Shown here: one piece after another, positions 1 through 64,000 of the stretch
Numbering within the stretch: the stretch's first letter is position 1
Layout: every line of letters begins with the position of its first letter
Origin: Vicugna vicugna
Taxonomy: Eukaryota
Direction of reading: 5' to 3'
NCBI GenBank assembly: GCA_013265495.1
Contig: MU057398.1
Coordinates: forward strand, 124,001-188,000
Length of the DNA: 64,000 nucleotides
The notes under the pieces: generated by a model
Database searches by the model: none
What the model was told of the DNA's origin: nothing
What the model saw: only the letters and a program-made list of their open reading frames with translations
Translations under genes and position numbers: made by a program

Positions 1-313
1 GCAAAGAGGCGGATAGGTGACAGGGAAGCCGTCTGAAGCAGGGACAATCCACCTGGGGCCTGTGACAGGCCACGTGTTGGGTGTACACAGGACACTGAGC
101 CCTTTGCCCAGCAGAGAGTTGCCTGAGTGATGGAGAGTCCAGGCAACTCACAGGACATCCGAGTCCTAAAGGGCAGCCTGTGAGAATCCACGGGGACACT
201 GTGCAGCCTTCAGTGGGAGCTCACCCTTCACTGGCCCAAGAACCTGAGCACCGGCTCAGCGATGCAGGAGCATTTCCGGCAGTGGAGAGACAGTGGGAAA
301 GCTGCAGCCCAGC

Positions 314-620
314 TGTTGGAAGGAAACCTTTCTCCCATCCCTTTCTTTAGAGCACTTGGGTGAGAAACTGCCCCTTTGTGAATCCCTGCTCTGGCCCTTT
401 GAGATGTATGTAAATCTTTGTCAACCTAAATAAGCCTCCTGCCAGACTTACAGCCCAGGAAGGTTCTTTTTAAGGGCCCCAGAGTCAACTTTTTGAAACG
501 CAAACCTCCAGGAAGGGACCCTAGCTCCCGCTGCAGGCAGAGAGAAAGCTTTCATTGTCTTGAGGATAAAGGCAATTCACAAACACAGATGGCCATCCTG
601 ATTAGCCGGTGAATTTGCCA
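314..620. mobile_element. Degenerate ERV/LTR-like fragment (family not resolved)
   Basis: Resembles recalled old ERV LTR consensus segments (tttgagatgtatgtaaatctt...aataagcctcctgccag...tttgaaacgcaaac); boundaries approximate. Confidence 0.35.
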
Positions 621-1194
621 TGAGCTCAAGTGGGCGATCTTGGGCAGTCCTGCCTTCCCAGCAGGCCAAGGTTTCCTTCTGGCTTCGCAATCTCATGACA
701 GACGGCCTGAGATGGGCATGAAGGGCAGATGGGTTCACAGCTTATTCAATAGTGAAGCTGTTTGCTTTCTGGCCCACTTTGCGGAGAGAACTCCGGGGTG
801 GCAGCGTCCAGGGGGAGAGGGAGGTCATGGATCTGTCCTACTTAAGAGACCCCAGCTGCTGGGTTAATTCTGTGCAGGTTTTTGTGTACCAATTATACCT
901 CGATAAAGTTCAGGAAAATAAAAGTAAATTTGAAAATAAATTTTAAATAAAAGAGAGGTCCTTGGGATGCTAACCAGGAGACAATAAAGAAGGAGTAGGG
1001 TCAGGATAGAAACAAGATAACACGTGATTGAACACCCTCTGAGAGAACAAAGGCTCCCCCATCTACACAGTAGGTTGGCTCACCAAGCTTCAAGACCCAG
1101 GCATGCCCTAATGAACATTCTGGAGATCCCAGGAAGACAAGAACATCTTGGAAGATTCTGAACAAAAGGAACCAGCCATAGCTGAAATGGATCA

Positions 1195-1440
1195 TCAACT
1201 AAAAACAAAGCACAGCGTAAAAGTTGAGAATTGTTTTCTTCGGGGACATTACTATACTTCGGGACACAGACTCTCACATCAAAAGCTTACTGCTAATCAT
1301 GAAAACCAGACCTCTCAAGTTAATGAATTAAGTGCTTCTCTATGTATGGGAAGACACAAGAGCCTGGGCTCATTGAAATCATTCCTTTGATACAAATCTT
1401 AACTCTCTAGGGCCAGTATCCTGTTCTTCTCCATCCTGAA
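1195..1440. mobile_element. ERV1-class LTR fragment (MER41-like)
   Basis: ctcaagttaatgaattaagtgcttctctatgtatgggaaga...ctgggctcattgaaatcattcctttgata...ctagggccagtatcctg resembles recalled MER41-like LTRs of laurasiatherians. Confidence 0.55.
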
Positions 1441-1444
1441 AGTT

Positions 1445-2253
1445 TGGGAATTTTGAGAGTGGGTTGTTAAACACCAGCATTATTAAAAATTAAATTATAT
1501 AAAGTTCCACTTAAATTATGTCTTCTTTCACCACATTTCACGGTTATTTATGTCTTGTATCAGTTTGCTGGGAATCAATGTGACAGTGTGCTGCTCAGAA
1601 TCTCTTCAGTGATGCCACATGAACTTGGCCTGGTGGAAGTATTTGCCCCACAGGAATCAGCACAGCCTAAAAACCAGGGCTTGACCTGTTATTGTTCACT
1701 TGATTGTATAGATTTGAGTCTAGTAATTACAATGTGAATAGCAAAAAACAAAAAAGGAAAAACTTTCCCAACATCAAAAACTATTATCTGATTTGGCAGA
1801 GAATTTGCTCATGCCACCAATGAGCGTGTGAGGCGCCCTTGTCGTTTCACGTCCGTCTTCCTAGGTGAGGTAAGTGAAAACGCCAACCAGTGCTTATGTA
1901 GCGACCACACTCAGTCACAGGGTGCAATTTTGGGTCAGGTACAGATATGAGAGTTTGGCAAAAGTCAACTGAAAGGATTTTGTGAGAATCAACTGGCTGT
2001 ATGGAATTTATAAACAGTGTATCATATATTTTAATGTGTATTGTGTATATATTTTAGATTTTACTGGCAAATTGTCTGCTCACATCCTTTACATCAATAA
2101 AATTCATAATAAACTTACATACGTCTGTATGTGTCTCTGTGTATGTGCATATATATCCAAAGAGAGAGAGAGAAATAGACACACACACACACAGACAGGT
2201 TTGCATTATTATTTTCCTGGAAAGCCACAGTCGCCGTTTATCAGCATATCACT
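1445..2253 (+). mobile_element. MER63-like hAT-Blackjack DNA transposon remnant
   Basis: Collinear with recalled MER63 consensus: gttgttaaacac...cattattaaaaattaaattatataaa, tgtgagaatcaactggctgtatggaattta, ending in cagcatatcactg. Confidence 0.7.
2161..2194. repeat. Compound (GA)n/(CA)n microsatellite
   Basis: agagagagagagaaatagacacacacacacacag. Confidence 0.85.
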
Positions 2254-3873
2254 GCTTTCAGGCAGCAGGGCAGGCCCCAGCCTGTCTACCTGGCACAGAA
2301 GGCTAAAGCTTGGCAAGCCCAGTCCAAGCAGAGGCTCGGGGAGGTCACCCGAGGCCAGCCTGGAGTGGTGACGGAGAAGCACCTGGGCCCTCAAAAGGTG
2401 ACAGGGCACAAAACCCGAGACCATGCTGTAGTGGTGGCAGTGGCCCCGGATCAAGCCACCAACCTGCTTGCTCGGGCCTGGAGGGGCCTTCTTGGCATCT
2501 CCCGCTCAGTGAGCTGGTGGCCCAGAGCCTGGCCAACCAGGTAAAGGGGACTCAGCCTCACCGTAGTTCTCACGGCGTCCCCACTCCTTCAGCTCCAGCC
2601 TGCCGCCAGCTCCTGGACCGAGGCACAGCCTTGTGCCCTCTCCCTGGCAGTGCTCTCCCGGGGCAGGGGGCCGAGCTGACCACCCCCCTCAGGAAGCTCA
2701 GCAGTGCACAGACCACATGCAACCACACCTGCAAGCTCATCCCCCAGATCTGCCCCTGTGGCGCCCCCCCACCCCAACCCCTGCCATCCTGTCTGGGCCA
2801 GGCCAGCGGTTCTCCCTCCAAAAGGGCTATAGTCCATTCTCCACATCGCAGCTTGAGAAGTATTGTAAAACCGTAAATCTGATTTCTCCTCTACCCTGCT
2901 TATAACACTCTGTTGCCCCCCATGGCCTTCAGGTTGGTCCAGACCGCTGGCCCAGGCAATGACGGTGGCCCAAGGTGGCTGCTGCCTGTGTTCTGGCCTC
3001 ACCATTCTGCCCCCTTGCACGTCGCTGTGGCTCTAGTCACTCTGACCTACTTAGGATTCCTGGACAGCCCAGCTGGCTCAAGGCTCAAGGCTCAAGGCTT
3101 TGCTCCTATGAGTCACTGTCGGGCATGGTGGCCCCACCCACCCCACCCCTTCTCACCCGCTCTCCGGCTCCCGGACATCTTGCCCCTGCCTTGCCCCACC
3201 CTTTGGTGACACAGGTGGGGCCCCAGAGGCAGGTGAGCTGGCTCCCCAAAGCCCAGCTGAGGGAAGCGGCTGCCGAGAAGCTGCCCTCCGCACAGAGCAG
3301 CCTCCCGGCCTGTCAGACCACACCACAAGGGACGCAGGGCTCAAGACAGACTCCTTCCTAGGTGTCGCCCTCAATACACCAGCCCAGCACCTGTCCTAGT
3401 GCTCCAAGTTGGCTATGCAGCACAGCCTGGAGCCCACACGGTACCCACCCCTGTCACGCTAGACATTCCAGGCCCTCCTCTAGCACCCTGGGTGTGCCCC
3501 ACACCATTCTGCTCTGTGTACTTGTCATCTCATTTCATCCTGCTGCCACTCAACCAGCGAGACAGAAGCTCTGGGAGACAAAGGAGCCGGGCAGCTCTGC
3601 GGACTCAGCTCCCTGGGCTTAGCCCGAGTTCCCTCAGGAACAGCCAGGGAGGAGGCCGGTGGCTTGGGGTCCACAGCCTCAGCCTGTCAGCCCCTTGGAC
3701 CAGGTGGTGAGCGCCCACACCTCCCCCACCCACCCACCAGGCTCACCGTAGAGATAGGCCACCAGGGGGTAGCCCTGGGGGCTCTGCTCTGGCCCCTGGC
3801 CTGGCTCACCCACTCCGGGCAGGGTGTGGGGAAGGGGGCAACCAGAAAGCCAGCTGGTGAGCTGTTGTCACTA

Positions 3874-3879
3874 TTTATT
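3874..3879 (-). terminator. TREX2 polyadenylation signal AATAAA
   Basis: tttatt on + strand, about 300 nt downstream of the TREX2 stop. Confidence 0.75.
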
Positions 3880-4177
3880 GAAAGACAGGGTGATGAGTGG
3901 GAACCAGCAGCAGCAAAGTCCATGGGAACACAGGTTGGGGGAGGGCAGAGAGGAGGCTCCAGGGCTATGGGGAGAGTTAGGCCAGAGACTGGGGAAAGCC
4001 TGGTGGATGCCCTGCCCAGAGTTGCCCAGCCAAGAGGCTGTGGGGAGGGGCAGCGAGGTGGCGGTCCGGTGCCCGCTCCAGGACTCCAGGCCTGGCTGAA
4101 CGGTTGAGGCTGGCACTGCCCATGGTGCAGGGAGTGGGCCTCTTTGCCCTGGGTGACAGTGTCATCAAGGCCCTGGC

Positions 4178-4888
4178 TCAGAACTTGAGACTCGGGCCAT
4201 CGGGTGGCACATACATGGGCTCAACATTGGCCCAGCTGAGGGCCTGCTCATCGGCCCAGGCAAGCAGCTCGGCGGCTCGGTGCAAGAAGACCATGAGCAG
4301 GGTGTGCACATCCCCCTCAGCCGAATGGGCCGCGCTCGGTTCCGCCTGAAAGTAGCGGCGGAAGAGGCTGCCCAGGCTGTAACACTTGCTGCCCTGGGCC
4401 CGGGTGCCGTGGCTGTGGGCACGGTCCAGGCCCCGCAGCGCCAGCAGTGTATCCAGGCAGACAGTGTCCCCGGGCAGGTGGGCGCCTAGGCGCTGCAGCT
4501 CCATGCACAGCAGGGGGAAGTCATAATCGAAGCCGTTGTGGGCCACGAGGCAGACAGGGCCTTCCTGGCGGCTTAGGAATCCCTGCAGTGTCCGCACCAC
4601 GGCGTCGTCAAAGCCTGCCTTCCGGCACCTCGCCAGGCCCTCATTGCTCAGGCCAGTGATCTCGCTGGCCCTGGTGGTGAAGGGGCGCTCCGGGCTCATG
4701 CACAGTGTGAGCTTATCCAGGACCCGGGGCAGCACAGGGGCGCCAGACTCGTCAAGCTCTGGATTCTCCAGCAACGAGCGGTGGACGGCAAACAGGGAGA
4801 TCTCTGCGATCTCAGGGTCCACGCTGGGGAGACCGGTGGCTTCCAGGTCCAGGAAGACAAAGGTCTCAGCCTGGGGTGCCTTGGACAT
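4178..4888 (-). CDS. TREX2: Three prime repair exonuclease 2 (DEDDh 3'-5' DNA exonuclease), 236 aa, single coding exon
   Basis: MSKAPQAETFVFLDLEATGL...AHNGFDYDF...AHSAEGDV...; Exo I/II/III residues D14, E16, D123, H188, D193 present; Kozak accATG; length equals recalled human TREX2. Confidence 0.97.
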   Translation of the reverse strand: MSKAPQAETFVFLDLEATGLPSVDPEIAEISLFAVHRSLLENPELDESGAPVLPRVLDKLTLCMSPERPFTTRASEITGLSNEGLARCRKAGFDDAVVRTLQGFLSRQEGPVCLVAHNGFDYDFPLLCMELQRLGAHLPGDTVCLDTLLALRGLDRAHSHGTRAQGSKCYSLGSLFRRYFQAEPSAAHSAEGDVHTLLMVFLHRAAELLAWADEQALSWANVEPMYVPPDGPSLKF

Positions 4889-5603
4889 GGTGATGTTCTC
4901 ACAGGGACAGTGAAGCCTATAGCTGCCAAGGCAAGAGGCGCAAAACCTGAGGGCCAAGAGATGGGGATGCCTGGACCCAGCCACCCACAGCCATGCTCGT
5001 GGCCAAGGTTCCCACCCGTGGTCACCCCCTGCCACCTCATGGGACTTCAGGCTCTAGGAGCCATTTCTAAGAGCCATATCCAGGCAGACTGTTCAGGGGC
5101 CTCCAGAGCTGGGACCCAGTGACTGGGGCCTGTTACTTCTTTTCTGTCCAGGGTGAGGTCTCCTAGAGGATTGTCACCCCATCCACTCTGACTCTCTGTC
5201 CCTCCCTGGCCATCCCCACTACTACCACCTAGTTGACAGCAAAAGGAAGATCTGACATGCACAGACCCCAGCCCAGAGGCCTCTGCCTCTGGCCTCCAGG
5301 GACACGGACATGGACAGGAAGAATGTGCCAGGCCCATGTCATCAGGGACTGGGGGAGGTGCAGCCCAGGATGGCGTCCTCACTGACACACCATGGCCAGG
5401 AGCCTTTGGCAATGCACCCCAGGGTCAGCAGCTGGGAAGCAGGCAAATGGGCACCCGAGAAAGCCCTCACGGTCACCCCCAGCCTCCCTGGCTTGGCCTC
5501 GTCTGGCCTCCTCCCTGGCACACAGGTCCTGGCCTGAATCCAGCCTCCACCTGCCTCCGGGACCCTGGCAGCTGTCCTTGCCAACCCTGCCGTGCCGGCT
5601 TAC

Positions 5604-5775
5604 CTGGGGCAGGTGTTGGCCGGCTTCCTGGGCTGCTGGGCACCTGTCTCCACACAGTCTGCTCCAGGCGGCCTTTAATCTGCGGCCGTGGCCCGCCCCC
5701 AGCCGCCTGTTGGGCAACACGGAGGATTGAGGCCGCAGGACTTGTGTGGCCAGCTCGCCGCCTCCTTGGTCGCTC
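5604..5775 (-). other. TREX2: TREX2 non-coding exon 1 (5' end approximate)
   Basis: Strong donor CAG|GTAAGC at 5604/5603; candidate acceptor TAG|G at 4917/4916, 28 nt before the ATG; TATA box about 30 nt upstream. Confidence 0.65.
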
Positions 5776-5801
5776 ACGGCCACTGGGACACACGCTCCGT
5801 G

Positions 5802-5807
5802 TTTATA
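5802..5807 (-). promoter_or_regulatory. TATA box of TREX2 promoter
   Basis: TATAAA on minus strand upstream of the exon ending in the 5604 donor. Confidence 0.6.
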
Positions 5808-7486
5808 GACTGGAAACTGGCTCCCGGGCCGCACACAGGCTCCATGTCATCACAGGCACGAGAAGGGAGCCCAAGCCCTCCACCCAGCCTTGACTCCGAG
5901 TCTAACTGGGCCCAGTACCGCAGCTGGGCCTGGCTTACGTTCAACACCCAGCCCCAGGCTGGGGCATCTCCCATGGAAGCAATGAGGCCCCTTCTCCAGG
6001 ACACGGCTCCCCCGTCACAGGGGACTGAGCTGCCCCTTGGGAAGCTAACGTGAGCTGTAAGCACAGGCCTCGGTGTTGCCCCAGTGACAGGGGGTGGGGT
6101 GCCTCAGTGCAGCCCACACGCTGCCTGGCCATGCCTCACCCACCTTGTGGGCTCATCTTCCACCAGGAAAGGGAGACGGAGTCTGTTTCTCACATATAAT
6201 GACCCATAATATCTAAGGAGACTTTAGCAGAGACCACCAGGCAAGGAGAAAGAGGCAAGGTGGGCAGAAGCAGTGGGGGTAGGGGGGACAGGGACGGTCT
6301 CAGAGGCACCCACAGCCCCAGCCTCTCAGAACCCAGGCTCTCGGGCCTCCCCAGCCCCAAGGGTTCAGTCAGGGGTGAAAGGCAGTCAAAATGGGAGGGG
6401 ACTGAGGCCCTCCCTGGTCCAGGAAGCAGGTGGCATTATCCCCAGGACCTCATGCCAGGACAAGACGTGCCAGCCCTTGGCAGTGGGTGCTCACAGGCCC
6501 AGTCTCCTGCTGGGGTACAAGGTGGCAATTGAGGTGCTGGCAGCAGCCTGCCCACTGCAGGTTCGCCAGAGTCCCTTAGTCTGTAAAGCTGTTGGTGAAC
6601 CTGGACTGTGGTGACCACGGGCTGGCCTGTCTTCCCGTAGCAGCCATCTGGGAAGTGTCCCAGGCAAGCGACTAGGCCCAGGGGCTCCGGCAGCCCAGGT
6701 GGGAGGGGACCTGGTGTCCAGCTCCCAGGAGCCTCCTTGTCTGGAGCACCCACAGGGGAACTTGGGGAAACGAAGGTGCAGATACAGGGAGCAGGCCAGA
6801 GCGGGTAAAGCTGACACAGCCTAGAGAGGGAGGCCCCTCCCTCACCCCCTTCCACCTGCGGCTGGGCTGAGGAAGGCGTGGCCCCACCAGTTGTGCCTGT
6901 TCCCGTGCTTGAAGGGAGGGAGGAGGCTGTGACAGGCACAGCGCTCAGCGCTCAGGGAGATGGGTCACCCTGGGAAGCCCAGAGAACAGCTTCCTGGACA
7001 ACCAGTCAGGCCACAGCACAAGCTCCCCAGGCTGGTGCGGTGTCCTGGGGAGGGAGGAGGAGGAAGCACATGGCCACCCGCTGCATCCAGGTGCGGTGCG
7101 TGCCTGGCTGAGGGGCTGCAAGGAGGCCTCATGTGGGGGCCCCCAGGCAGCAGGGGCGGGGGGGCAGGGCTCTGACCATACTCAGGACCAGGCAGAGGCA
7201 GGGGAAGGATGGCAGGAGGCTCCCAGCCAGGCGGGGCCCAGGACATGGAACAGGCGGGATGTGGAGAAGGGAGGACTGAGCACTGGGGCGACAGCAGAGG
7301 GAAGGAGGAGGTCACATGCAGACATGGAAGCAAAAAGCAGGTTGGAGGTAACTTCTTAGAACCTGAGTTTTCTTTTCTCCCAGCTCACACTGCCCTACCC
7401 TGTCTCTACCCCTTCCCAAAGAGCTGCAGGCGCTGAGTACTCAGAGGCCGTGTCCAGAGAACTCGAGGGCTGTGACTGCTGATGGC

Positions 7487-7617
7487 TCAGCAACCCCCGG
7501 CCCCTGCTGCCTGACAACTGGGGACAGAGCTGCCGGCTCCCAGGCTACCCCAGGCCTTTGTGCAGACCGTCGCTGAAAATCTCATATATTTCTGGGTTAG
7601 TTCTTCCATTTTGGTGG
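7487..7617 (-). CDS. HAUS7: HAUS7 coding exon 10 (last): (A)TKMEELTQKYMRF...GGC*
   Basis: Acceptor ttttcttttctctgcag, phase 1 matches exon 9; ATKMEEL resembles recalled human ATKMNELMEK; stop TGA at 7487-7489 as assembled (see frameshift finding). Confidence 0.8.
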
Positions 7618-10600
7618 CTGCAGAGAAAAGAAAAAGGCCAATGGCAAAGTGAGTCTAGCGCTTCCCAGCCTGGAAGAAGCAGCTCCCCGCCTGCCCCCTC
7701 CCTGGCCCTCCTTCTCCACTGGTTTTCCACAGCGGGGCCTCCAGGGGGGCCTGACTCCCGCTGTGACTCAAAAGTGCTAAGCCAGGAGCTGCTGAGGGGG
7801 CAGGGGCTGGAGAGCACTGGGTGCCCTGAGCGAACAGAAGGCACCTGTGGGTGCCAGGTCGAGCCCCAGGCCAGGGCCCACTAGCCTGTCCCCGCCCCCA
7901 GCCCTCTCCCCAGAGCCCAGGGGCAGGGCTTGTTCTGATTTTGATGCTGTCTTCAGTTTTAGTCAGACCGGCAACCTATGCACACAGATCAATCAGCACA
8001 GGCCCTAGCTGCGCACCCCACCGCAGGCCAGCGCTGGGATTCTGCTGGGCTCTGGGGCAGGAGGGAAGGGAAATGCCACCATAACACACCTGCCTCCTGA
8101 GTACCAACTTCAGATAGTGAGCACTGGGCCACTGGCGCTCACTCCCACCCCGAACCCTCCCTATGGACTGGGGCTCTCCCTTCAGGTTTTCCTGCTGGTG
8201 GTGACGGAACTTAAAACAGACACCTAATGCTTCCTCCAACTTGCCTCCCTCCCTCCTGCCCATCCTCTCCCCTCCCACATGGCAAGGATGTTAACTGGCA
8301 TGTGGTCCTGCCCATCCCTGTGACTCCAAAGCTCAGGAATCAGGGGGTGGGCCTCGGGGCAAAGCCTGAGCAGGCGGACTCCTTACAGAGCTGAGACAGC
8401 GCTCGGCCCACCCAGGTCCAGCCCTAGCAACCCTCCACGCTCACCATCAACACTCCCTCTGGGGCGTGGCCACATTTCTCCACAGATGGGATTTGGGAGT
8501 GTCCTCTGCCTTCACTAAATCCTCAGGTTTTCCCAATCCTAAGCTGCCCCCAGCCCCGCTCTGCTCCTGGGGACCCCCACCCCGGCTGCTTCATCAGCTC
8601 CATCTCCCCTCTGTCCTGTGCTGTCGGCGCTCCCTTGCCTTCTCTCGGCGTGGATCCCAGACTGAAAGCCCCTGGTCCTCTGAACACGCAGGACATCAGC
8701 ATCTGGAGGCCATGCGCTCTCTCCGGAAGCCAGGCCCGGTGCTGCGTCCCCGCTACTACGGACTCAGGAGGCTGGGCTTGGGGGCACAGCTTGTAGGTGG
8801 CATCTGCTCTGTCCTGGGAACCTGGACCTGCCACTGAGCTGCAACCTCCGCCTCATGGTCCTTCCTTTGTCTGCATCAGGCCTCGGCCTCGCTCTTCTTT
8901 GTCATCATTTTGTTTACCAGTCCCTTTTTTCTCTACTCTGAAGATTCGTTGTCTCATTTGTTTTCTACTCTTTGCATGGGTTTTTTGAACTCTTTAACAA
9001 CCATTTTTAACTCCTGAGTATTTGCTTGCTTTTCTCCTTGCTGGTTCTTCATAGTTTCCTAGGTACGTTTGGACAAGATAGTGAGTACGTTAATTTCAAT
9101 TTGTTGGAAATTTCTCTTCTCAGAATGAGCCAGTACCATGCTTTTCCAGGTCTTTCTCTCTTCATGGTATTGGCCCAGGTTGGAGAGAGGAGGCCAGGGC
9201 AGCTGGCGCACTGGCCCTGCTCTACTCCAGCGGAGCCGCCTGTTTCCTGCAGGGTCTCCCCAGCTGGGAACCATGAGGGGGGCAGGGCAGCAGGGACAGG
9301 TAGGGACCAACCTTCACGCCAGGGACCCTGGCAGGCCAGAAAGAAGTGGGCTTCAGACGGGCCTCCAGCCACATTGGGAGCCCGGATTTGCCATTCAATT
9401 TGGTCATTTTCTCACTGGGAGTGCCAGTCCGTACAGACCTGCCTTGCTTATGCCCTCTACTTCTGGCCCACTGGCCACTGTCCCCTCCCTGGAACTTCCG
9501 GCCACGCAGCCCTGGGACCATGGTGGTTCCACCAGGCAGACCGGCTCCCCTACTGCCCCCTCAGGCCGTCCTCCCAGCTGCAGCTTGCTCCACCCACTGC
9601 ATCCATCAAACTACTCCCATGCACTTTCCAGCTTCCAGAAACCTGCTTTCAAAATAAATGGATATTTTCATCGCCTGGGAGGCAAATGGGGCTTCAGGTC
9701 CAGCCAGGTGAGAGGGTGACTGGTGGCTGATGATGGGATAAGCCACTCTCCGTCACCAAAGCCCCCTGCCCCGCACACGAGGCCATGGCTCCAGGTACGG
9801 GCCCTGCAGGCACAATGGTCCCTCACTCAAGCCCCTCACTTCCAGCATGGGGACATGGGACCAACACAGCCCAGCTACAGCACCCAGAACGGTGGCCTAG
9901 CTTCTCAGACCAAGAGATGGAGCAGCAAAGACACACAGAGCTTGCACATGGTTGGCCCAAGGTCATAGAAACCAAGGACCTTGGTTTGTCAGGTAGGAAC
10001 CAGGGAAATGCAAAGGCCATTCTAACTGGCCCCTGGCATGGGGCTGACACGGATCGTTTCTCTGTCGTGTCTATAGCACAAGAACACACCTCAAACAAAT
10101 GAGGAGGCTGCACTGACCAGAGCTGGGCCAGAGGTGTGCAGGGGCAGAAGGGAGCTCCCTGCTCGGGTGCAGCACTTGCCATCAAGACTCTCCAGGCTGC
10201 AGGGCAAGCGGATGCTTCTCTGCACGCAAAGCACAGGGGGAAGGGGCAGCGGCTCAGCCCCTCCCCACTAGGGCGTGATGGAAAAGGTGAAGCCTGCACA
10301 GTCCTGTGAGCACTCCTGTGAGCAGGGGTGAAGACGTGGTCATTATTGTACTAATGACAGCACAGGCTGTAGGCATTGTCTGAACAGCAATTACGCAATT
10401 ACACGCAGGGGGGTGAGAGTCAGAGTGACAGTGATGATAAGGATAAACGTTATCAGAAATTTTAAAATGGAGGAATCTGTTGCAGTTCAGTCAGAAAGAA
10501 GAGAGACCCCTGGGCGGCCAGGGGTACATGTGCCAAGTGTGTGTGCCAAGCCAAGAGCAGCAAGAAGGCTGGCTTACCGAGGGGAGGGTGGGCTGGTGAG

Positions 10601-12519
10601 TTCATGCAGACAGCCCCCCAAAGGGAGGGCTCAGGGGCTACATGAGCTAAAGCCACCCCTCGGGGGCACACCGGGGCAGCATTCGCAGGCAGATGCTATA
10701 ACTGCCACTGCCTAAGATGGGGGATGAGAGTCAGAGTGAACAGCAGACAAACCAAAAGGCACGGAAGGAGAGGCTGCAGAACGAGATGTCCAAGAGGGCT
10801 CTGAACAGCTCTCACAGTCCGGGGGCTCTAGAGGCCACGTGCTCGCTGGAGCCGTGCAGATGCCCAGGGGAGAGCTGGGAAGGCCCTGAGCCATCGCCTC
10901 AGGTGGACCTCGAGACTGGGAGCCCCAGGAGGTACAGGAGAAGGAAGAGTCAACTGTCTGGCTGAGTGTGGATGAAAAACACGAAGCTAAACATTCAAGG
11001 AGCTCGAAACACTCCAGATGGGAGAAACTTCAAGTGATCCACACCAAGGCACATTACAATCAGACTGTCAAAAGCCAAAGGTCTGGCTCCATGGCAACAC
11101 ACGTGAGAGGTAGGTGGAACAGGGACAGAAGTCTCACGGTGTCAGAGTGGCAGTGAGCTGTGGGCAGGAAGAGGCCGTGGGCATCTCCAGGGTACGAGGC
11201 CTCTGCCAATTCCTGAACTGGGTTGTGTTTACACAACTATTGGCTTTAAAATCATTGCAACTGGACTGAACAGCATAGGGAAAACATCCTATTTTTCACC
11301 ATTCTATCCCTGTGAGTTGAGACTCCTCCCTAAAAGCTATTTTTCTTATCACAGAAGAAAAGGTGGTAGGGAGACTTTTCTGAGTTTGTACTTCCATAGG
11401 AAAGATAAACTTACTCAGAAAGAAAAGTTTAAAATTAAATTCAGATACAATTTTGCCCCTATCCAACAGCAGAAAGGTTGGAAGGAGCAAGGCCAGGGCT
11501 GATGAGGGACACAGGAGGATGGAAACTGCTCAGCCTCACCACCACGAAGGCGGGAGCCCCTCCTCCACTGAAGGATGGGGGCTACAATGTCTAACCGTGC
11601 TCGTGACAGTTGAGACGACCACCTGAGTAATACATGTTCACTGGGGAACAGCTGAAGACTACAGAGCAGGATAAAGAAACAGTAAATGAATTAAATCACC
11701 TCTGATTCTAACACGGAGAAAACCAAGGTCCACTTTCTAGCTCAGTTCCTACAAGGGATTCGTCTACATTTTTTCCCCTTTAGAAGAGTGAGATCATACC
11801 ATGTATTTCATTTTTAACCTATATATTTCACTTTAACACTCCGCAATATGCATTTCCTCAGGTCATCATAACCAAGTTCTCAAACAACAAATACCGTCCC
11901 ACCACCTACCTACACCGTTATTTATCCCAACGCTACCCCAGGGTAAGACCCTGGGTTGTTTCCATTTGTCATAGGTGTAAATCTTGCAAATGAAAATGAC
12001 CTACAGGCTCAGTAATAGAAAATGTTCAATAAATTATAGCAAATGCTTGAAAGGAACAGTGTTTGACAATTAAAAATGTGACTTCAGCAAGGGAGAATGC
12101 TTACAATGAGGTCCAAGGCAAAGAATACAAGAGCGTACACATGCTGTGATTATACTCAACTCATGCAAACAAATAAAAAATAGATGAGAGGAAAAAGAAT
12201 ACAGGGAAACAGACCAAAATATTAACACCGACCATCTCTGGGCCACCCCATTATGCAACGTTTTTAGCTTACCTCTCCACGTCTTTGGACTATTCCAATT
12301 TTCTATAATTCATGTTTTTCTTTTATAGGCTGTCAAAAGCATTTTTTCAAGGGAAAGAAAACCTTATGCATTAGAAAAAGAAGAAACAAGTAAGGCACCA
12401 CTCCCCAAGTGCTGGTCGAGCACAGAAGGAGGCAGGTGCTAACCTGAGGTGTGCTGGGGCAGCCCCATCCCTGACCACCAAATGGGTGGCCACAGCCACA
12501 GAAAGTGGTGACCACATAC

Positions 12520-12634
12520 CTAGACTCATCACAGAGTTGCTCCTGCCCCCGCAGACCGGCTCGCCCTGCTGCTGCTTTGCCATCTCCACGGCTTTCACTG
12601 AGGTGTCAGTGACCTCCACGACTGCTTTCAATAG
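12520..12634 (-). CDS. HAUS7: HAUS7 coding exon 9: LLKAVVEVTDTSVKAVEMAKQQQGEPVCGGRSNSVMSL
   Basis: AG/GT ends, 115 nt, phase 0-1. Confidence 0.92.
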
Positions 12635-13704
12635 CTAGGCAGGAGGGGACACGCAGCCACTGAATGCTGGTGATCTGGCCTACAGAAGGCACCTCCTGCT
12701 TCACATCCAGGCTCACACTGAATATGTGCTCTGCCCTAGACCCTCAAATATATGACATTCATCCCCAAGGACAGCCCAGGGCGAGGGCAGGACTCCCAGC
12801 TGGAGAGTCACCAATCAGCGTTCCCCAACCTAACTCCCTTCCTCCTGGCCCAGAGGGGGCACTATCACGTGCTCCATCCCACATTGGTAGCCAAGCAAAG
12901 GCAGTGGCAGAGTGGGATGGAGTGTCCCAAAATAAAAGGGCCTTTCTGATGGGAGAAGACTGTGCTCTAACTTGTCCTGTTGGTAGAATCACAAAGGACA
13001 GGCTGGTCAGAGGTTTGGAAATCTAGGAGTTTTTTGTTAAAAAGCCAAGGCCAACATCATGGAAGCCCTGAGCCAATGTCAGAGTTCTATGCATGGCAAC
13101 TGTACTCATAATCATAACCCAGCCTAGCATCTTAGGTCAGCCTCTGGGGATCTGAAACATAGAATAACGCAGTGAGTCAATACTGACGTAGTCAGCACAG
13201 AGGCGTGTGACCGCTTCTTCCTGTCTGTCTGAACTGGGCCAAGGGCACAGATAGGCAGGCACCTATCTGTCTAGCGTAGTTCTTGGACATTCATAAGAAA
13301 GAAGAGATTCTGATACATTTGGGTGTACCGTGAAAACAGAGACCAATACAGGAACAGAAGCTGGAGGTGAGGGTCTCCTACAGTTGCTAGGACCCCGAGC
13401 AGGCAGTGCACACACCCCTTCTGGGCCAAGGGTCTTGGCTGAGTTAGTACCTTCTTGAAGTGCAGGGAACCCACAGGGGGACATCCCCATCAGCCCTCAT
13501 CCCCTCCATGGCACCAGGAGAGGCACCTGCCCCAACCCACCCAAAGTCCCATACTGAGGCCTAGAGCCTGGAGCCCAGTGTGCCACTCACTCGCAGGGAG
13601 GCTGAGGCCAAGTCCCTCCCAGCCCCCTGTCCCAGCCCTCGGGTCCCTCCCTGGGGGCTGCAGTGGCCTGTGGGAGGGAGGAGGAGAGGAGAGGCAATTC
13701 CTAC

Positions 13705-13929
13705 CTGGCTCCATGAAGTCAGAGTCTGGTACACGGCCTGGATGATAGGGCCGCATGGGTGGAGGTAGGGGCCTGGGCGCTGGCAGCACTCCCCCAGCTC
13801 ATCCTCGTACACTTGGAGGAAAGCCATGATGAGCTGATGGAAGTCAGAGATGACCAAGCGCAGCTTCTGGTCCAGGGTACTGTTGTCAGCCCCGTTCACA
13901 GCGGCCCCTGGCTTCTGCCGCGCAAAGCA
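13705..13929 (-). CDS. HAUS7: HAUS7 coding exon 8: CFARQKPG...[36 protein letters not shown]...TSWSQ
   Basis: AG/GT ends, 225 nt, phase 0-0, close similarity to recalled human HAUS7. Confidence 0.95.
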
Positions 13930-14354
13930 CTGCAAAGCCAAAGGTGGAGGGTCCCTCGAGGCCACCCTGTCTGTCATGGGGCACCATGTCCCTAACCTCC
14001 TTCGGGAAGCAGGGTCTACTGGCCACCCCTCACTTCCACAAACCAGGAGACATTAAGACCAGAGACCTGGGTGGGCCTCAATGTGCTCCTCAGTCCCATA
14101 ACGAGGCCAGGTTCAGGCTACATGCAAGAAAGCACATGGGGCCTGGCTCATAGCTGCCTGAGGCCAGTCCTTTTGACTCCTCGGAAAGCCTCCCTGCTCG
14201 TGCCTTCACGTGGGCTGAGCACCCTCCACCTTGCAGGCGCTGGCTCTGCGCTCACACCACCTCACTCAGACCTCCCAACACACACAGTATAAAAACGGGG
14301 CATCTGAGGCTGGGTGCGCCTTGTCAGAGACAAAGCTGGGGGCAGCGCCCTCAC

Positions 14355-14451
14355 CTCCAGCCTGAGCGACTGCAGCCTGGCGGCACTCTCCTGCAGCTGC
14401 CTGGCCAGCTCCGCCACCTTCTCTTCCTCTGACTCACTGGTGGGGGTAGCC
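14355..14451 (-). CDS. HAUS7: HAUS7 coding exon 7: [32 protein letters not shown]
   Basis: AG/GT ends, 97 nt, phase 2-0; coiled-coil-like. Confidence 0.93.
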
Positions 14452-14564
14452 CTGCAGGGAGAGAAGGGGGGCCACTTCTGCTCGGTGCCAACACGGGCAT
14501 CGGGGCACCTGTGGGCCACATGCAGAAGCGCCCATCCAGGTAACAGAAGCAAGGGAGCATGTAC

Positions 14565-14723
14565 CTCTGCCAGTCATCGCTCTGCTTGTCCAGAAGGGGC
14601 TGCATGTCCAGGGGCCATGGGTCACACTTGGGGCTCAGCAGCATCCGTAGGTGGGAGCTCGAGAAGAGTTCCCCCAGCAGCGCCTCATTCTTCTCCCTGG
14701 TGTCCTCAAAGTGCTCCTTCACA
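14565..14723 (-). CDS. HAUS7: HAUS7 coding exon 6: [22 protein letters not shown]...[20 protein letters not shown]
   Basis: AG/GT ends, 159 nt, phase 2-2. Confidence 0.95.
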
Positions 14724-15125
14724 CTGCAAAGGCAGCCCCAGGCCACGCTCATCACCAGTCAGAGACCCAAGTGGCAAAACGAAACCAGGCAGAGAGGCCA
14801 GGAGACAGCATCTCCTCCAGTCTCCAAGAGTCCGCCCCCATGGCAGGGACACGCCCGGTGCCTGTTTTCCCCATCCCCAGTGGCTGGCCCATGCCTTCAC
14901 ACCGATGGCCTGGTACCTTAGGCAGCACCCCCAGGGTGGTGGGACTCCTGCCTAGTCTAGCACCCCGCAGCTCCTGGGCCAGCATGTAGCTGCTGCTCCC
15001 AGGGCAGGGAGTGAAACTCCAGCTGGAGACGTGCCTGGTGGCGGCCTCCTAGCCCTACCAACTCCAGCTGGAGGACCAAGGGTGCCCACCAGCCGTTCTG
15101 CAAAGGGTGTGTCGCGAACCTTTAC

Positions 15126-15217
15126 CTGGAGCCCCTGGAGCATCCAATGGTCAGGCTCTGGGCCACATCCAGCAGCTGGTCCAAGAAGCACAGCTGCTTC
15201 TGGGAGCAGGCCTGGCC
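15126..15217 (-). CDS. HAUS7: HAUS7 coding exon 5: GQACSQKQLCFLDQLLDVAQSLTIGCSRGS
   Basis: AG/GT ends, 92 nt, phase 0-2. Confidence 0.92.
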
Positions 15218-16599
15218 CTGGGCAAGGAAAGCAACATGTACTCGCTAGCCAGATGTGCCAGGTGCCCCTGCCCCACATTCAGCCCTACTGGGCCACCAGC
15301 AACCGGGACCCCATCCAGCAGCATCGTGGACAGGCTCAGAGCCCTTGGCCCAGCAAGATGGGGTCGTGGAGCTGGCCTGCACCAAACCTACTCCTCGTGA
15401 TGGAATAAGGGCTCATCCCCAAAAGGCAGCAAGTGGCCAGGCTTTAGTTAGGGTCCTTGAGTAGCAGCTGACTTAGCCCCTGTCCCCAGAGGCGGCTGGG
15501 ATTCCCAGCAGGGAGCTGCCCGGCCAGGAGCTCAAGGCTTCGGAAGCACCACTCCTTCCTCCTTCCAGAAAGGGGAGGAGGCTTGCAGCTGATCCCCAGG
15601 ACCTAAATACAACCTGAGAGGCCTGGCCTCTGGAAGCTTCTGGCATCTACATCTCCATGCCTTCCTGTTGACTCATTCTCCCCATCTGCCCATACAACAC
15701 TGAGCCCAAATGACACATTTGAAGGGCAGGCCGGGAGTAGGAGGTGGCAGGTGTGACACTAGACAGGGAAGAGCCCAGGCAGAATCAAGAGAGCAAGTGC
15801 CACTCAGGATGTCACAAGGCCTTGACCAGTGGCCAGGGCTGGGACACCCTGACTGCTGTCCCCTCCTCAGCACAGACCCAGCTCCCCCTCAATGCCCAGG
15901 AAAGGATGGTTTCCCTGCTTGAGGCTCTGCCAACCTGAGGTAGGGCTCAGACTGGAACTGACCCCACTGGGCAGTTCTGGCCTGTGTCTGCTTACAAGCC
16001 TCCAGACCAGAGGCCTGGGCCACGGAGGTCCTCTGTGGTTCATCAGGGCCCAACCCCTCTAACACTCAAGAGTCCCCAGTCTGGACTACAGCCACCTCAT
16101 TGATGCCCGTCCATGGCCTCTACTGGCCTGGAGGCAGCACTAGGCCAAGGCCTCATCTCATGCCATCTGTGTCCCCTGTTCTCCCCAGCAAAGGGCCAGA
16201 CCCAACAAAGACACTCAGAAAGGCCTGCAGAGTGAATCCTTGAAGCCCCAAACTTCACTGTGCTCTGGGTGGGATGCCCTCCCCTGGGCCCCAGCCCAAT
16301 CCCTCCATCAGCAAAGCAGATGGGCCCCGCCTAACCTGGCTGCTTCCCTCCACTGTGGCCTCTGCGACCACAGCTGCCCAAGCCAGTCCGTCTCTGTGAT
16401 GCTACAGACTCTGTCTAGTGGCTGCCCACTGCACTGAGAAAACACCCTAAGGCCTCCTGCAAGGCTTGGTCCTTAGCACCGCTCCAGCGAAAGAAGCCTG
16501 CTGGCTGTTTGGGGAACAGGCCAAGGACACACTGCTTCGGGGCTGTGCCCTCGCTGTTCTTTAGCCTGGAGCACTCCCCTCCCAGGTGCGCTTTTTCAT

Positions 16600-17160
16600 T
16601 CCGAGAGCTGGTATTCTTACTGAGATAGAATGCACATACCATGAATTCACCCTTCTGAAGTGTTCAGATTAGTGGCTGTTAGGACAGTCACAGAGCTGTG
16701 CAGCCAATGCCACTATGTCAGTCCAGCACTGTCATCACCCCCAAAAGAAACTAGATCCCCATTAGTAGCTGCTGCTCCCCATCCCTGCACCCAGCAGCCC
16801 CGGTGCCCACTCATCTGCTTCTGCTGCTTTGGATTCGTGTCTTGTGGGCCTTTCCTACAAGTGGGAACATGCTCCTGGCCTTCTGTGTCTGGCTGCTCTC
16901 ACGCTGCATCCTGTTTTCCAGGTCCACTCACAGAGTCACACCGATCGGTATTTTCTCCTTTCTTGTTGCTAATTAGTTTATCCATCCACTAGCAGATGGA
17001 AATTTGAGTTGTTCCTACTTTGGGGCTACTACTTCCTGTTCATGTACAAGCTCCCGTGGGGACCCAGGTTTTCGGTCCTCTTGGGGAGACAGCTATGAGT
17101 GGAAGTGCTGGACCAGGTGGGAAATTGAGCTTTACCGTCTATGGAACTGCAAGCGGTTTC
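16600..17160 (-). mobile_element. Old L1 (L1M-type) 3' end fragment
   Basis: tgagatagaatgcacataccatg...cagagctgtgcagcc...catcacccccaaaagaaact is the reverse complement of a typical L1MB/L1MC 3' end. Confidence 0.7.
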
Positions 17161-17229
17161 CTGCCCTGGGCCTGTGTCACAACTACAGTGTCATTGCTCT
17201 TGGCCTTTTCAGGGGATAAAGTAAGGAAA

Positions 17230-17254
17230 TGTGTGTGTGTGTGTGTGTGTGTGT
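17230..17254. repeat. (TG)n microsatellite
   Basis: About 12 perfect TG units. Confidence 0.95.
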
Positions 17255-17409
17255 AGACACACATACGTTCTGAAAGTTCCAACACATTAGGGGCTCATAC
17301 TGACACTCCCGAACCTAACAGTCTTATGCCCAAATCTGCTTTCTCCCACATCCCAACTCCCAGCTCTCAATAATGCCAACATGATGATTCTTTTGCTTTT
17401 ACGTTTTAT

Positions 17410-17935
17410 TCCAGGAGACAGACTGAAGTACTGATTCATGCTTCAACATGGATGACCCTGGAAAATACTGTATGATTCCATTCCTATGAAATAGAAACAG
17501 GAAAGCAGTGGGCGCCAGGGCCTGTAACTAATGGAGGTGACTGCTTAATGGGCACAGGACCTTCTTTTAGGGTGACAAACATCTTCCAGAACTAGACAGA
17601 GGTGAAGGCTGCACAACATGAGGAATGTATTAAATGCTACTGAATTATATGTTTGAAAATGGCTTAAAAATTGGGTAGTTTCAATTTTGGAAAATGAAAA
17701 GCGTTATGGAGATGGTGGTAATGGCTACCTAATATTGTGAATGTACTTAATGCCACTGACTATACACTCAAAAATGGTTCCAACGGTAAATTTTGTTATG
17801 TTTATTTTATCACAATAATAAAGTATTAAAAGAAAGAATAGAGCCCCTCAGGGCGGGAAATTTTTTTAAAAAATGGTTAAAAGGGTAAATTTTATGTTAC
17901 ATGCATTTTACCACAACAAAAAAATTTTTAATTAA
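17410..17935 (+). mobile_element. Cluster of L1M 3'-UTR tail fragments
   Basis: Repeated L1MA/L1MB terminal motif aatgtacttaatgccactga...aaaatggttaaaa.ggtaaattttatgtta. Confidence 0.75.
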
Positions 17936-17939
17936 AACT

Positions 17940-20900
17940 AAGGGAAGGGTTACAGTTCTGGGTAAGATGGAGAGAGCACATGCCACCTTCCTGAACACCC
18001 ACTGACACCCACTGCTCAGAGCGGACAGGAAGCATGTGGCTGGTGTCTGCAGTCTCCGAAAGGTAAATGTCAGCAGGTGTGTCAGGGAGGTCAGAATCCA
18101 AGGGCACCATTCAGATTGGTGGGGACGTACCACATTCTCTCCTCTGGTCTCCCCAGGCCTGTGCTCAGGCCAGCCCAGGCCCAGAGAGAGTACGGGGCAC
18201 ACACGGAGAGCTCCAGGAGGAGAAAACCCTAGCACTTAGAGAGACTGGAAAAGTCCCTGGCCTCTTTCTCTCTCTTTTCTCTGTTCTCTCAGACCCCAGA
18301 CCCCAGGCAATGTCGGGGTGGCAGCAGCACATAGGCAGCCTGGCAACAGAAAATTACAGCAGCCAACACTCTGAGGGCAGAGAAGCGTCCTCTCCACTCA
18401 GTGGAGCTATGGGCCAAACGCTGTTACTGTTTCTTCCTCTCTGTCCTCCCACCGCTGTGGTGCAATCATGGCTGGAAGACAGAAAAGGAGAGCCCCATTC
18501 CCCAAGAACCAGATAATATTAGAGATGACTAGGAGGGAATAACTCGGGAAACTGAACTCATCAATCTGTCTGAGAACGCGCCCCCCACCCCATGCAGGGC
18601 TGGGTCTGACCTTGATGAGCATGCTGGGGCTCTGATCACTAAGCCAGTGGGGAGACCAGCACCCAGGCCCCAGGCTGAATGCTGGGTCACGTATGCAGCA
18701 GCGCAAAGGCTGTGGGAACTGAGCAGACACTGGAACCATGGGCCAGAGAAGTGGGCTGAATGTGCAGCTTAAACCTAACCAGGTTAAGTGCCTGCTAAAA
18801 CACAAATATCAACATTCTCCATAAAATCTAATGAGACTCGAAGTCAAAGTAATAGTCAAAATGTCTAGGACACAATCTAAAATTACTTGGCACATGAAGA
18901 AAACCATAAAAATCCCAACTTGAATGAGAAAACAGTCAACAGACACCAATGACAAGACGGTACAGATGCTGGAACTACATGGCAAACGTAAAGCAGCCAT
19001 TAGAAAAATGCTGACTAAGCAGTCATAGACACCACTGAGACCGAAGCTGGAAGAGAAAGCAGCAGCAAAGAGACAGAAATGTGTTGTGTTTTTTAAACCA
19101 CATAGACACTTAAAACAGAAAAATAGAGTAACTGAAATAAAAACTCACTGATGGAGCGAATCAACAGCAGAATGGAGGAGAGAGAGGAAAGAGTCAGTGA
19201 ACTTGAAAACAGATTAACAGAAACTATCCAATATGAGCAACAGTGAGGAAAAAAAGTTGAAAAACATTAACAGCCTCATGGACCTGTGGTACAACAATAA
19301 AAGGCCTAATATGTGTGTCATAGGAGGCCCAAATGGAGAGGACAAAAGCATGTAGACTGAAAAAGTATTTTAAGGAATAACAGCTGAAAACCTCCCAAGT
19401 TTGGTGAATGACACAAACTTACAGATTCGAGAAGCTGAGCAAATCCAAACAGGACAAAACCAAAAAAACTGTCCCACAAATACATAATTAAATTGCTGGA
19501 AACTAATGACAAAGAAAAAAATTTAAGTAGCAGAAGAAAAATAATACATGACTCATAGGAGGAAAATGACTCAAATGACTGCAGATTTCTCATCAGAACC
19601 TGTGAAGAAAGAACTGCCAACACAGAATTCTATATCCAGTGAAAATATCCACCAAGAATGAAGGAGAACTAGACATACTCAAATAAATGAAATCTAAGAG
19701 AATTTGGACACAGCAGACCACTTCAAAAAAAGAATTGCTAAAGGCAGTTCTTTAGACAGAAGTGAAATGATATCAGAAGGAAACCTAGAACACCAATGAA
19801 GGAAAAACAGAAAAAAGGACAAAACCACATGATCATGGCAGCAGATGCAGAGAAAGCATTTACAAAATTCAATACTCTTTCATGATAAAAACACTTAATC
19901 CAGGAATAGAAAGGAACACCCTCAACTTGATAAAGGGCATCTATAAAAAACCCACAGCTAACATCATACTCAGTGGTGAAGATCCATGTCTTCCCCCTAA
20001 GACCAGGGACAAGATAAGGATGCCCATTCTTGCCACTACTATTCATCACTGTACTGATGTGTTAGCCACAGAAATTAGGCAAGAAAAAGAAATAAAAAGA
20101 ATCTAAATTGGAAAGGCAGATGTAAAACTATCTCTATTTGCAGATGACACAATCTTGTATACAGAAAATCCTAAGAAATGCATTAAAAACTACTAGAACT
20201 AATAAACGAGGTGGCAGGATACAAGAGCAATGTGCAAAAATCAACTGTATTTCCATACACTAGCAATGAACAATATAAAAATAAAATTAAGAAAACACTG
20301 CCATTTACAATGGCATCATAAAGAGTGAAATACTTAGGAATAAATTTAACAAAAGAAGTACAAGACTTGTACATAGAAAGTTACAAAGTATCTTTGAAAT
20401 AAATTAAAGAAAACCTAAATTAATGGAAAGACTGCCCGTGTTCATGGACAGAAAGACTTAATACAGTTGGTGACAATACTCCTCAAAGTGATCTACAGAT
20501 TCGACACAATCTCCATTAAAATCCCAGTTGGCTTTTTTGCAGAAATTGACAAGCTGATTCTAAAATTCACACGGAAATTCAAGGGACCCCTAATAGCCAA
20601 AACAATCTTAAAAAAAGAGCAAAGTTGGAGGATTCACATGCCATGATTTACTACAAAGCAACAGTAATCAAGGCAGTGTGGTACTGGCCTAAGGACAGAC
20701 ATACAGATCAATGGAACAGAATGGAGAATCCAGAAATAAACCTTCGCATTTACACTAACTGATGTTCAACAAGGATGCCAAGACAATCCAATGAGGAAAG
20801 AATGGTCTTTTCATAAACGGTGCTGGGAAAACTGGACAGCCACATGCAAAAGAATGAAGTTGGGTACATCCCTTATACCATATAAAAAACCTAACTCAAA

Positions 20901-21660
20901 ATAGACCAAAGATCTAACTACAAGAGCTAAAACTATAAAACTCTTAGAAGAAAACACAGGTGCCAATCTTAATGACTTTAGATTTGGTGATAGATTCTTA
21001 AATATGACACCAAAAGCACAAGCAACAAAAGAAAAACAGATAAATTGGATTTCACCAAAACTAAAAACTTTTGTGCTCCAAAGGACACATCAGGAAAGTA
21101 AAAAGACAATCTGCAAAATGGGAGGAAGTATTTGTAAATCAAATATCTGATGTGACTTCTATCCAGAATATATAAAGAATTCTTATAACTCAATAATAAA
21201 AAGACAAATAGCCCAATCAGAAAGTGGGCAAAAGAATTGGACAGAAACATGTCTCCAAAGAAGACGTACAAATGGCCGATGAGCACAGGAAAAGACGTTC
21301 AACATCGTTAGTCATCAGGGAAATGCAAATCAAAACCACAGTGAGACAGCCCTTCAGATCCATGACGATGGCTAGCAGCAAAAAGATGGACAGTAACACG
21401 TGTCGGTCATGATGTCAGACCCTGGCACCCTCCTCACACACCGCGGGTGAGAATGTAAAATGGTGCAGCCACTTTGGAAAGCAGTTTGGTGGTTCCTCAA
21501 AAAGTTAAACATATTCAAAAAAATTCAAAAAGTTTAACAATTCCACTCCTAGCCATATACCCTAGAGAACTGAAAACATGTCTTTGGTCAAACACGTATA
21601 CAGGAAGATTCACAGCAGCATTATTTCTAATAGCCAAAATGTGGAAATAATTATTTCAAA
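17940..21660 (+). mobile_element. Degenerate LINE-1 (5' region, ORF1, internal deletion, ORF2 RT to C-terminus), antisense in HAUS7 intron 4
   Basis: A-rich; ORF2-like peptides IKGIYKKPTANIIL, LATEIRQEKEIK, LFADD (about 20136-20150), REMQIKTT; many stops and frameshifts. Confidence 0.9.
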
Positions 21661-21789
21661 TTTTTTTTAATTTTAAGGGTATGTGGCAGGGTTTCTTTGA
21701 CTGATGTGGGGGTGGACTGGGGCCATCTCTGTATAGAAACCCAGAGTGGGCAGCAGATGGGGAAAGTGTATAGGATCGGGAGCCAGAGG

Positions 21790-21945
21790 CCTGCGATGGA
21801 GGCCAGGCTCTGTCACTGGGTAACCTTGAGTGAGCTGTCTGTCACCTTCCCCATGAAATGGAGCCAAGACAAGTACCTACTGCCAAGGGTAGGTGTGACA
21901 ATTACCGGCATGTAAAGTACTTACCACAGTGTTGGTGTGTATGAT
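21790..21945 (+). mobile_element. MIR SINE fragment
   Basis: ccaggctctgtcactgggtaaccttgagtgag...atgtaaagtacttaccacagt, MIR core-like. Confidence 0.55.
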
Positions 21946-22223
21946 GTCATCCACCGAGGACAGGATGTGTTCTCTGTTCCTTTGGTCATGATAAGCCAGA
22001 GGTCCTCCTTGGCCTCCTCAGCCACCCTCCCCTCTTGTCCCTAGGGATGGCTGGGATCTACCCAAGGGAATTCTATGGGTTCCTGCCCCAGGGAGCTAAG
22101 AAGCAGAGACTGGGGATGATACCTCCTGGACCTGAGGAGCAAAGGCCTGGGGAAAGAAAGCCCCTGCGTGCCCACTGCAGCCTTACTGAGACCCCCATGG
22201 GGACAGAGAGGGTCCTCTCTTAC

Positions 22224-22285
22224 CTTCAGGAGCTCCTGGTCATCCGGCCCACACAGCATCAACTCATGGCCTAGTTTCACCATCT
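22224..22285 (-). CDS. HAUS7: HAUS7 coding exon 4: (E)MVKLGHELMLCGPDDQELLK
   Basis: AG/GT ends, 62 nt, phase 1-0. Confidence 0.93.
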
Positions 22286-22704
22286 CTGTTAGAACACAAG
22301 GATCCAGTTACCGCAGACACCCACCCAAACAGGCGAGGACACCACACACCCATGCAGGGGCCCAGTGCTCCCATGGTGAAGATGCTCCCACTCCTGGCTG
22401 GGCCAGGAAGACCCAGGTAAACAAGTAAGCAGGTGGAGGACACCCCCAGGTGCCAGGACTGCCTCTTGCTCCGTGACCTGTATCTAGTCACTGCCCTTCT
22501 CTGGGCACCAGTTTCCTCACCTGAAATAAGACGCTGCATTCAACGCTCTTCCTTACAGAGAACTCTGGCTTCTAGCAAAAGCCAGTCAGCTGCCTGAGGA
22601 GTCAAGAGAGGCCAGGGAATCTTCCAAACATGCTGTGTGCTACCCTTTCAGAGACCTCGCCAGGCCAAAGCAAAAGGAACCATCTCTCATGTTCGTCAGT
22701 TTCC

Positions 22705-22900
22705 TACAGGCCTTTCACATCATCATCTCCTTTCATCTTGCTGACAAGCCTAGGAGGTGGGCCTTAGCTCCATTCACAGATTAGGAAACTGAGTCCCTCT
22801 GTGGTATAGGGTTTGCTTGGCCATGTTTTCCAGGGTGCCCTGAGCATTCTGAGTAACCATGTGGCACACAGAGAAAGGCCAGTCCTTGGAGCCAGAAAGC
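22705..22900 (-). mobile_element. MIR SINE fragment
   Basis: cccattcacagattaggaaactgag is the MIR core in reverse. Confidence 0.6.
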
Positions 22901-23139
22901 CTGGGGCCAATGCCAGCTCCATGCCCCCCACCTGGCCCCGTGGCAATGTCCTTACCCCCTGACAGGTCCATCTCCCACCCTCACATTCCTCAGTGGCAGA
23001 ATGGGCATAACTCTGGCATCTGCTTTGGAAGGTTTGGTGTTAAGAAGCAAGCAGAGTGTGTATGTGAAAGTATGAATAATCCTGGAGACGGCGCACAAGT
23101 ACCAGTTACCCCCTAAGCACACCTGCCTAGCCCGCATCC

Positions 23140-23880
23140 CTTAACCCCAAATCCTTGTGTACGTGTTGGCCCCGCCAACTCTGCCTTCGCTGTAAATCCA
23201 GGATCCAGTCAGTGCTCCCCTCTCCCACTGCCCCCACATCTCAAGCCTGGATTGCTGCAGGAGCCTGTCAGTGGTGTCCCTGCCTCTGCCCAGCCTCCTG
23301 CTCTCAGCCCAGCAGCCCCAGGTACCCTGTTAAACCCTAAGTCAGGCTGCAGCCCTCCTCAGAATAAAAGCCAACGTCCTTCCATGGCCCACAAGGACTG
23401 GGCCAGTCTGGCCCCATTGCCCCTCTGACCTCACCCCCCTCCTCCTGTTGCTCCACACTCCATGCCAGGCACCCTGGCCACCTGGCTGCTCCTCAAAACT
23501 GCTAGGCACACACAAGACTACCTCAGGGCCCCCACACTTGCTGTTTTCTGGCCCTGAACACTGTTCCTTCTTTCTGATATCTGCTTGGCTCACTTCCTCC
23601 CTTCCTGCAAGTCTCTGTTTTAAAGAGAGGCCCTCCCCAGCCATCTTCTGTCAACAGAACCACCCTTCTCCCCACCCATCCAAGCACAATTTTGCCTTCA
23701 CCTAGCTTTGTTTATGGTGCTTCTCACTGTCTGCTACACTGCAAATTTTGCTGCCTTCTTGGTTTATCACCTGCCTCTCCCAGCTACAGAGGAAGCTCCG
23801 TGAGCACAGCACAATCACCGCCAGCATCTGAAACAGCAGTGGTCGCGTACTGGTGCTCCAGAAATACCCGTCAAGCGAAG
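23140..23880 (+). mobile_element. L2 LINE 3' fragment
   Basis: cagaataaaagccaacgtccttccatggcccacaagg...cctcagggcc, typical of L2 3' regions. Confidence 0.65.
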
Positions 23881-24933
23881 TGCTGAATTCTAATCTCCCA
23901 ACTTATTCTGGTCTCTCCCAGTAATACTCTTCGACGAGCACTCACATCTACCACCTGCTCTGCCACTAAGCACACTGCCACAAAGTGGGCAGGGCTAGGT
24001 GATACTCCAAACTTTACAGAAGAGGAAACTGAGGCTGGGAATGGCAAGGCCAAGGCCGTGGTTGGGCTGAGGGCCAGGGCTAGCACCTGTGTGTGCATGT
24101 GTGTCAGAGATCTCAGCTACGGCCTGGTGAACAGGCTCACTCAGCCTTGACTGCTGTGGTCCCCTCAAGAGGAGAGTGCCGGGCGCACCAGCGCCGGGGA
24201 GACGGGCAGCGCTGCTGCACAGCCCAGGCCGGCCCACAGGCTCCAAGGCCCGACGCCTTGTTCTGGCCCATTTCAGCCTCGGGTACAACTGTCCCCAGAT
24301 AACTACTTTGGCAGCGCCAGCAGGGGCAAGGATCAGGATTCCAGGGTCCAGTTCACCCACCCTGAAGTGGCAGGGCCAAACGAGACCCATGGAAAATTTG
24401 ACCTTTGGAAACACTCCGTGTGCACACAAGGTGAAGGGTCAGCCACCACCTTGAGGACTGCAATTGGCTCCCCTTTACCGAATGTTCATGACCAGGTAAA
24501 GCACAGTTTGTGCCAAGAAAGGATCAAAAAGAAGCAGTTCCAAGACAAGTGCCGTGGAGACCTGCCCAGCGTGCTCACAGGAGCGCCACACGTAGCATGC
24601 ACGTGCACACACCAGCGACATGTGTCACTGGTGGCATCAGTGAGAACTGCTGTCTCTGCCGCCAGCACCTCAGTGGATGGGCTGGCAGGGTGACGCGGCC
24701 TTGGCCTCCTTCATGTGCCCCTAGCAGAGGAGCACTCCCACTCACCACGCCCAGTGGGGGGTGTGGGGGAGGGCTGATTCTCGAAGTCTCTACTAACGTC
24801 AACAGAGTGTGCACCTTCCAGGAGAAAAAAAACCGTCTCATGCGATGTTCACAAACTGCAAGGAGACTGTGCACCAGGTCAAAATGGCCCAAAATCCACC
24901 ACTTGACACTAAACTCCGAGGACGAACACCCAC

Positions 24934-25001
24934 CTTGGATCTTCACCTCGGCTGGAGCCCCCTTCAGTGAGCTGAACTTGTCCTGCCAAGAGGGACAGAC
25001 C
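24934..25001 (-). CDS. HAUS7: HAUS7 coding exon 3: VCPSWQDKFSSLKGAPAEVKIQ
   Basis: AG/GT ends, 68 nt, phase 2-1. Confidence 0.93.
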
Positions 25002-27539
25002 CTGCAAGGAAAGAGCAAAGCCAGTCAGGCCTGAGTGGGCCACAAAGGCCCCCTCACCACTTCTCCTTACACATGCTCTCAAAAGTGAATTACTCATTTG
25101 TGCAAAGTGCTAAATGCCACTGAAACGTTCACTTTAAAATGAGTAACTTTATGTGATATGGATTAACTCCATAAATTATCAGGGAAACAAAAAAAACAAA
25201 ATATCTTGGAAAGTTTACCTCAGAAATGTGAATTTAAATACTGAAATTACAATTCTCACAATAAAAAGATGAAAGGACTGCCCAAGAGGAAAAATCTGAA
25301 TTACTCAGAGCTCCAAGCTCTGTCTCGGAAGGAACCTAGGGGCTGTCTTTTCTTTAAGTCAGGGAGGATGTCCCAAAAGGCCCTTCCTGCTCCAGTGCCC
25401 TTGCAGGCCCTCCTGGGGCGCTCTCTCACACCTCCGTGTGCACCTGTGTGTTTGCCCTTCTCGGCCTGGAGTGCTCTCTTCCCGCACAACCCAAGCCCAC
25501 CAAGTCAGCTCCAACACATCCCACAAAGCCCACGGCTGACATCGCCTCCCTAGGGAGGCAGGGAAGGGCTGGACGTGCCTGCAGCCACCTTGGCACCCCC
25601 CATCACTGCTGGGCCTGGGTACTGCCCTTCCACCAGGCTTTACCTTTCAGGCTTTGGGCTCACGGAGGCCAGGAGCCAGCTTTCTGTTCTGCATTTCTGG
25701 GGTCTAACACGGCAGCCAGCACCAAAAAGGTGGCCAGTGTGAGTTAACAAATGGATGACCGTGGCCTCTTGCCACAGAATAATATGCCATTAATAAATGC
25801 CCATGCTGAGCTCTTTCAACAGAGAGACATTTTCTGTTTTTAGACAAACAGAAGTCAACAGGAGATGATGCTACTCCAGGTCACAGCTTTGAGCCATTTG
25901 AGGGTTCCTAGATGATGGGCTCTGGGGCCACAGCTCTAGTCCCCTGGGTGGGGAGACAGCAGCCCCAGCCGCTCCCTTGGGGCTGGTGGAGCCCCAGCCT
26001 TGACGGTACCCACACAGGTAAATGGGATGGTGGCCACTCGTAAGCAGCTTGCCTTAAGATGCTGAGCTGAGGAGCAGACACAGACCACACCCAAAGGCAG
26101 TAAGGGCTGCCACACACCAGCAGGCATCACAAGTGACGCAAGGCACACGCCTCCCAATAGGTCTTCTCCAGGAGGCACGGTCTGAGCCCCGCACTCTCAG
26201 CCTGGAGCCCAGCTGGCACAGCACCGCAGCCATGGGAACTGCATCCCAGCTGCTGAGGCCGCGCCTGCTTGCCAGGGAGCCCCAGCATCCCGCTGCCACA
26301 GCAGGGCCTTCCTACGTAAAGATAAAGAGACTCTTTCCACCACTTTCTAGAGTGGTGTGTGGGGACCCAGGCCTCAGGCCTAGGGACCGGCTGACTGACT
26401 CATCATGGTGGGAAAGGGCATGGAAGGTGTTCAGTGGAGAGGGCTCACTGCTTCCCTGGGGTCATGCTATCAAACGCCTGCATCCCAGGCCACACTTACG
26501 CCACCATGCTGGACCCCTGGGAGCTGGATCCACCTGGGACCTGAGGTACCAGGCCCCACACTGCAGGACTACAGCGGAGAGGAAGTGGGATCCAGCAGCC
26601 TCAGCTGCACTGCCTGTCTGCATTATTCATTAAGGCAACCACCAATTCAGCCAAAGAGTGCTGGGGCACAAGGAGCGGGGGTAGGAGGCTGGCCCTGAGC
26701 TGGTTGCTGGGCAATGCTCCCACTCACAAAGCGCCAGGGAGCAGAGAGCACTCCACGATCCATCAGGCTAGACCGCAGCAAACCACTTCAACACACTAAA
26801 GGACAAATCCCCAAAAGCCTAAGTGACCTCACTTGGAAAGGGCTTTCATTAAAGTTGATTTTCCTGAAGCAGCAGGGAGCAGGGCAGAAACTAACGGTGC
26901 TCAAGGCCTTGCAAGCAAAGTACAGCTCTTCAGGAGCCAAGGAAACCCATGTGCCTTGAACTCAGCAATGCAGGGGCCCAGTGGCCCTGCCCTGCCCATG
27001 CTGAGGGCCAGCTGGGTATATGGGCCACCAAGAGCTGCTACGCCAGACCACCTGGCCAATGTTGGGTATGGCTTCCAGGTTCTACCCAGAGAGGGGCGAA
27101 CAGGTGGCCCTAAACAAGGGCCAAAATAACCACAAGCAAAGAAGCCAACACAAAATTGGGAGAAACTGAACTCTATTCAATCCTCTTCAGGTCTTTGAAA
27201 GGCCTAAGGCACTTTTGCCAGCTAGGGATCATGAAAAGCAATTGAACGTTCCCTGGCTGCTTCTTAAAAGGATTCTGTTTCTTGTATTTTAAAAAGCACT
27301 AAAAGTATCTGAGGACTGCAGCCGTGGACTCTCACCCCATCCCTTCTGGCAGCAGAGTGACCCGGTCCCCAGTTTCCACATGGGCCAGGCAAGTCTGGGT
27401 TCCCTCCCAACGAGAGCCTCTCCAAGACATGACTTTGGCCTCCCTCCTCCTGGGAGCCTGTTCAAGATCACTGAACTAGCCCCAGCCATCGCCACTACTG
27501 TCTCTCTTCCTAGGTTCCTGGACTAGTGGCTGGTGCCTC

Positions 27540-27780
27540 CAGGGCCGACAGTGCCTATCACTTGAGCCACCCACCATTCTAAGACAGGCTCCTGTCATCC
27601 TTTCCCGGGGTTGTTGCAATAGCCTCTGCATCGGTCTCCCTGCCTCCAGCCTCTTCCCTCCAAATCCATCCACCACAGAACTCCCATGTCACCCTGCCAA
27701 AAATGCCAATTTCAGTATGCCACGCCCCTGGTCCCAGGCTCATCCTGCCCAGAGAATAAAGGTCAAAGGCCTTCCACATG
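27540..27780 (+). mobile_element. L2 LINE fragment
   Basis: ttgcaatagcctc...ggtctccctgcctccagcc...caaatccatccaccacag...agaataaagg. Confidence 0.5.
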
Positions 27781-28646
27781 GCAGCAGGAGAGGCTGCTGA
27801 AAGGCAGAGGCTCAAATGTGAAAACACCTCCTCCTTCCTCCCAGCCATCCCCAGGACACCCAGCCCAGGGCCAGGCCTACTGACTTCCCATGGCCCAGCA
27901 GGCACTCCAGCTGGGTGCAAGTTGAATCCTCGCTGCCCCAGCCAGGCTCCTGCCCAGGCCCCTTCCTCAGCTGCAAGGGCAGACAGGCCAGGCTGAGAAT
28001 GGGCAGAGGCTTGGCATTATGAAAGACTCTGGACCGACCAACCACAGTCATGCCAGAGACCGGCCTGAGAGTCATGACCTTAAGACAAGCGCTCGGCTCA
28101 GGGGCTGCTGCTTCCAAGGAGCAGATATTCGAAGGGACTTTATAGACCTTTCCCCTTGCCGTCTGGACAGGCTTTGCTTCCCTTGCACAGTGCCAGGCAC
28201 ACACATCAAGGTGCACCTTGGCCTGAAGGACTGGGAAACGGGGTCTCAGCCCTGCTAGGCACTCCTCAGTAGTAAGACCTGAGACAGTTCACGACTCCAG
28301 CCTGACCCTCAGCTGCCCAGTCGGAAAATGAAAGGACTGAAGTACATTATTTCCCAGGTCACTGCCAGCTCTGAAACTAATAGTTACAGCAAGAAAAAAG
28401 CTCAGGAGCCAAGCTCCACTTCAGCAAGACAACAAGTAGACGAGCTGAAGCACTGTCTGGGAGCACTTTCTTCCCCACTTCGAGCATCACTCCACAGCTG
28501 GCACTTCTCAGCCAAGCAGGTGCTGTCACAGTGACCTGGGATAGAGGACAGCCCCTCATCAAAATAACAAACCTCTTCATCCCCAGGCCGATTGAGTGGT
28601 GCCCATGTGCATCCAGGCTCGGGGAAGGAAGAAACAAGGATGTTAC

Positions 28647-28762
28647 CGTATACATATCCACTCCAGGATTTCCAAGCGGTACTTCGAGGGGCTACACAGC
28701 AGTTCCTGAATGGTCTTGGGTTCTGTGATATACAGACCCTCGAGGAAGGGGCAGTTGAGCTC
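28647..28762 (-). CDS. HAUS7: HAUS7 coding exon 2: [38 protein letters not shown]
   Basis: AG/GT ends, 116 nt, phase 0-2, near-identical to recalled human HAUS7. Confidence 0.95.
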
Positions 28763-28849
28763 CTAAGCAAGGAAAGGGAAAGCCAGGGAGCTTTAGAAAG
28801 CCAACATCAGGGAAAGGTAAAAACACACTTCTGCCATCATGCTCTTAGT

Positions 28850-30110
28850 GCCCCTCTCACGCGTTTACTGCTGCCACGCCGCCACCAGGCTTGTGACACA
28901 TGCTCCCCTCCCGCAGCGTGTGCGCCCGGCACCCGGGCGGCGCTCTCCATCCCACCCAGAGTTCCATTCCCCTCAGCTCCGCCTCCTCTAAGTACGCCCC
29001 CTCTGGGCTCACGCAGCAGTTTGACCTCGTAGCAACTAGGGGCTTTAGTGACGTTCCGATCCATGCTCGGGGAAAGGGGAGGGAGAGGGACGATCGCGGA
29101 GGGAGGAGGCGGGGGTGAGGGGGACAAGGGGAAAGGGCGGGACAGGGCAGGCGGGATCAGGGACCTGGGACAGATACCCGACGAGCAGGGGCGGGTCTCC
29201 TCACTCCGGCCCCCACCGGCATCTGCCATGGACCCCGCGCGTGTCTCTCCCCCGGAACCCCGCGAGCTCGCTGAGGCGAGGGCCTGTGCCCTCCTGTCTC
29301 CATACCCGCTTTGCGCGCCCGGCCGGGTCCAGCCGAGTTCCGTGCCACAGAGACTAAGGCGCGGGCCCTAACTACCAGTCCCGGGCCGTGGAGACAGCAA
29401 GAGTGAAGGCCCGGGGCCGCCCAAGGAGCAGAGATGGAAGCCCCACAGCCTCCCCTCTGCAGCCGCCACAGAGGCCGCCCGCCTGGCGCCGCCGACTTCC
29501 GCATCAGGCCCTGCCCGCCCCCGCCGCCCGGCCCCCGCCGCCCTGGGGTGGCTCCTCGGCCCCTCGGCACCTTCAGCTTCGTGAACACCTCCACGGCCGC
29601 CTTGAACACGCTGTCGTCGTCCTGACCCTCGTTGCCTCCGCCGCCGCAGCCAGCACCTAGCCCCGCCATGTTTCGCGCTCACAGTCGCACCCCGCCCACG
29701 CCCCGTGCTGACTGGCCGGCCCGGCTGCCAATCAAGCGCAAGCCCCGCGCTCCTCCCACCTGCGCCGGGGCGGGAGCGGGGACCAGAACCAGCGCGCGCA
29801 CAGCTGCAACCAACCCCCTCCCCCACTGAGCCTTCCTATTGGGCCGCGACTCCGCCCGCGCCTCGGCCCCGCCCGGGAGGCTGAGCTCAAGGAAGGGGGC
29901 GGAGCCGAGGTTGGCTGCTGGGTCCCTAGCGGGCTCACGTCTCCCCCGCTGACCCGGGCGGAGGACGCGTCAAGAGGAGCGTCCTCCAGAAGAGGGCGCT
30001 CCTGACTTAGTTGGTTTCTCTGCGGGACGATAAAGGGGAACCTTGGGGACAGGACGAAACTGGGACTTGAGCGTCCGGTCTCCCAGCGCGGGGCTTCGTC
30101 TTTGGTTTCC
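28850..30110. promoter_or_regulatory. CpG-island promoter of HAUS7 (E2F site 29671-29678, CCAAT 29728-29732 and 29838-29842, GC box near 29897, CTCF-like 29986-29999)
   Basis: Dense CpG; motifs TTTCGCGC, CCAAT/ATTGG, GGGCGG, CCAGAAGAGGGCGC read directly. Confidence 0.85.
29571..29669 (-). CDS. HAUS7: HAUS7 (HAUS augmin-like complex subunit 7) coding exon 1: MAGLGAGCGGGGNEGQDDDSVFKAAVEVFTKLK; full gene 7487-29669, 387 aa as assembled
   Basis: ATG in CpG island, donor AAG|GTGCCG; the 10 exons sum to 1164 nt with consistent phases. Confidence 0.93.
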
Positions 30111-30134
30111 CACACTCCCAGCTGTAGTTACAGT

Positions 30135-30339
30135 GGAGCTTCGTGGGTTTGAACCCGGCCCCAGCTGTGTGACTTTGGGCAGGTGACCTAACCTCTCTGT
30201 GCCTCCTTGTCCTCACCTAATATGAAGCACTTACCTCACTGGGTTGCTATGAGGATGAAATGAGGTGACAATTCCTATGAGATACCTAGGACAATACCTG
30301 GTATATAAATAGAACTACGTAAACGTTCACTATTATTAT
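30135..30339 (+). mobile_element. MIR SINE
   Basis: gggtttgaacccggcccc.agctgtgtgactttgggcaggtgacctaacctctctgtgcctc...ctattattat. Confidence 0.85.
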
Positions 30340-31967
30340 GCTGCACCCTGCTCCTTCTACCTCCTCCTCTAGTCTGTCTTTGAACTTCTGGAAAGTTCAG
30401 TGCCTCCTTCCTGCCCTGTCCACTTACAAATGTCTTTGCATCTCTCAGGCCCCTCAAAGTCAATGAGTCAGCAATGAAATTTGTCAGCCTGTCCTCCCCC
30501 ACACCTCCCAAACTCAGTGAACGCCAGCGCCCCCCCCACCAACGTCCCAGGGAAGGAGGGTGGGTGGGGCCCAGGGAGTGGGAAAGCCATGCCAGGCAAC
30601 TGCTACCAGTCCTCCTTGATGCTCTTGAGTCTATTCCTCCTCTGTGCCCCACCCTGCCATCTCCTGAAGAGTGGGATGGAGGGGGTGGGCGTGTCTAGAG
30701 AGAGAGGCAGGCAGACCTAGGGAGCTGACAGGAGACAACTGCGGTCATCTGAGTGACAGGAGAGGACTCAGCTCAGTTTTGGGAAGAGGGGAAGGGCAGG
30801 AGACTGAGCTAACAGGAAAGGACCCCAGCCTGGCCTTGTGGGGCAGGGCCTGATTCCCTACTGAATGGTTTGGAATTCCAAGCTATTCTGAGGACACAAA
30901 GCCTCGAAATTTGAGCTGAAGGGACAGCCTGGGCCCCAGAGCCCGGGGATCTAGAGACTCGCAAAGCACCTTAAGGTCCCTTCCCCCTCCCGCTCCGAGG
31001 AGGCTGCTGCTTTGGGCCCTTCCGGTGGCTGAGGACTCTTAGGGGGTTTTGGGTGGTGGTTGGCTTTTTTTTTTCATCTTTCTTTCTTTTTCTGTTTTTG
31101 TTTTTCTTTCTTTTTGAAAAAATTTCATTTCCATCACAACCCCAGCTCAGACATTCAAATTCTTGTGGGTTTTTCTGTGGATCTTTCCTAGGACTGGGGA
31201 ATTTGGCGGGAGAAACCATGGCGGTGAGGTGGCCTCCCCCACCCTCCCCATATCCTCTGCTCCTGAGGATCGGGAAGAAACCAGCCCCTGTGTATTCTGG
31301 AAGAAAAGCCCTCTTCTCCACCCAGCTGGGCAGAGCCAGCGCTCTAACCAGCCCTTCCCCAACCCAGCAGCTCTGTCTGTGGAATGGGGTGGGGCATGGA
31401 GGGACTGCCAGGGCCTTGAGAGGGGAAGACCATCTCAAGGGGTCCTGGGATCGGTCCCCCTGCCTGAAGAACCTGCCGACCAGCCCTCAGCTAGTAGAAA
31501 TGGTTGCCCACACCACCCCTGAATTATGGTGCCTCCCAGGCATCCTCTGCTGGAAAGACCAGAGTCTGGGATGGGAACAGAGACTCCTGGGTCTCTCAGG
31601 GAGGAGGGAGGAAAGGGCTGCCGAATGGTAGAAGCTTCTGGAAAAGCAGACTCAGGCTCAATACAAGGAAGCACCTCTCTCAGAGGTCACTGTCCAAACA
31701 CTAGCCAGCTGCCTGGAAAAGGAGGGAGCTCCCTGTCCTGGGATGTGTGCAAGCTCAGGAAGGCAGGTAGGCATGTGGAGCACTGGATTGCTACCGTGAA
31801 GAAGGAGTGGCCAGTTCCCTAAGGGGCATTCCTGCGCAGAGCACCTGGGTTCTGTAAGGGAGGCCTTGCGCCATCAGGGGCCAAATATGGGGCTGAAGGA
31901 CAGGTCCGCCTAGAAGGGGATGCGGCTGGCAGGGCAGATGTCAGCGGAGACTGGGGGGCCCTGGGCA

Positions 31968-32005
31968 GAAACTTGGCCATGTGTGGGGGAAACTTGGCCA
32001 TGTGT
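31968..32005. repeat. 17-bp direct repeat gaaacttggccatgtgt x2 (period 21)
   Basis: Copies at 31968-31984 and 31989-32005. Confidence 0.9.
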
Positions 32006-33669
32006 CAGTGCTTGGAAAATAGGTTGGAAAATGAGAACGGTTGACAGGTATTGACCCCACTGTGCCAGGGATGGTCTGGCAGCAGTGATGGCTGAGGCAG
32101 CCAGCCATGTGAGGCACCTCACTTTGCGCCCCAGGCATGGAAATATATAGCCAGCCAGGTGGCTTCACCCAATGGCCTCCCTGCCCTGGGGCAGCAGGGC
32201 TGTTGGCAGGAGCTATGTGGGGCATCGGGTCAGAGGAAGGGCCACAAGAGCATGTTCCAGCTGCCAGACCCCGGGTGCAGGGGGGATCTTAACCACGGCC
32301 CCCCAACAGCCAATCAAAAGAAGCTGAAATTCAAGGGTTTACCTCTCCAGCAAAGAAGAAAAGGCAGATTGGCTTCTGCTGCATCCAACAGGGGTTGAAG
32401 GCCTTGTTCCAAAAGGGGGGAGCTTTTGAGAGATAGAGGATACCTCCAGCCCCGACTCTCCCCACTCCTGAGATTCCCCAGTAAGAAAAGGAGATCAAAG
32501 GACTCCTCACCACATCCTCTGGTGAGCACCAAATGCAGACTCATGAAGAAAAGGCAAGTGAAGAGTGCAAGCACGCAGGCGCACGTGTGGGACATGGGTG
32601 GACATCTCAGGGGAAGGATTCAGTTATGGGATGAGAAGCTTATCCGCTCCATGGGAGAAGTAAATGGCAGTGCCTGGCCTTGGATTTGGGGGAGAAATGA
32701 GACAAGGTCATGAGGTCAGGATAAGGATGGTCTGAGTTCAAAGCTCTCCAGGAGAGACCACTTCCTCTCCTCCCTCCCTCTCCCTGCCTCTCTCTCCCCT
32801 CTCCTTCTCTGACCTCTCTCATCTGCTCCAGACTAAGCTGCCATGATGGGCTGTTGATCACCTGTCCACCCAGGTGCCCAGGGCTTACAGCCAGCCCATG
32901 TCATCTGTGCCAGCCAGAAGCCCACTCAAAAACACACCATCTTCACGCAGATGAGAGGAGGGGTGGGGAACATGAAAGTGGGAGGCCCTTGCAAATGAAA
33001 TGGGAAAAACCCTCAAGGCTGCAGGGACTCCAAACTTTGACCTGAACAGAGAGACCAGAAGAGTTCTGGGAATGAGAATGACACTGACTTTCCCTCGGGT
33101 AGCTGTCATTCACCCACCCTGAGGCCCTAGGGACTGGCCTGGCCAAGCACAAGCTACTGGGGTGGCATAAGTCTGAAGGACCCCAGAGCTGCCACAGTGG
33201 GTCTGACAGATGTGAGTCTGCCCCAAAGGTAGGCTGGGGGGAATCTAGTGGTCTCTGGTCCTAGCACTGGATGGAGGAGACTGTCAACCTAGGAGCTGAC
33301 TGATGACTGCCAGTTCTGGAATGCTCTCATCCTAGGCCTGTGTCCTTCCACATTGGGAGTCTACTGGCACGTAAGGATGGAGAAGCTGCCCTGGGACTTT
33401 GGCCTCCTCTTCCTATCCCTTCTGATCCCTATTCTGGGCAGGGACAGTGGCAGCCCAAGGCAGGGGCAGCTGGAGAGCCAGCCCTTGAGAGGGACAGGTG
33501 GCTCCCTGCCCATGGGACACCTAGGCAATGGCACCCTCACACCCTGTCAAACCCGGGATATTATTATCAGCGGCCTCCTGCCGCTGAGGGGCCCTCAGAG
33601 CCAAGGGGACACAACCCACCCCCAGGCCACAAGCTCCTACAAAACATGTCACGCCTCAGACCCACTCCT

Positions 33670-34200
33670 AGGGTCTGCGAGGGTCTGCGGGTCGCCTCCT
33701 CCCAGGGCGAATGTCGCTTGGAAGCCCAGGAGTTTGGGGGTGGGGGGGTGTTGATGGAGCCAGGCTGCGTGGACAGGGCTGTACCCACAAGTGCATTCCT
33801 GGCCCCGATGGGGCCTGGGGTGGGAACAGACACGGGGGAGAGGGATGGTCACAGATGGGGATGGGCTGGGCCCGTGGGGGCTTTGGGGCTCCCCGCTGGC
33901 GCCCCCGCGCTGGGGGTTTGCAGCGGTCCAGGCACGCGCGCCCAAGGGTAGACGAGCAAGCAGGGCGCGTGCACGCGGCTCGGGGGAGGTGGGGACGCGC
34001 GCAGCTGCATGTGCGCGAGGGCTCAGCCGCACCCCCGGCGGCAGGAGAGGAAATGGCGGGCGGGATGGCCCCCTCCACCGGGAGACACTCCGGTCTAGAC
34101 GGCTTGGCAAGGCTGACGGGGCTGAGTCACATGCGTCTGGAGCTGGAGACGCGGGCGCCAGGACTGGAACACGAACGTGCCCACTCGGGAGGGCCAGGCA
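33670..34200. promoter_or_regulatory. Orphan CpG-rich island between HAUS7 and the ECM2-like gene
   Basis: Dense CpG (gcacgcgcg, gggcgcgtgcacgcgg, gacgcgcgcag); YY1-like AAATGGCG at 34051; AP-1 TGAGTCA at 34123. Confidence 0.6.
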
Positions 34201-35304
34201 GGGGAGGGGGCGCCCAACCTCGCCTTTCTGCTCCCTCGCCCCCAGCCCAACAGGAGCCCGTTTCTGCCCAGCCTGTCCCCTGTCTGAGGCCCCTCCAAGC
34301 CCACCTGGAGGGGCAAGGGCAGCTTCCACAGAGCGTCCAGCAGGGCCCACATTATTGGCAGGAACCATCTGGAATTTCAGACAGAGAAGGAGGATGGGAA
34401 AGTGGCCTCCACGTGCCCCTATGCCCACCATGGCCCTGCTCCCTCAACCCAGCCACATCAGCCACCTGGGACCTTTTAGCCCCCAAACCACCCTTGTTGC
34501 TTTCCACCCCCTCCAGCCCACCTTCCGTTGGCACCCTCCCCTGGGACTCCCACAGCCCAGCAGCCGAAGGCCTCGGCTCTGCTCCCCTGACCTCAGTGCT
34601 CCTTACTACCCACCCCATCCCCAACCGTCGTTGTCCCATTTGGGGGTTCTGTTCTGTGTTCCCTTTCTGTCCTTCTTTCTCTGTCTCTGCCTCAATCTCT
34701 GCCTGTGTCCGTCTGTCTGCCTCTGTGGCTTGCTTGCTCAGGAACACCAGGTCTCAAGCAAGGAAGCACTACGCATGAGTCTGGATCGCCTGATGTATTT
34801 AGTTCTCACAAAAGCATCGGCAAGAAAAACTGTTTAATTGGGACCAGATCCTCTGAGGCTTTAATGGCATTAAAACAAGATAGGTTTTCTCTAGGGAAGA
34901 GATGGCTGGCAATGGGAAGAAGGCATGGAAAGTATGGCTCTTTTCTTCTCAATATTTGAAGAGGAAAAAGGCCACTGTACCTTTATTTATTTACGATAGA
35001 TGCCCGAGCATGTGCCAGAGAGACCCTCCCACACGCCTCCACCCATAGGTAGACTGGCATCTGTGTGCACACGTGTGCACAAGTTGCCCGGGTGCACACA
35101 CACATGCTGGCTTTGATGTTACTCGGATACAATGTGGAAGGCGTAAGAACAGGCCTGTTCCCTTGCTCTTGAGGGGTCACCCCAAGGGTATGTCTTTGGC
35201 TGTAGAGCCACTGTTCTGTCCTGGGCCCTGATGGAAAGTCTGGTACACAGTAAGGGCTCAAGGCACTTGTCAAATGACAGGCAGTGGGAGGGTAGAACTG
35301 GTAA

Positions 35305-36112
35305 CCCAGACCTTGGCCCTGAGCTCCAGATTCATGCAGAGAACTGCCTTATAGACATTACTGCTTGGCTGTCTAATCACCAACCTCACACCTGACAGGT
35401 CAGGAGCTGGAGTCCCCAGCTTCTGTCCCAGGCTCATTCCGCCCACAGTGTTCTCACTCCACCCACTTCCCCCACCTGCAGCCTCCACCCTGGGCAAGCC
35501 AGATAACCTCTCCCCAGGAAAGTGCAGCTGCCTCTGCACTGGCTTTCTCCTTCTGCCCTTGTGCCCCCAACACGTCTGTGCTCCACCCCGCAGCCTGAAG
35601 GATCCTTTTATAAGTCAGATCATGTGTGGCTCCTCTGCTCAGAAGTCCACAGTGGTCCCCTGCTTCTTTTAAGGTCAAAGTCAAAGTCCACCTGCCACCC
35701 TTCAATGCCCTATCAAGCTGGCCCTTCCACTCTTCCCTAGCCTCACCCCTCATTCAGCCTGCTCCACTGCACTGGTCTCCTTGCTGGTTCTCAAATTGGG
35801 CCAAACCCTTCCTGCCTCAGGGCCTTTGCACTGGCCATCCCTCCTTTTGGGAGGGCTCTTTACCAGAACTCTTCTGGTGTAGCTATCTCCTTTTCACTCA
35901 CGCCTCCACCCAAATGTCACTTTCTCACAGTCCTCATCCCATCCCCTGTCAAAAGTGTCTCTCTCTCCAGCTGCCATGGCCAGCCCTTTTCCTCACACCC
36001 CCCAGTCTGTGAGCACAGGGCAGCTGGCCACATGGCTCACCGCTGTACCGCTCACAGCGCCAGGCACAGTGCCTAGCCCACAGCAAGGGCTCAGGGATAT
36101 TCAGTGAATGAA
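35305..36112 (+). mobile_element. L2 LINE 3' end
   Basis: cctgagctccagattc...tgcctcagggcctttgcactggc...cacagtgcctagcccacagcaagggctcag...tgaatgaa terminal motif. Confidence 0.8.
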
Positions 36113-39100
36113 GAATCTATTCTCCAATTCTCCCTTGATGGGAGGAGGGCTCTCAGCTATGCAGTTATAAGGCGCTTTGAGGGATGAAGGGCATGGCTTC
36201 GGCATCCTCCAGGCTGCCAGTTTGAGTCCTGACTCGTGAGGGGCTGTGTGTTCTTGGGGGCAAGATGTGTGGAGAGTGGCCCATGTGGAAGGGGAGGACA
36301 GAAGGAGAAGGGGCAGGAGTCCCTTCCTTGCCCTCAGAATCCTGGGATTGTGCAGCTGGAAGCAACCATGATCGTCTAATGGTGCTTCTCTAGGCCCCTT
36401 CCAGTTCTCAGGTTCTAGAACTTTCTAAGGAGCCCTTATCCACCACATTGCGATGGGGAGACCAAGGCCCTGAGAGGGGAGGCTTACTACTGACATCACA
36501 TGGTCTGTCTGTCCAGGGCAGAGCTGGGAGCCCAAAAGCCTTCCAGCAACCCCCAGGCTACATCTCTGGTTCCTGGAAAATCCCGACACCCCTCCCACCC
36601 TGTGCTCCAGACACCAGGCTCAGGGTTAGTGTTGGCCAGGGGCCCTGCCTGTCTCAGCCCAAGTCCACGAGTAAGCTCCGTGTGCAAGAGGGGCGGGTGT
36701 GGGAGGGCACCTCTGGTTCTGCTGAGCCCACGACAAGCTGGCTCTGCTCTGTGGGGGTTCTTTCAAGGTCCCCACGATGGCCGAGCACCCTGAAACTGGA
36801 CACAGTAGGTGGCCAGGTGGCCGCTGGCCCCCAGTGGGGGAAGGGCAGTGATGACTGGACTCCACAGGACCTGGGGAGCTAAGAGTGCCCCAGGCCTCGC
36901 CCCTTCCTGCTTAGGTGGGTCGGAGCGAGGGTCCCTCCCTCCTCCAGGCCACTGTGCCAGAGAAACCTGGGAGCAGGCTTCCCCTCACCCCCAGCTCAGC
37001 TAATGGGAACCAGATGACAGGATGTTTAGTCAGCGCCTGGGGAGCGGCGCGAACAGGGGAAATGGGTTGGGGGCCAGAATTCCAGAATCCATCCCCAGGC
37101 AGGGGGAGGGTTAGAGCTGGGGCTCCCACCACAGTTGTCTCTAGGGACCCACTTCAGGCGGGGTCCTACCCCCTCCTCCAGGGATGCCTGGACCAGGAGG
37201 CAGGAGACAGGAGACAGGAGGCCTGGCCTCTGGCATCTGCCTCAGGCCAGCCCTACCCCCTCTCAGTTCCTTCCCTGTCCTGGGGGCGGGGGTTTGTTCT
37301 CAGTCTTCCAGAATCCCTGGGCAAACCCCAGCCTCCCGTGCCTAAGTGCTCCCCCGCTCCCAGCTTGGCAAACCATTAGCCCAGGCCATCCTGTGTCACC
37401 CAAGGGCACACGGGCATATGGCGGATATATCCTTGGCTCCCAGGGTACTTGCTCACGCTCACTTTGCAGACCATCGCTGTCTGTGTGTGGCACAGTCCCA
37501 AATTCAGGCTTAAACCGGAGCACTGGACAAGACAGAGGAGGGGACTGCCAGTGGACCCTGTGTGGCTCACGTGGGACTGTTAGCTGGCACGGAGGCTCCG
37601 GGAAGGCGGTGACTCCTGTGTCTCTGCTGTACCCCAGGCGCAGTACATCTGATACTCGGGACTAAGGCTGTTCCCCGGGCCCAAGTGGGTCAATGCTGAG
37701 GACTCTGACAAAGACCTGCTTGAGGGGTACTCTGTGCCCTACCCCCACGCCCTTACACACTCCTCTGTGGCCCCAAACAGAGACCTTGAACCCCAGGTGG
37801 CTATGGGAAACTCCTCCACAGTCCTTCCTGGCCCTGCTCCCCCCCCACTTTCCCCTCCACCCAAGCCTTGCCCACAATTAACTCATTTTTTAAGATCGCT
37901 TCCAAACATAAGTCAATGCTGGACAGAGCTGTAGGAAAAGCTTCCTCAAGGCTGGCCCCAAAGAGCCATGTGGTGAGACCCGGCCTCCTTGCCAGTCCCC
38001 GCCTGCCCTCGGCTCCCACAGCTGGGTCTGGGGCTGGGGCCATCTGAGGGCGGGCCCAGGGGCCTGTGGTCAGACACCCCTTCTTTGCCTCTTGCTCCAG
38101 CCCACGGCCCTGCTCTTGAGCCCTCTCCTGACCCACAGGTGCCTCTCGGCCAGAGAGGGCGCGCGTGAGGCGTAGGGAAGCAATGACACTGGTCACTCCA
38201 AGACCTGGAACTCTCTGCCGAGAAGCCTGGAGGGAACTGTGAGATGGCCTCCGCCAGGCTACTACTGCCAGGCCACTCCAGGCCAGTGGTCCCTGAAGAA
38301 CCCGGCAGTCCCAATGCACACACACTCCAGTGTGAGGTGGGGACATAGCAGGGGTGGGAGTCAGCGGGATGTATACCCGCTCACCATTTTAGAGGGGAAA
38401 GTGGAGGCCTGGAGGGAAGGTAGGGAGCCAGTAGAAGGATCCAGAGCTGAACTGCCTACTCCAGCCCCATCTGAGGCAGGAGGTCCATACCCAGGTGGCA
38501 CTGGGGCCCCAAGGGCTGGGGTCTCTGCTTGACACATGTTCTGTTTCTTCTGGAGTAGGGAGGCCTCGGCACTGGCGCCCACAGAGGAAGCCCACAGGCT
38601 TGGCAGGTTCCAGGGGAGCCAGCGCCGCCATTGTCCGGGTGGCCCTGTCACCTGTCCCTTCTCCCAAGGACCCAGGAGGCTCTGGGGCCTGCTGCTGGCG
38701 AGGCCTGGCCCCTCTCCTCTCCCGGCCGTGGAGGTAGGACCTGGCAGCCTGGGGTGGGCAGCCTGCTCTGTGGTGGGCCTCACAGGTCCACTGTGTGTGG
38801 AGACAGAAGCCCCATTCATGGGGGCCACTGGGCCAGGGCCAGTGGAGAATAAACGCAGGCCTCACAGAAAAAACGAGAGCTCTTGGGTCCAAGAAAAAAA
38901 TCAGTCTCTCTTTCTCCTCAGGTGGGAGCAGGGGACTTTGAGCGGAGTCAGGGGCAAGGCCTGGGGAGGTATTTGTTGGAGGGGAGCCTTCCTGAGGGAG
39001 GGCTGGGTGGGTGGCGGAGGCTCCCAGCGCTGCAGCTCAGGGAGCAGGGCTGTCGCTCCCTCAGCCCGCTGGTGTTCCATCCTGCCGCTGTGGCTCCCAC

Positions 39101-39154
39101 CTCTCCCAGCTATTCACCCCCTCCGCCAGCCCAGGCAGCCTGCACACAGCGGCC

Positions 39155-39321
39155 ATGAAGAGTGTGCTGCTCCCCGTCCTGGCTCTCTGGGTGGGGTGCT
39201 GCCCTGGAGGGGCCCTGGCCAAGCAGGGGCTGAGCCTGAGAGACCCCAGGCCCCGGCCATCCTCCTCGGGTTTGCCCACCCTGCAGCCGCCGCCGCCCAG
39301 CCCGCCGGGCCCCCCCCCATG
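39155..39321 (+). CDS. ECMX: ECM2-like gene coding exon 1: signal peptide MKSVLLPVLALWVGCCPGGALA plus Pro-rich stretch; gene spans 39155-46702
   Basis: gccATG; hydrophobic N-terminus ending in A-L-A; strong donor ATG|GTGAGT; phase 2 as assembled, with a C9 run at 39310-39318. Confidence 0.75.
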
Positions 39322-40572
39322 GTGAGTAGGTTGCACCAGCAGGAAGAGGCTGGTGGGAGGGGAACAGCCTGGGGCTGGGCCAGAGGGAGAGAAAGCTGGT
39401 CATCCTGAGGCTGCCCACCGATACCCATGTCGGTTGCTCAGGTCAGGGCTGGGAGGGATCCACAGGCCTCAGGGAACCCTTTCCAGAGGGTGAGGGGGTA
39501 TTGCAGACTCGGAGGCTTCGTGCTCATTGCCTAGGGTAGGAGCAGGGGAGGGGAGAAGCTCCCCTAGGAGGGGCTGCCTCAGCTGGGGCTGGAAGAACAG
39601 ATCCAGGTTTGCTGGCTGCCCTAAGGCCTACTGAGGGGACCCAGAGATGCGTGGGAGACCGGAAGTCGGGGCCTGGGGCTGCGGTTGGGTGAGGTGGCAC
39701 AAGTGGCTCCAGGAGAATGGCTACAGGGTCACCCTGGTCTCAAATGCCTTTGGTTAACAGCATGCATGGTGGCCCCGCCCCAGGCCCAGGGTTGGAGTGG
39801 GAGGGGCCAGTGGGTGGGCCTGGGTGAGGTGATCCCCCACCCGCTGCAGACAGCAGGACCTGCAGGGAAGGCCCACCGTTAGTGCTGATTGAGGAAGGGT
39901 ACCATGCAGAGGAGGCCAGGCCCTGGAGCTATCACCCCTCCTTGGCCGTTGCTGACAGCCCCTCAAGGTGACCCCTGGGCTCAACTCGACCCCAGTAGCC
40001 TCATCTCCCTGCAGGCACTGGGGCTTCCACCTCCAAAAGCAAACTGTGCCAGGTGGCAGGGACCCCTTCGTCTCCCCAGAGGCTTCCCCAACCCCTTCCT
40101 GCCCAGGAAGAATACACCGGGGACTGGGAGGCACAGGAGCAGGCCCAGCCCCCTCCATCTAGGGCCACTGAAGCGCTCCTGGACCCACCCTTGTGAACCA
40201 GGAACCTGCCTGTGCCCTGTCACAATGAGCCTAGAAGGTCCCCAGAAGTTCTGAGAGGCAAGCAGGGTGACTCCGCATGCTTCTGGCATTGAGCAGCCCC
40301 CTGTTCTCCCTTTCTGGCGCTCGGGGTCTCCCACTCTGGAGCCATGAAAAAGCAGGGCAGAGACCAGGGACTCTCTGACACTTGGTGACCTCAGGGGTCA
40401 GTAACAGAAGGCTCCTGAGGAGAGAAGAAAGAGGCAGAAGTGAGGTCTGGGCAAAGAGGCAAGGAGGGAGGTGGGCCAGCCTACGGCTGATCCCCCCACT
40501 CAGGATGGAGGTGCTGTCTTTTAGCCGTGAGGGGATCCCAGTCACCCCAGCCCACATTGGCTCCTTCTGCAG

Positions 40573-40998
40573 GTCAAGTTCGGCCCATCCCCGAGAGCGA
40601 CGGCCCGGACAAGCCTGAGGACAGGCAGCTGGACGGATCACAGTCGCAGCTCACCTCCAAGGAGGGAGTCCACAGAGCCCCCACCCGGTTCCCAGCCCCC
40701 AGTTGGAAGGCCCCTGCCAGGCCAAGGCTGGCCCAGAGGAAGGCGACACCATCAGCTGCCTGGGAGCAGGAGTGGGGTCCCAACAACAGGCCAGGCACCG
40801 TGCAGGTTGATCCCCAGGCCACAGCAGCACCTGGGGCTGGGGCAGCGAGGCCCAAAGCTGCCAAGCTCAGGCCCTTGCAGACCAGCAGGGCTCCCCGAGC
40901 ACAGGAAGGGGCAGTGGCCACCAAGGAGGGCCATGACAGGAAGGCAGGAGGCTGGGAAGCCAGGGAAAGGGGCCCAAAGCCCGGGAGGCCCCCCAAAG
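40573..40998 (+). CDS. ECMX: ECM2-like gene coding exon 2: Pro/Arg/Ala-rich linker QVRPIPESDGPDK...RPPK
   Basis: Acceptor ctccttctgcag, donor AAG|GTGAGG, 426 nt open, phase 1-1, joins exon 3 in frame. Confidence 0.55.
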
Positions 40999-41538
40999 GT
41001 GAGGACTGGCTGGGGCAGGCGGCCCCCAGATAGGGCCTGCAATGGGTAATGGGGCCATACTCGAGTCTGAAGGGGCCAAGGCGTGTGCCAACCTCCACCA
41101 GTCAGCAGCCACTGAGACCCCACCCTGCTCTCCATGTGCCCAGGCTGAGCACCCCCACGTGCCTGGCACGAGGGGAATCTTCAAGGATAGATCCCCTTCC
41201 CCCTGCTTAGGGTCCCAATTTGGACCTAGTCTTTGCTCTTGGTGCCAAAGGAAAGGGGTCAAACCCAGTGGCCTGTTGTTCCAGCTCAGCTGGCCGGGTC
41301 ACCAGCAGGTCCAGGGAGCCCAGGCAAGCCCCTGCCCCTCAGTGGGCTCCTGCTGCTACGTGACCAGGCTGGGGTCTCGGCTCTCGTCCCCCAGAGGCCT
41401 CCCACCAACCTGACCTGGGCAGCTGGCGTCAAAAGAAGGTTCAAAGCCAAGGCCAAGGTGGCAGCCACACCTCAGAGACTACAGGTCATGGACGGAAAAG
41501 GCCTGGAAGCAAGCGAGGACACAGCCATGGTTTTGCAG

Positions 41539-41679
41539 ACCTGGGCACTGCGGAACAGCCCACGCCGTCCCTGCCAGCCTCCTGCCTCCTGGCCCAGGCG
41601 GCCATTGCCTGTGGCAACGTCAAGATGAAGCATGTCCCTGCCCTGTCCGACCCCAGCCTGACCACGCTCTACTTGGCAG
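41539..41679 (+). CDS. ECMX: ECM2-like gene exon 3: LRR N-cap SLPASCLLAQAAIACGNVKMKHVPALSDPSLTTLYLA
   Basis: Acceptor ttttgcag (5' end less certain), donor CAG|GTGGGT; C-x8-C cap as in recalled ECM2. Confidence 0.85.
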
Positions 41680-41912
41680 GTGGGTGGCCCCTCTTCCCTG
41701 CACCCATTCCTGCAGCAGAGGTGAAAAGGCCCCCCTTGAGTGGGTCCTCGGCCACCCCACCGTGCCTGGGGATGGCTCACCTCCCATTGGGTCCAGGTTG
41801 GCAGTGAGAAGAGGCCCTGACCTGCTGCCCCTGGCCCATGTGGGGAAGTACAGAGTGACAGAGGGGAGGGGGATGGAGGGGCACGGAAAATGGCTTCCCC
41901 ATGTGTGCACAG

Positions 41913-42028
41913 AGAATGAAATTGCCAAGATCCCGGCCCACACGTTCCTGGGACTGCCCAATCTGGAGTGGCTGGACTTGAGCAAGAACAAGCTGGATGC
42001 CCGCGGCCTGCACCCTCATGCCTTCAAG
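41913..42028 (+). CDS. ECMX: ECM2-like gene exon 4: ENEIAKIPAHTFLGLPNLEWLDLSKNKLDARGLHPHAFK
   Basis: AG/GT, 116 nt, phase 1-0; LRR motif; resembles recalled ECM2 GLPNLERLDLSKN. Confidence 0.92.
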
Positions 42029-42420
42029 GTGCGCCCCAGGCCCTCCACCCCCCCTCTCCCAGGGGGCTGGGCCAGGAGCGGGGCCAGCAGTTCCCATGGT
42101 TCCAGGCAACCACTACTCCTCTCCCCACTCGGCCTGGGCGCTGTGCAGAAATCCAGCACGGGGCCAGGGGGCTGGGGGCTTCAACGATTTGGAGTGACAT
42201 GGTCTACAGCTGGGAACACAGGGAACAACACAGATCCTTGAGCCCCACAAGGGATCAGCACTCTTAGGAGAAACCGAGCGGAGTTCCAGAAACCCCCAGA
42301 CAGGCCTGGTCCAAGAGGGAACTAGGAAACCACGATGCTACTAAATGGAGGTGACCCTGGGCAGGATGAGCCTGGCCCCAGCCAGCAAAACCCCAGCCCC
42401 CAAAAAAACCGCCACTCCAG

Positions 42421-42553
42421 ACTCTGACCAGACTGAAGCGGCTGAACCTAGATGGGAACTCGCTGTCCACGGTGCCGGCCTTGCCCACCTCCTTGCAGGA
42501 GCTCAAACTCAATGACAACCTTCTGCAGGGCCTACAGAGCAGCAGTTTTCGGG
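42421..42553 (+). CDS. ECMX: ECM2-like gene exon 5: TLTRLKRLNLDGNSLSTVPALPTSLQELKLNDNLLQGLQSSSFR
   Basis: AG/GT, 133 nt, phase 0-1; two LRRs. Confidence 0.9.
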
Positions 42554-42764
42554 GTGCGGGCAGGCTCCGGGGGGCAGGGGCTGAAGGGGCTTGCCAGGGA
42601 AGCCAAGGAAAGGTGCGGGCGAGGGGAAGGTCTGCCCAGGGCAGCCAGGCTGGAGGGCAGAGGAGGGAGCATCTGCTCTGGGAAGTGGCACCGGCCTCTA
42701 GAGCCAGGGGGTCTCTGGAGCTCAGCAGGCAGCTCACGCGCCCCTCTGCCATCTGGCCCTGCAG

Positions 42765-42922
42765 GGCTCGGCCAGCTGCTGACGCTGGAGGTGGAAGGGA
42801 ACCAGCTGCATGACGGGGACATCTCCCCGCAGGCCTTCCAGCCCCTGCACAGCCTGCTCTACCTGAGGCTGGGACGGAACCAGCTGCGGACCATCCCTCC
42901 TGGCCTGCCAGCCTCCCTGCAG
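42765..42922 (+). CDS. ECMX: ECM2-like gene exon 6: GLGQLLTLEVEGNQLHDGDISPQAFQPLHSLLYLRLGRNQLRTIPPGLPASLQ
   Basis: AG/GT, 158 nt, phase 1-0; two LRRs. Confidence 0.92.
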
Positions 42923-43408
42923 GTGAGCTGGGAACCCCAAGGCCATGAGAGGCAATGCTGTGGCCGAAAGACCTGAGAATCTGCCACCACCGGCCCAGCA
43001 GGCAGGTAGAGCTACCCATGGGGTTGAGGTGGGGGTGGGGGTTGATGATAAACCCACAAGGCCTTAACTCCAAAGAGCCTTTCCTCTACCTGACCTAACC
43101 TTCTGGAAGCCCAAAATTAAGCCTCGAGGACTGTCCTGGACCTGCTGGATGTCCCTGAGCAAGGCCCATGCCCTCTCTGGGCCGCATGATCTCCCTGTGC
43201 TTGGCGGTGCTCCCTGAGGCTGTCTTGTGCCACTGGGATCCTTTGCACGGTCGGCCAGGGCCCTGAGAGGGGCAGAGACGGTGGCATCTGAAGTCCCACG
43301 GGTGAGACCTAGTAGAAAGGGGCAGGGAGCGGGACTAGGCAGAGCAGGAACCCAGCCAGGCCACGAGTGAGTAGAGGGTGGGCCCCTCACCCCAAGCCCT
43401 GGCCCTAG

Positions 43409-43548
43409 GAGCTGCACTTGGGCACCAACGTCATCGAGGAGGTGACAGAGGGCGCACTGAACCGTAGCCACAGCCTCAGCGTGCTGGTACTCAGTAACAA
43501 CCGGCTCCAGGAGGACCAGCTGGCACCCCGCGCTTGGATCAATCTTCC
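43409..43548 (+). CDS. ECMX: ECM2-like gene exon 7: ELHLGTNVIEEVTEGALNRSHSLSVLVLSNNRLQEDQLAPRAWINL
   Basis: AG/GT, 140 nt, phase 0-2; LRRs and an N-glycosylation sequon NRS; missed by the ORF track. Confidence 0.92.
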
Positions 43549-43966
43549 GTGAGTGCCGCCATCCACCCTGGCCTGGCCTGGCCTGAGCTTCACCCACTCG
43601 GGCACTTGGAGTCCAGAAAGGGAGGATGCTCCTCAGGGAAGCCAGAGAGTCAGGAGCAAGGGCAGAGAGGGCTGGGAGAGGGGGCTCTGCTGCCTAGGCC
43701 TGGCCTCTGGTGGCCTGGGCCCTCAGACACCACTTGTTCCTTCAAGGTTTCCCTCTGTCCCTCCTGCCAGACAGAATCCCCAAGGCCACAGAAACCCCCT
43801 CCCCTGCCATGCCTGGATTTGCCCTGCAGGCAGCCAGGAAGCTCCTCTTGGATTGCTTAGATGGAGGGGCAGCCTGAGTGGTGAGAGCTGGCCCCGTGCT
43901 AGGTTTAGCTAGGAAGCAACAGGGGCAGGAATGGACATGGGGGAGATGGCGGCCGTGGGAAAGACA

Positions 43967-44409
43967 TATGTGAGTTTCCTGGGGCAGAGGTAACAAAGCA
44001 CCATGAAGAGGGCAGCTTAAAACAACAGAGATTTATTTTCTCACAGTTCTGGTGGCCAGAGGTCCAAAATCAAGGTGTCCCAGGGCCATGGTCCCTCTGC
44101 AGGCTCTAGGGGAGAGTCCTTCCTGCCTCTTCCAGCTTCTGGTGGCTCCAAGTGTCCCCGGGCTTGTGGCTGCATCCCTCCTGTCTCTGCCCTTGTCTTC
44201 ATGTGGCTTCCCCTCTGTGTCTGTGTCTCTCCTCTTCTGTCTCTTATAAAGACTCTTGTCTTTGCATTACTGCCCACCCCAAACCAGGATGATATCATTT
44301 CAAGATCCTTCACTTACTTACGTCTACAAAGACCTTTTTGCCAAATGAGGTCACATTCACAGGTTCTGGGTAGACATATCCTTGGGGCGCCGCTATTCAC
44401 CCCACTACA
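43967..44409 (-). mobile_element. MLT1-type MaLR solo LTR in ECM2-like intron 7
   Basis: gcttaaaacaacagagatttattttctcacagttctgg...ccaaaatcaaggtgtc...gaggtcacattcacaggttctggg...cccactaca. Confidence 0.88.
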
Positions 44410-45662
44410 GGAAGGGTCCAGGATGAGTCTCCATGATCTGGTTTGGACAGCTAAGTCGGGGCACTGACAGAAGGGGTCCAGGAGGAAACAGGGCCCTTGC
44501 AGGCACTGCCTAAGGAGTCAGGATGTGATCCTGGGAGCAGCGGGAGGGCTGGGGAGGTACAATCCATGGGGTCTCAAGATCACTGAGGCGGGGTAGGGGT
44601 GGGGCTGCAGGGGGAGTCAGGGGTTGACAGTCTGACCTGCCATTCCAGGGACCAGAGTCTCCCGCCCTGCATCCTAGTGTTCCAGGAAAAAGTTACCAGG
44701 ACGTTTGGGTTTAATTATTCTTTTTTCCTCTCCCCCTCTTGCCAAGGGGGCAAAGGAAAGCAGACGGCAGCCTAGGGAGGGGCCCGCCCAGCCGCTGTTC
44801 CACTCTCGCCGCGGGGCCTGGGCAGGGGGCTGGCGGCCAGTCAAGGCCTAGCCGGGCGGCGCCTCACTTTTCTCTGGCTGGTGGATGGGGAGGGGGCTGC
44901 TGACTTGGCAGGCTTGGGAGGCACCAGAGCCCCCACTCCTGTGGACTGAGGACGGTGTGAACCCCAAAGCCAAAGGGCTGACCCACTCACAGGGGTAGGG
45001 ATGTTAATGAGAGAAGCCACTTTCCCGGCTCTGACTTGTTCTGGAAGCACCACCACCATCTGCTCCCAGTTCCCTCTGCCCAGCCCCTGCCCACGCCCAC
45101 CATGCAGCAACCTGGGTTCACGGCCGGCCTCCCTCAGGGTCCCCCAGCCCTGATCCCCGGGAGCTTCATTTTCTTCTCCCTCCTCGTCTGGTTTCAACTT
45201 GTCTTCGGCCTGGGTGAGGCAGGAAGAGGACGAGGGAGTAGGGGCAAGAGCAGAGGATTGTGAGGCCAGGAAGGGCAGAGCGGAGGCAGGCCTGGGTGGG
45301 GCAGCCAGGGACAGCTCTCTCCCCGGACCACAGCCTCTTTCCTCGTGCTTCTTTTGTCAGCTGTGAGTTTAGGAGGGAGAGAAAGGAGTGGGAGCGGGTC
45401 TGCCATGTCCACACCGAGGGCCAGCCTCATTAGCCTTGTGGTGAGAAAGAGAGGCCACCCTAGATCCCCTCTTCCCAGCCTCAGCAGACAGAGGAGGACA
45501 CAGAAGCCAGACAGGGCCTGACCCTTGTCAGCTCGTGGGAGCCCTGGTGGCCACTCTCTTCTCCGATGTGGACCAGGGACTCCAATTTAGGGCTCCAGCT
45601 GTGGCTGTGGTCCCTGTCAGGCGCCATGAGCTCACCCTGTGCTCGTGCGCCCCGGCCCACAG

Positions 45663-45989
45663 GAAGCTGGAGGCCCTCGACCTGTCCCACAACCAACTGG
45701 TGTACGTGCCCTCCTTCCTGCCCCGGGGCCTCCGCCACCTGACGCTGCACCACAACTGCATCGAGCGCATCCCTGGCTACGTGTTTGCGCACATGAAGCC
45801 GGGCCTGGAGCGCCTACACCTGTCTCACAACAGCCTGCGCGCCGATGGCATCCACGATGTGTCCTTCCTGGGCCTGCGAGCCTCCCTGGCCGAGCTGCTG
45901 CTGGACCATAACCAGCTGCAGGCCATCCCTCGAGGCCTCCTGGGCCTCAGGGCGCTGCAGGTGTTGCGCCTGAGTCACAACAAGACCAG
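45663..45989 (+). CDS. ECMX: ECM2-like gene exon 8: KLEALDLSHNQLVYVPSFLPRGLRHLTLHHNCIERIPGYVFAHMKPGLERLHLSHN...LQVLRLSHNKT
   Basis: AG/GT, 327 nt, phase 2-2; five LRRs; IPGYVFxHMxPGLE resembles recalled ECM2. Confidence 0.93.
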
Positions 45990-46509
45990 GTAGGGTCACC
46001 CACCTGCCTCCCCCAACCCCAGCCCCATCCCCACCACTGGCCGGGGAGGAAACGCAGCCAAGGCCCAGAGGCCTGGCCTGGTATGTGGGCCAGGTGGGCT
46101 AGCCGGTGGGCTCGTCACCCAAGAGCCTCAGAGGCTGAGGGCGGGGCTGTGGGGGTACCCCTTCACCACCCGCATCTACCCATCCTGGTGGCCATGTTGG
46201 GAGGCTGTGCCCAGTGGCTGGCAGGCCTGGGCAGCCAAGGTGGAGGGCTGCAGACAGCAGAATCTGGGCAGGGGGTGGGCAGGGGGGAGATGGGAGGGCT
46301 CTGGCCCAGAGCAACAAGGGCTGAGCCCTGAGTGCAGAGGTGGCAGGTGGTGGCAGCAACCCTCCAGACCCTCCACCCTGGGTCTGGTATCTGCACCTTG
46401 GTCTCACCACCCACTCACTGTCAGGCCCTCTCTTTCTCTTACATGATGCTTGATTCCTCTTTCTGGAGTCTTGGCTCCTTTGCTCCGCCCTGCCACCCCC
46501 ACTCCACAG

Positions 46510-46702
46510 ACATGTGCCCCTGAATTCCATCTGTGACACACGCGTGGCCCAGGACTCCAACCTCATCTCCACGCACCTGGAGAACAACCTTATCGACCGG
46601 CGCCACATCCCCCCCAATGCCTTCTCCTGCATCCGGGCCTACCACAGTGTGGTCCTACAGCACCAGCAGGGGGAGGAGGAGGGGGAGGCAGAGGGTGCCT
46701 AG
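46510..46702 (+). CDS. ECMX: ECM2-like gene last exon: HVPLNSICDTRVAQDSNLISTHLENNLIDRRHIPPNAFSCIRAYHSVVLQHQQGEEEGEAEGA*
   Basis: Phase 2 acceptor; SLRP C-terminal Cys pair; resembles recalled ECM2 end (DSNLEHLHLENN...FSCIRSYSSIVL); TAG 46700-46702. Confidence 0.92.
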
Positions 46703-46913
46703 CCCCCAAAAGCCAACCTTCCCCACCCCCTGTTCCTTGGGGACTGGTAGGGGGAGGAGGGCCCAAGCTCAGCTCCATTTGATCTTTGCATCACTGGGAG
46801 AAAGATCTAGAAGACCCTGCTGCTTCAGATGTGCCTACATCCCACTGACTGCTGAGATCCCTTCACTTAGTAAATGACCCAGCCGGATGTGGTGCTGGTT
46901 TGGACTTGAGCAT

Positions 46914-46919
46914 AATAAA
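46914..46919 (+). terminator. PolyA signal AATAAA of the ECM2-like gene
   Basis: AATAAA about 210 nt after the stop. Confidence 0.7.
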
Positions 46920-49900
46920 TGCATCTCATTCAAGTCCACTCACCTCCTCTAGCCTCCTGCCCTCCCTCCTGGATCTAAACTGCCTGTACGTGCTGGCATT
47001 CTCTTGTGCATGGAGCCCCCAGAGCCCACATCCTGGATACTGCTTCGTCAGCAGGAGTTTAAGAAGGCCTGCTTCTAGAAGCTTCTCCAAGAGTCTCCAC
47101 AGCCCCACCTGCCCTGGCCAGGGTCCTGAAGTCTCCTGCAGCTCAGCCCCAAGCCATCTGGAGGCCAGGCTTGCCCTCATTGTTCAGGGCAGCATCAGTA
47201 CTCTCTCGTCCAGGAAGCGACCCTGTCCATGGAGTGGATGCATAGAGTGGGGCTTGGCTGGCAGAGAAGTTGATGTGAGCACCCCTGGTGCCTGCCCTTT
47301 GTCCTGGAGCCTCCCACACCTGCACCAACACCAGAGGCACCTTGCTCCTCCCTCTCCCCTATCCCAGGTCCCAGGGCTCTCATCCCGGTTCCACACCTCA
47401 ATCTCCCATACCAGCCCACAGGTCCCCAGGGCCCTACACACATCCCTCAGAGACAGTCACAGGGGTCCAAGGATTTGGGACCTGGATGTACCCACGTGCA
47501 ACCTGGTGCCAGGGGAGGGTGAGGAGCAGCATCCTCTCAACAACTCCTGGGGCGCAAGTTCTTGATCTGCGGGAGGCCAGGTCTAGCCCTGGGGACCCAG
47601 GGGTGACCAACCCCTGGCTGGAGTTGCTGATTGTCCACCTGGTGGGGGAGGCAGCCACAGATACCAGCCAGCTATGAGCCTGGAGAGAGGACCCACAACT
47701 CTGCATGGTGGGGACCCAGGATCTGCAGAGCACCCTGAGGTCACTGGAACAATTGCCTTGCCTGTGTGACAGGGACCACCAGGAACAGGGTGGGTTACTA
47801 GGTCAGCCTTGGCAGCTGACAGTGCCCCGTGCCTAGTGCTACGGAGGGAGAGGGATGGGGGCAGGGGCCAAAACCAGCAGGAAGCACTGCGGGCTCAGCC
47901 CCCGCCCTGGGGAGTGGGGAGCTTATGGGGGTGTGGGGGGTCAGAGAGACAGCCAAGTGACTGGGTAGAGAATGCCGTGGAGCAGAACAGGCCCCAGCCT
48001 TCACCCAGCCTTCAGTGCTGCTGGATGTCTGTGGAGTGAAGGAGAAAAGGCAGCAAGTGCCATTGCAGAGACCTTGCCCTGCCAGGGCCTCGGGCTGGGG
48101 TCTGGGCCTGGGAACTGTGAGTTTCCCATCTGTCACACTCTGCAGCCAGCCCCCCGCCCCCCACCCTTGAGTTCTCAGCAGAGACCAGGCCAGACTCTGG
48201 CAGGGGGCGGGGAGAGGCCTGGGAAGCTGGCGGCCTGTTTGCTTTGGACTCATCCCTGCATTCCTTCTCCTCCCGCCCGGGGCCCACAGATCTGGCACTT
48301 CCTGTTTGGACTGGGTCAGAGGTCAGCAGCCTTGGAGGCACTGGCCCTGATGGGGAGGGCCCCTTGCTTTCCCAGCTCTCACGACCCCTCTTCCCCTGTC
48401 TGGATGCCTGGCCCCAGCCCTCCCGCTCCACTCTGGTCAGCCCCCAGCCCCCTCCTTCCCCGCAGTCGCAGAGTTCAGGCCCTAGGAGGCACAGGAAGTT
48501 CAGGCTGGACCACCTCCCCGCAGCGCTGCTCGCACCTCTCTACTGAGCAGATGGGGCCGGAAGGCCTCAGAGGAGAAGGGCCACACCCAAGGAACCACCG
48601 CCACTTGTCAGGGCCGCTTGTCAGGGCAACCTGGCCACGGGGTTGGGGCAGAGGAATGGAGGAGGGCAGGGTATGTAGGAGGCAGGCAGCCTAGGCAGTT
48701 CCCCGGGTGAATTCCACTGCAGACAGGGAGTCGCTGGGCTCTGGGGGCTGCTGTCAGGTGGCCTGAATCCAGGCAAGGGGGCCAATTCTTCTGTGATCTT
48801 CCTGAGACCCTAGTAGGTGTCTGCCAGTGAGCTCCCTGGAAGCTGACCCACCAGAGGCAAGGATGAGTGTGCAGGAAGTTTTCTGGGAGGCTCCTAGGGG
48901 AGGAGAGGACAAGAGCAGGAGTGGGCCCAGGGAGAAGCTGGCTTGTGACCGACAACACAGGCCCAGCCAAGGCCTCCAGGTGCTCTGGAGCTGAGCTGGT
49001 CCTGAGTTAGGACAAGGGGACTCAACCTTTCCATCCCCCTGTCATAGTTGGGTAGGGCTGCCCAGCAAAGGTGCCGTCACTAGGGCAAGTGCACTCTCTT
49101 CAGCCCAGGCAACTCCCCAAGAGGGCCGGGAGCTCAGGGCTGGGGTGCCAGCAGCTGGAGACCAGGGGCTTCAGTCCTAGCAGGGAGGTGGCTGTGGCAG
49201 CATGACGTGCCCCCAGGGGGAGGGGCGGGTCAGCAGCCCACCCAGGGACATCCCCAGACAGACCCCCGGCCAGGGGAGCGTGCGCAATGCAGTCAATGCC
49301 TGGTGGCAGGACCAAGGCCACCTGCTGTTCTGTGCCTGTCCCTCCTTCACCCACGCCCCAACCGTGTATCCTCTACTCACTCGTGCCTGCCTGGAGGTGG
49401 TCACTGTGCTCTCCAAGGCGGGGGCTGGCTCCGCAGGAGGGTATAGTGGTAGGCGTGGCCCAGTCAGGAACCCGGAAACACTGGGCATCTGATGGTTCAC
49501 TGTAGTGACTGTTGTGATGGTGGTGACAACACAGTAGGCTCAGGTGGCAAAAAGCGAGGCACTCATCAGTCACTGGATCCAGGTGGGGGTAGGACTGAGG
49601 GTAAGGACAGCGGGGACAGTGGAGACAAGGAGCAGATCACATAGGCTGGCAAGTGTGAGGAGCCGAGAACAGGGGCAGGAAGCAGTGGTGCACTCCTTCC
49701 AGGGACCTCGGCCCCCTCCCAGCCACAGTCCTCGACTCCTGCCTATTGGCCTCCAAATTCCTCTCCAACCCGCCTACTCCTCTCTGTCCACAGTGCCCCT
49801 ACCCAAGGACCCGCCACCCACTCCTTCGCCAGGCTTTCTGTCTAATGTACATCCGGTTCCAAACCTTCCTACTGCTTCATACCCCATGTTGTGGCCTCCA

Positions 49901-52900
49901 GGAGAAAGAGGCCAGGAAGGAGTGTGTGTTAGCAGAGGAGGGCAAAGGATGTGTCAGGCGTGGTGTGCCTCCCCTCGGCCTGTCAGCAGGGCCACCTCAG
50001 TGGCACGCAGGGCCAGTCCCGGAGACGCTGGCTGCCTGGCCCCCTCCCCTGCACCTGCTCTCACGCACTGCCCCCACCAGAGCCTCCTAGTCCTGCAGGC
50101 AGCAGGAAAATCAGGCACTGCTCCTGGGGGCTGACCTCCCCCAGGGGAAGCCCGTGGGGACCCCGGGGTACGAACTGGCCTCCCTGTGTCTCGCTGGCTT
50201 TGCAGGCGGCCCACAGACACCTCCCTGTGGCACAACCCCCTGCCCACCTTCCCTCGTCTGGCCGCACCCCAGACCGTGCCTCTCTAAAGATAGCTAGACG
50301 AATGCCGGCCTCCGCGGAGCCCCCTTCAAGCCCTGAAATTACAGCCCTCACGGCCCAGGGCAGAGAGCTGCTGTGTGATTATGTCCTGAGGGGAAGGTCA
50401 AAAAAAGCTCTGGCATAAAGAGTGCCAGCTTTCACCAGCCACGCCTCAGCCATCAGCACTGGGAAACTTCCAGATAGCAGAGGGTCGGCCCGCTCCGCAG
50501 TAGCTCAGCTCCATCTTAGGCCCATTAGCATGAGCCTCTTCCGGAATGGCCCCCTGGATCCTGAGGGTCACCTGAGCACAAGTTAAACCTGCCGCCTCTA
50601 GGGGCTCCAGGATGTCAGGGCTCTGGCCTCAAGGGATCAGTGAAGTGGGCGGGGCTGCCCCCTAGTGACTGTAGGCCTGGCCCTGGCCCTGCCCCCCGCC
50701 CAGCTCCTGAAGGTGCGATGAAACCAGTAGGCTATGAGTAGGGCCATGCAAGGCTGTGAATCTGGGGGTGCCGGCTCGGGTTCAGCTGCTGCAGTGCCTG
50801 GGAGCTCCGAGGGCCCTCTCCCAGCTTTCGGTTGAGTTCTGTCTGTGTGTGATGTGTCCCTGCCTGGGAATTCATCCTGGAGGCCTAAGTGGGCTCCTGT
50901 GGGTGAGACGCCTCACTCTGGGCTGGCTCTAGAGATCCCTGTGTGAGCATCCCAGGGAAGGGCTGGAAGGCAGCCCCAGGGCGCCTCCTCCAGAAGTCCT
51001 CCCTGCGCCACACCACACTGGGTCACCACTCTGCTTCTTCACATGCATGTGCTGCAAGGGGGGGCTGGAAGTTGTGGCTGACTTTTTCAGTGCCCAGGGA
51101 AGGGACAGAGATGCAGAGGGGAGATCTGAGAAAGGAGTGGAGAGCCCAGAAGAACAGATAGGGGAGCACAGAGGCAGAGAGGAGCTAGCAGGGGACCAGC
51201 CAGATACAGCAGGGCAGGGGGCCAGAAAGGCCTCAGAAGGGGACTGAGAGAGGGCCCCTGAAGGTCAAGGCCAGGCTGCTCTTTCCAGGCCCCAGAGGTT
51301 CATGGGACTAGCTGCTGGGTGACCTGGAGCTTGGGGTTGGAGGGGAGCTCTCAGTTGCTGCCACCTCTGTAGGGGCTCCCTCTCAGCTTCTGGAGCCCTG
51401 CCCAAGGGGCCACCTCCAGGCTGCCAGGCTCTGCCCTTGAGGGACCCGCACCCAAGGCGAGATTTTTTGCCCAAAGGGGAATCAGAGACTTGAGGTCTGC
51501 CTTTTGGGTGCCCTGCTTCTCTCCTGGGCCTCCCCCTCTAGTTGTGAAGCCAGGGCACTGACAGCTGCAAGCCAGCTGTGGGGACGGGCCGCAGCTGACT
51601 CCAGGCCCTTCTTCACACACAGGCCTACAGGATGGCAACAGGCTTAGACCGCCTTGCCCAGGGTGGCCCCGTCATCTGCTCACCAGCCCGGCCTCCCTTC
51701 CCTCCTACGCACTCTTCTCCTTGGGTCTCCTGAATGCCCCCCACCCCCGCCCGCTACCTTCCAGCACCTGCCCTGGGCTCTGGGGCTCTGGGTGGAGCAC
51801 TGGGGAGTTGGCAGGGGCAGCAGTGACCCAACAAGTGCTAGGTGAGGACTGGCTGCTCCTTGGCCAGGGGACCTGAGCAGGGGTAGGGGTGGGGGCCCAG
51901 GGCAGGACACTTTCCCGGGAAGCCTGAGCCACCACCAGGCTCCTTCTCAGGTCCAGAGGGACGCGTTCTTGGCTCCTTCCACGCCTGCTGGGGTTTCCAG
52001 GTTGAGGGGTGGGCTGGTGCTTCCAGGATCACCCAGCACTCTGCAGTCCCGTGGGGCAAGTGTCCAGGCTGGGGCTTCGGGCGCCTGTCCAGTGGTGTCC
52101 CAGATGCGCAGGGCATGCTGGGAGAGGGCACTAGCGCTCCTGCTGGTGGAGGCAGGCTTCTGCCTCCCACAACCCCCTGCACCTCCAATCACTCGGCCAG
52201 CTCCATCTGCCACTCTTGTGGAGCTGAGACAGCTGTGCATCGACCTCCTCCAGAGCCTGGGGCCTCAGGAAATGCCTGCTCTTCCTTCCTGCCTTGCCCC
52301 TCATGCCTGTCCTCCCCTGCCTCCTGCTGCCTCCTCCCAGCCCTGAGAGGCCAGAGGGCAGGAGGCCTCCGGCTCCGCTAGCCAGCAGGGACGTGCTGTT
52401 CCCAGCGCTGCTTGAGCTGGGGTCCAGGTTTTCCCTGCACCACCACAGAGAAAGCTGAGGCCTGGGAAGAGGGAGGGGCAAGGGGGAGGCTCAGGACTGA
52501 GGTACTGCCCGGCTGGTCTGGGAGTGGCCCCCAAATTAGAGGGCCAGACCAAGTGACTCAGTGGGCCTTGGGCCCGGCACACATTATGGCTTATTGCAGA
52601 CTGCAGACCACAGACACAAGAGCCTTCCAGGCGCGAGAACCGTATTTATGGAAATATTGCCTTAGATGCAGCCTGTCAACTGCGGGGAAGAACTCCAAGG
52701 TGCATATGTGCCCTGTGCAGGGTGTCACCTCACTGCCACCCCGAAGCCACCTCCAGGAACTCGCTGTGCAGGGGAGACTGAGACAGGCCCACCTCATTGC
52801 AGGAGACTTGCTCCTCCCTGCTCCCCACATCCTTCACACCTGGCCCTGTACTCTTCCTTCCATCACAAATGTCCCTCTTCCCTACTTGTCTGTTCCAAGT

Positions 52901-53249
52901 CACCTCCTCCAGGAAGTCTTCCTGAGCCTCTTGTGCTGTTTATGGCCCTGGAGAATCCAGAAACCAGAGTGCCCCACTTCCCTTGCCACAGAGCTCAGAG
53001 CCCAGCCCCTGAGCTCCTAAAGTGTGTTTTCCCCAGCTAAGCCCTGACCACTGAATCTACAGTTCTTTTACCCCCGCTGGGACTCCTGGAGGCCAAGGCC
53101 CTGAGTGACGGCTCCTAGGGTCCCAGCCCTCAGAGCAGTGCCAGGCGTAGTGGAGGGCTGGCTGCGAGCATGAGGCCAGGTGGGGCCTTATTCAGTAAGC
53201 AACTTGTTTAGTCTCTTTGGATAACGGGCATGCCTTATGCCCTTCTTTT

Positions 53250-53555
53250 TTTCCATTTTTTAAACAGCTTTGTTAGTTTGAAAACATAATTTACATACCA
53301 TACAATTAGCCTATTTAAAATGTACAACTCAATGGGTTTTATTGATACATTCACAGAGGGCGCAGCATCATCACAGTCATTTTGAGAACATTTTCATCAT
53401 CTTGAAAAGGAAACTCATACCTGTAGGTGTCACCACTCTATCCCCAATGCCCTAGGAAACCACTGGTCTACTTTTTGGCCTATAGATTTACCTATTCTAG
53501 ACGTTTCATGCCCAATCATACACTATGTGGTCTTTTTCAATTGGCTTCTTTTGTT
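53250..53555 (-). mobile_element. L1M 3' end fragment
   Basis: aatttacataccatacaatt...aatgtacaactcaatgg...agatttacctattctagacgtttcat. Confidence 0.8.
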
Positions 53556-54699
53556 TTATACATTTTGGATCCTCTTTCTCCTGCTCCCCGGGCTTCACTA
53601 TATTAGTCTTTCTCCTGCCAGACGGGTTTGAATATGTCTCCAATAAACAGGAAAAAAAACCCAGAAACAAACAAGCAGACAAATTGATCCCCTTTGTCTG
53701 GAAGGGCAAATGTTCTCTCCAATCTCCTGGTCCCAACCATTTGGAACTGCCTCATCCATGAAAACAAGAGGAAGCCAGAACTCCCAAACTTGACTCTGCT
53801 TTTCCCATGCCTCTCTCGTCTTTGGCCCACACTGGAAACTTCTCTCAGGCAGGCCCCACAGTTTGGGCAGGCCACCATTGTGTCCCAGGTCTGACTGGGG
53901 TCCTTGAACTGATACAGGTGCCCAGAAAAGGAGTCCAGTCCCAGCCACTCCCCACATCCTTCTAGACCCCACCTGCATGCCAGGCCTCAGGCCTGAGCAT
54001 GAAATGCTGACCCACAGCTGGCTGAGTGGGCAGGAGCCTCAGACATCACCCCTGTTCGCCTTGTGTCGGACCTGCCTCTCCCTGGCCTGGCCCCACCCCT
54101 GCCCTATTGAGCTTTTCCTCTGTCTATGCAGTTTTCTTTTGGTCTCAGTGGAGTTCTGTCCTGTCTGGCATTGCCTGCCGTCATTTCTCCCTTTCTCAGT
54201 CTCCTATTCTCCCTGCCTCAATTTCTCGCCCCGTCTAAACCCTCTCCTTTGTCTCCTCAAAGCTGCTCCTGCAGGAATCTCCCTATGACCGAGGCTGGGC
54301 ACACGGGCCAGGGGAGGAATGGGACCACAATGGACTGGGAAGAGGTGTCGTGCTATGGCCCTGGGCCCCTGCGCATGTAGGGCTGGGCTGCTCTGGACCC
54401 TCAGGAAGTGGCCAGGATTCCAGTGGTTCTGTGGGTGTCGTGGCTGATGATGGCCTCTCCCTGGGATGCTTGGTGGGCTGACCCAGTGAACCCCTGTAAG
54501 TGGCCAGCCCTGGGCTCAGCCCCAGAAATGCCCACCCACAGAACAGTTATTGCATCCTTGGGGACCTGCACAGATGGACCAAGAAGGATGACTCGCTAGG
54601 CTCCTCCTCTCTGAATCAGCTTCTCCAGACCTCAGCTCAGAGCAGACGAGCTAGGGAGGACCCTCAGAATCTGTGCTGCCTCCTGCCAGCTCCTAGTTG

Positions 54700-55291
54700 A
54701 GTCCCATCCTGAGATCACACAGACAGGACCGGCTCCTCTATTTTTAGGGAAAAAAGGCTGGAGTAGGGTGGGAGGTGGAGCGTCCAGAGTGCCTAGGAGC
54801 CTAGATCAAGCCTTTCCAGAAATCCACAACAGCTGCCTCCCTGACCCCAGAGAAACACTTCCTTTTTCAGGCCCAGGCTGCCACAGGTTCTGGGAAGACT
54901 GGATACAGAATTCCAGGGGCCACTCACTGGACTGGTCCCTCCTTTGTCTCCCCTTCCATTTCTGCCCTCTCCTCTTCCTCTGCCCGGCCTAGTGCCAGCA
55001 AGCCAACTCCCGCCCCTCTTTGGCCCTCAGTGTCCCCATCTGGACAGTGGAAAGTTTGAATTTCTGAGTCTGTGCCTGCCAGAGACGCCAAGGGTCCTCG
55101 TATGAGTTAGTTTGTGTCCCTTCACTTTGTGCCCCAGGATGAGGGGGTTGGGGGGAAGTCCTGGGGGGATGCAAGGGGGAGGGGTGCAGCTAACCCAGCC
55201 GTCTACAAGAAAATTGCTCCCTTTGACCCCTCCCTTCTTTCCTCCCTCCCCGCCCTCTCCCAGCCGTCCCCTCCCTGTCAGCCGCCCGCCC
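54700..55291 (+). promoter_or_regulatory. BGN proximal promoter (TATA-less, pyrimidine/GC-rich; MEF2 consensus at 54738-54747)
   Basis: ccgtctacaagaaaattgctcccttt and cctccctccccgccctctcc resemble the recalled human BGN promoter. Confidence 0.7.
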
Positions 55292-55465
55292 AGCCTTTAG
55301 CCTCCCTCCCACAGCCGCCTCTGTCTCTCTCTCTCTCTCCACGAACTGCCCAGGAGTGAGCAGCTGCTCTCAGACGGACAGCCTGACGGACGACGGACGC
55401 ACAGACTGCCCGACCCCCAAGCCTGCCAACTAGCCAGCCCGCGCCCAGCTGCTTCCCCTCCCCAG
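55292..55465 (+). other. BGN: Biglycan non-coding exon 1 (5' end approximate); intron 1 runs to the window end and the CDS is not in the window
   Basis: agcctttagcctccc...aactgcccaggagtgagcagctgct...gccaactagccagcc...cccctccccag|GTAGG resembles the recalled BGN 5'UTR; synteny TREX2-HAUS7-BGN. Confidence 0.8.
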
Positions 55466-58400
55466 GTAGGGCCCCCACGCCAGCCCCACACCATCCCCAC
55501 TGTTCCTGCGCTGTCTGGAGCTGCCTTCTCTGTTTCATCCCCCTCTCAACTGCCCCCTCACTGTCCTCAAGATGCCCCCGACCCTGCTCCTCCCACGCTC
55601 ACCCTCCACGTCCCTACCGCTGTTCCTCGCTGCCCCCTTGCTGCCCTCTCCTGCCCCTAGGCTGCTTGCAGATCCCCACGAAACAACTGCTTCTCCCAGT
55701 CAGTGCCCCTTCGTAGCCACCTTGTGGCCCCCTTGGTCCTTGTCCCATTTCTGCCTCTTCTCCCTTCCCTCTTCCAGGCACCTTCTCCATCCCCTTCCCT
55801 CTCCCCTCTCCACGGCTGCCCTCTCTGCCTCCCTCTCCGGGTACTTCTGAAAGCATCTTCAAGTCATGACTGGGTGGCTGGCACCCTGGTTCGGCCAACG
55901 GCCCTCTCCCTTCACTGCAAGTCCTGGGTATGCCCTGCTCTCCCACTGGCCCCACTCTGCCCTTTGCTCTTGGCCCTGGTTTGAAGGACCTCTGGGCACC
56001 CACTTGAGCTCAGCACCGGGGAGCAGTGCGCCCTACCCAGGGCTAGTCCTTGGAGTGGGCTCAGAGGCTTGGTTTCCCAGGCACGCCCCAGGCACCCTGC
56101 CCAGATGTTCCTCGCTCACCCACAGGCGAATGTCCTGCCTCCACCTCCTCCTGGCCGAGGTGTGGGTCCACAGAGCCCTGGCTGTGGGGGCCCTGGGTGG
56201 GGCTGCCTGGGTGGTTCAGTCCTGTCTGTCCCCAGAACCCTCTTGGATTGGGGCTCCAACAGAGAGGGGTGTGTTGCAGAGACAAACTCAGGCAACTGTA
56301 GGGTGTTAGCCAGGCAGGCCTGGCCTGGGGCCCAGAAGGCTTCAGGGAACCGTGGGTAGATGTGAGGACACCATCGTCCCAGGATGGGTACCTTTAGGGA
56401 AGGCTGAGGTTCAAGAGCTCCAGACTAGATGCTCTGTCCCCCAAAGGCAGCCCCCCACTGCATGAGAGCATCTCTGGAATGGAGAGAGCCCAGGTCTGAA
56501 GCAAAGTGTAGCTGCAAGGTTGCCCCCCAGGGCCCTTTGGGAGGGGATGCGTGGCCCCTGCTGGTCCTATCCCCACCTCATCCATTGTACAGAAGGGGCG
56601 GCGAGACCCAGGGAGGGGCAGGAAGCTGCCCACGGTAGCAAAGCCAGTCAGGGACAGAACTGGGGTGAAGACCCCGGGCTCCTGATGGACAAACCCTGGC
56701 TATTGACCCCATAGCTCCCAGGGAGCCCTCCAAGTCACCTGAGTGGTGATGATGATAGCTTATGGTCAACTATAGTGTGTGGGGATTGGAGTGGGAGGTG
56801 GCCGGGTCACTGGCCCCTGTCCTACAAGCTACTGAAATGGCTGGTATGCCGAGGGGCCCACCAAGAGACCCAAGAGTGGAGCAAGGGAGAGCGGAGCTGG
56901 CTGGGTGTGCCACCAAGTGCCTTGGCAGGCTGGGGGATGGGAGCACCACCCTCGCTGCTCCAGGGGCGGGGCTGGGGCCTGGGCACTGGTTGGTGAGTGC
57001 TTCCTGAGTTGGTTCTGCTGAGTGGAGCAGATGGCCCAGGGTCCTCCAGGGCAGAGCGGTGGGTGGGTGGGGGGAACCTCGCTCAGGCCAGGGAGATTGT
57101 TCCCAAACGGGGGAACAGTCTTCAGAAGGGTCACTCAGGTCACCAATCTGGTGGCCAGTTTTGTCCTCCTGCTTCTGCGCACTGGGCCCTCCCTGGCCAG
57201 CCAGCTCTCTGCCCTGTAGGGACTGATTGGGATTGGGACAAGCTGGGGATACTCAAGCACACTCCCCCACCCCTGCCCTCAGGGCCAGGAAGGAGGGTTC
57301 CCTAGCATCTGCATCCAGGGCTGCGGTTCTGCAGAGGCAGACTACATAAGCGCAGGTGAGCGCCTCCTGGCGACACACAGCCGCCTGTACCATCCACACC
57401 CTGGGAGGGCCGGTGGCCAGGCAGAGGCGCCTTTGTGAGGAATCTGCCCGTGTCCGGCTGCCTTGGGCCAGCAGGGGTGAGCCTTTCAGGGCAGGACTCT
57501 GTGAGTACACCGAAGGGAAGGTAACCAGGGTTACCTCGAAGGCACGGGGCCGGGCAGTGGGAACAGGCTGGGAGCAGGGAGGGCTCTCATAGCAAGCCAG
57601 CCAGCAGCTGAGTGGCTGCCCTGGCCACCTCGGCTGGCTCACCCACTGACCCACTTTCAAGCCCCAAGGACCCAGGTCATGGGAGCATTAACCATCCTAC
57701 TGCTTCTGTCTGCCCCAGAGCAGGCACCAGGGACCCCACTGTACATGTACAGGGGGAGTCCAAGGCTCAGCCCCTTCACTGGTGGGTCTGGTGGCAGTCT
57801 GTGCCAGTTCATTTCAGGGACCCAGAAAAGTGAGTTGTTGGCCCTCTGACCATCATGCAGGGTGACTTACAAGCATCGACCAGAATTTCTCCCCAATCCC
57901 ACCAGTGGCCCTGGCCCACTGGAAAACCATGAACAGAAAGGACAGGAGAGAGAGTGTCTGTAAGACAAGGAAGAGTTTCCCTTCTTTAGCAACACTACGT
58001 AGGCACTCAAGGAGGGATCTCTATTGAGCCTGTGTGCAAGAGTCTGCAGTGGTGCCTTCCAACAAGGCATCCCATCCTTCTGCTCCCCTGCCTCCTGGCC
58101 CACCCACCACCATCCCTCCTGCACTCCCCGGAGAAGCCCACGGAGACAGTGCAGCTCAAGCCTGTCCCAGCAGTCACTTGTCTTTGGCCACCTGGAGACA
58201 CAGCTTGAGGGAGTGGTCAGCCCCCAGGGCCACCCTGGGGGGCATGCATGTGAGCAGCAGGCAGCAGCCCAGTGCACAGACCCACAGCATGGCCGGGTGC
58301 TGTCACCCAGCCCCAGGTCCCAGGCCTCTGAAGCCCCATCTGCTAAGCCGCTGGGCAGTTTGTTCTTTCGGTGGCCCATCTGGGGCCCCTCTCCTTCTTT

Positions 58401-60564
58401 GCTTATCTGCCAACAACCTGGATTGTTAGAAGGATCTTCGCACGCCCACGATGACTCCTTCCCAGCCTTCATCATCCGTTACCCCAGGGCGGGGGGGCTG
58501 GGTCCCTGCCCTGAGCTGGCCACCCCTTTCCAGGCCTGTCCGCCCTGCTGGTGGGAGGAGACACACCAGCCCTAGGGCTTAGCTCCAATCGAGGGGCCAG
58601 AGGGTGGGGGTGGCTCTCCTGGGCTCCCTCTGAAGGCAGGCACGCAGGGATCCTGCCAGCTGTGCCCCTCCTGCCGGCTGGTGCCTGGAGCGGTCAGAGC
58701 CCCTCCTGTCAGCTCTATTCTCTCTGCTCAGACACTGGGGTCTGCACTTCGGTCACCCACAAAATCTTTTCTGTGAATCTCATTTTAGTGGGATGGGTGG
58801 GCAGAGGGGACTGAGCTGGGGGATGGGGAGTGTCTGTTCAGTCCTGCCCCAGGCCGGAGGCCGGCTGAGGCTAATTGGCAGCCCTCTAGCCAGGACCCCT
58901 TCTCCAGCCTTCCAGAACCAGCTTCCCAGTGCTCTCTGGGACTGTGGTTCGTGTCCCCATCTTCCAGATGGGAGATCCTGGGGTAAAGGCCCTCCCGCCT
59001 ACCTAGATCCCCCAGTCCAAGGGTCCCTGGGACTTCCTTCACTCCTTCCAGGACCCCAGGCTCCTGGGAGCACCATAGCTCTGCCTTGTTTGGCTTGTCA
59101 CCCATCCTCTCTGCTCTGGGGCAGGGCAGCTCCTGGAGTGGCCGTGGAAGCCACCTGCTTGCCCAGAGGCCACCAGCCTCGGCTCTTCCGGGTGCTGCTT
59201 GGCCCCCATCACAGCCTGCAGAGCAGTGGCAGCTCATGCTCATTGGCCCACCAGCGTCACTGACATTCCCAAGCCCACTGAAGGTGCCAGGGCCTCAGAT
59301 GACTCACTCTTGTCCCCCTCCTGTGATGAGAGAGAGCGCCGAATCCTAGACAACCAGGGGTCCCCTGCCTGTGGTGACACATCCCTCAGATTTAGCGGCC
59401 TGGAGGCTCTACCCAGCCTCCTCGCACCCAGCCCTCCTGGTCTGGGGCATCTGAAAGCCAAATTCAGCAGAAACAGCAGCCTGGTGCTGAGCTGCAGGAC
59501 AAGAGGCTGCGGGCTGGGGGAGGTCCCAGACTCTGTATGACTCTGAACTCGCCCCTGCGTCCCCCCAACCAGCTGCCTCTAGACCAAGAGGGACACAGCC
59601 ATCAGAGGCCCGAGTGGCCGAAGGACTGGGGATTTGGGGAACAGAGGTCGTACTTGAATGAGAAGGGCGGAAGGCAGAGAGAGGCTGGGGAAGCCTGGGA
59701 GGCGGGTGCTACTTCCATCGTCTCACAGTCTGAGTTCTAGCTTGGCTCTGATTTTGGTCCTATAGGCCTTACAGTCTGCCTGGCTGCAAGGAGGTGTGCA
59801 TTGCTGGAGCCCTGGGAGAAGCTGATGGTGAACAGGTCCCGTTACCTCCCAGGCTGGCCACAGAGGGCTAAGTCCCACCCCAGCCAGAGCCCCTGGCAGA
59901 GAGAGGAGGACCCGGTTCAGGAAAGGGTCTACAGGAAACCTTGGGCACAGGAAAGGAGAGGGCTACAGTGCCTCCCTCCTGGGTGTCTGGCTGCTCTCCA
60001 GCCCAAGCAGTGGGGCCAAGCCCACTTGCCTGGGCCAGGCTCATGGAGAGAGCAAGGCAGACAGGGCCTCAAGCTCTGGGAGCCAGGCTGAGAGCATCTC
60101 CCTGTGGGGTCTGGTGCCTGCTGGGACCTGAAATGCTTGGGGGAACCCCCCTGGCCAGGCTAGGATGATGGCTTTTCCAGGCAACTTTTCTGCTGCTGGA
60201 GGCGGAGACAGTAGGGCTGGGGCTGCCCTGGTGGTGCGCTGGGGCCGAAGAGGGGCATCTGGCCCTGTGGGGCCAGTAGCTGAGGGGAGCTATTGACAGT
60301 GAAAGCCAGACAGAGACGCTATGTTTCCAGAGGATTCATGATGCAAGTTGGGGAGGAGGCGCAGGACGCACAGAGCAGGGTCTTGTGCACCACCAGTGTT
60401 ACCTCCCAGCCACAGTGAGGGAGCTGGCAAGGAACCATCTCCATGGACCCTGGGACTGGTCCAGCCCCCTGTGCAACCCAGGGAGTGGGGGATCTCGTGG
60501 CTTTGGAGTCTGGACAAAGTCTGCATTAGTGGAGGATGGAGCCAGACACATGGGCAGGTAGACA

Positions 60565-60670
60565 GACAGATGCTGGAGTCCCAGCTCTACCATTTCCTCA
60601 CTGTGCGGCCTTGGGCAAGAGTTTCAGACAGACTCTGGGCCTCACTTTACCAATTCATCAAGTGTAGAAA
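60565..60670 (+). mobile_element. MIR SINE fragment
   Basis: gagtcccagctctaccatttcctcactgtgcggccttgggcaag. Confidence 0.6.
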
Positions 60671-61248
60671 CAGCACTTCTTCCCCTGGCCATCAGCTGTG
60701 TTAAGAAATCACTTGAGTCCCCCCTCCCACCCCTGGGAAAGGAAGGCATCCTCCCTTTCAGTCAGGATTTCTTCTGTGAGTGGGAGGAGGAGGAAGGGCA
60801 AACAGCTCAGGGGCGGAAAAACCAGGAAATCCAGGACCCCCAGCCGACCTAGGTCCTGGCTGCCTGCCTCCTGGTGGGGCGGAAAGCCAGCAGAGGGACC
60901 CTCCTGCTTTCCAGAGGTTTCCCAGCGGGGTTGAGGGGGTGGGCGGAGGTGGATGGCTCTCCTCAGTGCTGTGGGGAGAGAAGTCTGGCCTGGCCAGCAC
61001 CAGCCCCCTCACCACTTCCCCAGTGCCAACACTTTGCAGCTGATGGGCTGGCTCCCTGCTGGTCCCCTGCAGCCTCCAACACCCACCTCCAGGTCAAGTC
61101 TGTCCCCCAAAGCCTGCAGGAGCACAGGACCCAGCTCCGTCCAGTTATCCCAGCAGCGCCAGGGCTGCGGCAGGAAGGAGCCGCCCTGGCCAGCCAGGCT
61201 TGGGGCTGGAGGGCGTGTGAAGGCAATGGCGGCAGGCTCAGGGGGGCG

Positions 61249-61376
61249 NNNNNNNNNNNNNNNNNNNNNNNNNNNNNNNNNNNNNNNNNNNNNNNNNNNN
61301 NNNNNNNNNNNNNNNNNNNNNNNNNNNNNNNNNNNNNNNNNNNNNNNNNNNNNNNNNNNNNNNNNNNNNNNNNNNN
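61249..61376. other. Assembly gap (128 N)
   Basis: Run of n characters. Confidence 1.
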
Positions 61377-64000
61377 GGGGGTGGGGGAGGCTGGCGGGCT
61401 GGGGCCTGGGGGTGGGCAGTGGGGAGTAGCCAGCGTCAGCCTGTGGGGCGGAGCTCTGGGCTGCGCCCCTGCCTCCAGCCTGCTAGTCAAAGCTGGGCCT
61501 GGAAGGCTTTGGTGGACAGAAGGGAGGGAGGAAGGGCACCCTGCAGTCCTGGGGACTGGCAGGGCTGGGTGGAAGATGGCATGTATGTCCGAGTTCAGGT
61601 AGGGTTGCTCCGTGGGGCCAGACACCCAGGCTGAGACTGCCGGACAGCATCCAGCGTCTGCGACTTGGCAGCTGCAGGCCACACATCAGCAGGCGAGTGC
61701 CCAGGGCCTGCCAGACCTCAAGTCCCGCCGCCCTTGGCCTGGCCTGAATGCCTGGCCCCTCTGCGTTCTCAGGGGCTGCCAGGGTGTCTTGTTTGGCTGT
61801 GCCCTGGAGCCATCCCACTCAGAGGACTGGCTGGTTTTCAAAGGGCTAAACAAGGAAGGCCCTATTGGGTGTGCGGTGCAGGCTCCAGGAAGCCCAGCCG
61901 CTTCTTTCCCTCACACCTGTGGGCGCCAGCCTGAGGCCGCACCGCCATGACCACTTCTTTCCTTTGCTCTGAGGAGGTGGGGCCCATCGAACTCAGAGAA
62001 CGCTTTGTGGGGCTCGAGGCTCTCCTTGAAGCCCTTGGGGCCATGCCCAGGGAGGCTGATGAAGGGAAACAGGCTCACTGGCTTGAGGAGCGTGGGGAGG
62101 AGGGCCTCGGGGGGGCGCGCCATGGGTCTCACAGCACCCATCTCTGGAGGGCTCCTACATGTGTGTGCATGGCGGGGCCCCAGTGCGAGGAGGTGGGGGG
62201 AGGCCGGGCTGAGTTATCCGCAGCCCCTACCCCAACCACCACCCACCTCAGATTCCTCCCCCAGGCTCCCTGTGCCACCCGCGCTCAGTCAACCAGCCAG
62301 CCACCTCGAGACCCCCATCGCCCCCCTGCTGGGTCAGGAGCTCCGTGGCTGAGGCCTGAAAGCCCAGGGCCTGGAGTCGCCTGAGCTGGGCTCCAAGTCT
62401 CAGGCTGAGTGACTCAGGGAAAGTTGGTTCTTCTCTCTAGGCAGCCCTTTTCTCTTCCATAAAATATAGATAACCAATTGTGTGGAAATAAGGAGCCTTC
62501 CTCCAGAGCGCCCCTTCACGGCCCCTCCCTGGCTCCTTCCAGCTCTGTGGCGGTCTCTTGCCGCCTCCTGTGTGCTGGGTGTCAAGCCACCACTACCCCT
62601 GTCCTCTCCCACCCAGCTCTGGCCACTGAGTCCAGTGCCAGCTCTCCAAGGGCAAGCAGGGGCTGTGCTGGAAGGCCCGCTAGTCTGCACAGCGCCTGCG
62701 CCCAGCCAGGAGCCAGGGAGAACCAGCCAGACCTTGTCCTCTGCTCTGTCACGGGGCCCTGGTATAGGGCCGCCAAGCCCTCCGCCTCCTTCCCCCTCAG
62801 ACTGAGCTGGCACTGGAGCCCGCCCTTCCCAGCGCCCCTTCCTCAGCTTCTGCAGGGGCCCCGGATGCAGTGATGCAGCAACAGCAGGCACAGCTGCTTT
62901 GAGCTGGTTCACCTCCTCTAGAGCCTCCATCCCCCCAGGGAGGGTCCCATGAGCCTCTGGGGGCCCTAGTACCTAGTCTTGCCGTGGCTGGCCTTCCCAG
63001 CACCTATCCACCCTCTCCCATGCTGGAGGGGCCAGAGGCCCGGCGGAGGTTCCTGGCGGAGGCCCACAGCCCTCCCCAGTCACACCAGGCTGGAAGAGAC
63101 CTGTTTGCACCCGTGTCTCCCCACACCCTCCCCTGAGCCTGGCCAGACCACCCCACCCCACCCCTACCTGCCCAGGTGGACAGTGGCTCCCAGAACCTTC
63201 CAAGGCTCCCACTTGGCGTTCCAGGCCTGACTCATTCCCGCTGTGAGGCAGCGGCTTTGGCAGGGGTGCCGGCAAGGGGGCACAGTCTCCTCCCTCTCCT
63301 GCTCCATCTCACCCTCCTGCCTTTGTCCTCCCCTTCCTGTTCTCCCTGCTGCTCTTCCTCCTCCCAGCCCTGGGTGTCCAGTGGCACCTGGGCAAGGGGC
63401 GTGCGCAGCAGCAGCGAGCTTGGGAGGCCTAGGCCCGCCCTGCTTTGCCTTGGGGTTTGCAAACTCGTGGGAAGAAGGAGGTACCCGCAGTCCAGGTAGG
63501 CAAGCCTTCTCCCCAGTCTGTGCCATGGCCCTCTGGGGGCTCCCCAGGGTCCTGCCCAAGGTCCAGCTGGGGCTGGCAGGACCTGGTGTGTGATCATAGG
63601 GTCTTAACACTGGAAGGAGCCAGGGAAGCTGGGTGCTCCCCCAGCCTGAGGGCTCCCCACTTGGCTTTGTCACCTGGGGCAGGCAGGCGGCTTTTCTGAG
63701 CCTGTCCCTGGGAGCTCTGGGGCTGACTCCACAGCCAAGACGGCTGAATCACATCCTGGGCTCCCCAGGCTCAGCCTGCCAAGCACACAGAAGCCCCGGT
63801 GACCAGAAAGGCTGCTCTGGTCCCTCACGCTGGCAGCTGCAGCTCCGTCCTCAGGTGGGTGGGAGCTAGGACAGGCCACGTGACCGGCTTAGGGGTGCCT
63901 AAGCGAGGCAAGAAGGGGCAGCGAGGGGGGATCAATGGGAACCCGAGGCACAGAGCTGTGGTGCCCAGGTCTGGAGGTGGCAACAGGCCCCCAGCCTGCT

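What the first reader, a model, noticed from the sequence alone, without database searches (positions are those of the whole stretch)
39155..46919. Nearly intact ECM2 paralogue (ECMX) upstream of BGN: candidate functional secreted LRR matrix protein
Seen: nine plus-strand exons with GT-AG ends. Exons 3-9 (41539-46702) splice in frame with no stop or frameshift. They encode a C-x8-C N-cap, about 13-14 LRRs and the SLRP C-terminal Cys pair, followed by a stop and AATAAA. Exon 1 encodes a signal peptide. Recalled knowledge: the peptides resemble ECM2, and the human locus here is annotated as the pseudogene ECMXP. Inference: about 1.2 kb of LRR coding sequence and its splice sites would be unlikely to stay clean without selection, so this species may encode a largely uncharacterised 599-aa extracellular matrix protein.
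Basis: partly seen in the sequence, partly recalled or inferred. Interest (0 to 1): 0.85.

Follow-up and report, generated by a model that had tools for sequence, protein, structure and literature searches.

The report
Alpaca ECMX gene with early frameshift
This is the alpaca copy of ECMX, a little-studied but already described and annotated matrix-protein gene, complete except for one extra base near its start that may have switched it off.

Summary
The exons are real. All nine have AG/GT borders. Exons 2-9 form one open frame of 591 codons ending in TAG, with AATAAA 212 nt downstream. The product is a signal peptide, a disordered linker and a 15-repeat LRR solenoid with a C-x8-C cap and the SLRP "ear" Cys pair.

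It is not new. ECMX was named in 2008 (PMC2637281). The window encodes letter for letter RefSeq XP_015106842.1, "extracellular matrix protein 2-like [Vicugna pacos]".

The open question is the reading frame. A 9-C run at the end of exon 1 carries one base more than camel, horse, cattle, hippo and elephant proteins require. The conserved ATG therefore stops after 70 codons. RefSeq restores the frame only with an extra 56-nt exon that has a GC donor.

The LRR domain has diverged between alpaca and camel almost as fast as the linker: ratio 0.87, against 0.14-0.27 in 11 other pairs. This suggests relaxed constraint but does not prove it.

Read evidence could not be obtained.

My odds:
- recently disabled: 0.45
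- intact, with the C-run miscounted: 0.32
- rescued by splicing: 0.18

The parts
39155..39321 (+). Exon 1 (coding part). It holds the conserved ATG, the signal peptide MKSVLLPVLALWVGCC...ALA|KQG and a Pro-rich stretch. Its donor is ATG|gtgagt.
   Evidence: The N-terminus matches camel, horse, cattle and hippo proteins.
39310..39318 (+). Run of 9 C at the end of exon 1. It is one base longer than the orthologues' frame allows (P-P-D-G in camels and cattle, P-D-G or P-E-G in the others), so exon 1 ends in phase 2 instead of phase 1.
   Evidence: run located. (ATG frame stops at codon 71). (5 non-alpaca eutherian lineages read ...P[D/E]G|QV...).
40202..40257 (+). Optional 56-nt exon used only by the alpaca RefSeq model. 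Acceptor ccag|G, GC donor GAG|gcaagc. It restores the frame.
   Evidence: It is absent from camel models P0002 and P0003.
40573..40998 (+). Exon 2: 141 codons of Pro/Ala/Lys/Arg-rich linker with no Pfam domain. The RefSeq model leaves it early, at a weak donor after 40701.
   Evidence: pLDDT is below 50 in the part of the linker that P0001 contains.
41395..41679 (+). Exon 3, long form: the rest of the linker, the C-x8-C N-cap, LRR I and the start of LRR II.
   Evidence: both forms in frame. The long form is used by P0001, dromedary, horse, cattle, hippo and elephant; the short form by C. ferus P0002.
41913..42028 (+). Exon 4: LRR II-III.
   Evidence: LRR_8 E=2.8e-8.
42421..42553 (+). Exon 5: end of LRR III, LRR IV-V.
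   Evidence: LRR_8 and LRR_1 hits.
42765..42922 (+). Exon 6: LRR V-VII.
   Evidence: LRR_8 E=1.9e-6.
43409..43548 (+). Exon 7: LRR VIII-IX.
   Evidence: LRR_8 E=1.1e-4.
45663..45989 (+). Exon 8: LRR IX-XIV. It includes the alpaca-specific changes H->Y, R->C and I->T.
   Evidence: LRR_8 E=4.1e-17. 100% identical to XP_015106842.1..
46510..46702 (+). Exon 9, coding part: the ear repeat XIV, LRR XV, the LRRCE Cys pair, an acidic tail and the TAG stop.
46914..46919 (+). AATAAA polyadenylation signal, 212 nt after the stop.

Best explanation
The locus is the alpaca (Vicugna pacos) orthologue of ECMX, the X-linked paralogue of ECM2. [quoted passage not shown]

Ancestrally, and apparently still in camels, horse and cattle, the gene makes a secreted protein. 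A cleaved signal peptide is followed by a roughly 200-residue disordered basic and Pro-rich linker. Then comes a curved solenoid of 15 LRRs, closed by a two-Cys N-cap and by the disulphide-bonded "ear" cap that defines canonical SLRPs. By homology with decorin and biglycan, it would bind collagen or growth factors in cartilage-type matrix. That step is inferred.

In this sequence the gene is whole except for one extra base in a 9-C run at the end of exon 1. With the conserved exon 1-exon 2 splice, translation from the conserved ATG ends 15 codons into exon 2. That leaves a 70-residue stub and a premature stop seven exon junctions upstream of the last exon, which should trigger nonsense-mediated decay (inferred).

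I lean to the view that the break is real and that the gene was disabled recently in the alpaca lineage, as a young counterpart of human ECMXP. The promoter, splice sites, poly(A) signal and the 591-codon downstream frame have not yet had time to decay.
For: Identity:
- The window encodes XP_015106842.1 exactly through 10 exons.
- The LRR region is 365/380 identical to both camel proteins, 345/380 to Equus and 298/380 to platypus.
- In an ML tree of 32 sequences the alpaca sits with the camels inside the artiodactyls. The same clade holds Anolis 'ecmx' and gar 'si:dkey-6n6.1'.
- All 15 repeats have the lengths of horse ECMX in Table 3 of PMC2637281.
- Best solved relatives are decorin (5e-36), osteomodulin, biglycan and fibromodulin by sequence. 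By fold they are biglycan, decorin and osteomodulin.

The break:
- The alpaca ATG frame follows the camel protein up to ...SPPGPP. It then reads P-W instead of D-G, and stops at codon 71.

Relaxed constraint (suggestive only):
- Of 15 alpaca-camel differences in 380 LRR residues, more are alpaca-derived than camel-derived with 26 of 27 outgroups, with 1 tie.
- The changes include I->T at a core LxxLxLxxNxL position that is I in 27 of 27 other mammals, T->N (26/27 T), D->N (26/27 D) and R->Q (25/27 R). R->C adds an unpaired Cys.
- The LRR/linker divergence ratio is 0.87 for alpaca-dromedary, against 0.14-0.27 in 11 other pairs.
- The per-branch ratio is 0.83 for alpaca, against 0.23 for the whole tree and 0.12 on the camelid stem.
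- 11 of 18 inferred changes fall in the LRR part, P=0.007 under the tree-wide ratio.

An intact downstream frame is compatible with a young pseudogene.
Against: - The break sits in a homopolymer. One C fewer would give an in-frame ...GPPHG|QVRP.
- Alpaca reference assemblies all come from one animal and incorporate 454 data (PMC6598621, passages). That 454 miscounts homopolymers is recalled knowledge.
- I could not lay any reads, so the count of 9 is unverified.
- All splice sites, the start context, the stop and the poly(A) signal are intact, and 1773 nt carry no stop or indel.
- The rate evidence is weak. Relative-rate tests reach p<0.05 with only 3 of 27 outgroups, and these tests are not independent.
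- Under a laxer null ratio of 0.40, the binomial P is 0.058.
- The dromedary branch, whose frame is intact, shows an equally high ratio of 1.15. Other short branches range from 0 to 2.0.
- The alpaca has 3 private changes at columns at least 90% conserved. Vulpes vulpes has 4 and Canis 3, so the alpaca is not an outlier by count alone.
- RefSeq once accepted a coding model here.
Confidence: 0.45

Rival explanations
1. The gene is intact and working. The ninth C is an assembly miscount, or a variant of the one reference animal. The true exon 1 ends ...GPPH|G and joins exon 2 directly. That gives a secreted ECMX of about 647 aa with the long exon 3, or 599 aa with the short exon 3.
For: - Everything except one base is intact: 8/8 AG acceptors, 8/8 GT donors, a 591-codon frame, stop and AATAAA.
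- The break lies in a 9-base homopolymer in GC-rich sequence (GC 0.65 in 38-40 kb).
- Alpaca assemblies share one donor and include 454 reads.
- Both camel species have the direct exon 1-exon 2 frame.
- The LRR fold is predicted with pLDDT above 90 over most of residues 180-500.
Against: - The same 9-C reading underlies the RefSeq protein and the window, although the two may not be independent.
- The alpaca branch shows about twice the camel's LRR change, and it hits near-invariant sites.
- No other alpaca protein containing exon 8 was found. One search listed one alpaca protein among its best 120 hits. One search found none identical among 19 hits.
Confidence: 0.32
2. The frameshift is real but is compensated by splicing. 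One route is the alpaca-specific 56-nt exon (40202-40257, GC-AG) used in XP_015106842.1. Another is an alternative exon-2 acceptor such as 40532. A secreted ECMX with an altered linker would then still be made.
For: - The 10-exon path through the 56-nt exon translates without a stop into the RefSeq protein.
- Its donor GAG|gcaagc resembles the usual GC-donor context (that context is recalled).
- Several other in-frame, stop-free acceptors exist. One example is 40532, which follows a ctgtctttt tract.
Against: - The extra exon is absent from both camel models.
- The same RefSeq model also leaves exon 2 at a very weak donor (CCA|gttgga). That looks like frame-fitting and not biology.
- In-frame AG sites are expected by chance: 8 of 11 candidates in 40400-40760 were stop-free.
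- There is no read support of any kind.
Confidence: 0.18
3. These are chance open frames, or a different LRR gene (ECM2 itself, or a processed copy), and not ECMX.
For: None found. The databases do name most orthologues 'extracellular matrix protein 2(-like)'.
Against: - The gene is interrupted by 8 introns, so it is not a processed copy.
- It has an exact RefSeq match.
- The tree follows the species phylogeny and includes Anolis 'ecmx'.
- Repeat-by-repeat it matches horse ECMX.
- It has no VWC domain, unlike ECM2-type architecture.
Confidence: 0.01

Closest known systems
ECMX (class A / class I SLRP; Park et al. 2008, PMC2637281), e.g. horse XP_001491563 and Equus quagga P0005
   Same: 15 LRRs with identical repeat lengths, the C-x8-C cap, and the LRRCE ear repeat with its Cys pair. 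The LRR region is 345/380 identical. Signal peptide and linker are in the same order.
   Different: The alpaca has one extra base at the end of exon 1, which breaks the frame. It carries lineage-specific replacements at near-invariant sites: I->T, T->N, D->N, R->Q and R->C. The NLT sequon of LRR III is lost in all three camelid proteins, and the alpaca gains an NKT sequon in LRR XIV.
Camel ECMX models XP_032330595.1 (C. ferus, P0002) and XP_064338936.1 (C. dromedarius, P0003)
   Same: 365/380 identity in the LRR region and 189/198 in the linker. The exon set is the same.
   Different: Camels read ...GPPDG|QVRP straight across exons 1 and 2, with no extra exon. The dromedary model adds an upstream piece that maps to 29668-29933 of the window.
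[quoted passage not shown]
   Same: The same gene in another mammal, where it is classed as a pseudogene yet still transcribed. It is up-regulated together with COMP and MATN3 in stroma-rich chordoma (table in PMC9529962). ESTs come from cartilage and chondrosarcoma (PMC2637281).
   Different: I did not see the human sequence, so I cannot compare the lesions. The alpaca copy has at most one disabling change.
ECM2
   Same: The paralogue with the same LRR plan. Databases name ECMX proteins after it.
   Different: Reviews describe ECM2 and ECMX as having an RGD motif and a vWF-like domain (PMC4859157). The alpaca product has no RGD. Alpaca, dromedary and Equus proteins have no VWC hit, whereas axolotl and coelacanth ECMX do (E 6.5e-11 and 1.3e-9). 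No mammalian ECM2 sequence was in hand for a direct tree.
Decorin and biglycan (PDB 1XKU/1XCD, 2FT3)
   Same: The best solved relatives by sequence (5e-36 and 2.9e-33) and by fold (E about 1e-14). They share the same cap types.
   Different: They have 12 LRRs and a 4-Cys N-cluster, and they carry GAG chains. ECMX has 15 LRRs, a 2-Cys cap and a long linker. Identity is 25-26% in the fold alignment.

Membership tests
Canonical SLRPs (LRRCE-bearing) | C-terminal LRRCE cap: a long penultimate 'ear' LRR, with one disulphide linking the last two LRRs | tested here: met
   LRR XIV is 29 residues with Cys in ...NSIC.... LRR XV is 27 residues with Cys in ...FSC.... The lengths equal those of horse ECMX. 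The disulphide itself is inferred.
Canonical SLRPs (LRRCE-bearing) | N-terminal Cys cap before LRR I (four Cys, CxnCxCxmC, in classes I-III) | tested here: not met
   Only two Cys are present, spaced C-x8-C. Horse and zebrafish ECMX show the same pattern in Table 3 of PMC2637281. This is therefore the ECMX pattern and not a defect. A cap beta-strand is predicted at residues 182-184 of P0001.
ECMX orthologue group | 15 LRRs following the 21-24-26 length pattern | tested here: met
   Repeat lengths are 21, 24, 26, 20, 24, 26, 21, 24, 26, 21, 25, 27, 23, 29, 27, with no indel. The model has 15 parallel strands.
ECMX orthologue group | Groups with named ECMX proteins and follows the species tree | tested here: met
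   ML tree of 32 sequences, with 1 of 33 dropped for gaps. A true mammalian ECM2 outgroup was not available. A 58%-identical Danionella protein served as root.
ECMX orthologue group | Lies directly upstream of BGN | not testable with these tools
   No BGN coding exon is in the window and no whole genome is held. The only synteny hint is a TREX2-like RNase_T ORF upstream, at 4181-5053 on the minus strand. The gene order TREX2-HAUS7-BGN is recalled.
Functional protein-coding gene | Uninterrupted frame from the conserved start codon through the conserved splice junctions | tested here: not met
   The ATG frame stops at codon 71 with the exon 1-exon 2 junction that the camel models use.
Functional protein-coding gene | Spliced transcripts and purifying selection on this branch | not testable with these tools
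No camelid DNA besides the window was available for dN/dS. Protein-level proxies are inconclusive.
Secreted protein | N-terminal signal peptide | tested here: met
   Hydrophobic core at residues 3-13 (mean hydropathy up to 2.43), followed by GALA|KQG. A helix is predicted at residues 6-13. No dedicated signal-peptide predictor was available.

The most novel reading that the evidence does not exclude
A real +1 frameshift at the end of exon 1 is compensated in the alpaca lineage by a newly recruited 56-nt GC-AG exon (40202-40257) or by a shifted exon-2 acceptor. An old matrix gene would then be kept alive by exonisation, with a rewritten linker, while humans lost the same gene.
Probability: 0.15. 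Interest if true: 0.45.

Novelty: already known. Interest (0 to 1): 0.18.

Why it matters
ECMX is the least studied SLRP. A 2026 paper reports that three databases held no ECMX data (PMC13249986, passages), and humans carry only a pseudogene. Knowing which mammals keep a working copy would show where its function can be studied.

The alpaca locus adds at most one more data point: a possible second, very young loss, or else a homopolymer error that current annotation has to work around. It opens no new biology. I found no paper that mentions ECMX together with alpaca (0 papers). Other searches were 'ECMX'+'ECM2' (14 papers), 'ECMXP' (2), 'extracellular matrix protein 2-like' (4) and 'ECMX'+'pseudogene' (3).

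Tried and rejected
- **Reads.** The look-up of sequencing runs listed 16 DNA runs holding 0.97-0.98 of the sampled words. Nothing was laid, so these shares are no evidence of expression or of the C count.
- **Spliced camelid transcripts among database ORFs.** Exon 2 at 'near' lengths gave 3 proteins at 60-65% identity. Exon 8 at 'near' lengths gave 19 proteins, the best at 92%. None was from alpaca.
- **Exact-match scan of metagenome contigs** with 31 nt flanking the C run: 0 hits.
- **Own genome:** none is held.
- **Earlier scan notes:** none for this genome, and nothing relevant by words.
- **Relative-rate tests.** The direction is consistent but mostly not significant, so I rejected them as proof.
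- **Count of private changes at conserved columns.** The alpaca is not an outlier.
- **Pfam scan of 95 long ORFs outside the gene.** 1 of 95 hit: RNase_T at 23.5 bits, just under the 24-bit cut-off.
- **Paper search** was badly framed (min_terms 2) and says nothing.
- **Supplements not opened.** These were Additional File 1 of PMC2637281 (ECMX accessions) and Supplementary Table 1 of PMC11917481 (species list). They may say which mammals keep ECMX.
Full report
**What is there**

I read 39000-47100 and rebuilt the gene in scripts. Nine plus-strand exons have AG acceptors and GT donors throughout:
- e1: 39155-39321
- e2: 40573-40998
- e4: 41913-42028
- e5: 42421-42553
- e6: 42765-42922
- e7: 43409-43548
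- e8: 45663-45989
- e9: 46510-46702

Exons 2-9 give one open frame of 591 codons ending in TAG. The short exon 3 is also in frame. AATAAA lies at 46914-46919. Pfam finds LRR families in 5 of the 9 exon peptides, exons 4-8. It finds nothing in exon 2, the short form of exon 3 or exon 9, and only noise in exon 1.

**What it is**

Exon 8 finds 372 proteins at E<=1e-10 among 1243 candidates. The top hit is 100% identical: "extracellular matrix protein 2-like [Vicugna pacos]", accession XP_015106842.1. The window encodes all 567 residues of that protein exactly through 10 exons, so the window is alpaca DNA and the locus is already in RefSeq.

The next hits are camels at 98%, then horse, cattle, deer, hippo, bats, elephant, marsupials and platypus. 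After those come reptiles, amphibians and fishes, including "uncharacterized protein ecmx [Anolis carolinensis]". An ML tree of the LRR region used 32 sequences, with 1 of 33 dropped for gaps. It follows the species tree and places the alpaca beside the camels.

Park et al. 2008 (PMC2637281; passages read) named this family ECMX. They placed it upstream of biglycan and predicted orthologues in horse, cattle, dog and others. They also tabulated the 15 repeats of horse ECMX. The alpaca product fits that table repeat for repeat with identical lengths, the C-x8-C cap and the ear-repeat Cys pair.

Later papers list ECMX among SLRPs and call it poorly studied (PMC4859157; PMC6293640; PMC11917481; PMC13249986; passages only in each).

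**Fold**

I folded P0001 with a 40-sequence alignment. Mean pLDDT was 74.8. Residues 14-172 fall below 50 and are taken as the disordered linker. Most of residues 180-500 are above 90. The model has a cap strand and 15 parallel strands.

The best solved matches by fold are biglycan, decorin and osteomodulin. By sequence they are decorin (5e-36), osteomodulin, biglycan and fibromodulin.

Mammalian ECMX lacks the VWC domain that axolotl and coelacanth ECMX carry. The alpaca product has no RGD.

**The break**

From the conserved ATG, the alpaca follows the camel protein as far as ...SPPGPP. Camels and cattle then read P-D-G|QVRP across the exon 1-exon 2 junction. Horse and elephant read P-D-G there, and hippo reads P-E-G. 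The alpaca has a run of 9 C at 39310-39318. It reads P-W, then 14 out-of-frame codons and a stop, giving 70 residues in all.

The frame is off by +1. With 8 C the junction would read ...GPPH-G|QVRP in frame.

The RefSeq model restores the frame with an extra 56-nt exon (40202-40257, GC donor) that no camel model has. It also leaves exon 2 at a very weak donor.

Other frame-restoring sites exist. Examples are an acceptor at 40532 and a weak donor after 39269. Such sites are expected by chance.

**Is it still under selection?**

No other camelid DNA was available, so I used proteins.

- *Direction of change.* In 380 LRR columns, alpaca and camel differ at 15. Against 27 outgroups the alpaca-derived share exceeds the camel-derived share in 26, with 1 tie. 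Only 3 of these non-independent tests reach p<0.05. Alpaca-derived changes hit near-invariant sites: I->T in the hydrophobic core of LRR XIV, T->N, D->N, R->Q and R->H. R->C adds an unpaired Cys.
- *LRR against linker.* The LRR/linker divergence ratio is 0.87 for alpaca-dromedary. It is 0.14-0.27 for 11 other pairs.
- *Per-branch estimates.* I fixed the topology from recalled phylogeny and estimated branch lengths separately for each partition. The ratios are 0.83 on the alpaca branch, 1.15 on the dromedary branch, 0.12 on the camelid stem and 0.23 overall. Other short branches range from 0 to 2.0.
- *Binomial test.* The probability of 11 of 18 alpaca changes falling in the LRR part is 0.007 under the tree-wide ratio. 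It is 0.058 under a laxer ratio.
- *Raw counts.* By count of private changes at conserved columns, the alpaca is not an outlier.

Together these results point to relaxed constraint in crown camelids, stronger in the alpaca, but they prove nothing.

The clean downstream frame excludes an old pseudogene, not a young one. P(clean) is 0.38, 0.15 and 0.02 at neutral divergence 0.005, 0.01 and 0.02. The indel ratio in that calculation is assumed.

**Could the 9 C be an error?**

Alpaca reference assemblies come from one female and include 454 and Sanger reads. The later versions are meta-assemblies of the earlier ones plus Illumina and PacBio data (PMC6598621, passages). Agreement between the window and the RefSeq protein is therefore not independent confirmation.

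Searches for alpaca ORFs in read-derived collections and in metagenomes found nothing.

**Surroundings**

- A 291-codon ORF at 4181-5053 on the minus strand has a marginal RNase_T match, which makes it TREX2-like.
- The only CpG-island-like kilobase is 29001-30000. The N-terminal extension of the dromedary model maps there.
- No biglycan coding exon lies in 47-64 kb.
- No genome is held for the window.

**Verdict**

This is a correct reading of a real gene, but the gene and its family are known and this copy is already annotated. Whether the alpaca still makes the protein hinges on one base. My odds are:
- recently disabled: 0.45
- intact, with the C run miscounted: 0.32
- rescued by alternative splicing: 0.18

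Interest is low.

Noticed in passing
window 4181-5053 (-): A 291-codon open frame matches RNase_T exonuclease over the whole profile (E 9.2e-5, 23.5 bits against a cut-off of 24). It looks like single-exon TREX2. That would fit the recalled human order TREX2-HAUS7-BGN.
   Followed up: no
window 29001-30000; 29668-29933: This is the only CpG-island-like kilobase of the window (GC 0.72, CpG o/e 0.78). The first 52 residues of dromedary model P0003 map here at 96% identity. It may be an upstream alternative first exon of ECMX, or a promoter shared with a minus-strand neighbour.
   Followed up: partly
P0042 residues 79-135, P0064 residues 80-134, against P0001, P0003, P0005: Axolotl and coelacanth ECMX carry a VWC domain. 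Alpaca, dromedary and Equus ECMX have none. In the precomputed Pfam column, no listed mammal or squamate has PF00093. Amniote ECMX seems to have lost the domain that reviews still ascribe to it.
   Followed up: partly
window 42421-42429 (LRR III) and 45979-45987 (LRR XIV): All three camelid proteins read K-T-L-T where 5 of 6 other mammals read K-N-L-T, so an N-glycosylation sequon is lost. The alpaca I->T change creates a new N-K-T sequon.
   Followed up: no
canid ECMX proteins P0051, P0059: The stem branch of dog plus fox is long in the LRR domain (0.129 substitutions per site, ratio to linker 0.39). Canid ECMX may also be evolving fast.
   Followed up: no
window 18001-22000: An AT-rich, strongly A-skewed block (GC 0.38-0.44, AT skew 0.24-0.33) sits inside otherwise GC-rich DNA. 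It is probably an inserted repeat such as a LINE.
   Followed up: no
window 61249-61376: A run of 128 N, which is an assembly gap.
   Followed up: no
window 40532: An AG acceptor 41 nt upstream of exon 2, behind a ctgtctttt tract, would also restore the frame after the 9-C exon 1, without a stop.
   Followed up: partly
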